Shown: positions 1 through 64,000 of the stretch, one piece after another
Numbering within the stretch: the first letter of the stretch is position 1
How the letters are laid out: each line of letters starts with the position of its first letter
NCBI RefSeq assembly: GCF_029227855.1
Contig: NZ_CP074356.1
Direction: 5' to 3' (one strand)
DNA from: Escherichia coli
GTDB taxonomy: Bacteria > Pseudomonadota > Gammaproteobacteria > Enterobacterales > Enterobacteriaceae
DNA: 64,000 nt
Notes under the pieces: model-generated
What the model was told of the DNA's origin: nothing
Database searches by the model: none
The model's input: the letters and a program-made list of their open reading frames with translations, nothing else
Made by a program: the position numbers and the translations under genes

Positions 1-102
1 GACACTGCGCTGGATCGTCTGATGCAGGGTGCACCGGCACCGCTGGCTGCAGGTAACCCGGCATCTGATGCCGTTAACGATTTGCTGAACACACCAGTGT
101 AA
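1..102 (+). CDS. C-terminal end of head scaffolding/protease gene (lambda C/Nu3-like); 5' end lies outside the window
   Basis: Open frame from window start to TAA at 100-102; lies immediately upstream of D as in the lambda head operon; only 33 codons visible. Confidence 0.55.
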   Translation, partial: DTALDRLMQGAPAPLAAGNPASDAVNDLLNTPV

Positions 103-111
103 GGGATGTTT

Positions 112-444
112 ATGACGAGCAAAGAAACCTTTACCCATTACCAGCCGCTGGGCAACAGTGACCCGGCTCATACCGCAACCGCGCCAGGCGGATTGAGTGC
201 GAAAGCGCCTGCAATGACCCCGCTGATGCTGGACACCTCCACCCGTAAGCTGGTTGCGTGGGATGGCACCACCGACGGTGCTGCTGTCGGCATTCTTGCT
301 GTTGCTGCTGACCAGACCAGCACCACGCTGACGTTCTACAAGTCCGGCACGTTCCGTTATGAGGATGTGCTCTGGCCGGAGGCTGCCAGCGACGAGACGA
401 AAAAACGGACCGCGTTTGCCGGAACGGCAATCAGCATCGTTTAA
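112..444 (+). CDS. D: head decoration protein D (lambda gpD)
   Basis: ORF 106-444; product from ATG 112 begins [11 protein letters not shown] and matches lambda gpD over its length (110 aa). Confidence 0.93.
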
Positions 445-499
445 CCTTACCCTTCATCACTAAAGGCCGCCTGTGCGGCTTTTTTTACGGGATTTTTTT

Positions 500-775
500 A
501 TGTCGATGTACACAACCGCCCAGCTGCTGGCGGCAAATGAGCAGAAATTTAAGTTTGATCCGCTGTTTCTGCGTCTCTTTTTCCGTGAGAGCTATCCCTT
601 CACCACGGAGAAAGTCTATCTCTCACAAATTCCGGGGCTGGTAAACATGGCGCTGTACGTTTCGCCGATTGTTTCCGGTGAGGTTATCCGCTCCCGTGGC
701 GGCTCCACCTCTGAATTTACGCCGGGATATGTCAAGCCGAAGCACTTAGCATGGCTTTCTGAGGCTTTCGTGTAG
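500..775 (+). pseudogene. E: major capsid protein E, 5' fragment (first ~82 codons), interrupted at 735-744 by an inserted element
   Basis: From ATG 500 the product MSMYTTAQLLAANEQKF...GYVKPKH is lambda gpE N-terminus; after the core at 735-744 the frame continues into unrelated sequence and stops at 775. Confidence 0.92.
735..744. repeat. attL core / target-site direct repeat (AGCCGAAGCA)
   Basis: Identical 10-mer recurs at 11864-11873; prophage E sequence resumes exactly after the right copy. Confidence 0.85.
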
Positions 776-872
776 CTGCTGGTTTTTACACTTAATCTTT
801 TGATAATAAAGAATAAGTTTATCTGGCGCTTTCACTGAATTTTCCTCGTTATCTGTGTGTTGCAATCATCTC

Positions 873-892
873 TGTATTGCAGCTTGTATTGC
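873..892 (+). promoter_or_regulatory. tandem TGTATTGC motifs (TGTATTGCAGCTTGTATTGC), putative integrase arm-type binding sites overlapping the int 5' region
   Basis: Near-identical 20-mer (TGTATTGCAGCATGTATTGC) recurs at 11769-11788 just inside the other att core. Confidence 0.5.
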
Positions 893-907
893 TTTTTGGG
901 GCTAAAA

Positions 908-2143
908 ATGGCTGGCGAGAACAAACTGAGCGACAAAGCGCTTAAAGGATATCTGGGGAAACCCAGAGAAAAGCAGATCACCATTGCTGATGGAAAGGGG
1001 CTTTCTATTCGTGTGAGTACTAAAGGGGCTGTGAGCTTTGTTTTCTTCTACAGGTTAGCAGGTGGCCGGGCTGCTCCGGTCTGGCTAACGTTGGGTAAAT
1101 ATCCTGATATGTCACTCAAACAGGCAAGGGAAAAGCGCGACGAGTGCCGTGGTTGGTTGGCTGACAAACGTGATCCGCGTATCCAGATTAAGATTCAGGC
1201 TGAAGAACGCTTAAAGCCGGTCACAGTGGAGGATGCACTAAATTACTGGTATGAAAATTACTGTAAGGTGCGTCGTAAAACTCATGCTGTAACGCTTGGC
1301 AGATTTCGAAAGCATATCTTTCCCTATATCGGTCATTTGCCCGTAAATGACACTCACCTATATGAATAGCTGGACTGTTTTGACCGAATTAAACGTAATG
1401 CACCAGTTATGGCGGCGTATGTTTTTTCTGACACTAAATTAGCTCTTCGTTTTTGTCGGGTACGCCAGTACGCGACGTGTGATGCTTTAAAGGATTTGCG
1501 CATGAGTGATGTGGGGCAGATTGCAGGTAAGCGGGATCGGGTTCTGGATGAGGTCGAACTCGGCCAGCTCTGGAAGGCAATTTTTGTCGAGCCTGATTTA
1601 AAACTAATGTCTGAATACACGCGAAAAATGTTTGTGCTTTGTACAGTATTTGGATGTCGAATGAGTGAAGCCCGATTATCAGAATGGAGCGAATGGGATC
1701 TCGAAAGTTGGGTTTGGACTGTGCCAAAAGATCACTCAAAAACTGGTGTTGAAATCGTCAGACCAGTACCTGAAATTCTACGACAGTGGGTAACGGATGT
1801 TCACGAAGAGACAAAACATACTGGTTATGTGCTGGGAAGTCTGCGAATTAGAGAAAGCGTAAGCAAGATTGGGGGGAAAATCGGTAAACGTTTGGGCCAT
1901 GAAAAACAATGGTCACTACACGACCTTAGAAGAACGCTATCTACTCATCTAAGTGATCTCGGTGTTGAATTTTATGTAGTAGAACAACTGTTAGGCCATG
2001 CGCTACCTGGCGTGGCAGGTGTTTACAACCGGAGTAAGTTTATGGCTAAAAAACTGGATGCTCTGGAACTCTGGACTACATATCTCAATAGCATCGCAGC
2101 TGCTGATTCAAAAGTGACAATCCTCAAACAAAAGGCTGGTTAG
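908..2143 (+). pseudogene. int: P4-type tyrosine integrase interrupted by an in-frame amber codon (TAG at 1367-1369)
   Basis: ORFs 857-1369 and 1409-2143 are in the same frame, separated by one TAG; N-terminal arm-binding region (MAGENKLSDKALKGYLGK...) and C-terminal catalytic region with HDLRRT, LLGHA and VYNRS (Tyr) motifs. Confidence 0.85.
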
Positions 2144-2144
2144 C

Positions 2145-2375
2145 ATGAAAAAAATGGCAATTGTTGATAAAAAGGGTCTGGAGTACATTCCTAACATTGA
2201 CCGAATGATCCGTGAGAAAGAATGTCGGGAGCTAACTACTCTTGCGAACAGCACACGCTGGAAGCTGGAGAAGGAAGGAAAATTTCCTAAGCGGATCAAG
2301 ATTGGTTCCACTGCTGTTGCATATCGTCTTTCAGAAGTGCAGGCATGGATTCGAGGTGAGTGGGAAACAACTTAA
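2145..2375 (+). CDS. alpA: AlpA-family HTH transcriptional regulator / excisionase-like protein
   Basis: 76-aa product with AlpA-type HTH (RIKIGSTAVAYRLSEVQAWI); immediately downstream of int as in P4-like and PICI elements. Confidence 0.8.
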   Translation: MKKMAIVDKKGLEYIPNIDRMIREKECRELTTLANSTRWKLEKEGKFPKRIKIGSTAVAYRLSEVQAWIRGEWETT

Positions 2376-2382
2376 CTATTAG

Positions 2383-3213
2383 GTGGGCATTGTGGCTATA
2401 TTTCATTATACAGATCTTTTTGGTTTGAAAGGTATATTAGACTCTAATTCTTTATGGGCTACAAACATATATTTCTTAAATGATAAAGAGGAGTCTAACC
2501 ATGGATGTGAATGCTTTCGAAATACAATTAAAATAGTTGATGACAATATCATTCCAAAAGATAAGAAAACTATTTTGCTCAAGTCTCTTGACATGTATGA
2601 GAAAGGGAGGTTACAAAAAGAAAAAGGGATTGATAAACATGTTTATAGCATCTCTTTTTGTAAGGAAAACGATAAGTTAAGTCAGTGGAGAGGTTACGGA
2701 AATAAACAGGGTGTTTGCATTGAGTTTGATGCGGATGAACTTGTGAGCTTTTCTCAAAATATTTATTTAAATTGTGTTGCACATGATGTTATATATTCAA
2801 ATAATAACGATATTACTAAGATGAGTAAGGAGTTGGGAGAGTTTTTTTCTTGTAATGGTATTAATATTAAAGAAATGAATGATCATTTTGTAACAATGGT
2901 CTCTACGTATCAATTTATATCTAAATACATCCCATTTTTTAAACATCCTAGTTTTATCGAAGAGAATGAATTTAGATTGGTATTTACTCCGTGGATGCAA
3001 ATGCCAGATGTGCACTTCAGAATAAATAATAATGGGATCATCCCTTATATCATCATTGATAATAAAGATAATAGAAAGTTACCAATTAAAAGCATTACAA
3101 TTGGCCCGACAAACGATTATGATTTCATTGAGGCTGGTATAAAAATGTTCTTGGATTCAAGAGGATTTAGTTCTGTGGAAATTAAATCCTCATCAATTCC
3201 ATTCAGGGGGTAA
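2383..3213 (+). CDS. uncharacterised 276-aa protein, AT-rich accessory gene (candidate defence/abortive-infection cargo)
   Basis: Long ORF with GTG start at 2383 (alternative GTG at 2392 has AGGTGG 5 nt upstream); visibly AT-rich relative to int and primase; no confident family match by eye. Confidence 0.6.
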   Translation: MGIVAIFHYTDLFGLKGILDSNSLWATNIYFLNDKEESNHGCECFRNTIKIVDDNIIPKDKKTILLKSLDMYEKGRLQKEKGIDKHVYSISFCKENDKLSQWRGYGNKQGVCIEFDADELVSFSQNIYLNCVAHDVIYSNNNDITKMSKELGEFFSCNGINIKEMNDHFVTMVSTYQFISKYIPFFKHPSFIEENEFRLVFTPWMQMPDVHFRINNNGIIPYIIIDNKDNRKLPIKSITIGPTNDYDFIEAGIKMFLDSRGFSSVEIKSSSIPFRG

Positions 3214-3344
3214 GGATTAACACTTTTAATCTATGATATTATAAAAATGGTGGATAAAGGCGACCAGAATTGGTCGCCAATGTGAGTATATAGTTAGCCT
3301 TAATCAGAATACGAGGTTATCGCCTGATAGGCAATGTGAACAGT

Positions 3345-3701
3345 TCAATATTTAGGTGGTTCAACAAGAGCGTTTATCATTGCTCTCAAATTATCGCGAA
3401 CACTTATCCAAGTCTGTTCTGCTCGTTCTAACTCATCAGTGTACAACTTTAATGTTTTATCTATGCCATATGTGGCTATTAAATTTATAGCTTCTTGTAA
3501 TTTTTCAGGATTATTCCTTCTTGGGGGAGTGAATATACCACGGATTTTTCCGGTAATTAAAGCTTTACGGTGTCTACATAGAATACCTTTACTTCCTGCT
3601 GGACAATTACAAGTCATGATTAGCGAGCCAGAATCGTTTGATACAGTGACTATGTATACATCCAAACTACTGCTACTTGTTGCGAAGAATTCGTATTTCA
3701 T
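3345..3701 (-). CDS. SWIM-type zinc-finger protein (118 aa)
   Basis: CxC...CxH motif (CNCPAGSKGILCRH); AAGGAG Shine-Dalgarno about 8 nt upstream of the ATG; downstream of the Arc-like gene on the same strand. Confidence 0.6.
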   Translation of the reverse strand: MKYEFFATSSSSLDVYIVTVSNDSGSLIMTCNCPAGSKGILCRHRKALITGKIRGIFTPPRRNNPEKLQEAINLIATYGIDKTLKLYTDELERAEQTWISVRDNLRAMINALVEPPKY

Positions 3702-3728
3702 GTGTTAGCTCCTTGACTTCAATTATTC

Positions 3729-3920
3729 TTATCCTTTTGGTTCAATACCGCGCCGTAGCAGCTCTTTGCGCCCTAATTCTTTAAGCCAGTTGGCTAGGCT
3801 TATGCCGTCGCTCTGCGCTTCTTTGTCGAATTGCTCTTTTAGCTCTGGAGAAATTCGCATTCTGAATTGTGGAGATTGCCCATCACCCTTAGGACTTTTA
3901 TCGCGTTTGATCGTTGACAA
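3729..3920 (-). CDS. Arc/MetJ-type ribbon-helix-helix DNA-binding protein (candidate satellite repressor)
   Basis: C-terminal part ...PQFRMRISPELKEQFDKEAQSDGISLANWLKELGRKEL resembles Arc repressor; start uncertain (TTG at 3920 with AGGTGG upstream, or ATG further in; ORF track gives 3729-4043); divergent from the + strand operon that starts at 4060. Confidence 0.55.
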   Translation of the reverse strand: MSTIKRDKSPKGDGQSPQFRMRISPELKEQFDKEAQSDGISLANWLKELGRKELLRRGIEPKG

Positions 3921-4059
3921 GTGACCACCTATTGAATTAGCCTTTTCATTGTTAGGTGACCACCTTAACACGGGGGCACTTAAAAAAGCAAAGCCCGAAG
4001 GTGCTGGGAACACCAACGGGCTTCTAACCACCAACGATAGCAACAGTATCGAGGTAGCT

Positions 4060-4263
4060 ATGAGAAATCATACCACACACCCGCAAGGGCGGGACCCGCA
4101 CAACCTGAATAAATACATCTGGCGTTTTATCGCCTTGAGTACGGCACAACCGCGCATGATTACCATCGAGGCCATCAGCGAACAGGAAGCCCGCCAGCAA
4201 TCCCCAACTGGCTGCGTGATGGTATTCGCCGCCCGTATTCGTCAGGAGGTGTGCCGTGCTTAA
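4060..4263 (+). CDS. hypothetical small protein (first gene of operon leading to primase)
   Basis: ATG 4060 preceded by GAGG; in frame with ORF 3949-4263. Confidence 0.45.
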   Translation: MRNHTTHPQGRDPHNLNKYIWRFIALSTAQPRMITIEAISEQEARQQSPTGCVMVFAARIRQEVCRA

Positions 4264-4441
4264 AACCTTCCGTGTATTTGCCCGAGCTGTTAACCCACTG
4301 GGCCACACAATTGGTATCACTCAGAACGTGAAGGCTGTTAATGTTCAGACGGCTATTGCTGCGGTGAGAAGCGAATCATCAGAATATGGCTTATCACAAG
4401 TCATTATTTCAGCAGTGTATGAATTAAAAGAGGTGCATTAA
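4256..4441 (+). CDS. hypothetical small protein (61 aa)
   Basis: ORF whose start overlaps the upstream stop (translational coupling). Confidence 0.4.
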   Translation: MLKTFRVFARAVNPLGHTIGITQNVKAVNVQTAIAAVRSESSEYGLSQVIISAVYELKEVH

Positions 4442-4632
4442 TGCAGGAAATCACATTACACGAAGCCGCTGAACGTGCGCACCAGACAGAAATTATTTGC
4501 CGCCTTCTTGAGGTATACCCGAACAAAATTACAGATGCTGATATATCCGCGCTGGCGAGCCTACTGGCGCGCCTTTCGGGAAGTGTCGCTAGTTTCCTGA
4601 TTGAGGAAGAAAGTAAGCTGGTGGGGGATTAA
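4441..4632 (+). CDS. hypothetical small protein (63 aa)
   Basis: ATG overlaps upstream stop (TAATG); co-directional operon. Confidence 0.45.
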   Translation: MQEITLHEAAERAHQTEIICRLLEVYPNKITDADISALASLLARLSGSVASFLIEEESKLVGD

Positions 4633-4854
4633 ATGAATACAGAACGGGAAGTCTTTTTTAAATTGTTAGCATGTGCAGAAAGTTCATTAACTTTAAATAA
4701 TTCAGCAAAAGCAATATTAAATATGTGGCTTGATTGCATAAATGACAATGAAGATGCAAATATTGCTTATGGCCTGTTGTCACTTATTGATGAATCAGCA
4801 GAAAAACTCAATGACGCAATAAATAGTGCCCTGCTATCAAATAAGTCGAGTTAA
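4633..4854 (+). CDS. hypothetical small protein (73 aa), AT-rich
   Basis: ORF directly abutting the upstream stop. Confidence 0.4.
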   Translation: MNTEREVFFKLLACAESSLTLNNSAKAILNMWLDCINDNEDANIAYGLLSLIDESAEKLNDAINSALLSNKSS

Positions 4855-4871
4855 GTCGAGGAATAAATAAT

Positions 4872-5171
4872 ATGGAAATGAAAAATTCTGGCTTTATTGC
4901 CAGCGGCCCCGCTCGGCCTGAATTTATGAACGGCGATATTTACCGCGATAAATACGGCGGCACGGTAACGATTAAAGGCGTGGCAGAACGGCGCATCACT
5001 TACCGCCGTGAGGGGTATAGCTATGACTGCGTGATGCCTGTTTATCAGTTCCGGCGTGATTTTTCCCTGGTATATGCCGCACCCCGCAGTAAGCCCATCA
5101 GCAGGGAAAAAGCGCGGGGAAACATCCAGAAAATGAAAAGCATGATTAACGCATTCAGGGGCAAAAAATGA
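4872..5171 (+). CDS. hypothetical protein (99 aa)
   Basis: ORF whose stop overlaps the primase start. Confidence 0.45.
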   Translation: MEMKNSGFIASGPARPEFMNGDIYRDKYGGTVTIKGVAERRITYRREGYSYDCVMPVYQFRRDFSLVYAAPRSKPISREKARGNIQKMKSMINAFRGKK

Positions 5172-6919
5172 AACTGGCACCGAACTTAAAAAAACAGCCA
5201 CGCGACAGACTGACAGAGGTAATCATCTTTGCAGGTAGTGATGCGTGGAGCCATGCGAAAGAGTGGCGGGAATGGGCGGGTAAACATATTGCCGCCGACG
5301 ATGTGCCGCCTGTCGTGCTGGCTGATGAGCAACTGAAAAATATCACCGATTACCGGATCATTGATGAAGATCGTCAGTGTGTGCGTGTTTACCGCGCAGG
5401 ACATATCACAGAGCACAGCATGACGCAGATTGTTACGTTACTGGCTGTGGCTGGAGTGAAGACCGTACACGAATACGCGGGGATTACTGACACCAGCCCA
5501 GTGGATTTATCCGAGCAGTTGCCGCGACTCAAAGAGGAATGCGAGCGTGGGGAAAGTCTGGTGCTTAATCTTCCGACGAAGCAAAAGGCGCAACTTTCAC
5601 AGATGGCAGACAGTGAACGTGCACAACTACTTGCCGATCGCTTTGATGGTGTGTGTGTTCATGCAGAAAGTGAAATCGTCCACGTATGGCGCGGCGGGGT
5701 ATGGTGTCCGGTCAGCACAATGGAGCTGAGCCGCGAAATGGTGGCGATCTATTCAGAGCACAGGGCCACGTTCAGCAAACGTGTAATCAATAACGCCGTG
5801 GAAGCGTTAAAAGTTATTGCCGACCCCATGGGGGAGCCGTCCGGTGATTTGCTACCGTTCACTAATGGTGTGCTTAACCTGAAAACGGGGGAATTTTCTC
5901 CGCACTCGCCGGAGCACTGGAGCACCACGCACAATGGCATTGAGTACACGCCACCAGTAGCAGGGGAAAACATCCGCGATAATGCGCCAAATTTCCATAA
6001 ATGGCTTGAACATGCTGCAAGAAAAGACCCGCGCAAGATGATGCGTATATGTGCCGCGTTATACATGATTATGGCGAACCGCTACGACTGGCAGATGTTC
6101 ATTGAGGCCACCGGAGACGGGGGAAGCGGTAAGAGTACATTTACCCATATTGCCACCCTGCTTGCTGGCAAACAGAACACCGTAAGCGCGGAGATGACAT
6201 CACTCGATGATGCAGGAGGGCGCGCGCAGGTTGTCGGGAGTCGTCTTATCGTCCTTGCCGATCAGCCGAAATATACGGGGGAAGGCACGGGCATCAAGAA
6301 AATCACGGGAGGCGATCCCGTTGAAATTAACCCGAAATATGAGAAGCGATTCACGACGATAATAAGGGCGGTGGTACTGGCAACCAATAACGACCCGATG
6401 ATCTTTACCGAACGGGCCGGAGGTGTGTCACGCCGTCGGGTGATTTTCCGGTTCGACAACATTGTAAGGGAGGACGAAAAAGACAAGGAATTACCGGAAA
6501 AGATAGCGGCAGAAATCCCCGTAATTATCCGCCGCTTGCTGGCTAATTTTGCTGACCCTGAAAAGGCACGGGCTTTATTACTGGAACAGCGTGACGGTGA
6601 TGAAGCTCTGGCAATAAAGCAGCAAACGGATCCGGTTGTTGAGCTTTGCGCGGCGCTGGAGTTTCTGGAGGAAGCTCGTGGGCTAATGATGGGCGGTGGT
6701 GGTGACACCGTGAAGTACACGACCAGAAACAGCCTTTACCGTGTCTATATGGCCTTCATGGCATACACAGGAAAGGGGAAATGTTTGAGCGTGAATGAGT
6801 TCGGAAAGGCTATGAGGTCAGCGGCGAAAGTTTACGGATATGAATATATTACGCGAAAAGTTAAGGGAGTCACGCAGACCAACGCAACGACTACTGATGA
6901 TTGCGATGCGTTTTTATAA
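5168..6919 (+). CDS. P4-alpha-type replication primase/helicase (phage/plasmid primase, P4 family C-terminal domain)
   Basis: 583-aa product with Walker A GDGGSGKST and surrounding blocks typical of P4-family primase C-terminal domains; followed by iterons. Confidence 0.85.
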   Translation: MKLAPNLKKQPRDRLTEVIIFAGSDAWSHAKEWREWAGKHIAADDVPPVVLADEQLKNITDYRIIDEDRQCVRVYRAGHITEHSMTQIVTLLAVAGVKTVHEYAGITDTSPVDLSEQLPRLKEECERGESLVLNLPTKQKAQLSQMADSERAQLLADRFDGVCVHAESEIVHVWRGGVWCPVSTMELSREMVAIYSEHRATFSKRVINNAVEALKVIADPMGEPSGDLLPFTNGVLNLKTGEFSPHSPEHWSTTHNGIEYTPPVAGENIRDNAPNFHKWLEHAARKDPRKMMRICAALYMIMANRYDWQMFIEATGDGGSGKSTFTHIATLLAGKQNTVSAEMTSLDDAGGRAQVVGSRLIVLADQPKYTGEGTGIKKITGGDPVEINPKYEKRFTTIIRAVVLATNNDPMIFTERAGGVSRRRVIFRFDNIVREDEKDKELPEKIAAEIPVIIRRLLANFADPEKARALLLEQRDGDEALAIKQQTDPVVELCAALEFLEEARGLMMGGGGDTVKYTTRNSLYRVYMAFMAYTGKGKCLSVNEFGKAMRSAAKVYGYEYITRKVKGVTQTNATTTDDCDAFL

Positions 6920-6933
6920 AAAATGGCAATGGT

Positions 6934-7161
6934 TATCTACCTTGTCTACCTGACTGAAAGAAAATACTTTTATTTCAATGTATTAATGCAGGTAGATAAC
7001 TATTTTTCACTGTCTACCTGTTATCTACCTTATCTACCCATTTTTGTAGACAGGTAAGGAGACGGGTAGAGATGAGGTAGACAGCTATTTGGGGCTGTCT
7101 ACCTCCCTGAAACCCGCGCCATTACTGGCCTGATAACTAATCAGGTAGACAAGGTAGACAA
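6934..7161. repeat. replication-origin iterons (about 12 copies of T[GT]TCTACC / GGTAGA[CT]A in both orientations)
   Basis: Dense cluster of the 8-9-bp motif in the non-coding stretch immediately downstream of the primase gene. Confidence 0.75.
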
Positions 7162-7208
7162 GGTGGTGGTGCACAAAAAACTTTTTAAACGAGGGGGTAA
7201 AAATAAAA

Positions 7209-7466
7209 ATGCACACTTCAGGAAAACTGAACAAACATATAAAGCCACATTACCGCGCCCTTGATATGGCTGAACACTGGCTAAGGGTGGCGATTAAGGC
7301 AATAGACCGCAACGCCGGGGAAGGATACGCGAAAGCACATCCCGAACTGATAAGCGCATTCATGACAACGGCGGCTGCAAACTTTGCCACGCTGACCGAA
7401 CGGGAGATTGCTGAAGCGGAGGAAGTGACAACAATCAATATTAAGTCCGGAGAGCAGGCAGCATGA
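7209..7466 (+). CDS. hypothetical protein (85 aa)
   Basis: ORF whose stop overlaps the ssb start (ATGA). Confidence 0.45.
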   Translation: MHTSGKLNKHIKPHYRALDMAEHWLRVAIKAIDRNAGEGYAKAHPELISAFMTTAAANFATLTEREIAEAEEVTTINIKSGEQAA

Positions 7467-7912
7467 CGGCGCAAATATCAGTTTACGGGCGGTTGGTGGA
7501 CGACCCGCAGACAAAACAGACCAGCAAGGGCACCCCCATGACGCTGGCGCGTATGGCGGTATCACTGCCCTGCAGTCAGTCGGATGACGGTCTGGCGACG
7601 TTGTGGTTATCTGTCCTGGCGTTTGGCAGACAAGCCGACGCGCTGGCAAAGCATCACAAAGGCGAACTCCTGAGCGTGGCGGGTAACATGCAGATGAGCC
7701 AGTGGACTGGACAGAACGGCGAAACGCGGCAGGGCTGGCAGGTTATCGCAGACAGCGTAATCAGTGCGCGATCGGTGCGACCGGGCGGCAAAAAAGGCCA
7801 ACAGGGGCAGGCTACTGACGCACTGAACAGAGCAAAACAACAGGCAGATCAGCAAGGAAGCCAGCCACCAGAGGGAGATAATGAGCAATGGGGAGATGAT
7901 ATCCCGTTTTAA
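7463..7912 (+). CDS. ssb: single-stranded DNA-binding protein (SSB)
   Basis: 149-aa product with OB-fold-like N-terminal region and acidic C-terminal tail ending DDIPF. Confidence 0.75.
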   Translation: MTAQISVYGRLVDDPQTKQTSKGTPMTLARMAVSLPCSQSDDGLATLWLSVLAFGRQADALAKHHKGELLSVAGNMQMSQWTGQNGETRQGWQVIADSVISARSVRPGGKKGQQGQATDALNRAKQQADQQGSQPPEGDNEQWGDDIPF

Positions 7913-8128
7913 ATATTGCCAATAAAAAAAGCCGGAAAAAATAAATTTTCCGGCATGCTACATAAATCCCGACCAAAGGGAGTGAAGATATTAACACTAA
8001 TTGTCCGCACTGAAGTTGTCACACCAAAACTTTATACAACATTGCACTCGGTTGCATGTGTTCGCATGACAAATATCGGTGATAGCATATATCCACAATT
8101 ATTTTTAATGAATGCAAAGAGGATGCGT

Positions 8129-9169
8129 ATGGTTGATTTATATTCGCCTACTCAGCTTGTACAGGTAGTTAATGCTGTAGATGTACAAAAACAACTAAAT
8201 GCGTTGTTTACCAGTTTGTTTTTTACTCGCTCGGTAATGTTTGAATCGCGCGATATTATTCTTGATACAATCGACGATCCAAATATCCCAATTGCAGCGT
8301 TTTGTTCTCCTATGGTGGGTAGTAAAGTTTCACGTGACGAAGGGTACGAATCAAAAACAATTCGTCCAGGCTATATGAAGCCGAAAAGCAGCATTGATCC
8401 AAATAAGTTAGCTGTGCGCCCTGCTGGTGTGTCACCTGAGCAATACAATGCTTTTGGGGCGCGTAATATTAAAGTTAAACAGGCGATTGTAAATCAGGCT
8501 AAAGCTATTCGTGCACGTATTGAATGGCTTGCTGTTCAGGCAATCACAACGGGGAAAAATATCATTGAGGGCGATGGTATTGAACGTTATGAGCTGGACT
8601 GGAATATAAAACCACAAAATATCATCACTCAGTCTGGCGGTACTGAGTGGTCAGGTAAGGATAAAGAAACTTTTGATCCAAATGATGATATTGAGAGCTA
8701 CGCAGAATTTAGTGAGGGCGTCACTAATATCATCATTATGGGTGGTAATGTATGGAAGAAATACCGTTCATTCAGAGCGATAAAAGAGGCTTTGGATACC
8801 CGTCGTGGTTCTAATTCCGAACTGGAAACGGCCCTTAAAGACCTTGGTGATTCGGTGAGTTTTAAAGGGTATATGGGCGATGTTGCGATTGTTGTTTACA
8901 GCGGGCGTTATACCGACGAGGACGGAACAGAAAAACATTTCCTTGATCCTGATTTGATGGTGCTTGGCAATACGGCTCTTCAGGGGATTGTCGCCTATGG
9001 CGGTATTCAGGATCCGGAGCTAATCCGAATGGGGCTGACTAAAGCCGAACTTGCACCGAAAAACTATATTGTGCCTGGTGATCCGGCTATTGAATATGTG
9101 CAGACACATTCAGCACCACAGCCAATACCGGCCCGCATCAATCGTTTTGTTACCGTTCGCATTGGCTAA
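8129..9169 (+). CDS. major capsid protein paralogue (lambda gpE-like) encoded by the satellite
   Basis: ORF 7916-9169; from ATG 8129 (GAGG upstream) the product aligns collinearly with the prophage's own E, sharing blocks ITQSGGTEWS, DTRRGS.SELETA.KDLG and GDVAIVVYSG. Confidence 0.85.
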   Translation: MVDLYSPTQLVQVVNAVDVQKQLNALFTSLFFTRSVMFESRDIILDTIDDPNIPIAAFCSPMVGSKVSRDEGYESKTIRPGYMKPKSSIDPNKLAVRPAGVSPEQYNAFGARNIKVKQAIVNQAKAIRARIEWLAVQAITTGKNIIEGDGIERYELDWNIKPQNIITQSGGTEWSGKDKETFDPNDDIESYAEFSEGVTNIIIMGGNVWKKYRSFRAIKEALDTRRGSNSELETALKDLGDSVSFKGYMGDVAIVVYSGRYTDEDGTEKHFLDPDLMVLGNTALQGIVAYGGIQDPELIRMGLTKAELAPKNYIVPGDPAIEYVQTHSAPQPIPARINRFVTVRIG

Positions 9170-9178
9170 GGGGGAGCA

Positions 9179-9520
9179 ATGGCTACTCATTACACTGAAC
9201 TCATGGCTGGCACTGAAGCACTGGTGACTACGCTGGGGATATTTTCAGCTAATAAAGGGGTAATTCCTGCATTTACGCCACTGATGCAGGAAGATGCAAC
9301 AGGTGCACTGGTGGTATGGGATGGTTCGAGCGTAGGTAAAGCGGTTTATGTTTCCGCTGTACAAATCGACACCGCGAAAAAAACACAGGCTCAGGTCTAT
9401 AAGACAGGTGTCTTAAATGTTGATGCTCTGAACTGGCCTGAGTCTGTTAAAGAACTGTCAGTAAAGGTTGCAGCGTTTGTTGGCTCAGGTATTTCTGTTC
9501 AGCCGCTGGCTCGTGTGTAA
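9179..9520 (+). CDS. head decoration protein paralogue (lambda gpD-like) encoded by the satellite
   Basis: 113-aa product alignable with prophage D at 112-444 (LVVWDGSSVGKAV versus [13 protein letters not shown]; shared C-terminal G.AISV region). Confidence 0.75.
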   Translation: MATHYTELMAGTEALVTTLGIFSANKGVIPAFTPLMQEDATGALVVWDGSSVGKAVYVSAVQIDTAKKTQAQVYKTGVLNVDALNWPESVKELSVKVAAFVGSGISVQPLARV

Positions 9521-9531
9521 AGGGGGATACA

Positions 9532-9915
9532 ATGCAGAATGATTACAATGACCTTAAGCCAATTGCCGAAATGATGTACCCGAATCAAGCTGTAGAGGAA
9601 TTAAAAGCTATCGCTGACAAAATGTGTTTAAGCGAGCGCCTTGTTGATATGAATCAGGTGATGGAAATTACAACCCTGAGTCGTCGTACACTGCTAAACC
9701 TTGAGGCTAGTGGAGAGTTCCCGGAGCGTGTGCAGGTTACGGAAGGGCGTAAGGCCTGGTATTTAAGTGAAGTGATCGACTGGATAAATAATATTCCTCG
9801 CGCTTCTGAATATTGCCGCGTACCTGTCCCAAAAAAGCCAGATGCGGCGCTATGCCTCAAGATTGAGCGTGTACGCCGCAATGCACGGGATGGTCGCTAT
9901 AAGCTGATTGGTTGA
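9532..9915 (+). CDS. AlpA-family HTH protein adjacent to cos (candidate packaging-redirection or regulatory protein)
   Basis: 127-aa product with AlpA-type HTH (ITTLSRRTLLNLEASGEFPERVQV) and a basic C-terminal extension; immediately upstream of the cos site. Confidence 0.55.
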   Translation: MQNDYNDLKPIAEMMYPNQAVEELKAIADKMCLSERLVDMNQVMEITTLSRRTLLNLEASGEFPERVQVTEGRKAWYLSEVIDWINNIPRASEYCRVPVPKKPDAALCLKIERVRRNARDGRYKLIG

Positions 9916-9923
9916 TGAAATTA

Positions 9924-9950
9924 GGACCCGCTCTGGCTGGCGGGTCCTTT
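9924..9950 (+). terminator. hairpin terminator-like element after gene 9532-9915
   Basis: GGACCCG...CGGGTCC stem followed by TTT. Confidence 0.4.
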
Positions 9951-10145
9951 CCGGCGATCCAGAACGTTACGGGGCGTCAGGCGCGCAGTTTTTCGCTATT
10001 TGTGAAAATTTTCCTGTTTAAGGCGTTTCCGTTCTTCTTCGCCGTAACTTAATGTTTTTATTAAAAACACCCCCTAAAAAGAAAGGAAACGACAGGTGCT
10101 AAAAACAGGCTTTTTGGCCTCTGTCGTTTCCTTTCTCTGGTTTTG
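9940..10145. other. lambda-type cos site (cosN-equivalent at about 9972-9983; cosB R3-I1-R2-R1 to about 10140)
   Basis: Stretch TTTTCGCTATTTGTGAAAATTTTCCTGTTTAAGGCGTTTCCGTTCTTCTTCG...AAAGAAAGGAAACGACAGGTGCT...GGCTTTTTGGCCTCTGTCGTTTCCTTTCTCTG closely matches the left end of phage lambda (cosB) from memory; cosN 12-mer reads GGGCGTCAGGCG instead of GGGCGGCGACCT; no Nu1 gene follows. Confidence 0.8.
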
Positions 10146-10513
10146 TTGCCATCCGTCGCGGTCTATCACCAGAAAAAATCTTATCCCTGAGTTGAATCAG
10201 GCCCTATTCAGAAGCGGCCAATAACGCGCCGCTAGCTTCACTTCATAGTTATGGCCTACTTCTGCGCCATTGCAATTGCTTTATGCGCCTTGATGGTGGA
10301 ATATAGAGCAAGCAGTTTGCGAATAACAAAGTTTCATATGTTTTTTGCTGTGTGGCTAGACAACTTTACAGCAGAGTTTTGTGTCAGTTCTTTATGTGTG
10401 CAAGCAAGCTTGAGGGGGAATTACTTCTGGCTGTATCTTTGCTTAAGAACAGCAATAATTTAATCATAAGGAAATGTATATAAGCCTGATTAAATTTCAG
10501 GCTTATTGAAATG

Positions 10514-11656
10514 TTAACTCCTTATTAGAGAGTAAATTCCATCCTCTTTAAGGAAGTCTATTACTTCAAAGAATGAGATAAAGAATTCCCAAGAACCAAA
10601 AGCATATGCATGAATTTCGTAAGGTGCAAAATGGAATCTAAATCCATCACTATTTATTGTGAACGAGTCTAAGTTACTATCCATGATACCCGTTGCAAAC
10701 GTACTAATGTCGTCCTCACTTGGTTTTTCACCAGTTTTCTCCCAAAATTCACGAGCTGATTCAGAGATTATTTTTTGTTTTATCTTATTAATCGCTTCTT
10801 GCTCTTTCCCTTCGGTAAATACATCCCATAAACTAAATTTGTATGCGTAGTCATCCTTGGTTATTACGAAATTACTAGTTTCAAAATGACTGTTAGGGTG
10901 TGCTGCTCCCGCACCATACCAATGTACGGAATGAAGGATGCTCATGACATTTTCGTTACAGTATGAGATGTTATAACTTTCATTATAGGAACTAGTGTAA
11001 GTGTGTTTATATTCTTCATCCCAATATGGTGTTCCTGGCCATAGTGATGTGCGTTCAGAAAAAATATGTAAAGCCGCTTTTCCTGAAAAGTAATCACTAA
11101 TGAGTTTTGCTGATTTCGGTAATGTATGGCTTTCAATTCTTGGATATGCTATTTCAATTTCATGCCCTGGGATCTTGTTATATTCTTCCTTGAAAACCTC
11201 GCTGCTAAAGTTAAATGGCCCATAAGTGATACCTTGAGATATTTCAAGTTTTTGTTGCGATGCTGCTAATCTTAAAGATCTAGATAAAATGTCCCAACCA
11301 TCATTTCTCTTAAAATCAATGAATTGGAGCTTGCTTGATATGTAGGCGGGTACTTCGCAATCATCAATAAGTAATGGTATCACGAACACATCATCTGGTT
11401 TGTAATACTTTAGTTTATCAATGGCGTCATTTATTTCGCGGCGAATATAACCATTTTTCTGAGTGCTCACTTTGCTAAGGATAAGGATTATCAAGTTTGA
11501 ATTAGCGAAGTTTTTTTGGATTTCATAATCCCAGTTTACGCCAGCGGGTATATCTTTTACATCCATCCAAGGGGAATATCCTCCACTTTTTAGCCTTTCA
11601 TAGATTTCTTCAGTTATCGTTTCATCTTCTTTTGCATGAGCAAGAAAAATTTTCAT
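10514..11656 (-). CDS. TIR-domain protein with C-terminal domain of unknown function (candidate anti-phage defence gene)
   Basis: 380-aa product; N-terminal about 135 aa looks like a TIR domain (MKIFLAHAKEDE...ILILSKVS...REINDAIDKL); C-terminal about 240 aa unassigned (contains HWYGAGAAHP motif); AT-rich; last gene before attR. Confidence 0.7.
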   Translation of the reverse strand: MKIFLAHAKEDETITEEIYERLKSGGYSPWMDVKDIPAGVNWDYEIQKNFANSNLIILILSKVSTQKNGYIRREINDAIDKLKYYKPDDVFVIPLLIDDCEVPAYISSKLQFIDFKRNDGWDILSRSLRLAASQQKLEISQGITYGPFNFSSEVFKEEYNKIPGHEIEIAYPRIESHTLPKSAKLISDYFSGKAALHIFSERTSLWPGTPYWDEEYKHTYTSSYNESYNISYCNENVMSILHSVHWYGAGAAHPNSHFETSNFVITKDDYAYKFSLWDVFTEGKEQEAINKIKQKIISESAREFWEKTGEKPSEDDISTFATGIMDSNLDSFTINSDGFRFHFAPYEIHAYAFGSWEFFISFFEVIDFLKEDGIYSLIRS

Positions 11657-11768
11657 TGAATATTCCTTTATAATTTAACTAATTAAGTGAAGGAGGCTTT
11701 ACTTGGCTGTGTTAGAAAAAATTCGGTTTGTTTTTTGTACGATGCCAAGAAGGCTTTTCCCTAACCAT

Positions 11769-11788
11769 GTATTGCAGCATGTATTGCT
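11769..11788 (+). promoter_or_regulatory. tandem TGTATTGC motifs (putative integrase arm-type sites, right arm)
   Basis: TGTATTGCAGCATGTATTGC, 19/20 identical to 873-892. Confidence 0.5.
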
Positions 11789-11863
11789 ACGTAATTCTGC
11801 ACCCTCTCATTTATAAAATAAATCTCTGTTAAATCAAGTATCTTTTTTCTATTTGACTCATGT

Positions 11864-11873
11864 AGCCGAAGCA
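11864..11873. repeat. attR core / target-site direct repeat (AGCCGAAGCA)
   Basis: Identical to 735-744; E sequence (HEVNPQMTL...) resumes from this point. Confidence 0.85.
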
Positions 11874-12699
11874 TGAGGTGAATCCGCAGATGACCCTGCG
11901 TCGCCTGCCGGATGAAGATCCGCAGAATCTGGCGGACCCGGCTTACCGCCGCCGTCGCATCATTATGCAGAACATGCGTGACGAAGAGCTGGCCATTGCC
12001 CAGGTCGAAGAGATGCAGGCAGTTTCTGCCGTGCTTAAGGGCAAATACACCATGACCGGTGAAGCCTTCGATCCGGTTGAGGTGGATATGGGCCGCAGTG
12101 AGGCGAATAACATCACGCAGTCCGGCGGCACGGAGTGGAGCAAGCGTGACAAGTCCACGTATGACCCGACCGACGATATCGAAGCCTACGCGCTGAACGC
12201 CAGCGGAGTGGTGAATATCATCGTGTTTGATCCGAAAGGCTGGGCGCTGTTCCGTTCCTTCAAAGCCGTCAAGGAGAAGCTGGATACTCGTCGCGGCTCT
12301 CATTCCGAGCTGGAGACAGCGGTGAAAGACCTGGGCAAAGCGGTGTCCTACAAGGGGATGTATGGCGATGTGGCCATCGTCGTGTATTCCGGACAGTACG
12401 TGGAAAACGGCGTCAAAAAGAACTTCCTGCCGGACAACACGATGGTGCTGGGGAACACTCAGGCACGCGGTCTGCGCACCTATGGCTGCATTCAGGATGC
12501 GGACGCACAGCGCGAAGGCATTAACTCCTCTGCCCGTTACCCGAAAAACTGGGTGACCACCGGCGATCCGGCGCGTGAGTTCACCATGATTCAGTCAGCA
12601 CCGCTGATGCTGCTGGCTGACCCTGATGAGTTCGTGTCCGTACAACTGGCGCAATCGTGGCCCTTCGGGGCCATTTTCTCTCTGTGGAGGAGTCCATGA
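11864..12699 (+). pseudogene. E: major capsid protein E, 3' fragment (about 260 codons), with the lambda stop position read as CAA
   Basis: Product ...EVNPQMTLRRLPDEDPQ...DEFVSVQLA is lambda gpE from about residue 83; 500-744 plus 11874-12654 equals 1026 nt, the lambda E length; frame runs on 15 codons to TGA at 12697-12699. Confidence 0.9.
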
Positions 12700-13091
12700 C
12701 GAAAGATGAACTGATTGTCCGTCTCCGGTCGCTGGGTGAGCAACTGAACCGTGATGTCAGCCTGACGGGGACGAAAGAAGAACTGGCGCTCCGTGTGGCA
12801 GAGCTGGAAGAGGAGCTTGATGACACGGATGACGCTGCCGGTCAGGATACCCCTCTCAGACCGGAAAATGCGCTGACCGGACATGAAAATGAGGTGGTAT
12901 CAGAGCAGCCGGATACCATGATTGATACGGCTGCTCTGGTCACGGTCGTGGCACTGGTGACGCTGCATACTGATGCACTTCACGCCACGCGGGATGAACC
13001 TGTGGCATTTGTGCTGCCGGGAACGGCGTTTCGTGTCTCTGTCGGTGTGGCAGCCGAAATGACAGAACGTGGCCTGGCCAGAATGCAATAA
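12696..13091 (+). CDS. FI: DNA-packaging/head assembly protein FI
   Basis: Product MTKDELIVRLRSLGEQLNRD... matches lambda gpFI. Confidence 0.9.
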   Translation: MTKDELIVRLRSLGEQLNRDVSLTGTKEELALRVAELEEELDDTDDAAGQDTPLRPENALTGHENEVVSEQPDTMIDTAALVTVVALVTLHTDALHATRDEPVAFVLPGTAFRVSVGVAAEMTERGLARMQ

Positions 13092-13102
13092 CGGGAGGCG
13101 CT

Positions 13103-13456
13103 GTGGCTGATTTCGATAACCTGTTCGATGCTGCCATTGCCCGCGCCGATGAAACGATACGCGGGTACATGGGAACGTCAGCCACCATGACATCCGGTGA
13201 GCAGTCCGGCGCTGTGATACGTGGTGTTTTTGATGACCCTGAAAATATCAGCTATGCCGGACAGGGCGTACGCGTTGAAGGCTCCAGCCCGTCCCTGTTT
13301 GTCCGGACTGATGATGTGCGGCAACTGCGGCGTGGAGACACGCTGACCATCGGTGAGGAAAACTTCTGGATAGATCGTGTTTCGCCGGATGATGGCGGAA
13401 GCTGTCATCTCTGGCTTGGGCGGGGCGTACCGCCTGCCGTTAACCGTCGCCGCTGA
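13103..13456 (+). CDS. FII: head-tail joining protein FII
   Basis: Product MADFDNLFDAAIARADETIRGYMG... matches lambda gpFII (117 aa). Confidence 0.9.
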   Translation: MADFDNLFDAAIARADETIRGYMGTSATMTSGEQSGAVIRGVFDDPENISYAGQGVRVEGSSPSLFVRTDDVRQLRRGDTLTIGEENFWIDRVSPDDGGSCHLWLGRGVPPAVNRRR

Positions 13457-13467
13457 AAGGGGGATGT

Positions 13468-14046
13468 ATGGCCATAAAAGGTCTTGAGCAGGCCGTTGAA
13501 AACCTCAGCCGTATCAGCAAAACGGCGGTGCCTGGTGCCGCCGCAATGGCCATTAACCGCGTTGCTTCATCCGCGATATCGCAGTCGGCGTCACAGGTTG
13601 CCCGTGAGACAAAGGTACGCCGGAAACTGGTAAAGGAAAGGGCCAGGCTGAAAAGGGCCACGGTTAAAAATCCGCAGGCCAGAATCAGGGTTAACCGGGG
13701 GGATTTGCCCGTAATCAGGCTGGGTAATGCGCGGGTTGTCCTGTCCCGACGCAGGCGTCGTAAAAAGGGGCAGCGTTCATCCCTGAAAGGTGGCGGCAGC
13801 GTGCTTGTGGTGGGAAACCGTCGTATTCCCGGCGCGTTTATTCAGCAACTGAAAAATGGCCGGTGGCATGTTATGCAGCGTGTGGCCGGGAAAAACCGTT
13901 ACCCCATTGATGTGGTGAAAATCCCGATGGCGGTGCCACTGACCACGGCGTTTAAACAGAATATTGAACGGATACGGCGTGAGCGTCTTCCGAAAGAGCT
14001 GGGCTATGCGCTGCAGCATCAACTGAGAATGGTAATAAAGCGATGA
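13468..14046 (+). CDS. Z: tail terminator/completion protein Z
   Basis: 192-aa product at the lambda Z position with matching length. Confidence 0.85.
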   Translation: MAIKGLEQAVENLSRISKTAVPGAAAMAINRVASSAISQSASQVARETKVRRKLVKERARLKRATVKNPQARIRVNRGDLPVIRLGNARVVLSRRRRRKKGQRSSLKGGGSVLVVGNRRIPGAFIQQLKNGRWHVMQRVAGKNRYPIDVVKIPMAVPLTTAFKQNIERIRRERLPKELGYALQHQLRMVIKR

Positions 14047-14438
14047 AACATACTGAACTCCGTGCAGCCGTACTGGATGCACTGGAGAAGCATGACACCG
14101 GGGCGACGCTTTTTGATGGTCGCCCCGCTGTTTTTGATGAGGCGGATTTTCCGGCAATTGCCGTTTATCTCACCGGCGCTGAATACACGGGCGAAGAGCT
14201 GGACAGCGATACCTGGCAGGCGGAGCTGCATATTGAAGTTTTCCTGCCTGCTCAGGTGCCGGATTCAGAGCTGGATTCGTGGATGGAGTCCCGGATTTAT
14301 CCGGTGATGAGCGATGTCCCGGCACTGTCAGATTTGATCACCAGTATGGTGGCCAGTGGCTATGACTACCGGCGCGACGATGATGCGGGCCTGTGGAGTT
14401 CAGCCGATCTGACTTATGTCATTACCTATGAAATGTGA
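14043..14438 (+). CDS. U: tail terminator protein U
   Basis: 131-aa product [33 protein letters not shown]... matches lambda gpU. Confidence 0.9.
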
Positions 14439-14445
14439 GGACGCT

Positions 14446-15186
14446 ATGCCTGTACCAAATCCAGTAATGCCGGTGAAAGGGGCCGGGACCACACTGTGGG
14501 TTTATAAGGGGAACGGTGACCCTTATGCGAACCCGCTTTCAGACGTTGACTGGTCGCGTCTGGCTAAAGTTAAAGACCTGACGCCCGGCGAACTGACCGC
14601 TGAGTCCTATGACGACAGCTATCTCGATGATGAGGATGCGGACTGGACTGCGACCGGGCAGGGGCAGAAATCTGCCGGAGATACCAGCTTCACGCTGGCG
14701 TGGATGCCCGGAGAGCAGGGGCAGCAGGCGCTGCTGGCGTGGTTTAATGAAGGCGATACCCGTGCCTATAAAATCCGCTTCCCGAACGGCACGGTCGATG
14801 TGTTCCGTGGCTGGGTCAGCAGTATCGGTAAGGCGGTGACGGCGAAGGAAGTGATCACCCGCACGGTGAAAGTCACCAATGTGGGACGTCCGTCGATGGC
14901 AGAAGATCGCAGCATGGTAACAGCGGCAACCGGCATGACCGTGACGCCTGCCAGCACCTCGGTGGTGAAAGGGCAGAGCACCACGCTGACCGTGGCCTTC
15001 CAGCCGGAGGGCGTAACCGACAAGAGCTTTCGTGCGGTGTCTGCGGATAAAACAAAAGCCACCGTGTCGGTCAGTGGTATGACCATCACCGTGAACGGCG
15101 TTGCTGCAGGCAAGGTCAACATTCCGGTTGTATCCGGTAATGGTGAGTTTGCTGCGGTTGCAGAAATTACCGTCACCGCCAGTTAA
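14446..15186 (+). CDS. V: major tail tube protein V
   Basis: From ATG 14446 the product [22 protein letters not shown]... matches lambda gpV (246 aa) including the C-terminal Ig-like region. Confidence 0.92.
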
Positions 15187-15201
15187 TCCGGAGAGTCAGC
15201 G

Positions 15202-15624
15202 ATGTTCCTGAAAACCGAATCATTTGAACATAACGGTGTGACCGTCACGCTTTCTGAACTGTCAGCCCTGCAGCGCATTGAGCATCTCGCCCTGATGAAA
15301 CGGCAGGCAGAACAGGCGGAGTCAGACAGCAACCGGAAGTTTACTGTGGAAGACGCCATCAGAACCGGCGCGTTTCTGGTGGCGATGTCCCTTTGGCATA
15401 ACCATCCGCAGAAGACGCAGATGCCGTCCATGAATGAAGCCGTTAAACAGATTGAGCAGGAAGTGCTTACCACCTGGCCCACGGAGGCAATTTCTCATGC
15501 TGAAAACGTGGTGTACCGGCTGTCCGGTATGTCTGAGTTTGTGGTGAATAATGCCCCTGAACAGACAGAGGACGCCGGGCCCGCAGAGCCTGTTTCTGCG
15601 GGAAAGTGTTCGACGGTGAGCTGA
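15202..15624 (+). CDS. G: tail assembly chaperone G
   Basis: 140-aa product MFLKTESFEHNGVTVTLSELSALQRIEHLALMKRQ... matches lambda gpG. Confidence 0.9.
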   Translation: MFLKTESFEHNGVTVTLSELSALQRIEHLALMKRQAEQAESDSNRKFTVEDAIRTGAFLVAMSLWHNHPQKTQMPSMNEAVKQIEQEVLTTWPTEAISHAENVVYRLSGMSEFVVNNAPEQTEDAGPAEPVSAGKCSTVS

Positions 15625-16040
15625 GTTTTGCCCTGAAACTGGCGCGTGAGATGGGGCGACCCGACTGGCGTGCCATGCTTGCCGGGATGTCATCCACGGA
15701 GTATGCCGACTGGCACCGCTTTTACAGTACCCATTATTTTCATGATGTTCTGCTGGATATGCACTTTTCCGGGCTGACGTACACCGTGCTCAGCCTGTTT
15801 TTCAGCGATCCGGATATGCATCCGCTGGATTTCAGTCTGCTGAACCGGCGCGAGGCTGACGAAGAGCCTGAAGATGATGTGCTGATGCAGAAAGCGGCAG
15901 GGCTTGCCGGAGGTGTCCGCTTTGGCCCGGACGGGAATGAAGTTATCTCCGCTTCCCCGGATGTGGCGGACATGACGGAGGATGACGTAATGCTGATGAC
16001 AGTATCAGAAGGGATCGCAGGAGGAGTCCGGTATGGCTGA
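15202..16040 (+). CDS. T: tail assembly protein G-T fusion (made by -1 frameshift); T portion is 15606-16040
   Basis: ORF 15606-16040 in the -1 frame overlapping the G 3' end; product matches lambda gpT region. Confidence 0.8.
15600..15606 (+). promoter_or_regulatory. programmed -1 ribosomal frameshift slippery site GGGAAAG (G to G-T fusion)
   Basis: Heptamer G GGA AAG near the end of G, with the T frame open downstream, as in lambda. Confidence 0.85.
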
Positions 16041-18594
16041 ACCGGTAGGCGATCTGGTCGTTGATTTGAGTCTGGATGCGGCCAGATTTGACGAGCAGAT
16101 GGCCAGAGTCAGGCGTCATTTTTCCGGTACGGAAAGTGATGCGAAAAAAACAGCGGCAGTCGTTGAACAGTCGCTGAGCCGACAGGCGCTGGCTGCACAG
16201 AAAGCGGGGATTTCCGTCGGGCAGTATAAAGCCGCCATGCGTATGCTGCCTGCACAGTTCACCGACGTGGCCACGCAGCTTGCAGGGGGGCAGAATCCGT
16301 GGCTCATCCTGCTGCAACAGGGGGGGCAGGTGAAGGACTCCTTCGGCGGGATGATCCCCATGTTCAGGGGGCTTGCCGGTGCGATCACCCTGCCGATGGT
16401 GGGGGCCACCTCGCTGGCGGTGGCGACCGGTGCACTGGCGTATGCCTGGTATCAGGGCAACTCAACCCTGTCCGATTTCAACAAAACGCTGGTCCTTTCC
16501 GGCAATCAGGCGGGACTGACGGCAGATCGTATGCTGGTCCTGTCCAGAGCCGGGCAGGCGGCAGGGCTGACGTTTAACCAGACCAGCGAGTCACTCAGCG
16601 CACTGGTTAAGGCGGGGGTAAGCGGTGAGGCTCAGATTGCGTCCATCAGCCAGAGTGTGGCGCGTTTCTCCTCTGCATCCGGCGTGGAGGTGGACAAGGT
16701 CGCTGAAGCCTTCGGGAAGCTGACCACAGACTCGACGTCGGGGCTGACGGCGATGGCACGCCAGTTCCATAACGTGACGGCGGAGCAGATTGCGTATGTT
16801 GCTCAGTTGCAGCGTTCCGGCGATGAAGCCGGGGCATTGCAGGCGGCGAACGAGGCCGCAACGAAAGGGTTTGATGACCAGACCCGCCGCCTGAAAGAGA
16901 ACATGGGCACGCTGGAGACCTGGGCAGACAGGACTGCGCGGGCATTCAAATCCATGTGGGATGCGGTGCTGGATATTGGTCGTCCTGATACCGCGCAGGA
17001 GATGCTGATTAAGGCAGAGGCTGCGTTTAAGAAAGCAGACGACATCTGGAATCTGCGCAAGGATGATTATTTTGTTAACGATGAAGCGCGGGCGCGTTAC
17101 TGGGATGATCGTGAAAAGGCCCGTCTTGCGCTTGAAGCCGCCCGAAAGAAGGCTGAGCAGCAGACTCAACAGGACAAAAATGCGCAGCAGCAGAGCGATA
17201 CCGAAGCGTCACGGCTGAAATATACCGAAGAGGCGCAGAAGGCTTACGAACGGCTGCAGACGCCGCTGGAGAAATATACCGCCCGTCAGGAAGAACTGAA
17301 CAAGGCACTGAAAGACGGGAAAATCCTGCAGGCGGATTACAACACGCTGATGGCGGCGGCGAAAAAGGATTATGAAGCGACGCTGAAAAAGCCGAAACAG
17401 TCCGGCGTGAAGGTGTCTGCGGGCGATCGTCAGGAAGACAGTGCTCATGCTGCCCTGCTGACGCTTCAGGCAGAACTCCGGACGCTGGAGAAGCATGCCG
17501 GAGCAAATGAGAAAATCAGCCAGCAGCGCCGGGATTTGTGGAAGGCGGAGAGTCAGTTCGCGGTACTGGAGGAGGCGGCGCAACGTCGCCAGCTGTCTGC
17601 ACAGGAGAAATCCCTGCTGGCGCATAAAGATGAGACGCTGGAGTACAAACGCCAGCTTGCTGCACTTGGCGACAAGGTTACGTATCAGGAGCGCCTGAAC
17701 GCGCTGGCGCAGCAGGCGGATAAATTCGCACAGCAGCAACGGGCAAAACGGGCCGCCATTGATGCGAAAAGCCGGGGGCTGACTGACCGGCAGGCAGAAC
17801 GGGAAGCCACGGAACAGCGCCTGAAGGAACAGTATGGCGATAATCCGCTGGCGCTGAATAACGTCATGTCAGAGCAGAAAAAGACCTGGGCGGCTGAAGA
17901 CCAGCTTCGCGGGAACTGGATGGCAGGCCTGAAGTCCGGCTGGAGTGAGTGGGAAGAGAGCGCCACGGACAGTATGTCGCAGGTAAAAAGTGCAGCCACG
18001 CAGACCTTTGATGGTATTGCACAGAATATGGCGGCGATGCTGACCGGCAGTGAGCAGAACTGGCGCAGCTTCACCCGTTCCGTGCTGTCCATGATGACAG
18101 AAATTCTGCTTAAGCAGGCAATGGTGGGGATTGTCGGGAGTATCGGCAGCGCCATTGGCGGGGCTGTTGGTGGCGGCGCATCCGCGTCAGGCAGTACAGC
18201 CATTCAGGCCGCTGCGGCGAAATTCCATTTTGCAACCGGAGGATTTACGGGAACCGGCGGCAAATATGAGCCAGCGGGGATTGTTCACCGTGGTGAGTTT
18301 GTCTTCACGAAGGAGGCAACCAGCCGGATTGGCGTGGGGAATCTTTACCGGCTGATGCGCGGCTATGCCACTGGTGGTTATGTCGGTGGCACCGGAAGTC
18401 CGGCACAAATGCGGCGTTCAGAGGGTATCAGATTTGAGCAGAACAACAACGTGGTGATTCAGAACGACGGTACGAATGGTCTGCCAGGTCCACAGATGCT
18501 GAAGGCGGTGTATGACATGGCCCGCAAGGGTGCCCGTGATGAAATTCAGGCACAGATGCGTGATGGTGGTCTGTTCTCCGGAGGTGGACGATGA
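16033..18594 (+). CDS. H: tail tape measure protein H
   Basis: 853-aa product, same length and position as lambda gpH; coiled-coil-rich; C-terminal Gly-rich segment. Confidence 0.92.
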   Translation: MAEPVGDLVVDLSLDAARFDEQMARVRRHFSGTESDAKKTAAVVEQSLSRQALAAQKAGISVGQYKAAMRMLPAQFTDVATQLAGGQNPWLILLQQGGQVKDSFGGMIPMFRGLAGAITLPMVGATSLAVATGALAYAWYQGNSTLSDFNKTLVLSGNQAGLTADRMLVLSRAGQAAGLTFNQTSESLSALVKAGVSGEAQIASISQSVARFSSASGVEVDKVAEAFGKLTTDSTSGLTAMARQFHNVTAEQIAYVAQLQRSGDEAGALQAANEAATKGFDDQTRRLKENMGTLETWADRTARAFKSMWDAVLDIGRPDTAQEMLIKAEAAFKKADDIWNLRKDDYFVNDEARARYWDDREKARLALEAARKKAEQQTQQDKNAQQQSDTEASRLKYTEEAQKAYERLQTPLEKYTARQEELNKALKDGKILQADYNTLMAAAKKDYEATLKKPKQSGVKVSAGDRQEDSAHAALLTLQAELRTLEKHAGANEKISQQRRDLWKAESQFAVLEEAAQRRQLSAQEKSLLAHKDETLEYKRQLAALGDKVTYQERLNALAQQADKFAQQQRAKRAAIDAKSRGLTDRQAEREATEQRLKEQYGDNPLALNNVMSEQKKTWAAEDQLRGNWMAGLKSGWSEWEESATDSMSQVKSAATQTFDGIAQNMAAMLTGSEQNWRSFTRSVLSMMTEILLKQAMVGIVGSIGSAIGGAVGGGASASGSTAIQAAAAKFHFATGGFTGTGGKYEPAGIVHRGEFVFTKEATSRIGVGNLYRLMRGYATGGYVGGTGSPAQMRRSEGIRFEQNNNVVIQNDGTNGLPGPQMLKAVYDMARKGARDEIQAQMRDGGLFSGGGR

Positions 18595-18920
18595 AAACCT
18601 TCCGCTGGAAAGTGAAACCCGGTATGGATGTGGCTTCGGCCCCTTCCGTAAGAAAGGTGCGCTTTGGTGATGGCTATTCCCAGCGAGCGCCTGCCGGGCT
18701 GAACGCTGACCTGAAAACGTACAGCGTGACGCTTTCTGTTCACCGTTGGGAGGCCACGGCGCTGGAGTCGTTTCTGGCTGAGCACGGGGGCTGGAAGGCC
18801 TTTCTGTGGACGCCGCCTTATGAGTGGCGGCAGATAAAGGTGACCTGCGCAAAATGGACGTCGCGGGTCAGTATGCTGCGTGTTGAGTTCAGCGCAGAGT
18901 TTGAACAGGTGGTGAACTGA
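18591..18920 (+). CDS. M: tail tip protein M
   Basis: 109-aa product at the lambda M position with matching length. Confidence 0.88.
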   Translation: MKTFRWKVKPGMDVASAPSVRKVRFGDGYSQRAPAGLNADLKTYSVTLSVHRWEATALESFLAEHGGWKAFLWTPPYEWRQIKVTCAKWTSRVSMLRVEFSAEFEQVVN

Positions 18921-19618
18921 TGCAGGATATCCGGCAGGAAACACTGAATGAATGCACCCGTGCGGAGCAGTCGGCCAGCGTGGTGCTCTGGGAAATCGAT
19001 CTGACAGAGGTCGGTGGAGAACGTTATTTTTTCTGTAATGAGCAGAACGAAAAAGGTGAGCCGGTCACCTGGCAGGGGCGGCAGTATCTGGCGTATCCCA
19101 TTCAGGGGAGTGGTTTTGAACTGAATGGCAAAGGCACCAGTACGCGCCCCATGCTGGCAGTCTCTAACCTGTACGGCATGGTCACCGGGATGGCGGAAGA
19201 CCTGCAGAGTCTGGTCGGCGGAACGGTGGTCAGGCGTAAGGTTTACGCCCGTTTTCTGGATGCGGTGAACTTCGTCAACGGAAACAGCGATGCCGATCCG
19301 GAGCAGGAGGTGATCAGCCGCTGGCGCATCGAACAGTGCAGCGAACTGAGCGCGGTCAGTGCCTCTTTTGTACTGTCCACACCGACGGAAACGGACGGCG
19401 CTGTTTTTCCGGGGCGCATCATGCTGGCCAACACCTGCACCTGGACCTATCGCGGTGATGAGTGCGGTTATAACGGTCCGGCGGTCGCGGATGAATATGA
19501 CCAGCCGACGTCCGATATCACGAAGGATAAATGCAGCAAATGCCTGAGTGGCTGTAAGTTTCGCAATAATGTCGGCAACTTTGGCGGCTTCCTTTCCATT
19601 AACAAACTTTCGCAGTAA
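18920..19618 (+). CDS. L: tail tip protein L
   Basis: 232-aa product at the lambda L position with matching length. Confidence 0.88.
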   Translation: MQDIRQETLNECTRAEQSASVVLWEIDLTEVGGERYFFCNEQNEKGEPVTWQGRQYLAYPIQGSGFELNGKGTSTRPMLAVSNLYGMVTGMAEDLQSLVGGTVVRRKVYARFLDAVNFVNGNSDADPEQEVISRWRIEQCSELSAVSASFVLSTPTETDGAVFPGRIMLANTCTWTYRGDECGYNGPAVADEYDQPTSDITKDKCSKCLSGCKFRNNVGNFGGFLSINKLSQ

Positions 19619-19623
19619 ATCCC

Positions 19624-20367
19624 ATGACAGAGACAGAATCAGCGATTCTGGCGCACGCCCGGCGATGTGCGCCAGCGGAGTCGTGCGGCTTCGTGGTGAG
19701 AACGCCGGAAGGGGAAAGATATTTTCCCTGCGTGAATATCTCCGGTGAGCCGGAGGCGTATTTCCGGATGTCGCCGGAGGACTGGCTGCGGGCAGAGATG
19801 CAGGGTGAGATTGTGGCGCTGGTCCACAGCCACCCCGGTGGCCTGCCCTGGCTGAGTGAGGCTGACAGGCGGCTGCAGGTGCAGAGCGATTTGCCTTGGT
19901 GGCTGGTCTGCCGGGGTGAGATTCATAAATTCCGCTGTGTGCCGCATCTTACCGGGCGGCGCTTTGAGCACGGGGCGACGGACTGTTACACGCTGTTCCG
20001 GGATGCTTATCATCTGGCGGGGATTGAGATGCCGGACTTTCATCGTGAGGATGACTGGTGGTGTAACGGCCAGAATCTCTATCTGGATAATCTGGAGGCC
20101 ACAGGGCTGTATCAGGTGCCGTTGTCAGCGGCGCAGCCGGGCGATGTGCTGCTGTGCTGTTTTGGTTCATCGGTGCCGAATCATGCCGCCATTTACTGCG
20201 GCGACGGTGAGCTGTTGCACCATATTCCTGAACAACTGAGCAAACGAGAGAGGTATACCGACAAATGGCAGCGACGCACACACTCCCTCTGGCGTCACCG
20301 GGCATGGCACGCATCTGCCTTTACGGGGATTTACAACGATTTGGCCGCCGCATCGACCTTCGTGTAA
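19624..20367 (+). CDS. K: tail tip assembly protein K (Mov34/JAB plus NlpC/P60-like)
   Basis: 247-aa ORF; the classical lambda K start would correspond to the internal ATG at 19768; contains HSHP metal-binding-like motif. Confidence 0.8.
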   Translation: MTETESAILAHARRCAPAESCGFVVRTPEGERYFPCVNISGEPEAYFRMSPEDWLRAEMQGEIVALVHSHPGGLPWLSEADRRLQVQSDLPWWLVCRGEIHKFRCVPHLTGRRFEHGATDCYTLFRDAYHLAGIEMPDFHREDDWWCNGQNLYLDNLEATGLYQVPLSAAQPGDVLLCCFGSSVPNHAAIYCGDGELLHHIPEQLSKRERYTDKWQRRTHSLWRHRAWHASAFTGIYNDLAAASTFV

Positions 20368-20912
20368 AAACGGGGGCTGAAGCCATCCGGGCGTTGTCCA
20401 CACAGCTCCCGGCGTTTCGTCAGGAACTGAATGACGGCTGGTATCAGGTGCGCATTGCCGGGCGTGATGCAGGTGAAACCGAATTATCTGCCCGTCTTAA
20501 TGAGCCGCTGGCAAATGGTGCCGTGATCCACATCGTGCCGCGTCTGGCGGGAGCTAAAAGTGGCGGTGTGTTTCAGGTGGTGCTGGGGGCGGCGCTGATT
20601 GCGGTGGCATGGTGGAACCCTGTGGGCTGGCTGGGAGCCGCGGCTGTATCGGGTATGTATGCGGCAGGGGCCAGTATGATCCTGGGCGGAGTGGCGCAGA
20701 TGCTGGCACCGAAAGCCAGGACGCCCACGGCAGCAAGTACAGATAACGGCAAACAGAACACCTATTTCTCCTCACTGGATAACATGGTTGCCCAGGGCAA
20801 TGTTCTGCCCGTTCTGTACGGTGAAATGCGCGTGGGGTCGCGGGTGGTCTCTCAGGAGATCAGCACGGCAGACGAAGGGGATGGTGGTCAGGTTGTGGTG
20901 ATTGGCCGCTGA
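20265..20912 (+). CDS. I: tail tip assembly protein I
   Basis: Product MAATHTLPLASPGMARICLYGDLQRFGRRIDLRVKTG... matches lambda gpI; overlaps the K 3' end as in lambda. Confidence 0.88.
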   Translation: MAATHTLPLASPGMARICLYGDLQRFGRRIDLRVKTGAEAIRALSTQLPAFRQELNDGWYQVRIAGRDAGETELSARLNEPLANGAVIHIVPRLAGAKSGGVFQVVLGAALIAVAWWNPVGWLGAAAVSGMYAAGASMILGGVAQMLAPKARTPTAASTDNGKQNTYFSSLDNMVAQGNVLPVLYGEMRVGSRVVSQEISTADEGDGGQVVVIGR

Positions 20913-20972
20913 TGCAAAATATTTCATGTGAAACCGCCTCCGGGCGGTTTTGTCGTTTATGGAGTATGACGA

Positions 20973-23900
20973 ATGGGCAAAGGAAGCAGTAAGGGGCATA
21001 CCCCGCGCGAAGCGAAGGACAACCTGAAGTCCACGCAACTGCTGAGTGTGATTGATGCCATCAGCGAAGGGCCGATTGAAGGTCCGGTGGATGGATTAAA
21101 AAGCGTGCTGCTGAACAGTACGCCAGTGCTGGACACTGAGGGGAATACCAACATCTCCGGCGTCACGGTGGTGTTCCGGGCCGGTGAGCAGGAGCAGACA
21201 CCGCCGGAGGGATTTGAATCCTCCGGCTCCGAGACGGTGCTGGGTACGGAAGTGAAATACGACACGCCGATCACCCGGACCATCACGTCGGCAAACATTG
21301 ACCGACTGCGTTTTACCTTCGGCGTGCAGGCACTGGTGGAAACCACCTCAAAGGGGGACAGGAATCCGTCGGAAGTCCGCCTGCTGGTTCAGATACAACG
21401 TAACGGTGGCTGGGTGACGGAAAAAGACATCACCATTAAAGGCAAAACCACCTCACAGTATCTGGCCTCGGTGGTGGTGGGTAACCTGCCGCCGCGCCCG
21501 TTCAATATCCGGATGCGCAGGATGACGCCGGACAGCACCACAGACCAACTGCAGAACAAAACGCTCTGGTCGTCATACACCGAAATCATCGATGTGAAAC
21601 AGTGCTACCCGAACACGGCACTGGTTGGCGTGCAGGTGGACTCGGAGCAGTTCGGCAGCCAGCAGGTGAGCCGTAATTATCATCTTCGCGGGCGCATTCT
21701 GCAGGTGCCGTCGAACTATAACCCGCAGACGCGGCAATACAGCGGTATCTGGGACGGAACGTTAAAACCGGCATACAGCAACAACATGGCCTGGTGTCTG
21801 TGGGATATGCTGACCCATCCGCGCTACGGCATGGGGAAACGTCTTGGTGCGGCGGATGTGGATAAATGGGCGCTGTATGTCATCGGCCAGAATTGCGACC
21901 AGTCAGTGCCGGACGGCTTTGGCGGCACGGAGCCACGCATCACCTGTAATGCATACCTGGCCACACAGCGCAAGGCGTGGGATGTGCTCAGTGATTTCTG
22001 CTCGGCGATGCGCTGTATGCCGGTATGGAACGGGCAGACGCTGACGTTCGTGCAGGACCGACCGTCCGATAAGGTGTGGACCTATAACCGCAGTAATGTG
22101 GTGATGCCGGATGATGGCGCGCCGTTCCGCTACAGCTTCAGCGCCCTGAAGGACCGCCATAATGCCGTTGAGGTGAACTGGATTGACCCGGATAACGGCT
22201 GGGAGACGGCGACAGAGCTTGTGGAGGACACGCAGGCCATTGCCCGTTACGGTCGTAACGTCACGAAAATGGATGCTTTTGGCTGTACCAGCCGGGGGCA
22301 GGCACACCGCGCCGGGCTGTGGCTGATTAAAACGGAGCTGCTGGAAACGCAGACCGTGGACTTCAGCGTGGGCGCAGAAGGGCTGCGCCATGTACCGGGT
22401 GATGTTATTGAAATCTGCGATGATGACTATGCGGGGATCAGCATTGGCGGGCGCGTGCTGGCGGTGAACAGCCAGACCCGGACGCTGACGCTCGACCGTG
22501 AAATCACGCTGCCATCCTCCGGTACCACGCTGATAAGCCTGGTTGACGGAAGTGGCAATCCGGTCAGCGTGGAGGTTCAGTCCGTCACCGACGGCGTGAA
22601 GGTAAAAGTGAGCCGTGTTCCTGACGGCGTTGCCGGATACAGCGTATGGGGGCTGAAGCTGCCGACGCTGCGCCAGCGCCTGTTCCGCTGCGTGAGTATC
22701 CGTGAGAACGACGACGGCACGTATGCCATCACCGCCGTGCAGCATGTGCCGGAAAAAGAGGCCATCGTGGATAACGGGGCGCACTTTGACGGCGAACAGA
22801 GTGGCACGGTGAATGGTGTCACGCCGCCAGCGGTGCAGCACCTGACCGCAGAAGTCACTGCAGACAGCGGGGAATATCAGGTGCTGGCGCGATGGGACAC
22901 ACCGAAGGTGGTGAAGGGCGTGAGCTTCCTGCTCCGTCTGACCGTAACAGCGGACGACGGCAGTGAGCGGCTGGTCAGCACGGCCCGGACGACGGAAACA
23001 ACATACCGCTTCAGGCAGCTGGCGCTGGGGAACTACAGGCTGACAGTCCGGGCAGTAAATGCCTGGGGGCAGCAGGGAGACCCGGCGTCGGTATCGTTCC
23101 GGATTGCCGCACCGGCAGCGCCGTCACAGATTGAGCTGACTCCGGGCTATTTTCAGATAACCGCCACGCCGCATCTTGCGGTTTATGATCCGACGGTACA
23201 GTTTGAGTTCTGGTTCTCGGAAAAGCGGATTGCGGATATCAGGCAGGTTGAAACCACAGCACGCTATCTTGGCACGGCGCTGTACTGGATAGCCGCCAGT
23301 ATCAATATCAAACCGGGCCATGATTATTATTTTTACATCCGCAGTGTGAACACCGTTGGCAAATCGGCATTTGTGGAGGCTGTTGGCCAGCCGAGTGATG
23401 ATGCATCCGGCTATCTGAATTTTTTCAAAGGAGAGATAGGGAAAACCCATCTGGCTCAGGAGCTGTGGACGCAGATTGATAACGGTCAGCTTGCGCCTGA
23501 CCTGGCGGAAATCAGAACGTCCATCACGGATGTCAGTAATGAAATCACGCAGACCGTCAATAAGAAACTGGAAGACCAGAGTGCGGCAATCCAGCAGATA
23601 CAGAAGGTTCAGGTTGATACAAATAATAACCTGAACAGCATGTGGGCTGTGAAGCTGCAGCAGATGCAGGACGGACGCCTTTATATCGCGGGTATTGGTG
23701 CCGGTATTGAGAATACCCCTGACGGTATGCAGAGTCAGGTGCTGCTGGCGGCGGACAGGATTGCGATGATTAATCCTGCGAATGGCAACACAAAACCGAT
23801 GTTTGTTGGTCAGGGCGATCAGATATTCATGAACGAAGTGTTCCTGAAATATCTGACGGCTCCCACCATTACCAGCGGCGGTAATCCTCCGGCATTTTCC

Positions 23901-24452
23901 CTGACACCGGACGGGCGGCTGACGGCGAAAAATGCCGATATTAGCGGTAACGTGAATGCGAACTCCGGGACGCTCAACAACGTCACGATTAACGAGAACT
24001 GCCGGGTTCTGGGAAAACTGTCCGCGAACCAGATTGAAGGCGATCTCGTTAAAACAGTGGGCAAAGCTTTCCCCCGGGACTCCCGTGCACCGGAACGGTG
24101 GCCATCAGGGACCATTACCGTCAGGGTTTATGACGATCAGCCGTTTGACCGGCAGATTGTTATTCCGGCGGTGGCATTCAGCGGCGCTAAACATGAGAGA
24201 GAGCATACTGATATTTACTCCTCATGCCGTCTGATAGTGCGGAAAAACGGTGCTGAAATTTATAACCGTACCGCGCTGGATAATACGCTGATTTACAGTG
24301 GCGTTATTGATATGCCTGCCGGTCACGGTCACATGACGCTGGAGTTTTCGGTGTCAGCATGGCTGGTAAATGACTGGTATCCCACAGCAAGTATCAGCGA
24401 TCTGCTGGTTGTGGTGATGAAGAAAGCCACCGCAGGCATCAGTATCAGCTGA
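20973..24452 (+). CDS. J: central tail fibre / host specificity protein J
   Basis: 1159-aa product at the lambda J position with a lambda-like N-terminus. Confidence 0.92.
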
Positions 24453-24471
24453 ATTTTATAACCCATATACG

Positions 24472-24496
24472 GGCGCCAGAAATGGCGCCTTTTTTA
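24472..24496 (+). terminator. rho-independent terminator downstream of J
   Basis: GGCGCCA-GAAA-TGGCGCC hairpin followed by TTTTTTT. Confidence 0.7.
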
Positions 24497-24519
24497 TTGC
24501 AGAAAAGCGAGAGGTAATT

Positions 24520-25119
24520 ATGCGTAAAGTTTGTGCCGCCATTTTTTCCGCAGCCATTTGTCTGGCCGTATCCGGTGCGCCTGCATGGGCATCTGAACAT
24601 CAGTCCACGCTGAGCGCGGGGTATCTTCATGCCTCGACGAACGTTCCCGGCAGCGATGATCTGAACGGGATTAACGTGAAATACCGTTATGAGTTTACGG
24701 ACACACTGGGGATGGTGACGTCATTCAGCTATGCAGGAGACAAGAATCGCCAGCTTACCCGTTACAGCGATACCCGCTGGCATGAAGATTCCGTGCGTAA
24801 CCGCTGGTTCAGCGTGATGGTGGGGCCGTCTGTGCGCGTGAATGAATGGTTCAGCGCGTATGCGATGGCGGGTATGGCTTACAGCCGTGTTTCGACTTTC
24901 TCCGGAGATTATATCCGCGTAACTGACAACAAGGGGAAAACGCACGATGTGCTGACCGGAAGTGATGACGGTCGCCACAGCGACACGTCTCTGGCATGGG
25001 GGGCTGGCGTGCAGTTTAACCCGACCGAATCCGTGGCCATTGATATTGCTTATGAAGGTTCCGGCAGTGGCGACTGGCGCACTGACGGTTTCATCGTGGG
25101 TGTCGGTTATAAATTCTGA
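24520..25119 (+). CDS. lom: outer membrane protein Lom (Ail/PagC family)
   Basis: 199-aa product with signal peptide and beta-barrel pattern, at the lambda lom position. Confidence 0.85.
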
Positions 25120-25146
25120 TTAGCCAGATAACACAGTGTTATGACA

Positions 25147-25172
25147 GCCCGCCGGTTCAGGCGGGCTTTTTT
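25147..25172 (+). terminator. rho-independent terminator downstream of lom
   Basis: GCCCGCC-GGTTCA-GGCGGGC hairpin followed by TTTTTT. Confidence 0.75.
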
Positions 25173-25177
25173 GTGGA

Positions 25178-27583
25178 GTGGATATGGCAGCAGTAAAAAT
25201 CTCAGGTGTGCTGAAAGATGGTGCGGGAAAACCAATACAGAACTGCACTATTCAACTGAAGGCAAAGCGTAACAGCACCACGGTACTGGTGAACACGGTG
25301 GCCTCTGAAAATCCGGATGAAGCCGGGCGTTACAGCATGGATGTTGAGTATGGCCAGTACAGCGTCACCCTGCTGGTTGAAGGTTTTCCGCCTTCGCATG
25401 CCGGGACCATTACCGTCTATGAAGGTTCCAGACCAGGTACGCTGAATGATTTTCTCGGTGCCATGACGGAAGAGGATGTCATGCCGGAGGCATTGCGCCG
25501 TTTTGAGGAAATGGTGGAAGAAGCGGCACGCAACGCCGAAGCCGCCTCTCAGAGCGCAGCGGCGGCAAAGAAATCCGAAACGGCTGCGGCATCATCGAAG
25601 AACGCGGCGAAAACCTCAGAAACGAATGCAGCTAATAGTGCACAGGCGGCAGCGACCTCAAAGACTGCATCGGCAAACTCCGCGACAGCAGCCAAAAAAT
25701 CAGAAACCAACGCGAAAAATAGCGAGACAGCCGCAAAGACGAGCGAAACCAACGCAAAGTCCAGCCAGACGGCAGCGAAAACCAGCGAAACGAATGCCAA
25801 AGCCAGTGAAACTGCGGCAAAAAACAGCCAGGTTGCAGCAGCCCAAAGCGAGAGCGCGGCAGCCGGTTCTGCGACTTCAGCAGCTGGATCAGCAACTGCT
25901 GCGGCTAACAGCCAGAAAGCTGCGAAGACGAGTGAAACTAACGCAAAGTCCAGCCAGACGGCAGCGAAGACCAGCGAAACGAATGCCAAAGCCAGCGAAA
26001 CTGCGGCGAAAAACAGCCAGGTTGCAGCAGCCCAAAGCGAGAGCGCGGCAGCTGGTTCTGCAAGCGCGGCGGCTGCTTCTGCCACTGCATCAGCCAACAG
26101 TCAAAAAGCGGCAAAAACCAGTGAAACCAATGCAAAGACAAGCGAGACTGCAGCGGCGAACTCGGCGAAAGCATCGGCAGCAAGCCAGACAGCAGCTAAA
26201 GCAAGTGAAGACGCAGCCAGAGAGTATGCAAGTCAGGCAGCAGAGCCGTATAAATATGTCTTACAGCCACTGCCTGATGTGTGGATACCGTTTAACGATT
26301 CACTGGATATGATTACGGGCTTTTCGCCGTCATATAAAAAAATTGTTATTGGTGATGATGAAATAACGATGCCTGGCGACAAGGTTGTTAAGTTTAAACG
26401 CGCATCAACTGCCACATATATCAATAAATCAGGCGTATTTAGTGTTGCTAAAATTGATGAGCCACGATTTGAAAAAGAAGGTTTATTGATTGAAGGACAG
26501 CGCACTAACTATTTTGTTAAATCCAATACTCCCGCTGAATGGACGAGTACCAGCAATATCGATAAAACTAATAATGGTGTTGATGAATTTGGTTTTTCAT
26601 ATGCCAAAATGCGAACAAAAGATAATATGACAGGACAATCATCTGCACTTAGTCTGCATACATGCAGTGCATCCCGGGGGATTGATGTTAGTGGCGATAA
26701 TAAGTATTGCACTGTTTCATGCAGGGTTAAAGCTCCTGATGGTCTTCGTTGTCGTTTGCGTTTTGAAAAATACGATGGGTCGGTTTATACATTTTTAGGA
26801 GATGCTTATTTAACTTTCGGAACTCTGATAATAGAAAAAACTGGCGGAGCAGCCAATAGAATAGCAGCTACTGCAACTAAAGATCCGGTTACAGGGTGGA
26901 TTTTCTATGAGGCAACTATAGAAGCTGTTGAAGGTGAAGCCTTAATTGGCGCAATGATTCAGTATGCGCCGAAAAAAGGTGGTATAACTGAAGCGGGAGA
27001 TTATATTTACCTTGCAACACCACAATTTGAAAACGGCGGATGTGCTTCATCTTTTGTTATTACGACAACTGCACCCGCAACCCGCTCCAGTGATATGGTG
27101 ACGATCCCAACTGAAAATAATATCTATAATAGACCGCTTACGTGTCTTGTCGAGGTCAATAGAAATTGGGGCGATATTCCTCCTAATGTAGCACCGCGTA
27201 TTTTTGATTTTTCTGGTGTGCCACCTATTGAGTCAATTACATACGCTTTTAACACAACTGAGAAATATTACGGTCAGCTTTATATACAAACTTATAAAGC
27301 GTCGACAAGTACTTACGTTTCTAGTGTGTTTGCTGGTCGAACTGATGTTCGAAAATTCATTGGTGGTTTTAATATTTATTCTGATGGTACTAAACGAGTA
27401 GTTTCTAACGGTGAGGCTACTAAAACTATGAAAACGGAGTGGACGGGCGTAAAAACACGGACCTTTATTCGAATTGGAGGTCAAGCCACATCGGGAACTC
27501 GTCATCTATTCGGCCATTTGAGAAATCTTCGTCTCTGGCATAAAGAATTAACTGATGCGCAAATGGGGGAGAGTATTAAATGA
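25178..27583 (+). CDS. stf: side tail fibre protein (Stf-like) with a divergent AT-rich C-terminal receptor-binding region
   Basis: 801-aa product; lambda Stf-like N-terminus (MAVKISGVLKDGAGKPIQNCTIQLKAKRN...); Ala/Lys/Ser/Thr-rich repeats; C-terminal half has different composition. Confidence 0.85.
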   Translation: MDMAAVKISGVLKDGAGKPIQNCTIQLKAKRNSTTVLVNTVASENPDEAGRYSMDVEYGQYSVTLLVEGFPPSHAGTITVYEGSRPGTLNDFLGAMTEEDVMPEALRRFEEMVEEAARNAEAASQSAAAAKKSETAAASSKNAAKTSETNAANSAQAAATSKTASANSATAAKKSETNAKNSETAAKTSETNAKSSQTAAKTSETNAKASETAAKNSQVAAAQSESAAAGSATSAAGSATAAANSQKAAKTSETNAKSSQTAAKTSETNAKASETAAKNSQVAAAQSESAAAGSASAAAASATASANSQKAAKTSETNAKTSETAAANSAKASAASQTAAKASEDAAREYASQAAEPYKYVLQPLPDVWIPFNDSLDMITGFSPSYKKIVIGDDEITMPGDKVVKFKRASTATYINKSGVFSVAKIDEPRFEKEGLLIEGQRTNYFVKSNTPAEWTSTSNIDKTNNGVDEFGFSYAKMRTKDNMTGQSSALSLHTCSASRGIDVSGDNKYCTVSCRVKAPDGLRCRLRFEKYDGSVYTFLGDAYLTFGTLIIEKTGGAANRIAATATKDPVTGWIFYEATIEAVEGEALIGAMIQYAPKKGGITEAGDYIYLATPQFENGGCASSFVITTTAPATRSSDMVTIPTENNIYNRPLTCLVEVNRNWGDIPPNVAPRIFDFSGVPPIESITYAFNTTEKYYGQLYIQTYKASTSTYVSSVFAGRTDVRKFIGGFNIYSDGTKRVVSNGEATKTMKTEWTGVKTRTFIRIGGQATSGTRHLFGHLRNLRLWHKELTDAQMGESIK
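25560..26220 (+). repeat. intragenic tandem repeats within stf (about 186-bp unit duplicated at about 25735-25920 and 25921-26106, plus shorter degenerate repeats)
   Basis: Near-identical DNA blocks encoding ...KTSETNAKSSQTAAKTSETNAKASETAAKNSQVAAAQSESAAAGSA... twice. Confidence 0.8.
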
Positions 27584-27861
27584 AAGATTTAACACTCAAA
27601 TTTGCAGACAGGGCCGACTTTTCGGCCTTTATGGAGAGCATTGGCTATTATGATGACGAGTCGATGCAGGATGATATTCTTATTGACGTGATAGGTAATG
27701 TGTACAAAGAAACCGGAGAACTGACTGAAGATGGCGAACCGGTATGTGTTAAGGAAGACGGATATTTTGTAAACGTGCGCATCATTAATGATTCGCAAAT
27801 ATCGTCAATATTCGATGAATACGTGGTTGCTGTTGAGCATCAACTTCGTGGCTGGATGTGA
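27580..27861 (+). CDS. hypothetical protein (93 aa) between the two tail fibre genes
   Basis: ORF starting at the stf stop overlap (ATGA); acidic product; function not assignable. Confidence 0.45.
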   Translation: MKDLTLKFADRADFSAFMESIGYYDDESMQDDILIDVIGNVYKETGELTEDGEPVCVKEDGYFVNVRIINDSQISSIFDEYVVAVEHQLRGWM

Positions 27862-27870
27862 GGAAGAAAA

Positions 27871-28911
27871 ATGGCTACATCGACAGTAATTCCTGATGAC
27901 ATCAAAACGCTAAAATCCGACGTTAGCAAATTAAAAAACGATCAAGGAAGCTACGCAACAAAATTATATGTAGACAGCAAAGATGAAATCGTTGGTGACT
28001 GGTCTGTTTCATGGTATCAGCAGGTATTGCCAACTAGCGGAGCTATATTTGGGAGAAAACTCCGCTCAACTCACAGGACGGCAGGTGTTGAGGATGCGTA
28101 TTGCGAACTATACCTCAAAAAATGGATAGACAGTCCAGGTAACGCAATGGCGCGCCTTAACCTGAACGATAACGGGACAAACATTTGCTGGGACTTTACC
28201 AACCTTTATGGCGGTACGATGATTTTTCCCGGTGACAGCGGATACCTCAAAATGGGTAACTGCCTTATGTCATACAGCAAGCGTGGAAGTAACGCGCTTA
28301 TTAAATTTGATTACACCGACACATTACAGATCAAATATGCCAATCATGGGTCAACCATGACATTAAACACACAGGGAACCGCTTATGCTGGTGTTACTGC
28401 TCAATTGTGGGGCAACTCCAGCCGTCCTGTTGTTTATGAAGTCGGTGTTGATGGTGGCGCTTATATGTTCTATGCGCAGAAAAATACCGATAACACCTAT
28501 ATGTTAAGCGTTAATGGTGCATGTCATGCCACCGCATTTAACCAGCATTCCGACCGGGATCTGAAAGACAACATTCAGGTGATCGATAATGCAACCGACC
28601 GCATCCGTAAAATGAACGGCTATACATACACGCTTAAAGAAAACGGTATGCCCTATGCTGGTGTCATTGCACAGGAAGCTCTGGAAGCAATCCCAGAAGT
28701 TGTAGGTTCCGCAATGAAATATCAGGACGGTGCGAGCGGATCGGAAGGTGAAGAAGGTGAACGTTATTACACAGTAGATTATTCTGGTGTTACTGGCTTG
28801 CTTGTTCAGGTAGCCAGAGAGTCAGACGACAGAATAACAGCACTGGAAGAAGAAAACGCAGAATTAAGACAAAGATTATCTGCAATTGATGCGGCGCTTG
28901 CGTCTAAATAA
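27871..28911 (+). CDS. tail fibre/spike protein with C-terminal intramolecular chaperone (endosialidase-chaperone-like) domain
   Basis: 346-aa product; C-terminal region (SDRDLKDNIQVIDNATDRIRKMNGYTYTLKE...YAGVIAQEA...LEEENAELRQRL) is typical of self-cleaving tail-fibre chaperone domains. Confidence 0.7.
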   Translation: MATSTVIPDDIKTLKSDVSKLKNDQGSYATKLYVDSKDEIVGDWSVSWYQQVLPTSGAIFGRKLRSTHRTAGVEDAYCELYLKKWIDSPGNAMARLNLNDNGTNICWDFTNLYGGTMIFPGDSGYLKMGNCLMSYSKRGSNALIKFDYTDTLQIKYANHGSTMTLNTQGTAYAGVTAQLWGNSSRPVVYEVGVDGGAYMFYAQKNTDNTYMLSVNGACHATAFNQHSDRDLKDNIQVIDNATDRIRKMNGYTYTLKENGMPYAGVIAQEALEAIPEVVGSAMKYQDGASGSEGEEGERYYTVDYSGVTGLLVQVARESDDRITALEEENAELRQRLSAIDAALASK

Positions 28912-28917
28912 TATTAA

Positions 28918-28940
28918 GGGGCCGAGCGCCCCGTTTTATT
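28918..28940 (+). terminator. hairpin terminator-like element after the tail fibre gene
   Basis: GGGGC-CGAGC-GCCCC followed by GTTTTATT. Confidence 0.5.
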
Positions 28941-29247
28941 GGGTAGGATGAAAATGGATATAACACCTTTCCTTCATGCGCTTTGTGCTGTGGCTGCGCA
29001 GCTACTGATTGGTCTTTTTACCGGGAACTGGGCTTACGGGGCGATAGCCGGTTGTACGTTCTTCATTGCGCGTGAACACACCCAGGCAGAATATCGCTGG
29101 ATCGAAATGTTCGGGCATGGCAAGCGAATGAATATGCCGTGGTGGGGCGGTTTTGATCCACGCGCGTGGGATGTGGCAAGCCTGATGGATTTTGCTGTGC
29201 CGGTGGTGGCGTGTCTGCTGGTCTGGCTGTTGGTTAATCGTGGGTGA
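28939..29247 (+). CDS. hypothetical small membrane protein (102 aa)
   Basis: ORF with two hydrophobic segments; prophage accessory region. Confidence 0.45.
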
Positions 29248-29459
29248 AAAAAGGTGGGCTGTATATGCAACGGAGGAAGAAACCACGTTGCTGGAAGCCT
29301 GGAAGAAGTATCGGGTGTTGCTGAACCGTGTTAATACAACAACTGCACCGGATATTGAATGGCCAACAGTACCCATTATCGAATAGTGCATTACGAACTG
29401 CAGGATATTATATGGGATAATATTCTGCAGTTTATTGGGGCTGTATTTTAAAAAGGTGT

Positions 29460-30791
29460 TTATTTTGAGTGAATTATCACCTTGTTTTTTCCGGTTCTTT
29501 TGGCTTGATATAACGCTTTGTCGGCATTGACTAACATTTCAGATGGACTGAGATTATTCTCTTTTGAAGCAAAGCAACCAATACTGACAGTTATTTTCTC
29601 AGGTCCATGCGATAATAATTTTTCCGAGCATTGCTCTTCAATGTTTTTTCTGATTCGCTCTGCAATTGATAGCAAGAGTTTTTGAGTATTACCTTTAATG
29701 ATAATACCGAACTCCTCACCGCCTAAGCGCCCTAATATATCCTCTTTCCTGATGGATTTTTTTATTATTCTGGTAACCATTACTATGACTTGATCACCCA
29801 TATGATGCCCCCATTTGTCATTGATGCTTTTGAAACTGTCAATATCTAACATTATTACTGAGAAATCATGGTGTTTTGATATATTCTTCAATGAGTCAAT
29901 AAAGTATCTTCTATTGTATGTATTCGTTAGTGGATCATGAATTGCCATATGATTAGCATGATTTAATTTCCTGAAAACATAATACATGAGTGTTGAAATG
30001 ATATAAATCATTGATATCAATTCAAGAAATTTTGTCATGTACCATGCAGGATGGGATTTATCAATAAAATACAATAAAATTAGATTATTGCATACTGACA
30101 CTATACTAATAAGTATTATACACAACCATATTTTTGAGTAATTACGTATGCTGATGCATGAGCTGATAAGTAATACAAGCCAAAATACTGATATTATTTT
30201 GGTGTACACGATATTCCACGTCGACAAATGACGATTCAGCGAGTATTGTATAATATTAAGACTATATTTTATATGGTCACTGCTTAGATTTTTTGCTACA
30301 AACGGAGTAATAAAAAGAATTAATATTGACAAAACAACAATTATTATGTTTCTTTTATCTTCTAAAATACTTTTATTTTTAACATTGGTGGAATAAACAG
30401 CCAGAAAGATTATAGATATAAAGCTGAACTGACGGAATAGATAATATATTGCGATATCATTTGATTTCTGATAGATTGTAGATAAATCGTTACCTAACGG
30501 AGATAAAGAAATAATAGCCACTTCTAATAAATAATACGTGTTGCTCAAAAACGCGAATGAAAGAATTAAGAGATAACTTTGTCTCTGATTAGAAACATAG
30601 TAAAGCAATAGAAAAATAAAAATCATCAGGTTTATGAAAAAAAGCCCAATAATGAAAACACTATAACTTATTTGTGTTGTTTGTGTTATGTATATTCCAT
30701 TATTTTCATGCAGTAACAAAAATATAATAGAGATGCATGAAAATAAAAAGATGAAGATTTTTATTTTTATAGGTACCTGGTTGATAATCAT
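29460..30791 (-). CDS. membrane-anchored GGDEF-domain protein (putative diguanylate cyclase), prophage cargo
   Basis: 443-aa product; multi-helix hydrophobic N-terminal part and C-terminal GGDEF domain with RLGGEEF motif; strongly AT-rich. Confidence 0.75.
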   Translation of the reverse strand: MIINQVPIKIKIFIFLFSCISIIFLLLHENNGIYITQTTQISYSVFIIGLFFINLMIFIFLLLYYVSNQRQSYLLILSFAFLSNTYYLLEVAIISLSPLGNDLSTIYQKSNDIAIYYLFRQFSFISIIFLAVYSTNVKNKSILEDKRNIIIVVLSILILFITPFVAKNLSSDHIKYSLNIIQYSLNRHLSTWNIVYTKIISVFWLVLLISSCISIRNYSKIWLCIILISIVSVCNNLILLYFIDKSHPAWYMTKFLELISMIYIISTLMYYVFRKLNHANHMAIHDPLTNTYNRRYFIDSLKNISKHHDFSVIMLDIDSFKSINDKWGHHMGDQVIVMVTRIIKKSIRKEDILGRLGGEEFGIIIKGNTQKLLLSIAERIRKNIEEQCSEKLLSHGPEKITVSIGCFASKENNLSPSEMLVNADKALYQAKRTGKNKVIIHSK

Positions 30792-31040
30792 GTACGCACC
30801 TGAGAATGATATATATATAATATGTATCGCTACAAATAACGATAATTTCTTACTGGTGATAGTATACTATTATTCTGGTTAATCGCTGTCAAATTGATGA
30901 TTTTGGTTAGTATTGCAATAGCGAAGGGTTTGATCCGGTAAGACTGGCTAGGCAAGGCTATACCAAAAAATCAGTGTAGGTTCAGAAAACGATGCACCAT
31001 ACAATCATCAATAATTTCAAATTGTCCATTGTGCATAAAT

Positions 31041-31084
31041 CATAAAGAAAACCGCAGCACGTCGTATGCAAGAACGTGCTGCGG
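31041..31084 (-). terminator. orphan rho-independent terminator-like hairpin (minus strand)
   Basis: CCGCAGCACG...CGTGCTGCGG stem followed on the minus strand by TTTTCTTTAT; no minus-strand ORF upstream of it. Confidence 0.4.
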
Positions 31085-31383
31085 TTGGCTGGTGAGCTTT
31101 CGATAGTGCGAGTATTGAATGATTTCCAGACGTTACCGATTTTATATAACTGCAGTGGAATTATTCAACACACAGGCAAAACGGAATAAGCTGAGAAAAA
31201 AGCGTGCTTTCCCAATCTGGGGCAAATCACGTCTGAATGACACCTGAAAACAGGTGGTAGCCTCAAGAAGGCTTGGAATATTCTTCTTTAATGTTATGTA
31301 ATTCATTGATTTTTCTTGTACGATTTTAAGACATTTATTCCAAGAAAAATTTTTAACTCTTTGATTTTTCGACTCTGTATCAT

Positions 31384-31445
31384 CGGTCTCGAAAACCGGA
31401 GTAGGGGCAACTCTACCGGGGGTTCAAATCCCCCTCTCTCCGCCA
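31384..31445 (+). tRNA. 3' fragment of a tRNA-Ser gene (anticodon arm to CCA end; 5' part missing), likely prophage att remnant
   Basis: CGGTCTCGAAAACCGGAGTAGGGGCAACTCTACCGGGGGTTCAAATCCCCCTCTCTCCGCCA matches the 3' part of E. coli tRNA-Ser (CGA anticodon, serU-like) from memory; no matching 5' acceptor strand upstream. Confidence 0.7.
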
Positions 31446-32114
31446 CTTTATCAATGACTTATCTCCCGACTTCCCGCCTTGCTTTTCCTAAACAGAACAA
31501 TCGTAGAATATTCTTGAAGGGTTAGATCGTCACTGTTTTCTGTTCGATACTGTGACATTCAGCACTTGATTCGCTATGGATCTGACAGGAAGGTTTCGAG
31601 CGAAAATCTGCAATTATTCAGTCGTTTTCTTATCGGTCACCATTATTCTTTTAGACATTGATCCTACAAAGCTGCCGCAAAGTTGGTGGTGGGAACTGAA
31701 GTTGCGTAGAGAAGGGGGCAATAATTGAGCAAAAAAAGGAACGCGGCCGTCAGATTAAAGCCGCGGGACAAAGTCCATAATTTCCAAGAGTTGTTGAATT
31801 TCCCAGCTTTTTTGAAAGCCTTTGTATCATACTAACAAGTAAAAAAGGTTTAAATACCAAAATTAACCTATATTTCTGGTTAGCTTTACCATGACAGATG
31901 ACTTGCTCCTGGAGACATTGGCGCAGCCAGTCTGTATTGGTGAGTTGTGTATTTATTGTTCGCCGTTTTCTCAGTTTTTTTCTACAGACGTAATAAAAAA
32001 GACACGTCTCAAGCATGAGCGTGTCTGAGTTTGTCTTATTTATTTGTCTTGGTAAATTATTGTCGTTACTACCAGGCACTGTTCTGTTAAATAATTGAAG
32101 TCAGCGCAAAAAAA

Positions 32115-32765
32115 TCAATGAAACATCATCTCCTCGACCACTTCTTCGCTACTCAACTGATAGGGATAATACGTTGGCCAGTTTTCCATTTCATTTAATA
32201 AAGATTGTTGTGAATCATTACCCATAAAAATGTGAAAATGAGATGATTTTCGTGGTGCATTTATATGATCGCTAAATTGAATATATTTAGGGGCTTTGCT
32301 TTCAGGATCTTTACATTCGAATAAGTAACGAACACCTTTCTTGCCTGATTTATAGGTGAGTATTTTGTATCCATCGTAATCATATTTACAGGATGTTGTT
32401 TCATTATTTCTATGGAATTCAACAATGCCGTCCTCAATGCCAATCATCTCGATATCTGTCACATAACCTTTGCGATAATAATCTTTAATTTCAGCAAATG
32501 TTTTGGTTTTATCTGCATCCGCTTTTTTCTGAAAGACGGGGTCAAGTTTGCCACTTTGCAGTAAAGGATAAACGGATTGCCAGACTCCATCCCAGTCACT
32601 GAGCATTCGATTTTGTACATTGGCATCATCAAAAACACCATTAGCAGCTTTTTGTTCGATCTCTGTTAAAGGTTTGCCGTGTGAGTGATGACCATGCGAA
32701 AAGGCAGGAGCGCTAACAATAAAGACGCCTAAAGCAACAGCCAGTTTATGAAGACGAATCGCCAA
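32115..32765 (-). CDS. zinT: zinc/cadmium-binding periplasmic protein ZinT
   Basis: 216-aa product with signal peptide and His-rich HGHHSHG motif; matches E. coli ZinT (YodA). Confidence 0.9.
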
Positions 32766-32954
32766 AACAGTTTCCTCCAGAGTTAATGTATATGATATGT
32801 AATGTTATATTGTAACATATAACAAAATGCAACAACTCTTAGGAGACAAGAGAATAGTTCTCACAGGTGTGCTTATCTATCTTATTGAAATAAAATAAAT
32901 TATGTCGATGATTTGAGGTTGATGACAAACGAAACATAACTTGATGTGATCTGC

Positions 32955-32995
32955 GTAGGCCGGATAGGGCGCTCGCGCCGCATCCGGCAGGGATA
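32955..32995. repeat. REP (repetitive extragenic palindrome) element
   Basis: TAGGCCGGATAGGGCGCTCGCGCCGCATCCGGCAG palindromic unit in the zinT-msrQ intergenic region. Confidence 0.7.
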
Positions 32996-33021
32996 ACGCG
33001 TACTTTGTCGGCAATATGAAG

Positions 33022-33657
33022 TTATAGAGATAATTTGTTGTGAACCTGCTTGCGTAACCGGTTGAAAAGGGAAAGCAACTTCTTATACCGTAAGGCTAAA
33101 AGCAGTACCGCCAGCCCAGCGTAGATGAGTGGCTGCGGTGAAATAATCTTCACTGACCACAGATAATGTATTGGGGCCAGGATCGCGACAAGATAGACGA
33201 AGTTATGCAACTGTTGCCAGTGCTTGCCGAGTTTTCGCTGCATCGCCTGGGTTGAAGTAAACGCTAAAGCAAGCAAAATAACCCAGCTGATAATTCCTAA
33301 CGTTAAATAAGGCCGGGTAATTAACTCCTTACCTAATAACGCCAGATTATTCACGCCCAGCTCCAGTAATGCGTAACTGGTTAAATGCAGTGTCGCCCAG
33401 GCAAAGCACCATAAGCCTAACAGGCGGCGAGTGCGTATCAATAACGGCTGTTTTGCGTAGCGTGCCAGAGGTGTGATTAACAAGGTCGCCAGCAAAAATT
33501 TCAGTGCAGTGCGACCAGTAAAATGCTGAATATCTTTCACTGGATCGGCACCCAGTCCACCGTGATTGATCGCCCAGACCAGCCAGAGAAACGGCAACAA
33601 TCCGGCAAGATGCAGGCAAACTTTCATCCATGTCACCTGTTTTGCTGTCAGACGCAT
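33022..33657 (-). CDS. msrQ: methionine sulfoxide reductase haem-binding membrane subunit MsrQ
   Basis: 211-aa polytopic membrane protein matching E. coli MsrQ (YedZ); adjacent to msrP. Confidence 0.9.
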
Positions 33658-34668
<1,011 letters not shown>

Positions 34669-34770
34669 TCACACTTTTTTGTCTTTAGCCAGAAAGAGCC
34701 GTTTACTGTTAATCTGTCAGGGAGTGTCCTCCCTAACAGTAGCAGAGATCTGCTTTTACATATTTATGCA

Positions 34771-35184
34771 TTAACTGCCACGATAGGTTGAATACCCATA
34801 TTGGCTAAGTAATAAAGGCACATGATAATGCTCGTTCACTTTATTAATATGAAATTCAACGGGGATCTCAGGGAAGAAACTTTCAAGATTTTGTTTCTTG
34901 AAATAGTCCCCGGTTTTAAATACGACACGGTAATCGCCCGTAGTCGCAGTTTGCTCGGGCCACAGTGCCTTAATTCGTCCATCCTTATCTGTTTTGGCGG
35001 TATTAAGTTGTAACCAGCCGTTATCCGCTTTCTTTTCAAGAGTGACTGTCACGTCGGCAGCGGGTTTTCCTGTTTGCTGGTTCAAAATGTGCACGCTAAG
35101 AATGTTTTGTTGTGCAGCATAGACCAAAGAAGGTAATGAAAATGCAGCCGTTACTACGGAGAGTACTAAATAACGCTTTAACAT
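34771..35184 (-). CDS. hiuH: 5-hydroxyisourate hydrolase (transthyretin-like)
   Basis: 137-aa product ending YRGS, matches E. coli HiuH (YedX). Confidence 0.9.
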
Positions 35185-35316
35185 GTTTATATCCTTGTCA
35201 TGTGAATGAGTTTTGAGGATAGCGAAAAAACGTCTAGGGTAACCTTACAGCAGCATTACAATTTTGTAATGAACCAGGCTGTTTCTATAACATATGATTT
35301 ATGGCATATTATTTTC

Positions 35317-35988
35317 ATGAAGATTTTACTTATTGAAGATAATCAAAGGACCCAGGAGTGGGTAACGCAGGGGCTTTCCGAAGCGGGTTATGTCATTGAT
35401 GCCGTTTCTGATGGCAGAGATGGGCTTTATCTTGCGCTGAAGGATGATTATGCATTGATCATTCTGGATATTATGCTTCCGGGTATGGATGGCTGGCAGA
35501 TCTTACAAACGTTAAGAACAGCAAAGCAAACCCCTGTTATTTGCCTTACTGCAAGGGATTCTGTCGATGACAGAGTCAGAGGGCTGGACAGTGGAGCAAA
35601 TGATTATCTGGTAAAACCTTTTTCATTTTCTGAGTTGCTGGCAAGGGTTCGGGCACAATTAAGGCAACATCACGCTTTGAATTCAACATTAGAAATCAGT
35701 GGCTTAAGAATGGACTCTGTTAGTCAAAGTGTGAGCAGGGACAATATCAGTATTACACTGACGCGCAAGGAGTTTCAGTTACTTTGGCTACTGGCCTCCA
35801 GAGCTGGCGAGATTATCCCCAGAACGGTTATTGCGAGTGAAATTTGGGGAATCAACTTTGATAGTGATACCAATACGGTGGACGTCGCCATTCGCAGGCT
35901 CCGCGCAAAAGTTGATGATCCTTTTCCTGAAAAGCTAATCGCCACAATCCGGGGGATGGGCTATTCATTCGTAGCGGTAAAAAAATAA
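35317..35988 (+). CDS. hprR: two-component response regulator HprR (OmpR family)
   Basis: From ATG 35317 the product MKILLIEDNQRTQEW... (223 aa) matches E. coli HprR (YedW). Confidence 0.9.
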   Translation: MKILLIEDNQRTQEWVTQGLSEAGYVIDAVSDGRDGLYLALKDDYALIILDIMLPGMDGWQILQTLRTAKQTPVICLTARDSVDDRVRGLDSGANDYLVKPFSFSELLARVRAQLRQHHALNSTLEISGLRMDSVSQSVSRDNISITLTRKEFQLLWLLASRAGEIIPRTVIASEIWGINFDSDTNTVDVAIRRLRAKVDDPFPEKLIATIRGMGYSFVAVKK

Positions 35989-37346
35989 TGAAAAGATTAT
36001 CTATAACCGTCCGTTTAACCTTGCTTTTTATATTGCTGCTGTCTGTTGCTGGCGCTGGAATTGTCTGGACTCTCTATAATGGCCTGGCAAGTGAGTTGAA
36101 ATGGCGCGATGATACAACACTCATTAACCGGACAGCGCAGATCAAGCAGTTGTTAATTGATGGGGTAAATCCAGATACGTTACCTGTGTACTTTAACCGG
36201 ATGATGGATGTTAGTCAGGATATCTTGATCATTCATGGTGATAGCATCAACAAAATTGTTAACCGGACGAATGTCAGTGATGACATGTTAAATAACATAC
36301 CTGCTACTGAGACAATCAGCGCAGCTGGCATTTACAGAAGCATTATTAATGATACAGAGATAGATGCTTTACGAATTAATATTGATGAAGTTTCGCCATC
36401 ATTAACGGTTACTGTGGCTAAATTGGCTTCAGCCAGACATAACATGCTTGAACAGTATAAAATTAATAGCATTATAATTTGCATTGTCGCCATTATACTT
36501 TGCTCAGTATTAAGTCCGCTGTTAATCAGAACGGGGTTACGAGAGATCAAAAAGTTGAGTGGTGTAACGGAAGCGCTGAATTATAACGATAACCGGGAGC
36601 CTGTTGAGGTTAGCGCATTACCGAGAGAACTAAAACCTCTTGGGCAGGCGTTGAATAAAATGCACCAAGCCTTAGTCAAAGATTTTGAACGCCTAAGTCA
36701 ATTTGCTGACGATCTCGCTCATGAACTTAGAACGCCAATTAATGCATTACTGGGTCAGAATCAGGTTACGCTCAGTCAAACCAGAAGTATCGCTGAATAT
36801 CAAAAAACAATTGCCGGAAACATTGAAGAGCTGGAAAATATTTCGCGGTTAACAGAGAACATACTGTTTCTTGCCAGGGCAGATAAAAACAATGTTTTGG
36901 TGAAACTGGATTCGCTTTCTCTCAATAAGGAAGTCGAAAATTTGTTGGACTATCTTGAATACCTTTCAGACGAGAAAGAGATTTGCTTTAAGGTCGAGTG
37001 CAATCAGCAAATTTTTGCGGATAAAATTTTACTGCAACGAATGTTATCGAATCTTATTGTTAACGCTATTCGATATTCACCAGAAAAATCGCGCATTCTT
37101 ATAACCAGTTTTCTTGATACCAACGGCTCTCTTAATATTGATATCGCCAGCCCTGGAACGAAAATTAATGAGCCTGAAAAACTCTTCCGTAGATTTTGGC
37201 GCGGAGATAATTCGCGTCATTCCGTAGGTCAGGGACTTGGTCTTTCTTTAGTCAAAGCGATTGCCGAATTGCATGGAGGAAGTGCTACGTATCACTATCT
37301 CAATAAGCTTAATGTGTTCCGGATTACGTTACCGCAAAGAAATTAA
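35988..37346 (+). CDS. hprS: two-component sensor histidine kinase HprS
   Basis: 452-aa product with two TM segments, H-box (HELRTP) and ATPase domain; matches E. coli HprS (YedV). Confidence 0.9.
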   Translation: MKRLSITVRLTLLFILLLSVAGAGIVWTLYNGLASELKWRDDTTLINRTAQIKQLLIDGVNPDTLPVYFNRMMDVSQDILIIHGDSINKIVNRTNVSDDMLNNIPATETISAAGIYRSIINDTEIDALRINIDEVSPSLTVTVAKLASARHNMLEQYKINSIIICIVAIILCSVLSPLLIRTGLREIKKLSGVTEALNYNDNREPVEVSALPRELKPLGQALNKMHQALVKDFERLSQFADDLAHELRTPINALLGQNQVTLSQTRSIAEYQKTIAGNIEELENISRLTENILFLARADKNNVLVKLDSLSLNKEVENLLDYLEYLSDEKEICFKVECNQQIFADKILLQRMLSNLIVNAIRYSPEKSRILITSFLDTNGSLNIDIASPGTKINEPEKLFRRFWRGDNSRHSVGQGLGLSLVKAIAELHGGSATYHYLNKLNVFRITLPQRN

Positions 37347-37453
37347 CATAGGGCTTCAGTACGCCATAAATTAACCGTGAAAAAACGCAGCCACGTCGTG
37401 AGTACTAACGCAGCTGCGATTGATTATGCGCTTACATTCAAACGTAACAGGGA

Positions 37454-38305
37454 TTAACCCGCGTAAGCTGCCAGCATTTCCTGCGCCGCCAGTTTACCCA
37501 ACGCATTCGCTGCGAAAGGACTGTCGCCGGTGAGAACTTTACGGTCCTTATGTACTCGCCCGGTGATGTCGTCATTAATAATGTTCATGCCCATTTTCTT
37601 CAGCTCTTCGCCGAAGTACCAGGTGAGATGACCCGGCATATAGCCTATCTCTGGCGTTTGTTTGTCTGCGGCGTCTGGGAATGCGCAAATGGAATAACCA
37701 TTCAGTGGGTTATCGCCGTGGCGAAGCGCCAGAAAAGCCGCCGGGCCGTGGCAAAGGGAGATAACAAAACGGTCATTTTTGATTGCCCACTGTAAAGCGG
37801 CAGCCACGTCCTGGCTTTCAGGTAAACCAATAAGTGCGCCATGACCACCAGGAACAAAGATTGCTGCATATTCGCTGTCTGCGTTGAGGCTGGCGACAAC
37901 ATCCGCGAGTTTCTTCGGATTGCGGAACAACGATTTATGCTGCTCAAAGAATGGCATTACTTTTTCATCTTTGTGCGGCATAGCCCAGTATTCAAACTTG
38001 GTCATCAGACCGGAAATGGTCGCCACTTCGAATTCGAAACCTGCAGCGTGGAGATGATACAACGGCAGCAACGTTTCAATCGGATGGTTACCGGTCGAGA
38101 ACAGTTTTCCGTTATCGGTCGGCAAATAACGTTCGTCCGCGGCGATCACCAGAATTTTATGTTTACCGCGATACGGTTTTGGATAGTCCACGCCATCAAG
38201 ATCAGAGACAGGACTGGTATATTGGCTAAGCGAATATTCTGAAGGGAAGAATGCATTATCTTCAGCAATATCGACCTGCGGATTTTTACTTGTTTGAACA
38301 GTCAT
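37454..38305 (-). CDS. hchA: glyoxalase III / chaperone Hsp31
   Basis: 283-aa product MTVQTSKNPQVDIAEDNAFFPSEYS... matches E. coli HchA. Confidence 0.92.
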   Translation of the reverse strand: MTVQTSKNPQVDIAEDNAFFPSEYSLSQYTSPVSDLDGVDYPKPYRGKHKILVIAADERYLPTDNGKLFSTGNHPIETLLPLYHLHAAGFEFEVATISGLMTKFEYWAMPHKDEKVMPFFEQHKSLFRNPKKLADVVASLNADSEYAAIFVPGGHGALIGLPESQDVAAALQWAIKNDRFVISLCHGPAAFLALRHGDNPLNGYSICAFPDAADKQTPEIGYMPGHLTWYFGEELKKMGMNIINDDITGRVHKDRKVLTGDSPFAANALGKLAAQEMLAAYAG

Positions 38306-38812
38306 AGTGTATTCCTTATTGTTGCTTAGTTAGGGTAGTCACTATATTTGCGACTGAGCTGGTCGCTATTTTTAACCAGGCTGGAAAATTGAGTCAATAT
38401 ATCGAAAGCGGTAGTCGGCGGGTGTAAGTATGTAATGATGATGCTGCACTGGTGTTGAATATTATTCACGCCAAATTTTCCTTATTGAGCTACGTCGTCG
38501 CAAGTGGCCTCAATGATTTTAGACCATTATCAGAGGTACGGGGCGGCGGGGAGAGATTTAGTGCTGTGGAATATTGTGGTGCTGATGAATATTTATATCC
38601 CGGATTGGTAGAGAAAAAGCTTTTTCTATGCACTTTTTTTGCAAATATTTCTGTATGGGAGGCGGTTTTGTTGCAGATTAATTCATAAAGAAATGCATTT
38701 GGGTGTTGGCTGGAAGAGTCGCGGGTAGATGTTATTGTGCCAGCAGGGGCAGGGTAAGGTACTGTATCGATATGCTTTGGCAATTGCATGTGCCGCAGAG
38801 GGAGATGAAATG

Positions 38813-38856
38813 CCAATAAAAAAGCCTGAGTTCGATGAGGGACGAACTCAGGCTAG
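38813..38856 (-). terminator. rho-independent terminator downstream of the porin gene
   Basis: AGCCTGAGTTCG...CGAACTCAGGCT hairpin followed on the minus strand by TTTTTTATT. Confidence 0.7.
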
Positions 38857-38896
38857 TGTTAACTTTTACAGTAACACGCCGCGGCGCGTTGGCTGA

Positions 38897-40090
38897 TTAG
38901 AACTGGTAGACTAAGCCCACAGCAACGATATCATCGGTAGCGATGCCGTTTGCTTTGTAGAAGTCGTCGTCGTTGTCCAGCAGGTTGATTTTGTAATCAA
39001 CGTAGGTGGACATGTTTTTGTTGAAGTAGTAAGTCGCACCAATATCAACGTATTTAACCAGATCTTTATTGGTGTAACGTGGGTCGCCGTTGCCGTCATG
39101 AGCCCAACCACCTAAATCCTTACCTTTAGATTGCAGGTAAGCGATGGACGGGCGTAGGCCGAAGTCGAACTGATACTGAGCAACAACTTCAAAGTTTTGG
39201 GTTTTGTTCGCAATACCACCTCTGTCAATGTCGTTATTGTCTTTTCCGCTGCCATATGCAGTCATATTACGTGTTTCTGCATACATTGCCGCTAAATAGA
39301 CATTATTCGCATCATATTTAGCACCGACTGTCCATGCTTCAGCTGTTTCACCACCAGCATATTTATTCGAGCGTTGCTCACCTAAACCAGTAGCACGTTG
39401 GTTATCAGTACGGTCAGAGTTTGAATATGCAGCCCCGAGGCTTAACCCGAAGTCAAAGTCATAGGAAGTGGACATACCGAAACCGTCACCATTTTCTTTA
39501 GACAGTTTACGATTATTACCATTACCAGAACCTTCTTGATCCCAAAGCCCACCCGATCCTTCATTATTACCCTGATATTGCAGAGCAAAGTTCAGGCCAT
39601 CGACCTGACCAAAGAAGCCATTGTTACGGTAGGTTGCAACACCATTAGCACGACCGTTCATGAAGTTGTCGGCACCAGCATAGGTATCGCCACCAAATTC
39701 TGGCAGCATATCGGTCCATGCTTCGATGTCATATACGACACCGTAGTTACGACCATAGTCGAAAGTACCATTCTGACCAAAGCCTAAACCTGCAAATGCC
39801 AGACGCGTTGCGGTATTACCTTTGTCGCTTTCAGGACCGTTTGCGCCAATGTTAAATTCCCACTGACCATAACCAGTGAATTGGTCAGCGATCTGAGTTT
39901 CACCTTTGAAACCGATACGGGCATATGACATGTCGCCATCGCTGCCAGCATCATCAGAGAAGTAGTGCAGGCCCGCTACTTTTCCGTACAAATCCAGTTT
40001 ATTACCATCTTTATTATAGACTTCAGCCGCATTTGCTGCGCCAGCAACTAATAACGCCGGGACCAGCATTGCCAGAACTTTTCTTTTCAT
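38897..40090 (-). CDS. yedS: OmpC/OmpF-family outer membrane porin (yedS-type, apparently intact)
   Basis: From ATG 40090 the product [37 protein letters not shown]... with C-terminal ...VGLVYQF; position between hchA and yedR. Confidence 0.85.
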
Positions 40091-40638
40091 TATGTATTCC
40101 CTTGTGATTATAATCTTCATGAATATATCAATAAGTGCCGTTATCCAAAAAAAAAGCACATTTGGATACTATTCTATGAAGTTCATTTTATTTTAAAGAT
40201 TACATGTAACAAATGTATTTAAAAGATTTCAAAATGTTTCTAATTTATTTAATATAATTCAGAATTATGAATTCTAAATATAAATATTCATGAAAATTAT
40301 AAATGTATATCAATATGTTATGAGTTGAGTGGAAACATGGGGGGTATCAATGAGTGTTGCGCCAAACGGCTGGTGTGATCACGCGCACATTAATGAAGGC
40401 ATAAAAAAAGCCGGCATCATGCCGGCCCAAAAAATATAAACAAGACGATAAAAGGCTAATAACGGAGGCATCATGACACAGAAAAATAAAAAGGTATAAT
40501 TGTAATCAGTGCTAATATATTGATTGAATGAATTAATAAAGCCGATATCAAAGATAAATAAAATCGCTCAAAACGATTTTTCCTGTATTCACTGCCATTG
40601 CGCAAAAGTTATCTATTTGTTCAAAAAATGATTGAGTC

Positions 40639-41022
40639 TTGACTGGCTCATCCAATGTGGAAAAATGTGACTTTTATCACATAATAGTACTAAGTCTGAA
40701 TTTTCCGGGTTATCTCAAAATGGAATACGGTTCGACAAAGATGGAAGAGAGACTCTCTCGCAGCCCTGGCGGCAAATTGGCTTTGTGGGCTTTCTATACA
40801 TGGTGTGGCTATTTTGTCTGGGCAATGGCGCGTTACATCTGGGTGATGAGCCGGATCCCCGATGCCCCCGTGTCGGGATTTGAAAGCGATTTAGGCTCTA
40901 CCGCGGGAAAGTGGTTAGGGGCACTGGTCGGATTTTTATTTATGGCTCTGGTCGGGGCATTGTTAGGCAGCATTGCCTGGTATACCCGACCTCGTCCCGC
41001 ACGTAGCAGACGCTATGAATAA
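40639..41022 (+). CDS. yedR: inner membrane protein YedR (start uncertain; alternative ATG at 40720)
   Basis: Product ...MEYGSTKMEERLSRSPGGKLALWAFYTWCGYFVWAMARY... with two hydrophobic helices. Confidence 0.7.
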   Translation: MTGSSNVEKCDFYHIIVLSLNFPGYLKMEYGSTKMEERLSRSPGGKLALWAFYTWCGYFVWAMARYIWVMSRIPDAPVSGFESDLGSTAGKWLGALVGFLFMALVGALLGSIAWYTRPRPARSRRYE

Positions 41023-41061
41023 AAACTGCTAAGGTTGCGACTCTTTGGCAACGGGGCGCGT

Positions 41062-41757
41062 ATGGACGTACAACACTGGCAGGCACAGTTCGAAAACTGG
41101 TTGAAAAACCATCATCAGCACCAGGACGCGGCCCATGACGTATGTCATTTTCGCCGTGTCTGGGCTACGGCACAGAAGCTGGCGGCAGATGACGATGTCG
41201 ATATGCTGGTGATTTTAACCGCCTGTTATTTTCACGATATTGTGAGCCTGGCGAAAGATCATCCGCAACGGCAGCGTTCTTCAATCCTGGCGGCAGAAGA
41301 GACGCGTCGCCTGCTCCGTGAAGAGTTCGTGCAATTTCCGGCGGAGAAAATCGAGGCCGTTTGTCATGCCATTGCCGCTCACAGTTTCAGCGCGCAAATC
41401 GCCCCCTTAACAACGGAAGCTAAAATCGTCCAGGATGCGGATCGGCTGGAAGCCCTGGGGGCGATTGGCCTGGCGCGCGTGTTTGCCGTTTCAGGGGCAT
41501 TGGGCGTGGCGCTGTTTGATGGCGAAGATCCGTTCGCACAGCATCGCCCGCTGGATGATAAACGCTACGCGCTGGATCATTTCCAGACTAAGTTGCTGAA
41601 GCTACCGCAAACCATGCAAACCGCAAGAGGCAAGCAGCTGGCGCAGCACAACGCGCAATTTTTAGTCGAGTTTATGGCGAAGCTCAGTGCCGAACTGGCG
41701 GGGGAGAATGAAGGTGTCGATCACAAGGTGATAGATGCGTTTTCACCCGCGGGCTGA
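41062..41757 (+). CDS. yedJ: HD-domain phosphohydrolase YedJ
   Basis: From ATG 41062 the product [21 protein letters not shown]... (231 aa) with HD motif. Confidence 0.88.
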
Positions 41758-41823
41758 GCGCGTGGCCCTAAATGGCTGTAATTATGTTAACCTGTCGGCC
41801 ATCTCAGATGGCCGGTTAAATCT

Positions 41824-43242
41824 ATGCAGGAAAATATATCAGTAACCGATTCATACAGCACCGGGAATGCCGCACAGGCAATGCTGGAGAAACTGCTGCA
41901 AATTTATGATGTTAAAACGCTGGTGGCGCAGCTTAATGGTGTGGGTGAGAATCACTGGAGCGCGGCAATTTTAAAACGTGCACTGGCGAATGACTCGGCA
42001 TGGCACCGTTTAAGTGAGAAAGAGTTCGCCCATCTGCAAACGTTGTTACCCAAACCACCGGCACATCATCCGCATTATGCGTTTCGCTTTATCGATCTAT
42101 TCGCCGGAATTGGCGGCATTCGTCGCGGTTTTGAATCGATTGGCGGACAGTGCGTGTTTACCAGCGAATGGAACAAACATGCGGTTCGCACTTATAAAGC
42201 CAACCATTATTGCGATCCGGCGACGCATCATTTTAATGAAGATATCCGCGACATCACCCTCAGCCATAAAGAAGGCGTGAGTGATGAGGCGGCGGCGGAA
42301 CATATTCGTCAACACATTCCTGAACACGATGTATTACTGGCGGGTTTTCCTTGTCAGCCATTTTCGTTGGCTGGCGTATCGAAAAAGAACTCGCTCGGGC
42401 GGGCGCACGGTTTTGCCTGCGATACCCAGGGCACGCTGTTCTTTGATGTGGTGCGCATTATCGACGCGCGTCGTCCGGCGATGTTTGTGCTCGAAAACGT
42501 CAAAAACCTGAAAAGTCACGATAAAGGAAAAACGTTCCGCATCATCATGCAGACGCTGGACGAACTGGGCTATGACGTGGCTGATGCAGAAGATAACGGG
42601 CCAGACGATCCGAAAATCATCGACGGCAAACATTTTCTGCCGCAGCACCGTGAACGCATCGTGCTGGTGGGGTTTCGTCGCGATCTGAATCTGAAAGCCG
42701 ATTTTACCCTGCGTGATATCAGCGAATGTTTCCCTGCGCAGCGAGTGACGCTGGCGCAGCTGCTGGACCCGATGGTCGAGGCGAAATATATCCTGACGCC
42801 GGTGCTGTGGAAGTACCTCTATCGATATGCGAAAAAACATCAGGCGCGCGGTAACGGCTTCGGTTATGGAATGGTTTATCCGAACAATCCGCAAAGCGTC
42901 ACGCGTACGCTGTCTGCGCGTTATTACAAAGATGGCGCGGAAATTTTAATCGATCGCGGCTGGGATATGGCCACGGGTGAAAAAGACTTTGACGATCCGC
43001 TGAATCAGCAACATCGTCCACGTCGGTTAACGCCTCGTGAATGTGCGCGCTTAATGGGTTTTGAAGCGCCGGGAGAAGCGAAATTCCGCATTCCGGTTTC
43101 GGACACTCAGGCCTATCGCCAGTTCGGTAACTCGGTGGTCGTACCGGTCTTTGCCGCGGTGGCAAAACTGCTTGAGCCAAAAATCAAACAGGCGGTGGCG
43201 TTGCGTCAGCAAGAGGCACAACATGGCCGACGTTCACGATAA
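41824..43242 (+). CDS. dcm: DNA cytosine-5 methyltransferase Dcm
   Basis: 472-aa product with C5-MTase motifs (FAGIGG, PCQPFS, ENV, QFGNSV). Confidence 0.93.
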
Positions 43243-43693
43243 GGCCACTCGCAGCAAAAATATGCGCGCGATTGCCACGCGTGATACGGCGATTGAGAAG
43301 CGCCTCGCCAGTCTGTTAACCGGGCTGGGCCTGGCGTTTCGCGTTCAGGACGCCAGTCTGCCCGGACGCCCGGATTTTGTCGTTGATGAATATCGCTGCG
43401 TGATATTTACCCACGGCTGCTTCTGGCACCATCATCACTGCTATTTGTTTAAAGTGCCTGCGACTCGAACCGAGTTCTGGCTGGAGAAGATAGGTAAAAA
43501 TGTTGAACGCGATCGCCGCGATATCAGTCGCTTGCAGGAACTCGGCTGGCGCGTATTGATTGTCTGGGAGTGTGCGTTACGTGGGCGCGAGAAGCTGACG
43601 GATGAAGCGCTTAGCGAGCGTCTGGAAGAGTGGATCTGCGGCGAAGGTGCCAGCGCGCAGATCGACACGCAGGGGATTCATTTACTCGCTTGA
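43223..43693 (+). CDS. vsr: very-short-patch repair endonuclease Vsr
   Basis: From ATG 43223 the product [28 protein letters not shown]... (156 aa); overlaps the dcm 3' end as in E. coli. Confidence 0.92.
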
Positions 43694-44602
43694 TGCGTCC
43701 TGAATAACGGGCGCAACTACGGGTTTTGCCGGGAAGAGATATTTTCCCAACGTGACCAGTAACACCGCGAAGACAATCACGCCGAGCGCCAGCCATTCAA
43801 TCTTCGACAGCGTCTCTCCGCCCAGTCCCGTACCCAGCAAGACCGCGACCACCGGGTTAACGTAGGCGTAGCTGGTGGCGAGAGCCGGACTGACGTTGCG
43901 GATTAAATACATATAAGCGTTAATGGCGATAATCGAACCAAACAGCGCCAGATAGCCGACCGCAAGGAAGCCTGAAAGGGAAGGGAGCGCCGTCAGTTTT
44001 TCACCCGCAATCATCGACGCGATCATTAACACCACGCCTGCCGCCAGCATCTCAATCGCACCCGCCATCATCCCTACAGGTAAGGTAATGCGCGAGCCAT
44101 AAACCGAGCCAAACGCCCAGCTAATCGAGCCGATTAAAATCAGAATCGCGCCCCACGGATTGCCGCTTAAATTTCCACCGCTATTGAGCATGATGATTCC
44201 GGCAAGCCCAATGGCGATACCCACCCATTCCAGTTTGCGCGTTTTAATGCCAAACAGGCGGCTGAAGCACAGGGTAAAGAGGGGCACGGTTGCAACCACT
44301 ACGGCGGCGATGCCGGAAGGAACATTTTGATGCTCGGCAACCGTCACCATGCCATTACCGACAGCCAATAATAACAGGCCAATCAGTGCGGCATTGAGCA
44401 GCGGACGTAGCGGGGGGAGTTTGTGTCCGCGTAGTAGCAAAAATGCCAGCAATAAAATACCGGCTGCCAGGAATCGAACGCCCGCCATCATTAACGGCGG
44501 CCAGCTTTCCACGCCAATCCGAATGACAAAATAGGTTGAGCCCCAAATGATATACAACGCAAACAGCGCGCCAAAAAGCGGTAACAACTGGCGGAAACGC
44601 AT
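43682..44602 (-). CDS. yedA: EamA/DMT-family transporter YedA
   Basis: 306-aa ten-helix membrane protein at the conserved position. Confidence 0.88.
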   Translation of the reverse strand: MRFRQLLPLFGALFALYIIWGSTYFVIRIGVESWPPLMMAGVRFLAAGILLLAFLLLRGHKLPPLRPLLNAALIGLLLLAVGNGMVTVAEHQNVPSGIAAVVVATVPLFTLCFSRLFGIKTRKLEWVGIAIGLAGIIMLNSGGNLSGNPWGAILILIGSISWAFGSVYGSRITLPVGMMAGAIEMLAAGVVLMIASMIAGEKLTALPSLSGFLAVGYLALFGSIIAINAYMYLIRNVSPALATSYAYVNPVVAVLLGTGLGGETLSKIEWLALGVIVFAVLLVTLGKYLFPAKPVVAPVIQDASSE

Positions 44603-44774
44603 AATCCCTCACGGTGGAAATAAAAAGGTGGTTCATAGTAAACGTGAAAATCATTCTGCTGGCGAGAGATATAATTGCACTTGATTGTTAAAAAAATGTT
44701 GACCTGTGAAGCAAGTATCAGAGCTGCCGTTTTTGCTTCATACTTACACCCTTCAACAATAAAAATGAGAGGGA

Positions 44775-45692
44775 ATGCTTTTGGCCGGGAGTAGTTTACT
44801 GACGTTGCTCGATGATATCGCCACACTGCTGGACGATATCTCCGTGATGGGCAAACTGGCGGCGAAGAAAACCGCCGGTGTATTAGGGGATGACTTATCG
44901 CTCAATGCGCAACAAGTTTCAGGCGTGCGGGCCAACCGGGAACTTCCCGTGGTCTGGGGCGTGGCGAAAGGATCGCTGATCAATAAAGTGATTCTGGTGC
45001 CGCTGGCGCTGATCATCAGTGCGTTTATCCCGTGGGCGATTACGCCACTGTTGATGATTGGCGGCGCGTTTCTCTGCTTTGAAGGGGTAGAGAAAGTGCT
45101 GCATATGCTGGAGGCGCGTAAACATAAAGAAGATCCGGCGCAGAGTCAGCAGCGTCTGGAGAAGCTGGCGGCGCAGGATCCGCTGAAGTTTGAAAAAGAC
45201 AAAATAAAAGGGGCGATTCGTACCGATTTTATATTGTCTGCGGAAATCGTCGCCATCACGCTGGGGATTGTGGCAGAAGCGCCGTTGCTTAATCAGGTGC
45301 TGGTGCTTTCAGGCATCGCGCTGGTAGTGACCGTGGGCGTCTACGGTCTGGTAGGGGTTATCGTTAAGATTGATGACCTGGGGTATTGGCTGGTGGAAAA
45401 ATCCAGCGCGCTGATGCAGGCATTAGGTAAAGGGTTATTGATCATTGCGCCCTGGTTGATGAAGGCGTTATCGATTGTCGGCACGCTGGCGATGTTCCTC
45501 GTCGGCGGCGGGATTGTGGTACATGGTATTGCGCCGCTGCATCACGCCATTGAACATTTCGCCGGGCAGCAAAGTGCGGTGGTGGCGATGATATTACCGA
45601 CTGTTATAAATCTGATTCTTGGATTTATCATCGGCGGCATCGTGGTGCTGGGAGTGAAAGCAGTAGCGAAAATGCGCGGTCAGGCACATTAA
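44775..45692 (+). CDS. yedI: DUF808 inner membrane protein YedI
   Basis: 305-aa membrane protein at the conserved position. Confidence 0.85.
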
Positions 45693-45770
45693 TACTCGCA
45701 CTGGCTATTATGCAAAATTCGCCATCTTCAACTAAGGTGAACAAGTTTCACTCGAAAAAAGGAGGCGAGT

Positions 45771-45953
45771 ATGAGCTTTATGGTTAGTGAGGAAGTTACG
45801 GTTAAAGAGGGCGGCCCGCGGATGATTGTCACCGGATACTCCAGCGGTATGGTTGAGTGTCGTTGGTATGACGGTTACGGGGTCAAGCGGGAAGCTTTTC
45901 ATGAAACCGAGCTTGTTCCGGGGGAGGGGAGTCGTTCTGCGGAAGAAGTTTGA
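45771..45953 (+). CDS. yodC: small protein YodC
   Basis: 60-aa ORF MSFMVSEEVTVKEGGPRMIVTGYSSGMVECRWYDGYGVKREAFHETELV... Confidence 0.8.
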   Translation: MSFMVSEEVTVKEGGPRMIVTGYSSGMVECRWYDGYGVKREAFHETELVPGEGSRSAEEV

Positions 45954-46123
45954 AAGGGTATCATTTACACCAGGCCGGATCACATCCGGCCTGGTGTGCC
46001 AATGCCTGCAATGAATGATAGTCGCGTCTTATCATGCCACCATTATAAAATTATCGCTGTTTTGCGGTACGTTATCGCCGGGTTATGCCAGAATCATAAA
46101 AAAGCAGGTTGGGAGTCGTCAGG

Positions 46124-48648
<2,525 letters not shown>

Positions 48649-48827
48649 TTACCAGGATGATTCTCAAAACAGCACAAATTATCAAAGATGATTTTTTCGG
48701 GAGCGATCCCGTTGACGCCAGAGCCACCAAGGGGTGACGCGCGTCACATTTCTATTCATAAGTAGCGTTAATCATTCATATCACGAATATTTTCTTGTCA
48801 GCGAAAAAAATTGCGGATAAGGTGATG

Positions 48828-48914
48828 AACACATCAGATTTCCTGGTGTAACGAATTTTTTAAGTGCTTCTTGCTTAAGCAAGTTTCATCCCGACCCCCT
48901 CAGGGTCGGGATTT
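48828..48914 (+). ncRNA. dsrA: DsrA small regulatory RNA
   Basis: AACACATCAGATTTCCTGGTGTAACGAATTTTTTAAGTGCTTCTTGCTTAAGCAAGTTTCATCCCGACCCCCTCAGGGTCGGGATTT matches E. coli DsrA including the terminal GC-rich hairpin and T-run. Confidence 0.9.
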
Positions 48915-48927
48915 TTTTATTGTGCAT

Positions 48928-49155
48928 TCAACGATTCACTTCAGAGACGCTGAAGTCATGAATATCCAGTTCGAAGGCATCCGCCAATTCACGCCATGTA
49001 TGATATTCACGTCCATCGACGCTAACGTGTTCAGAATCGTTCTGGCTGCGATGAACTTCGCTTTCGCTAATTTCATTGATCGCCGCCAGCAGGGCATCGA
49101 CATCGACGCTGACCTCACGTTTTGCGGTATCGCTGTACTCTTTTGCGGTTTTCAT
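48928..49155 (-). CDS. yodD: stress-induced small protein YodD
   Basis: From ATG 49155 the product MKTAKEYSDTAKREVSVDVDALLAAINEISESEVHRS... (75 aa). Confidence 0.85.
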   Translation of the reverse strand: MKTAKEYSDTAKREVSVDVDALLAAINEISESEVHRSQNDSEHVSVDGREYHTWRELADAFELDIHDFSVSEVNR

Positions 49156-49227
49156 CATCTTTCCTCGCAACCGTTACTCTGTTGTTGCCGCCAGTCGTTA
49201 AGTCCGCCTGGCATCTCTTAAGTATAG

Positions 49228-49506
<279 letters not shown>

Positions 49507-49549
49507 TCTAATTCAGCCTGACTGGTGGGAAGCCACCAGTCAGAATGTG

Positions 49550-50173
49550 TTAGCGCATGTTGACAAAAATACCATTAGTCACATTATCCGTCAGTCGGAC
49601 GACATGGTAGATAACCTGTTTATTATGCGTTTTGATCTTACGTTTAATATTACCTTTATGCGATGAAACGGTCTTGGCTTTGATATTCATTTGGTCGGAG
49701 ATTTGAATGGTTCCCTGACCTGCCATCCACATTCGCAACATACTCGATTCGGTTCGGCTCAATGATAACGTCGGCATATTTAAAAACGAGGTTATCGTTG
49801 TCTCTTTTTTCAGAATATCGCCAAGGATATCGTCGAGAGATTCCGGTTTAATCGATTTAGAACTGATCAATAAATTTTTTCTGACCAATAGATATTCATC
49901 AAAATGAACATTGGCAATTGCCATAAAAACGATAAATAACGTATTGGGATGTTGATTAATGATGAGCTTGATACGCTGACTGTTAGAAGCATCGTGGATG
50001 AAACAGTCCTCATTAATAAACACCACTGAAGGGCGCTGTGAATCACAAGCTATGGCAAGGTCATCAACGGTTTCAATGTCGTTGATTTCTCTTTTTTTAA
50101 CCCCTCTACTCAACAGATACCCGGTTAAACCTAGTCGGGTGTAACTACATAAATCCATAATAATCGTTGACAT
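49550..50173 (-). CDS. rcsA: colanic acid capsule regulator RcsA (LuxR-type HTH)
   Basis: 207-aa product [32 protein letters not shown]... with C-terminal LuxR HTH. Confidence 0.92.
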
Positions 50174-50462
50174 GGCATACCCTCACTCAATGCGTAACGA
50201 TAATTCCCCTTACCTGAATATTTCATCATGACTAAACGGAACAACATGGGTCACCTAATGCGCCACTCTCGCGATTTTTCAGGCGGACTTACTATCCCGT
50301 AAAGTACTGTATAATTTGCCTGGAATTGTCTTAAAGTAAAGTAAATGTTGCGATATGTGAGTGAGCTTAAAACAAATATTTCGCCGCAGGAGTATCCTGG
50401 AAGATGTTCGTAGGTATTATTTTTCGGATAATCCTTAGGATAACATGATAAACGTTACGGAA

Positions 50463-51248
50463 TTATATTAATGGCAATTCACTAATAATATCAGCCAGCA
50501 AATTAAACATCTCACTGAATAAATGTTCGCAAAAAGGCGCAATTAACGGCATTAATGCCGCCATTAAAGAGATACCGACAGTCAGAGTTAATGGAAATCC
50601 AATAACAAAAATGGATAATTGCGGGGCCATACGATTCAGTAAACCTAATGCCAGATTCAGGGTCAGCAGCAGAGTAATGAGCGGTAACGCCAGCATCAGC
50701 CCGTTAAGGAAAATCAAACTCCCTGCTTTGGTGAGTGCCAGAAACGCATTGCTGTTCAACGGTTCGCCACCAATTGGCAGGGTGTGAAAGGTATCGACCA
50801 GCAGTGAAATCAACCATAAATGACCGTTAAATGTCAGGAACAGCAGTAACGCCAGCATATCCATGATACGCGCTAAAACGGGCATATTGAGATGGCTGGC
50901 CGGATCGACAAACGTCGCAAATGACAGCCCCATTTGCAGACCGATAATTTCACCAGCGGTTCGCACAGCGGCAAAGGCAAATTGCATGGTAAAACCAAGC
51001 GCAATGCCGATCAGGATCTGCTGCACGGCCAGCCACAGAGCAAAGAACGAAAAAACAGGAACATCGTTGGCAGGTAATGATGGGGCAATAGCGAACGTGA
51101 TCATCATTGCCAGACCCAGTTTTACCCGTTTCGGCACGCTGCGTTCGCTCAGAATTGGCGCGGTAGAAATGAGCGCCAGCACGCGCAGTAACGGCCAGAA
51201 GTACAGACTTAGCCAGGATAGCCATTGATCGCTTGTCACCTGCAACAT
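50463..51248 (-). CDS. fliR: flagellar export apparatus protein FliR
   Basis: 261-aa polytopic membrane protein; last gene of fliLMNOPQR. Confidence 0.92.
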
Positions 51249-51256
51249 TGTACGGG

Positions 51257-51526
51257 CTACCCGATGATATACGGCAGGTTAGTGAACAAGGTGCGGACGT
51301 AATCCAGCAACAGATTGAGCATCCACGGTCCGGCAATAATAATGGCGATAAATACGGCGATGATTTTCGGAATAAACGACAGCGTCATTTCGTTAATCTG
51401 CGTGGCGGCCTGCAAAATACTGATGATAAGGCCCGTGACCAACGCCACCAGCAACAGCGGGGCAGCCAGTGCCAGCGCGACTTTCATCGCTTCAGTCCCC
51501 ATCATCATGACCGATTCAGGTGTCAT
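51257..51526 (-). CDS. fliQ: flagellar export apparatus protein FliQ
   Basis: 89-aa two-helix membrane protein. Confidence 0.92.
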
Positions 51527-51535
51527 TTTGCCTCT

Positions 51536-52273
51536 CTAGCTGTAAAAGCTCTGCGCCAGCGAACCGACCAGCAATTGCCAGCCATCCACCAGTACAAACA
51601 GCATCAGTTTAAAGGGCAGAGCAATGGTGGCTGGGGGAACCATCATCATCCCCAATGCCATCAACACGCTGGCAATCACCAGGTCGATAATCAAAAAAGG
51701 AATGAAAATCGTGAAGCCTATCTGAAATGCGGTTTTCAACTCGCTGGTCACGTAGGCCGGGAGCAAAATGCGCATCGGCACGGCTTCAGGTCCCTGCAAC
51801 GGGCCGGTATTCGCTAGTCTGGCAAACAACCCTAAATCCGCCTCACGGGTCTGACGCAGCATAAACTCACGTAGCGGCTGCGCCCCTTTTTCCAGCGCCT
51901 CCTGCATTGATATTTTCTCTTCGCTAAATGGCTGGTACGCATCGACATAAATTTTGTCGATCACCGGCGACATAATAAAAAAGGTCAAAAACAGTGCCAG
52001 CCCCAGCAATACCTGGTTAGGTGGCGCGGAGGGTGTTCCCAGTGCGTTACGCAATAAACCAAAAACAATGATGATGCGGGTGAAACTGGTCATCATCAGT
52101 AAAATTGCCGGAATAAACGTCAACGAGGTAATGAACACCAGCGTCTGCACCGGGAGCGACCAGCTTTGTCCACCGCCAGGCAGCGGCTGGCTGGTGATAC
52201 CCGGCAGTTGCGCGAAGGCGAGGGGCGTAACCAGCCAGAGAAGGACAGGTGCGACAGACAACAAACGACGCAT
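51536..52273 (-). CDS. fliP: flagellar export apparatus protein FliP
   Basis: 245-aa product with signal sequence and conserved FliP core. Confidence 0.92.
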
Positions 52274-52641
52274 CAGGATCTCCCGCTACGCTTAAGCAAG
52301 TTTTTCATGACCGACTGAAAATCGGTCTGCGGTATCTCTTCCGTTGGTGCTGAAGGGGGAAGTTTATGCAGCAGATTGATTTGCCCAGCGGTAACGCCGA
52401 GCACCAGCCGTGCATCTTCCACATCGACCACCACGACCCGTTCACGCGCGCCCAGCGAAGCACTGGCGCTAATTTTCAGACCGTTAACGCCAGTGCGTTT
52501 CGGGGCAAATCCCAGCCGTTTTACCAGCCAGGCAGCAGCGAGGATCAGGGCAATAATGGCGATGAGTGCGCCGCTCACCTGCAGCAGTGGCGCAGCAGAA
52601 ACCGGCGCGGAAGATTGCACAGTAGCGTGGTTATTCATCAC
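52273..52641 (-). CDS. fliO: flagellar protein FliO
   Basis: 122-aa single-TM protein between fliN and fliP. Confidence 0.88.
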
Positions 52642-53054
52642 TAACGGCTCAGGCGGCGCATCCGCTCAGACGGAGTAATGATATCGGTGATCCGCACGCC
52701 ATATTTATCAGCGACTACGACAACTTCGCCCTGAGCAATTAAATAACCGTTGATCAGAATATCCAGCGGTTCGCCCGCCAGACCGTCCAGCGCCACGACG
52801 GACCCTTGCGTCAGACGCAACAGCTCTTTGATGGTCATCCGCGTACGGCCCAGCTCGACGGTCAGCTTGACCGGAATATCCATAATCAGGTCGATATCCT
52901 GCAACGTTCCGCTGACATCACCACCGCCAAATTGCTGGAACACCGCGTCGGCAGCGCTTTTGCTGCTGGTTGATTTTTGTTCGCTCAACGCTTCAGCCCA
53001 CAGATCGTCCATTGCACCGTTGTTGTCATCGGCCGGATTATTCATGTCACTCAT
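52641..53054 (-). CDS. fliN: flagellar motor switch protein FliN
   Basis: 137-aa product MSDMNNPADDNNGAMDDLWAEALSEQ... with SpoA-like C-terminus. Confidence 0.92.
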   Translation of the reverse strand: MSDMNNPADDNNGAMDDLWAEALSEQKSTSSKSAADAVFQQFGGGDVSGTLQDIDLIMDIPVKLTVELGRTRMTIKELLRLTQGSVVALDGLAGEPLDILINGYLIAQGEVVVVADKYGVRITDIITPSERMRRLSR

Positions 53055-54055
53055 TTGGGCTGTTCCTCGTTCAGAGAATTTAAAATCGGGTTAATCAAAT
53101 GTTCTATCCGTAACGCATATTGACCGTTGAGGGTGCCGTACTGACTGGTCAGCACCGGGACACCGTCAACATGGGCGATGATGCGGTCGGGTTTTTCTAT
53201 CGGCAGGACGTCACCTGGTTTCAGTTTTAAAATCTGCGACAGACGTAGCGAGATATCGGCAAAGTTGGCGACCAGCTCCAGCTGTGAATGCTGCACCTGG
53301 CGCACCAGGTTATCGCGCCAGTTCTGATCTTCATTACGCGAGTTTTCCAGCGGCGGGTTAACCAACAATTCCCGTAGCGGCTCGATCATGCTGAATGGCA
53401 GGCAGATATTAAATTCGCCGGTCAGGTTGCCAATCTCCACATGGAACGGCGTGTTAACCACAATGTCATTTGGTGAGGTGGTGATATTGGTAAATTTCAC
53501 CTGCATTTCCGAACGCACGTACTCAACTTCCAGCGGATTAATCGCCTTCCAGGCATCGCTATAGCCTTCAAGCGCCAGCTTTAACATGCGGTTGATGACG
53601 CGCTGTTCGGTATGGGTAAACTCGCGACCTTCCACTTTGGTCGGGAAGCGTCCATCGCCGCCAAACAGGTTATCCACGGCGATAAACACCAGACTCGGCG
53701 AGAACACCACCAGCCCAGTGCCGCGCAGCGGTTTCAGATGGATAAGGTTCAGGTTGGTCGGCACCGGCAGGTTGCGGGCAAATTCATGGTACGGCTGAAT
53801 GCGGATGGCCCCGACGGTAATGTCCGGGCTACGGCGCAGCAGGTTGAACAGCCCCATACGAAAATGGCGGGCAAAGCGCTCATTAATGATTTCCAGCGCC
53901 TGCAAACGTTCGCGCACAACCCGTCGTTGGGTATTCGGATCGTACGGACGAATGTCACTTTCGCCGCTAACACTGGCTGTCGGTTCGTCTTTGACTTCGC
54001 TGTCGCCATTCAACAGCGCATCAATTTCAGCTTGAGAAAGAATACTATCGCCCAT
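53051..54055 (-). CDS. fliM: flagellar motor switch protein FliM
   Basis: From ATG 54055 the product MGDSILSQAEIDALLNGD... (334 aa). Confidence 0.92.
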   Translation of the reverse strand: MGDSILSQAEIDALLNGDSEVKDEPTASVSGESDIRPYDPNTQRRVVRERLQALEIINERFARHFRMGLFNLLRRSPDITVGAIRIQPYHEFARNLPVPTNLNLIHLKPLRGTGLVVFSPSLVFIAVDNLFGGDGRFPTKVEGREFTHTEQRVINRMLKLALEGYSDAWKAINPLEVEYVRSEMQVKFTNITTSPNDIVVNTPFHVEIGNLTGEFNICLPFSMIEPLRELLVNPPLENSRNEDQNWRDNLVRQVQHSQLELVANFADISLRLSQILKLKPGDVLPIEKPDRIIAHVDGVPVLTSQYGTLNGQYALRIEHLINPILNSLNEEQPK

Positions 54056-54059
54056 GTCG

Positions 54060-64000: not shown

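Follow-up and report, generated by a model that had tools for sequence, protein, structure and literature searches.

The yedS locus and its reading frame

Within the window, by which we mean the whole 64,000-nucleotide stretch of Escherichia coli DNA analyzed here, a porin gene lies on the minus strand with hchA and hprS on its 3′ side and rseX, drpB (yedR), yedJ, dcm and vsr on its 5′ side (Table 1). Synteny with annotated genomes places this gene at the yedS locus, which is bounded by rseX-drpB-yedJ-dcm and hchA-hprS. The original prediction, made from the letters of the sequence, had put it between hchA and yedR, a position that the open reading frames and the annotated genomes both bear out. 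The 9.2-kb neighborhood of yedS is 96.9% identical to K-12, and the annotation of K-12 MG1655 has rseX at the same place. This small RNA gene, immediately upstream of yedS and unmentioned in the original prediction, carries its own terminator at 40428 to 40408. Farther along the window, the DsrA sRNA (Rfam, 102.5 bits) is found at 48828..48914 on the plus strand; as in K-12, yedP lies on one side of it and dsrB/rcsA on the other.

Table 1. Features of the yedS locus in the window (positions count from the first nucleotide of the window)
Feature	Position	Strand	Details
hchA (glyoxalase III)	37454..38305	-	Flanks yedS downstream; from the ORF and annotated genomes
Terminator-like hairpin	38823..38854	-	12-bp stem with 7 G-C pairs, then TTTTTATT
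yedS coding sequence	38897..40090	-	397 sense codons and TAA
Signal peptide	40028..40090	-	Codons 1-21; Sec type; predicted cleavage between ANA and AE, mature protein AEVYNK...
yedS upstream region	40091..40402	-	312 nt from rseX to the ATG; 5′ leader and candidate promoters
Candidate sigma-70-like promoter, weak	40212 to 40185	-	TTGTTA, 16 nt, TAAAAT
Putative CRP-type site	40374..40389	.	TGTGATCACGCGCACA; pattern match between rseX and yedS
rseX sRNA	40403..40492	-	Directly upstream of yedS, same strand; Rfam RF01401, 96.7 bits (gathering score 50)
drpB (yedR)	40741..41022	+	Divergent flank; end from the ORF and syntenic annotated drpB, probable start from the 93-aa RefSeq form

The open reading frame listing and its translation give a single frame that runs from an ATG at 40090 to a TAA at 38899-38897, and translation of 38897..40090 on the minus strand contains no internal stop or frameshift. 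The gene is thus intact, as had been proposed. When called mechanically, the ORF extends 5′ to a GTG at 40159; we took the ATG as the start because the signal peptide begins there and because the near-identical gene of strain GF60 has its RefSeq start at this codon. That gene (WP_000824405.1) is annotated as intact and is 99.9% identical to the window copy. A Shine-Dalgarno-like AAGGGA lies 8-9 nt 5′ of the ATG. The signal peptide aligns with those of OmpC, OmpN and OmpF, a homology by which YedS is predicted to be cleaved after ANA, and the protein ends in GLVYQF. Both the complete signal peptide and the C-terminal phenylalanine of the original prediction can be read in the translation and aligned with these three porins. 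Beyond the stop codon, a strong terminator-like hairpin begins after 43 nt. We rejected the idea that a sequencing artefact had produced a falsely intact frame, since the same intact allele is present in independent complete genomes.

Porin family, predicted fold and relation to OmpC

Two profile searches confirm the membership in the OmpC/OmpF porin family that had been assigned to the gene. Pfam Porin_1 (PF00267) matches residues 27-397 over model positions 1-337 of 337 (E=9.9e-144), and the NCBIfam "porin OmpC" subfamily model scores YedS at 547.8 bits, above its cut-off of 484. At the amino acid level, YedS is 72.6% identical to OmpN, 67.5% to OmpC and 64.0% to OmpF. In a sequence search of solved structures, OmpK37 (6v78, E=2.7e-147) came out on top, ahead of OmpK36, OmpC, PhoE and OmpF; as the best solved relatives, OmpK37, OmpK36 and OmpC had E-values of 1e-124 to 1e-147. 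An AlphaFold model of YedS built on a 75-sequence alignment is predicted to have 16 beta-strands (pLDDT 78.4); this alignment replaced one of 12 sequences, with which the model was unusable (pLDDT 34.7). Foldseek matched the predicted structure to OmpK37, OmpC and OmpF with a probability of 1.00 and TMt of 0.90-0.93. Normalized to query and target length, the TM-scores were 0.81 and 0.91 for 6v78 and 0.81 and 0.92 for OmpC (2j1n).

The pore itself appears conserved in these comparisons. The loop-3 motif PEFGGD occupies residues 130-135, and K37, R58, R96, R147, D127 and E131 (precursor numbering) align with OmpC and vary hardly or not at all across the 12- and 75-sequence alignments. We take the first four positions to be the basic cluster of the OmpC/OmpF constriction and the last two to be its acidic loop-3 side. 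The window gene is confirmed as yedS, a general porin of the 16-strand type in the OmpC/OmpN subfamily, with the 16-strand barrel itself predicted from the model. The role in permeability that the original prediction had suggested follows from homology, and the predicted barrel together with the conserved constriction residues lends it good support.

Genomes with a window-type gene carry it under the RefSeq pipeline label "ompC: porin OmpC". This label sits on genes identical to the one in the window, which also passes the NCBIfam OmpC model, and could be taken to mean that the window gene is the ompC of this strain. However, the model works at the subfamily level: OmpN passes it as well (593.8 bits), and true OmpC reaches 751.7 bits. 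Likewise, the identity of YedS to K-12 OmpC is below its identity to OmpN. In K-12, true ompC adjoins micF and rcsD at a distance of about 280 kb, whereas the window gene is syntenic with yedS, and this difference in locus already refutes the ompC identity. MicC pairing, at z=-4.38 for true ompC, falls to z=-0.79 for yedS. We consider it next to impossible that the gene is ompC. YedS shares with this major osmoporin the fold, the PEFGGD motif, the constriction residues, a C-terminal YQF and the subfamily model, but differs in sequence and locus, in a leader without a MicC-type pairing site and in about 30 extra surface-loop residues. This extra length (397 aa, compared to 367 in OmpC) is located in surface loops L4-L7. 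Because pipelines label yedS as OmpC, genome-based prediction of resistance can be confused.

The sequences closest to YedS are those of the minor or quiescent porins OmpN, OmpK37 and Salmonella OmpS2. These are paralogues, and K-12 ompN adjoins micC and ydbK. YedS is also longer than OmpN-type porins (397 aa vs 377) in loops L4-L7. A porin adjoining yedJ-dcm is kept in Citrobacter (77-83% identity), Superficieibacter, Klebsiella pneumoniae (70%), Enterobacter, Lelliottia and others. The K. pneumoniae example, a 381-aa protein of strain ATCC 13883 (L029:4001-5146), is syntenic with yedS. We rejected OmpK37 as the positional orthologue of YedS, as it (6v78) shares no more than 72.5% identity with the K. 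pneumoniae yedJ-dcm porin. Of the 80 related loci listed, those of E. coli and E. albertii alone have rseX beside the porin, the hchA flank likewise occurs only in Escherichia, and no locus is from Salmonella. The equivalence of yedS with Salmonella ompS1 comes solely from a synonym in the literature, where the names are equated as "yedS (ompS1)" (PMC2731931).

Alleles, decay and selection at the locus

In K-12, yedS is a pseudogene. It is annotated as such in MG1655 (b4496), and the annotation of a K-12 derivative reads "frameshifted; internal stop". Alignment and translation revealed two lesions: codon 162, a glutamine codon (Q162) in the window, is the first stop in K-12, and one nucleotide is deleted at gene position 666. 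The K-12 gene also has two in-frame 3-nt indels, and its length of 1193 nt is not divisible by three. The window allele has neither of the two lesions, so the contrast with K-12 drawn in the original prediction proved accurate, as did the porin likeness when the protein was aligned with OmpC (67.5% amino acid identity). Over 100% of the gene, the two alleles share about 90% nucleotide identity; their leaders and signal peptides are identical, and they differ mainly in loops L4-L6. Other copies are broken differently. In O157:H7 strain ECP19-598, a frameshift brings the first stop to codon 215; the yedS of LR-64-1 is truncated by the deletion of its C-terminus together with hchA. Because the locus decays repeatedly, yedS is dispensable in some lineages.

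Intact alleles are nevertheless widespread. They encode proteins of 392-404 aa in eight sampled genomes (GF60, 10035776-3, DG342-2, EC15, 8178, KCJ3K291, C2 and E69), and E. albertii has an intact yedS too. A megablast search found a full-length YedS-type gene in 1661 of 5426 genomes. Public databases hold hundreds of intact YedS protein variants, and one YedS-type sequence is present on at least 1000 contigs. Nearly all of the best 120 protein matches are full-length (393-405 aa), with three shorter entries of 364, 385 and, marked "partial", 393 aa; the names among the matches listed include "outer membrane protein yedS" and "outer membrane protein S1". Moreover, Warner et al. (2013, PMID 23318808) reported that YedS is functional in an isolate resistant to carbapenems, where it affects the entry of these drugs and is involved in the resistance. 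Having an intact yedS is common, ordinary and already known, is not special to the strain in the window and, with alleles this widespread and already reported, adds nothing as a discovery.

The particular allele in the window is uncommon and belongs to a minority. At 99% identity or more it was found in 60 of 20,395 records and in about 1% of complete genomes; the two of these 60 that were checked were both intact. The exact protein is absent among the best 120 matches, the nearest of which differ at 3-4 residues. A single difference separates the alleles of the window and GF60: at residue 144 (gene nucleotide 430, window position 39661) the window has ATG for methionine and GF60 has CTG for leucine. 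Leucine occupies this position in all of the closest, position-comparable database proteins except P0002, and methionine, in the loop-3 sequence DNFM, is the residue of the wider porin family. We compared window positions 28000..52000 with 5,426 complete RefSeq E. coli genomes: across these 24 kb, the best match has only 99.1% identity, and only 21 records reach 99%. The source strain thus has no close representative in this collection. Its nearest relatives over this interval include O166:H15 and ESBL isolates.

The same locus can also hold quite different porins. Strain 165 has a 357-aa porin there (L003:4001-5074) with only 63% protein identity to YedS, although its 5′ leader and signal peptide are identical to those of yedS. 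Counting matches over at least 80% of the length, 2565 of 5426 complete genomes carry a gene of this 357-aa class. The class comprises sub-classes at about 89% nucleotide identity (ST131 and APEC O2:K1) and about 74% (a Nissle derivative). Besides the class in the window, two or more other porin classes, all deeply diverged, are found at the yedS locus. Since a second porin class with an identical leader occurs at the same place, the yedS locus is multi-allelic across E. coli.

We compared the window allele with eight intact alleles by the Nei-Gojobori method. In the barrel (strands and periplasmic turns), dN/dS was 0.00-0.06; dS was 0.2-0.7 among Escherichia alleles and 1.25 in the comparison with Citrobacter. 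Purifying selection on the barrel is thus strong and long-term. Together with the Pfam and NCBIfam matches, these ratios rule out a chance ORF. Among alleles, 68 of 148 loop positions vary, compared to 18 of 218 in strands and turns (Fisher p=9e-17). Variation is concentrated in the external loops L1, L2 and L4-L7, with conservation of loops 3 and 8 and of every periplasmic turn, and the signal-peptide DNA is identical across all ten alleles compared. The profile of nucleotide identity is a mosaic in which near-identical blocks alternate with blocks at 33-75%. In the loops, a simple Nei-Gojobori count gave dN/dS of 0.1-0.4 and dS of 0.8-2.2. Positive selection on the loops is unsupported, because the ratio does not rise above 1. 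With such ratios and a very high dS, the loops look like old recombining cassettes and not like the product of recent positive selection. The deep allele classes, the loop-restricted variation and the recurrent loss of the gene are properties of the species, not of the window, and would suit a small comparative study.

Expression and possible roles

The region between rseX and yedS is extremely AT-rich, with a GC content of 20% at 40100-40299, and it is 95-98.5% conserved in every allele class, pseudogene carriers included. We found nine promoter-like matches upstream of yedS, compared to a mean of 7.2 in shuffled sequence. As they are no more frequent than in the shuffles, these matches are candidates only, and the weak sigma-70-like promoter in Table 1 is one of them. 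A T tract at about 40148..40156, some 58-66 nt before the ATG, is flanked by the inverted-repeat arms TATCCAAA and TTTGGATA. It contains nine T residues here, eight in K-12 and seven in strains 165, EC15 and 8178, and its length could alter the structure of the leader or the spacing of a promoter.

The CRP-type match closer to rseX is a putative regulator site for yedS, rseX or drpB. Its K-12 counterpart ggTGTGAtcaggcGCACAtta, centered at 2033766, bound in vitro with a Kd of 4.9 nM and was assigned to yedS (PMC12871828, 2026 preprint, Table 1); the window site differs from it in the spacer only. The K-12 yedS transcript is detectable and falls 2.5-fold on induction of sigma-E (PMC2731931). The neighboring rseX is reported to be repressed by H-NS/StpA (PMC8313858). 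Salmonella ompS1 is a quiescent gene that H-NS and StpA repress and LeuO relieves (PMC4264507); OmpS1 is also activated by OmpR. Both ompS1 and yedS have an AT-rich upstream region, and by analogy yedS would also be expected to have low expression. From the repressed neighbor and the quiescent ompS1 we infer that basal expression of yedS is low, and the analogy suggests a poorly expressed, "quiescent" porin.

Small RNAs did not emerge as regulators. In a seed-restricted duplex prediction, the pairing of MicF, MicC and RseX at the yedS start region was not above that of shuffles, although the controls were clear (MicF-ompF z=-5.1, MicC-ompC z=-4.4). Whole-molecule duplexes of the three sRNAs with 165-nt yedS leaders were uninformative, as the MicF-ompF control itself reached only z=-1.7. 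Warner et al. reportedly described control of yedS by MicF. With no yedS signal while the controls are clear, the simple pairing test does not support such control, and we make no claim of sRNA control of yedS.

The intact frame might belong to a silent relic, never usefully expressed, that has so far escaped disabling mutations. The independent inactivation of the locus in K-12, O157:H7 and LR-64-1 fits this idea, as do the extreme AT-richness upstream and promoter matches that do not exceed chance. However, the low dN/dS of the barrel, at a dS as high as 0.7 in Escherichia and 1.25 against Citrobacter, indicates long-term selection on the protein, and the porin next to yedJ-dcm has been kept across Citrobacter, Klebsiella, Enterobacter and Lelliottia. 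The conservation of the promoter and leader and the functional YedS reported by Warner et al. also argue against a relic, and we regard this explanation as quite unlikely.

Instead, the product of the intact yedS allele in the window is very probably a general-diffusion porin of the OmpC/OmpN type that has 16 strands and forms trimers, quiescent and probably poorly transcribed in the laboratory. We infer trimer formation, channel activity, low expression and the acting regulators. The precursor would be exported by Sec and cut after ANA, and the C-terminal YQF signal would direct its insertion in the outer membrane. There it would form a water-filled trimeric channel, narrowed by loop 3 with its PEFGGD motif opposite the conserved basic cluster. 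Under laboratory conditions, the gene is probably poorly transcribed, and silencing of the H-NS type may act on the 20%-GC upstream region, by analogy with Salmonella ompS1. YedS would be relevant chiefly in cells that have lost OmpC and OmpF or in which silencing has been lifted. Once expressed, it would allow the entry of small hydrophilic solutes, including beta-lactams and carbapenems. An intact spare porin of this kind can keep these drugs entering a strain that lacks OmpC and OmpF, which gives the gene a modest practical relevance.

The original prediction had also raised a role as an alternative phage receptor. This is a guess, with which the variable surface loops are consistent. In its general form, the idea is that YedS serves mainly as a surface target, a phage or colicin receptor or an antigen, and that pressure on this target, not transport, maintains the diversity of alleles. 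The confinement of allele variation to the external loops speaks for it, and the mosaic nucleotide identity and the presence at the locus of at least two other deeply diverged porin classes, with leader and signal peptide identical, point the same way. Furthermore, OmpC-family porins are known receptors of lambdoid tail tips (for example, PDB 9wcb). Against it, the loop dN/dS is not above 1, no phage, colicin or antibody that targets YedS is known or was found here, and a receptor must be expressed, a requirement that applies to yedS as well. We think it very unlikely that this is the main role of the protein. A further proposal holds that the locus is a long-lived, multi-allelic polymorphism under phage, colicin or immune pressure, in which three or more deeply diverged porin classes have a promoter, leader and signal peptide in common, the loop cassettes are mosaic and inactivation recurs. 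The uncommon window allele would then be the specific receptor of a porin-binding lambdoid tail tip like that of the prophage 15 kb away, or a variant that escapes it; we judge this proposal unlikely.

The prophage in question has a lambdoid tail module at about 16000..29000 of the window, some 10-20 kb from yedS, with genes for a tape measure protein, minor tail protein L, the host-specificity protein J and two tail fibers. Its J protein is encoded at 20973..24452 on the plus strand. Over its C-terminal 294 residues, J matches the OmpC-binding "A8 gpJ" (PDB 9wca/9wcb) with 395 bits, compared to 328 bits for the C-terminal part of lambda J, a similarity that suggests a porin receptor for the prophage in the window.
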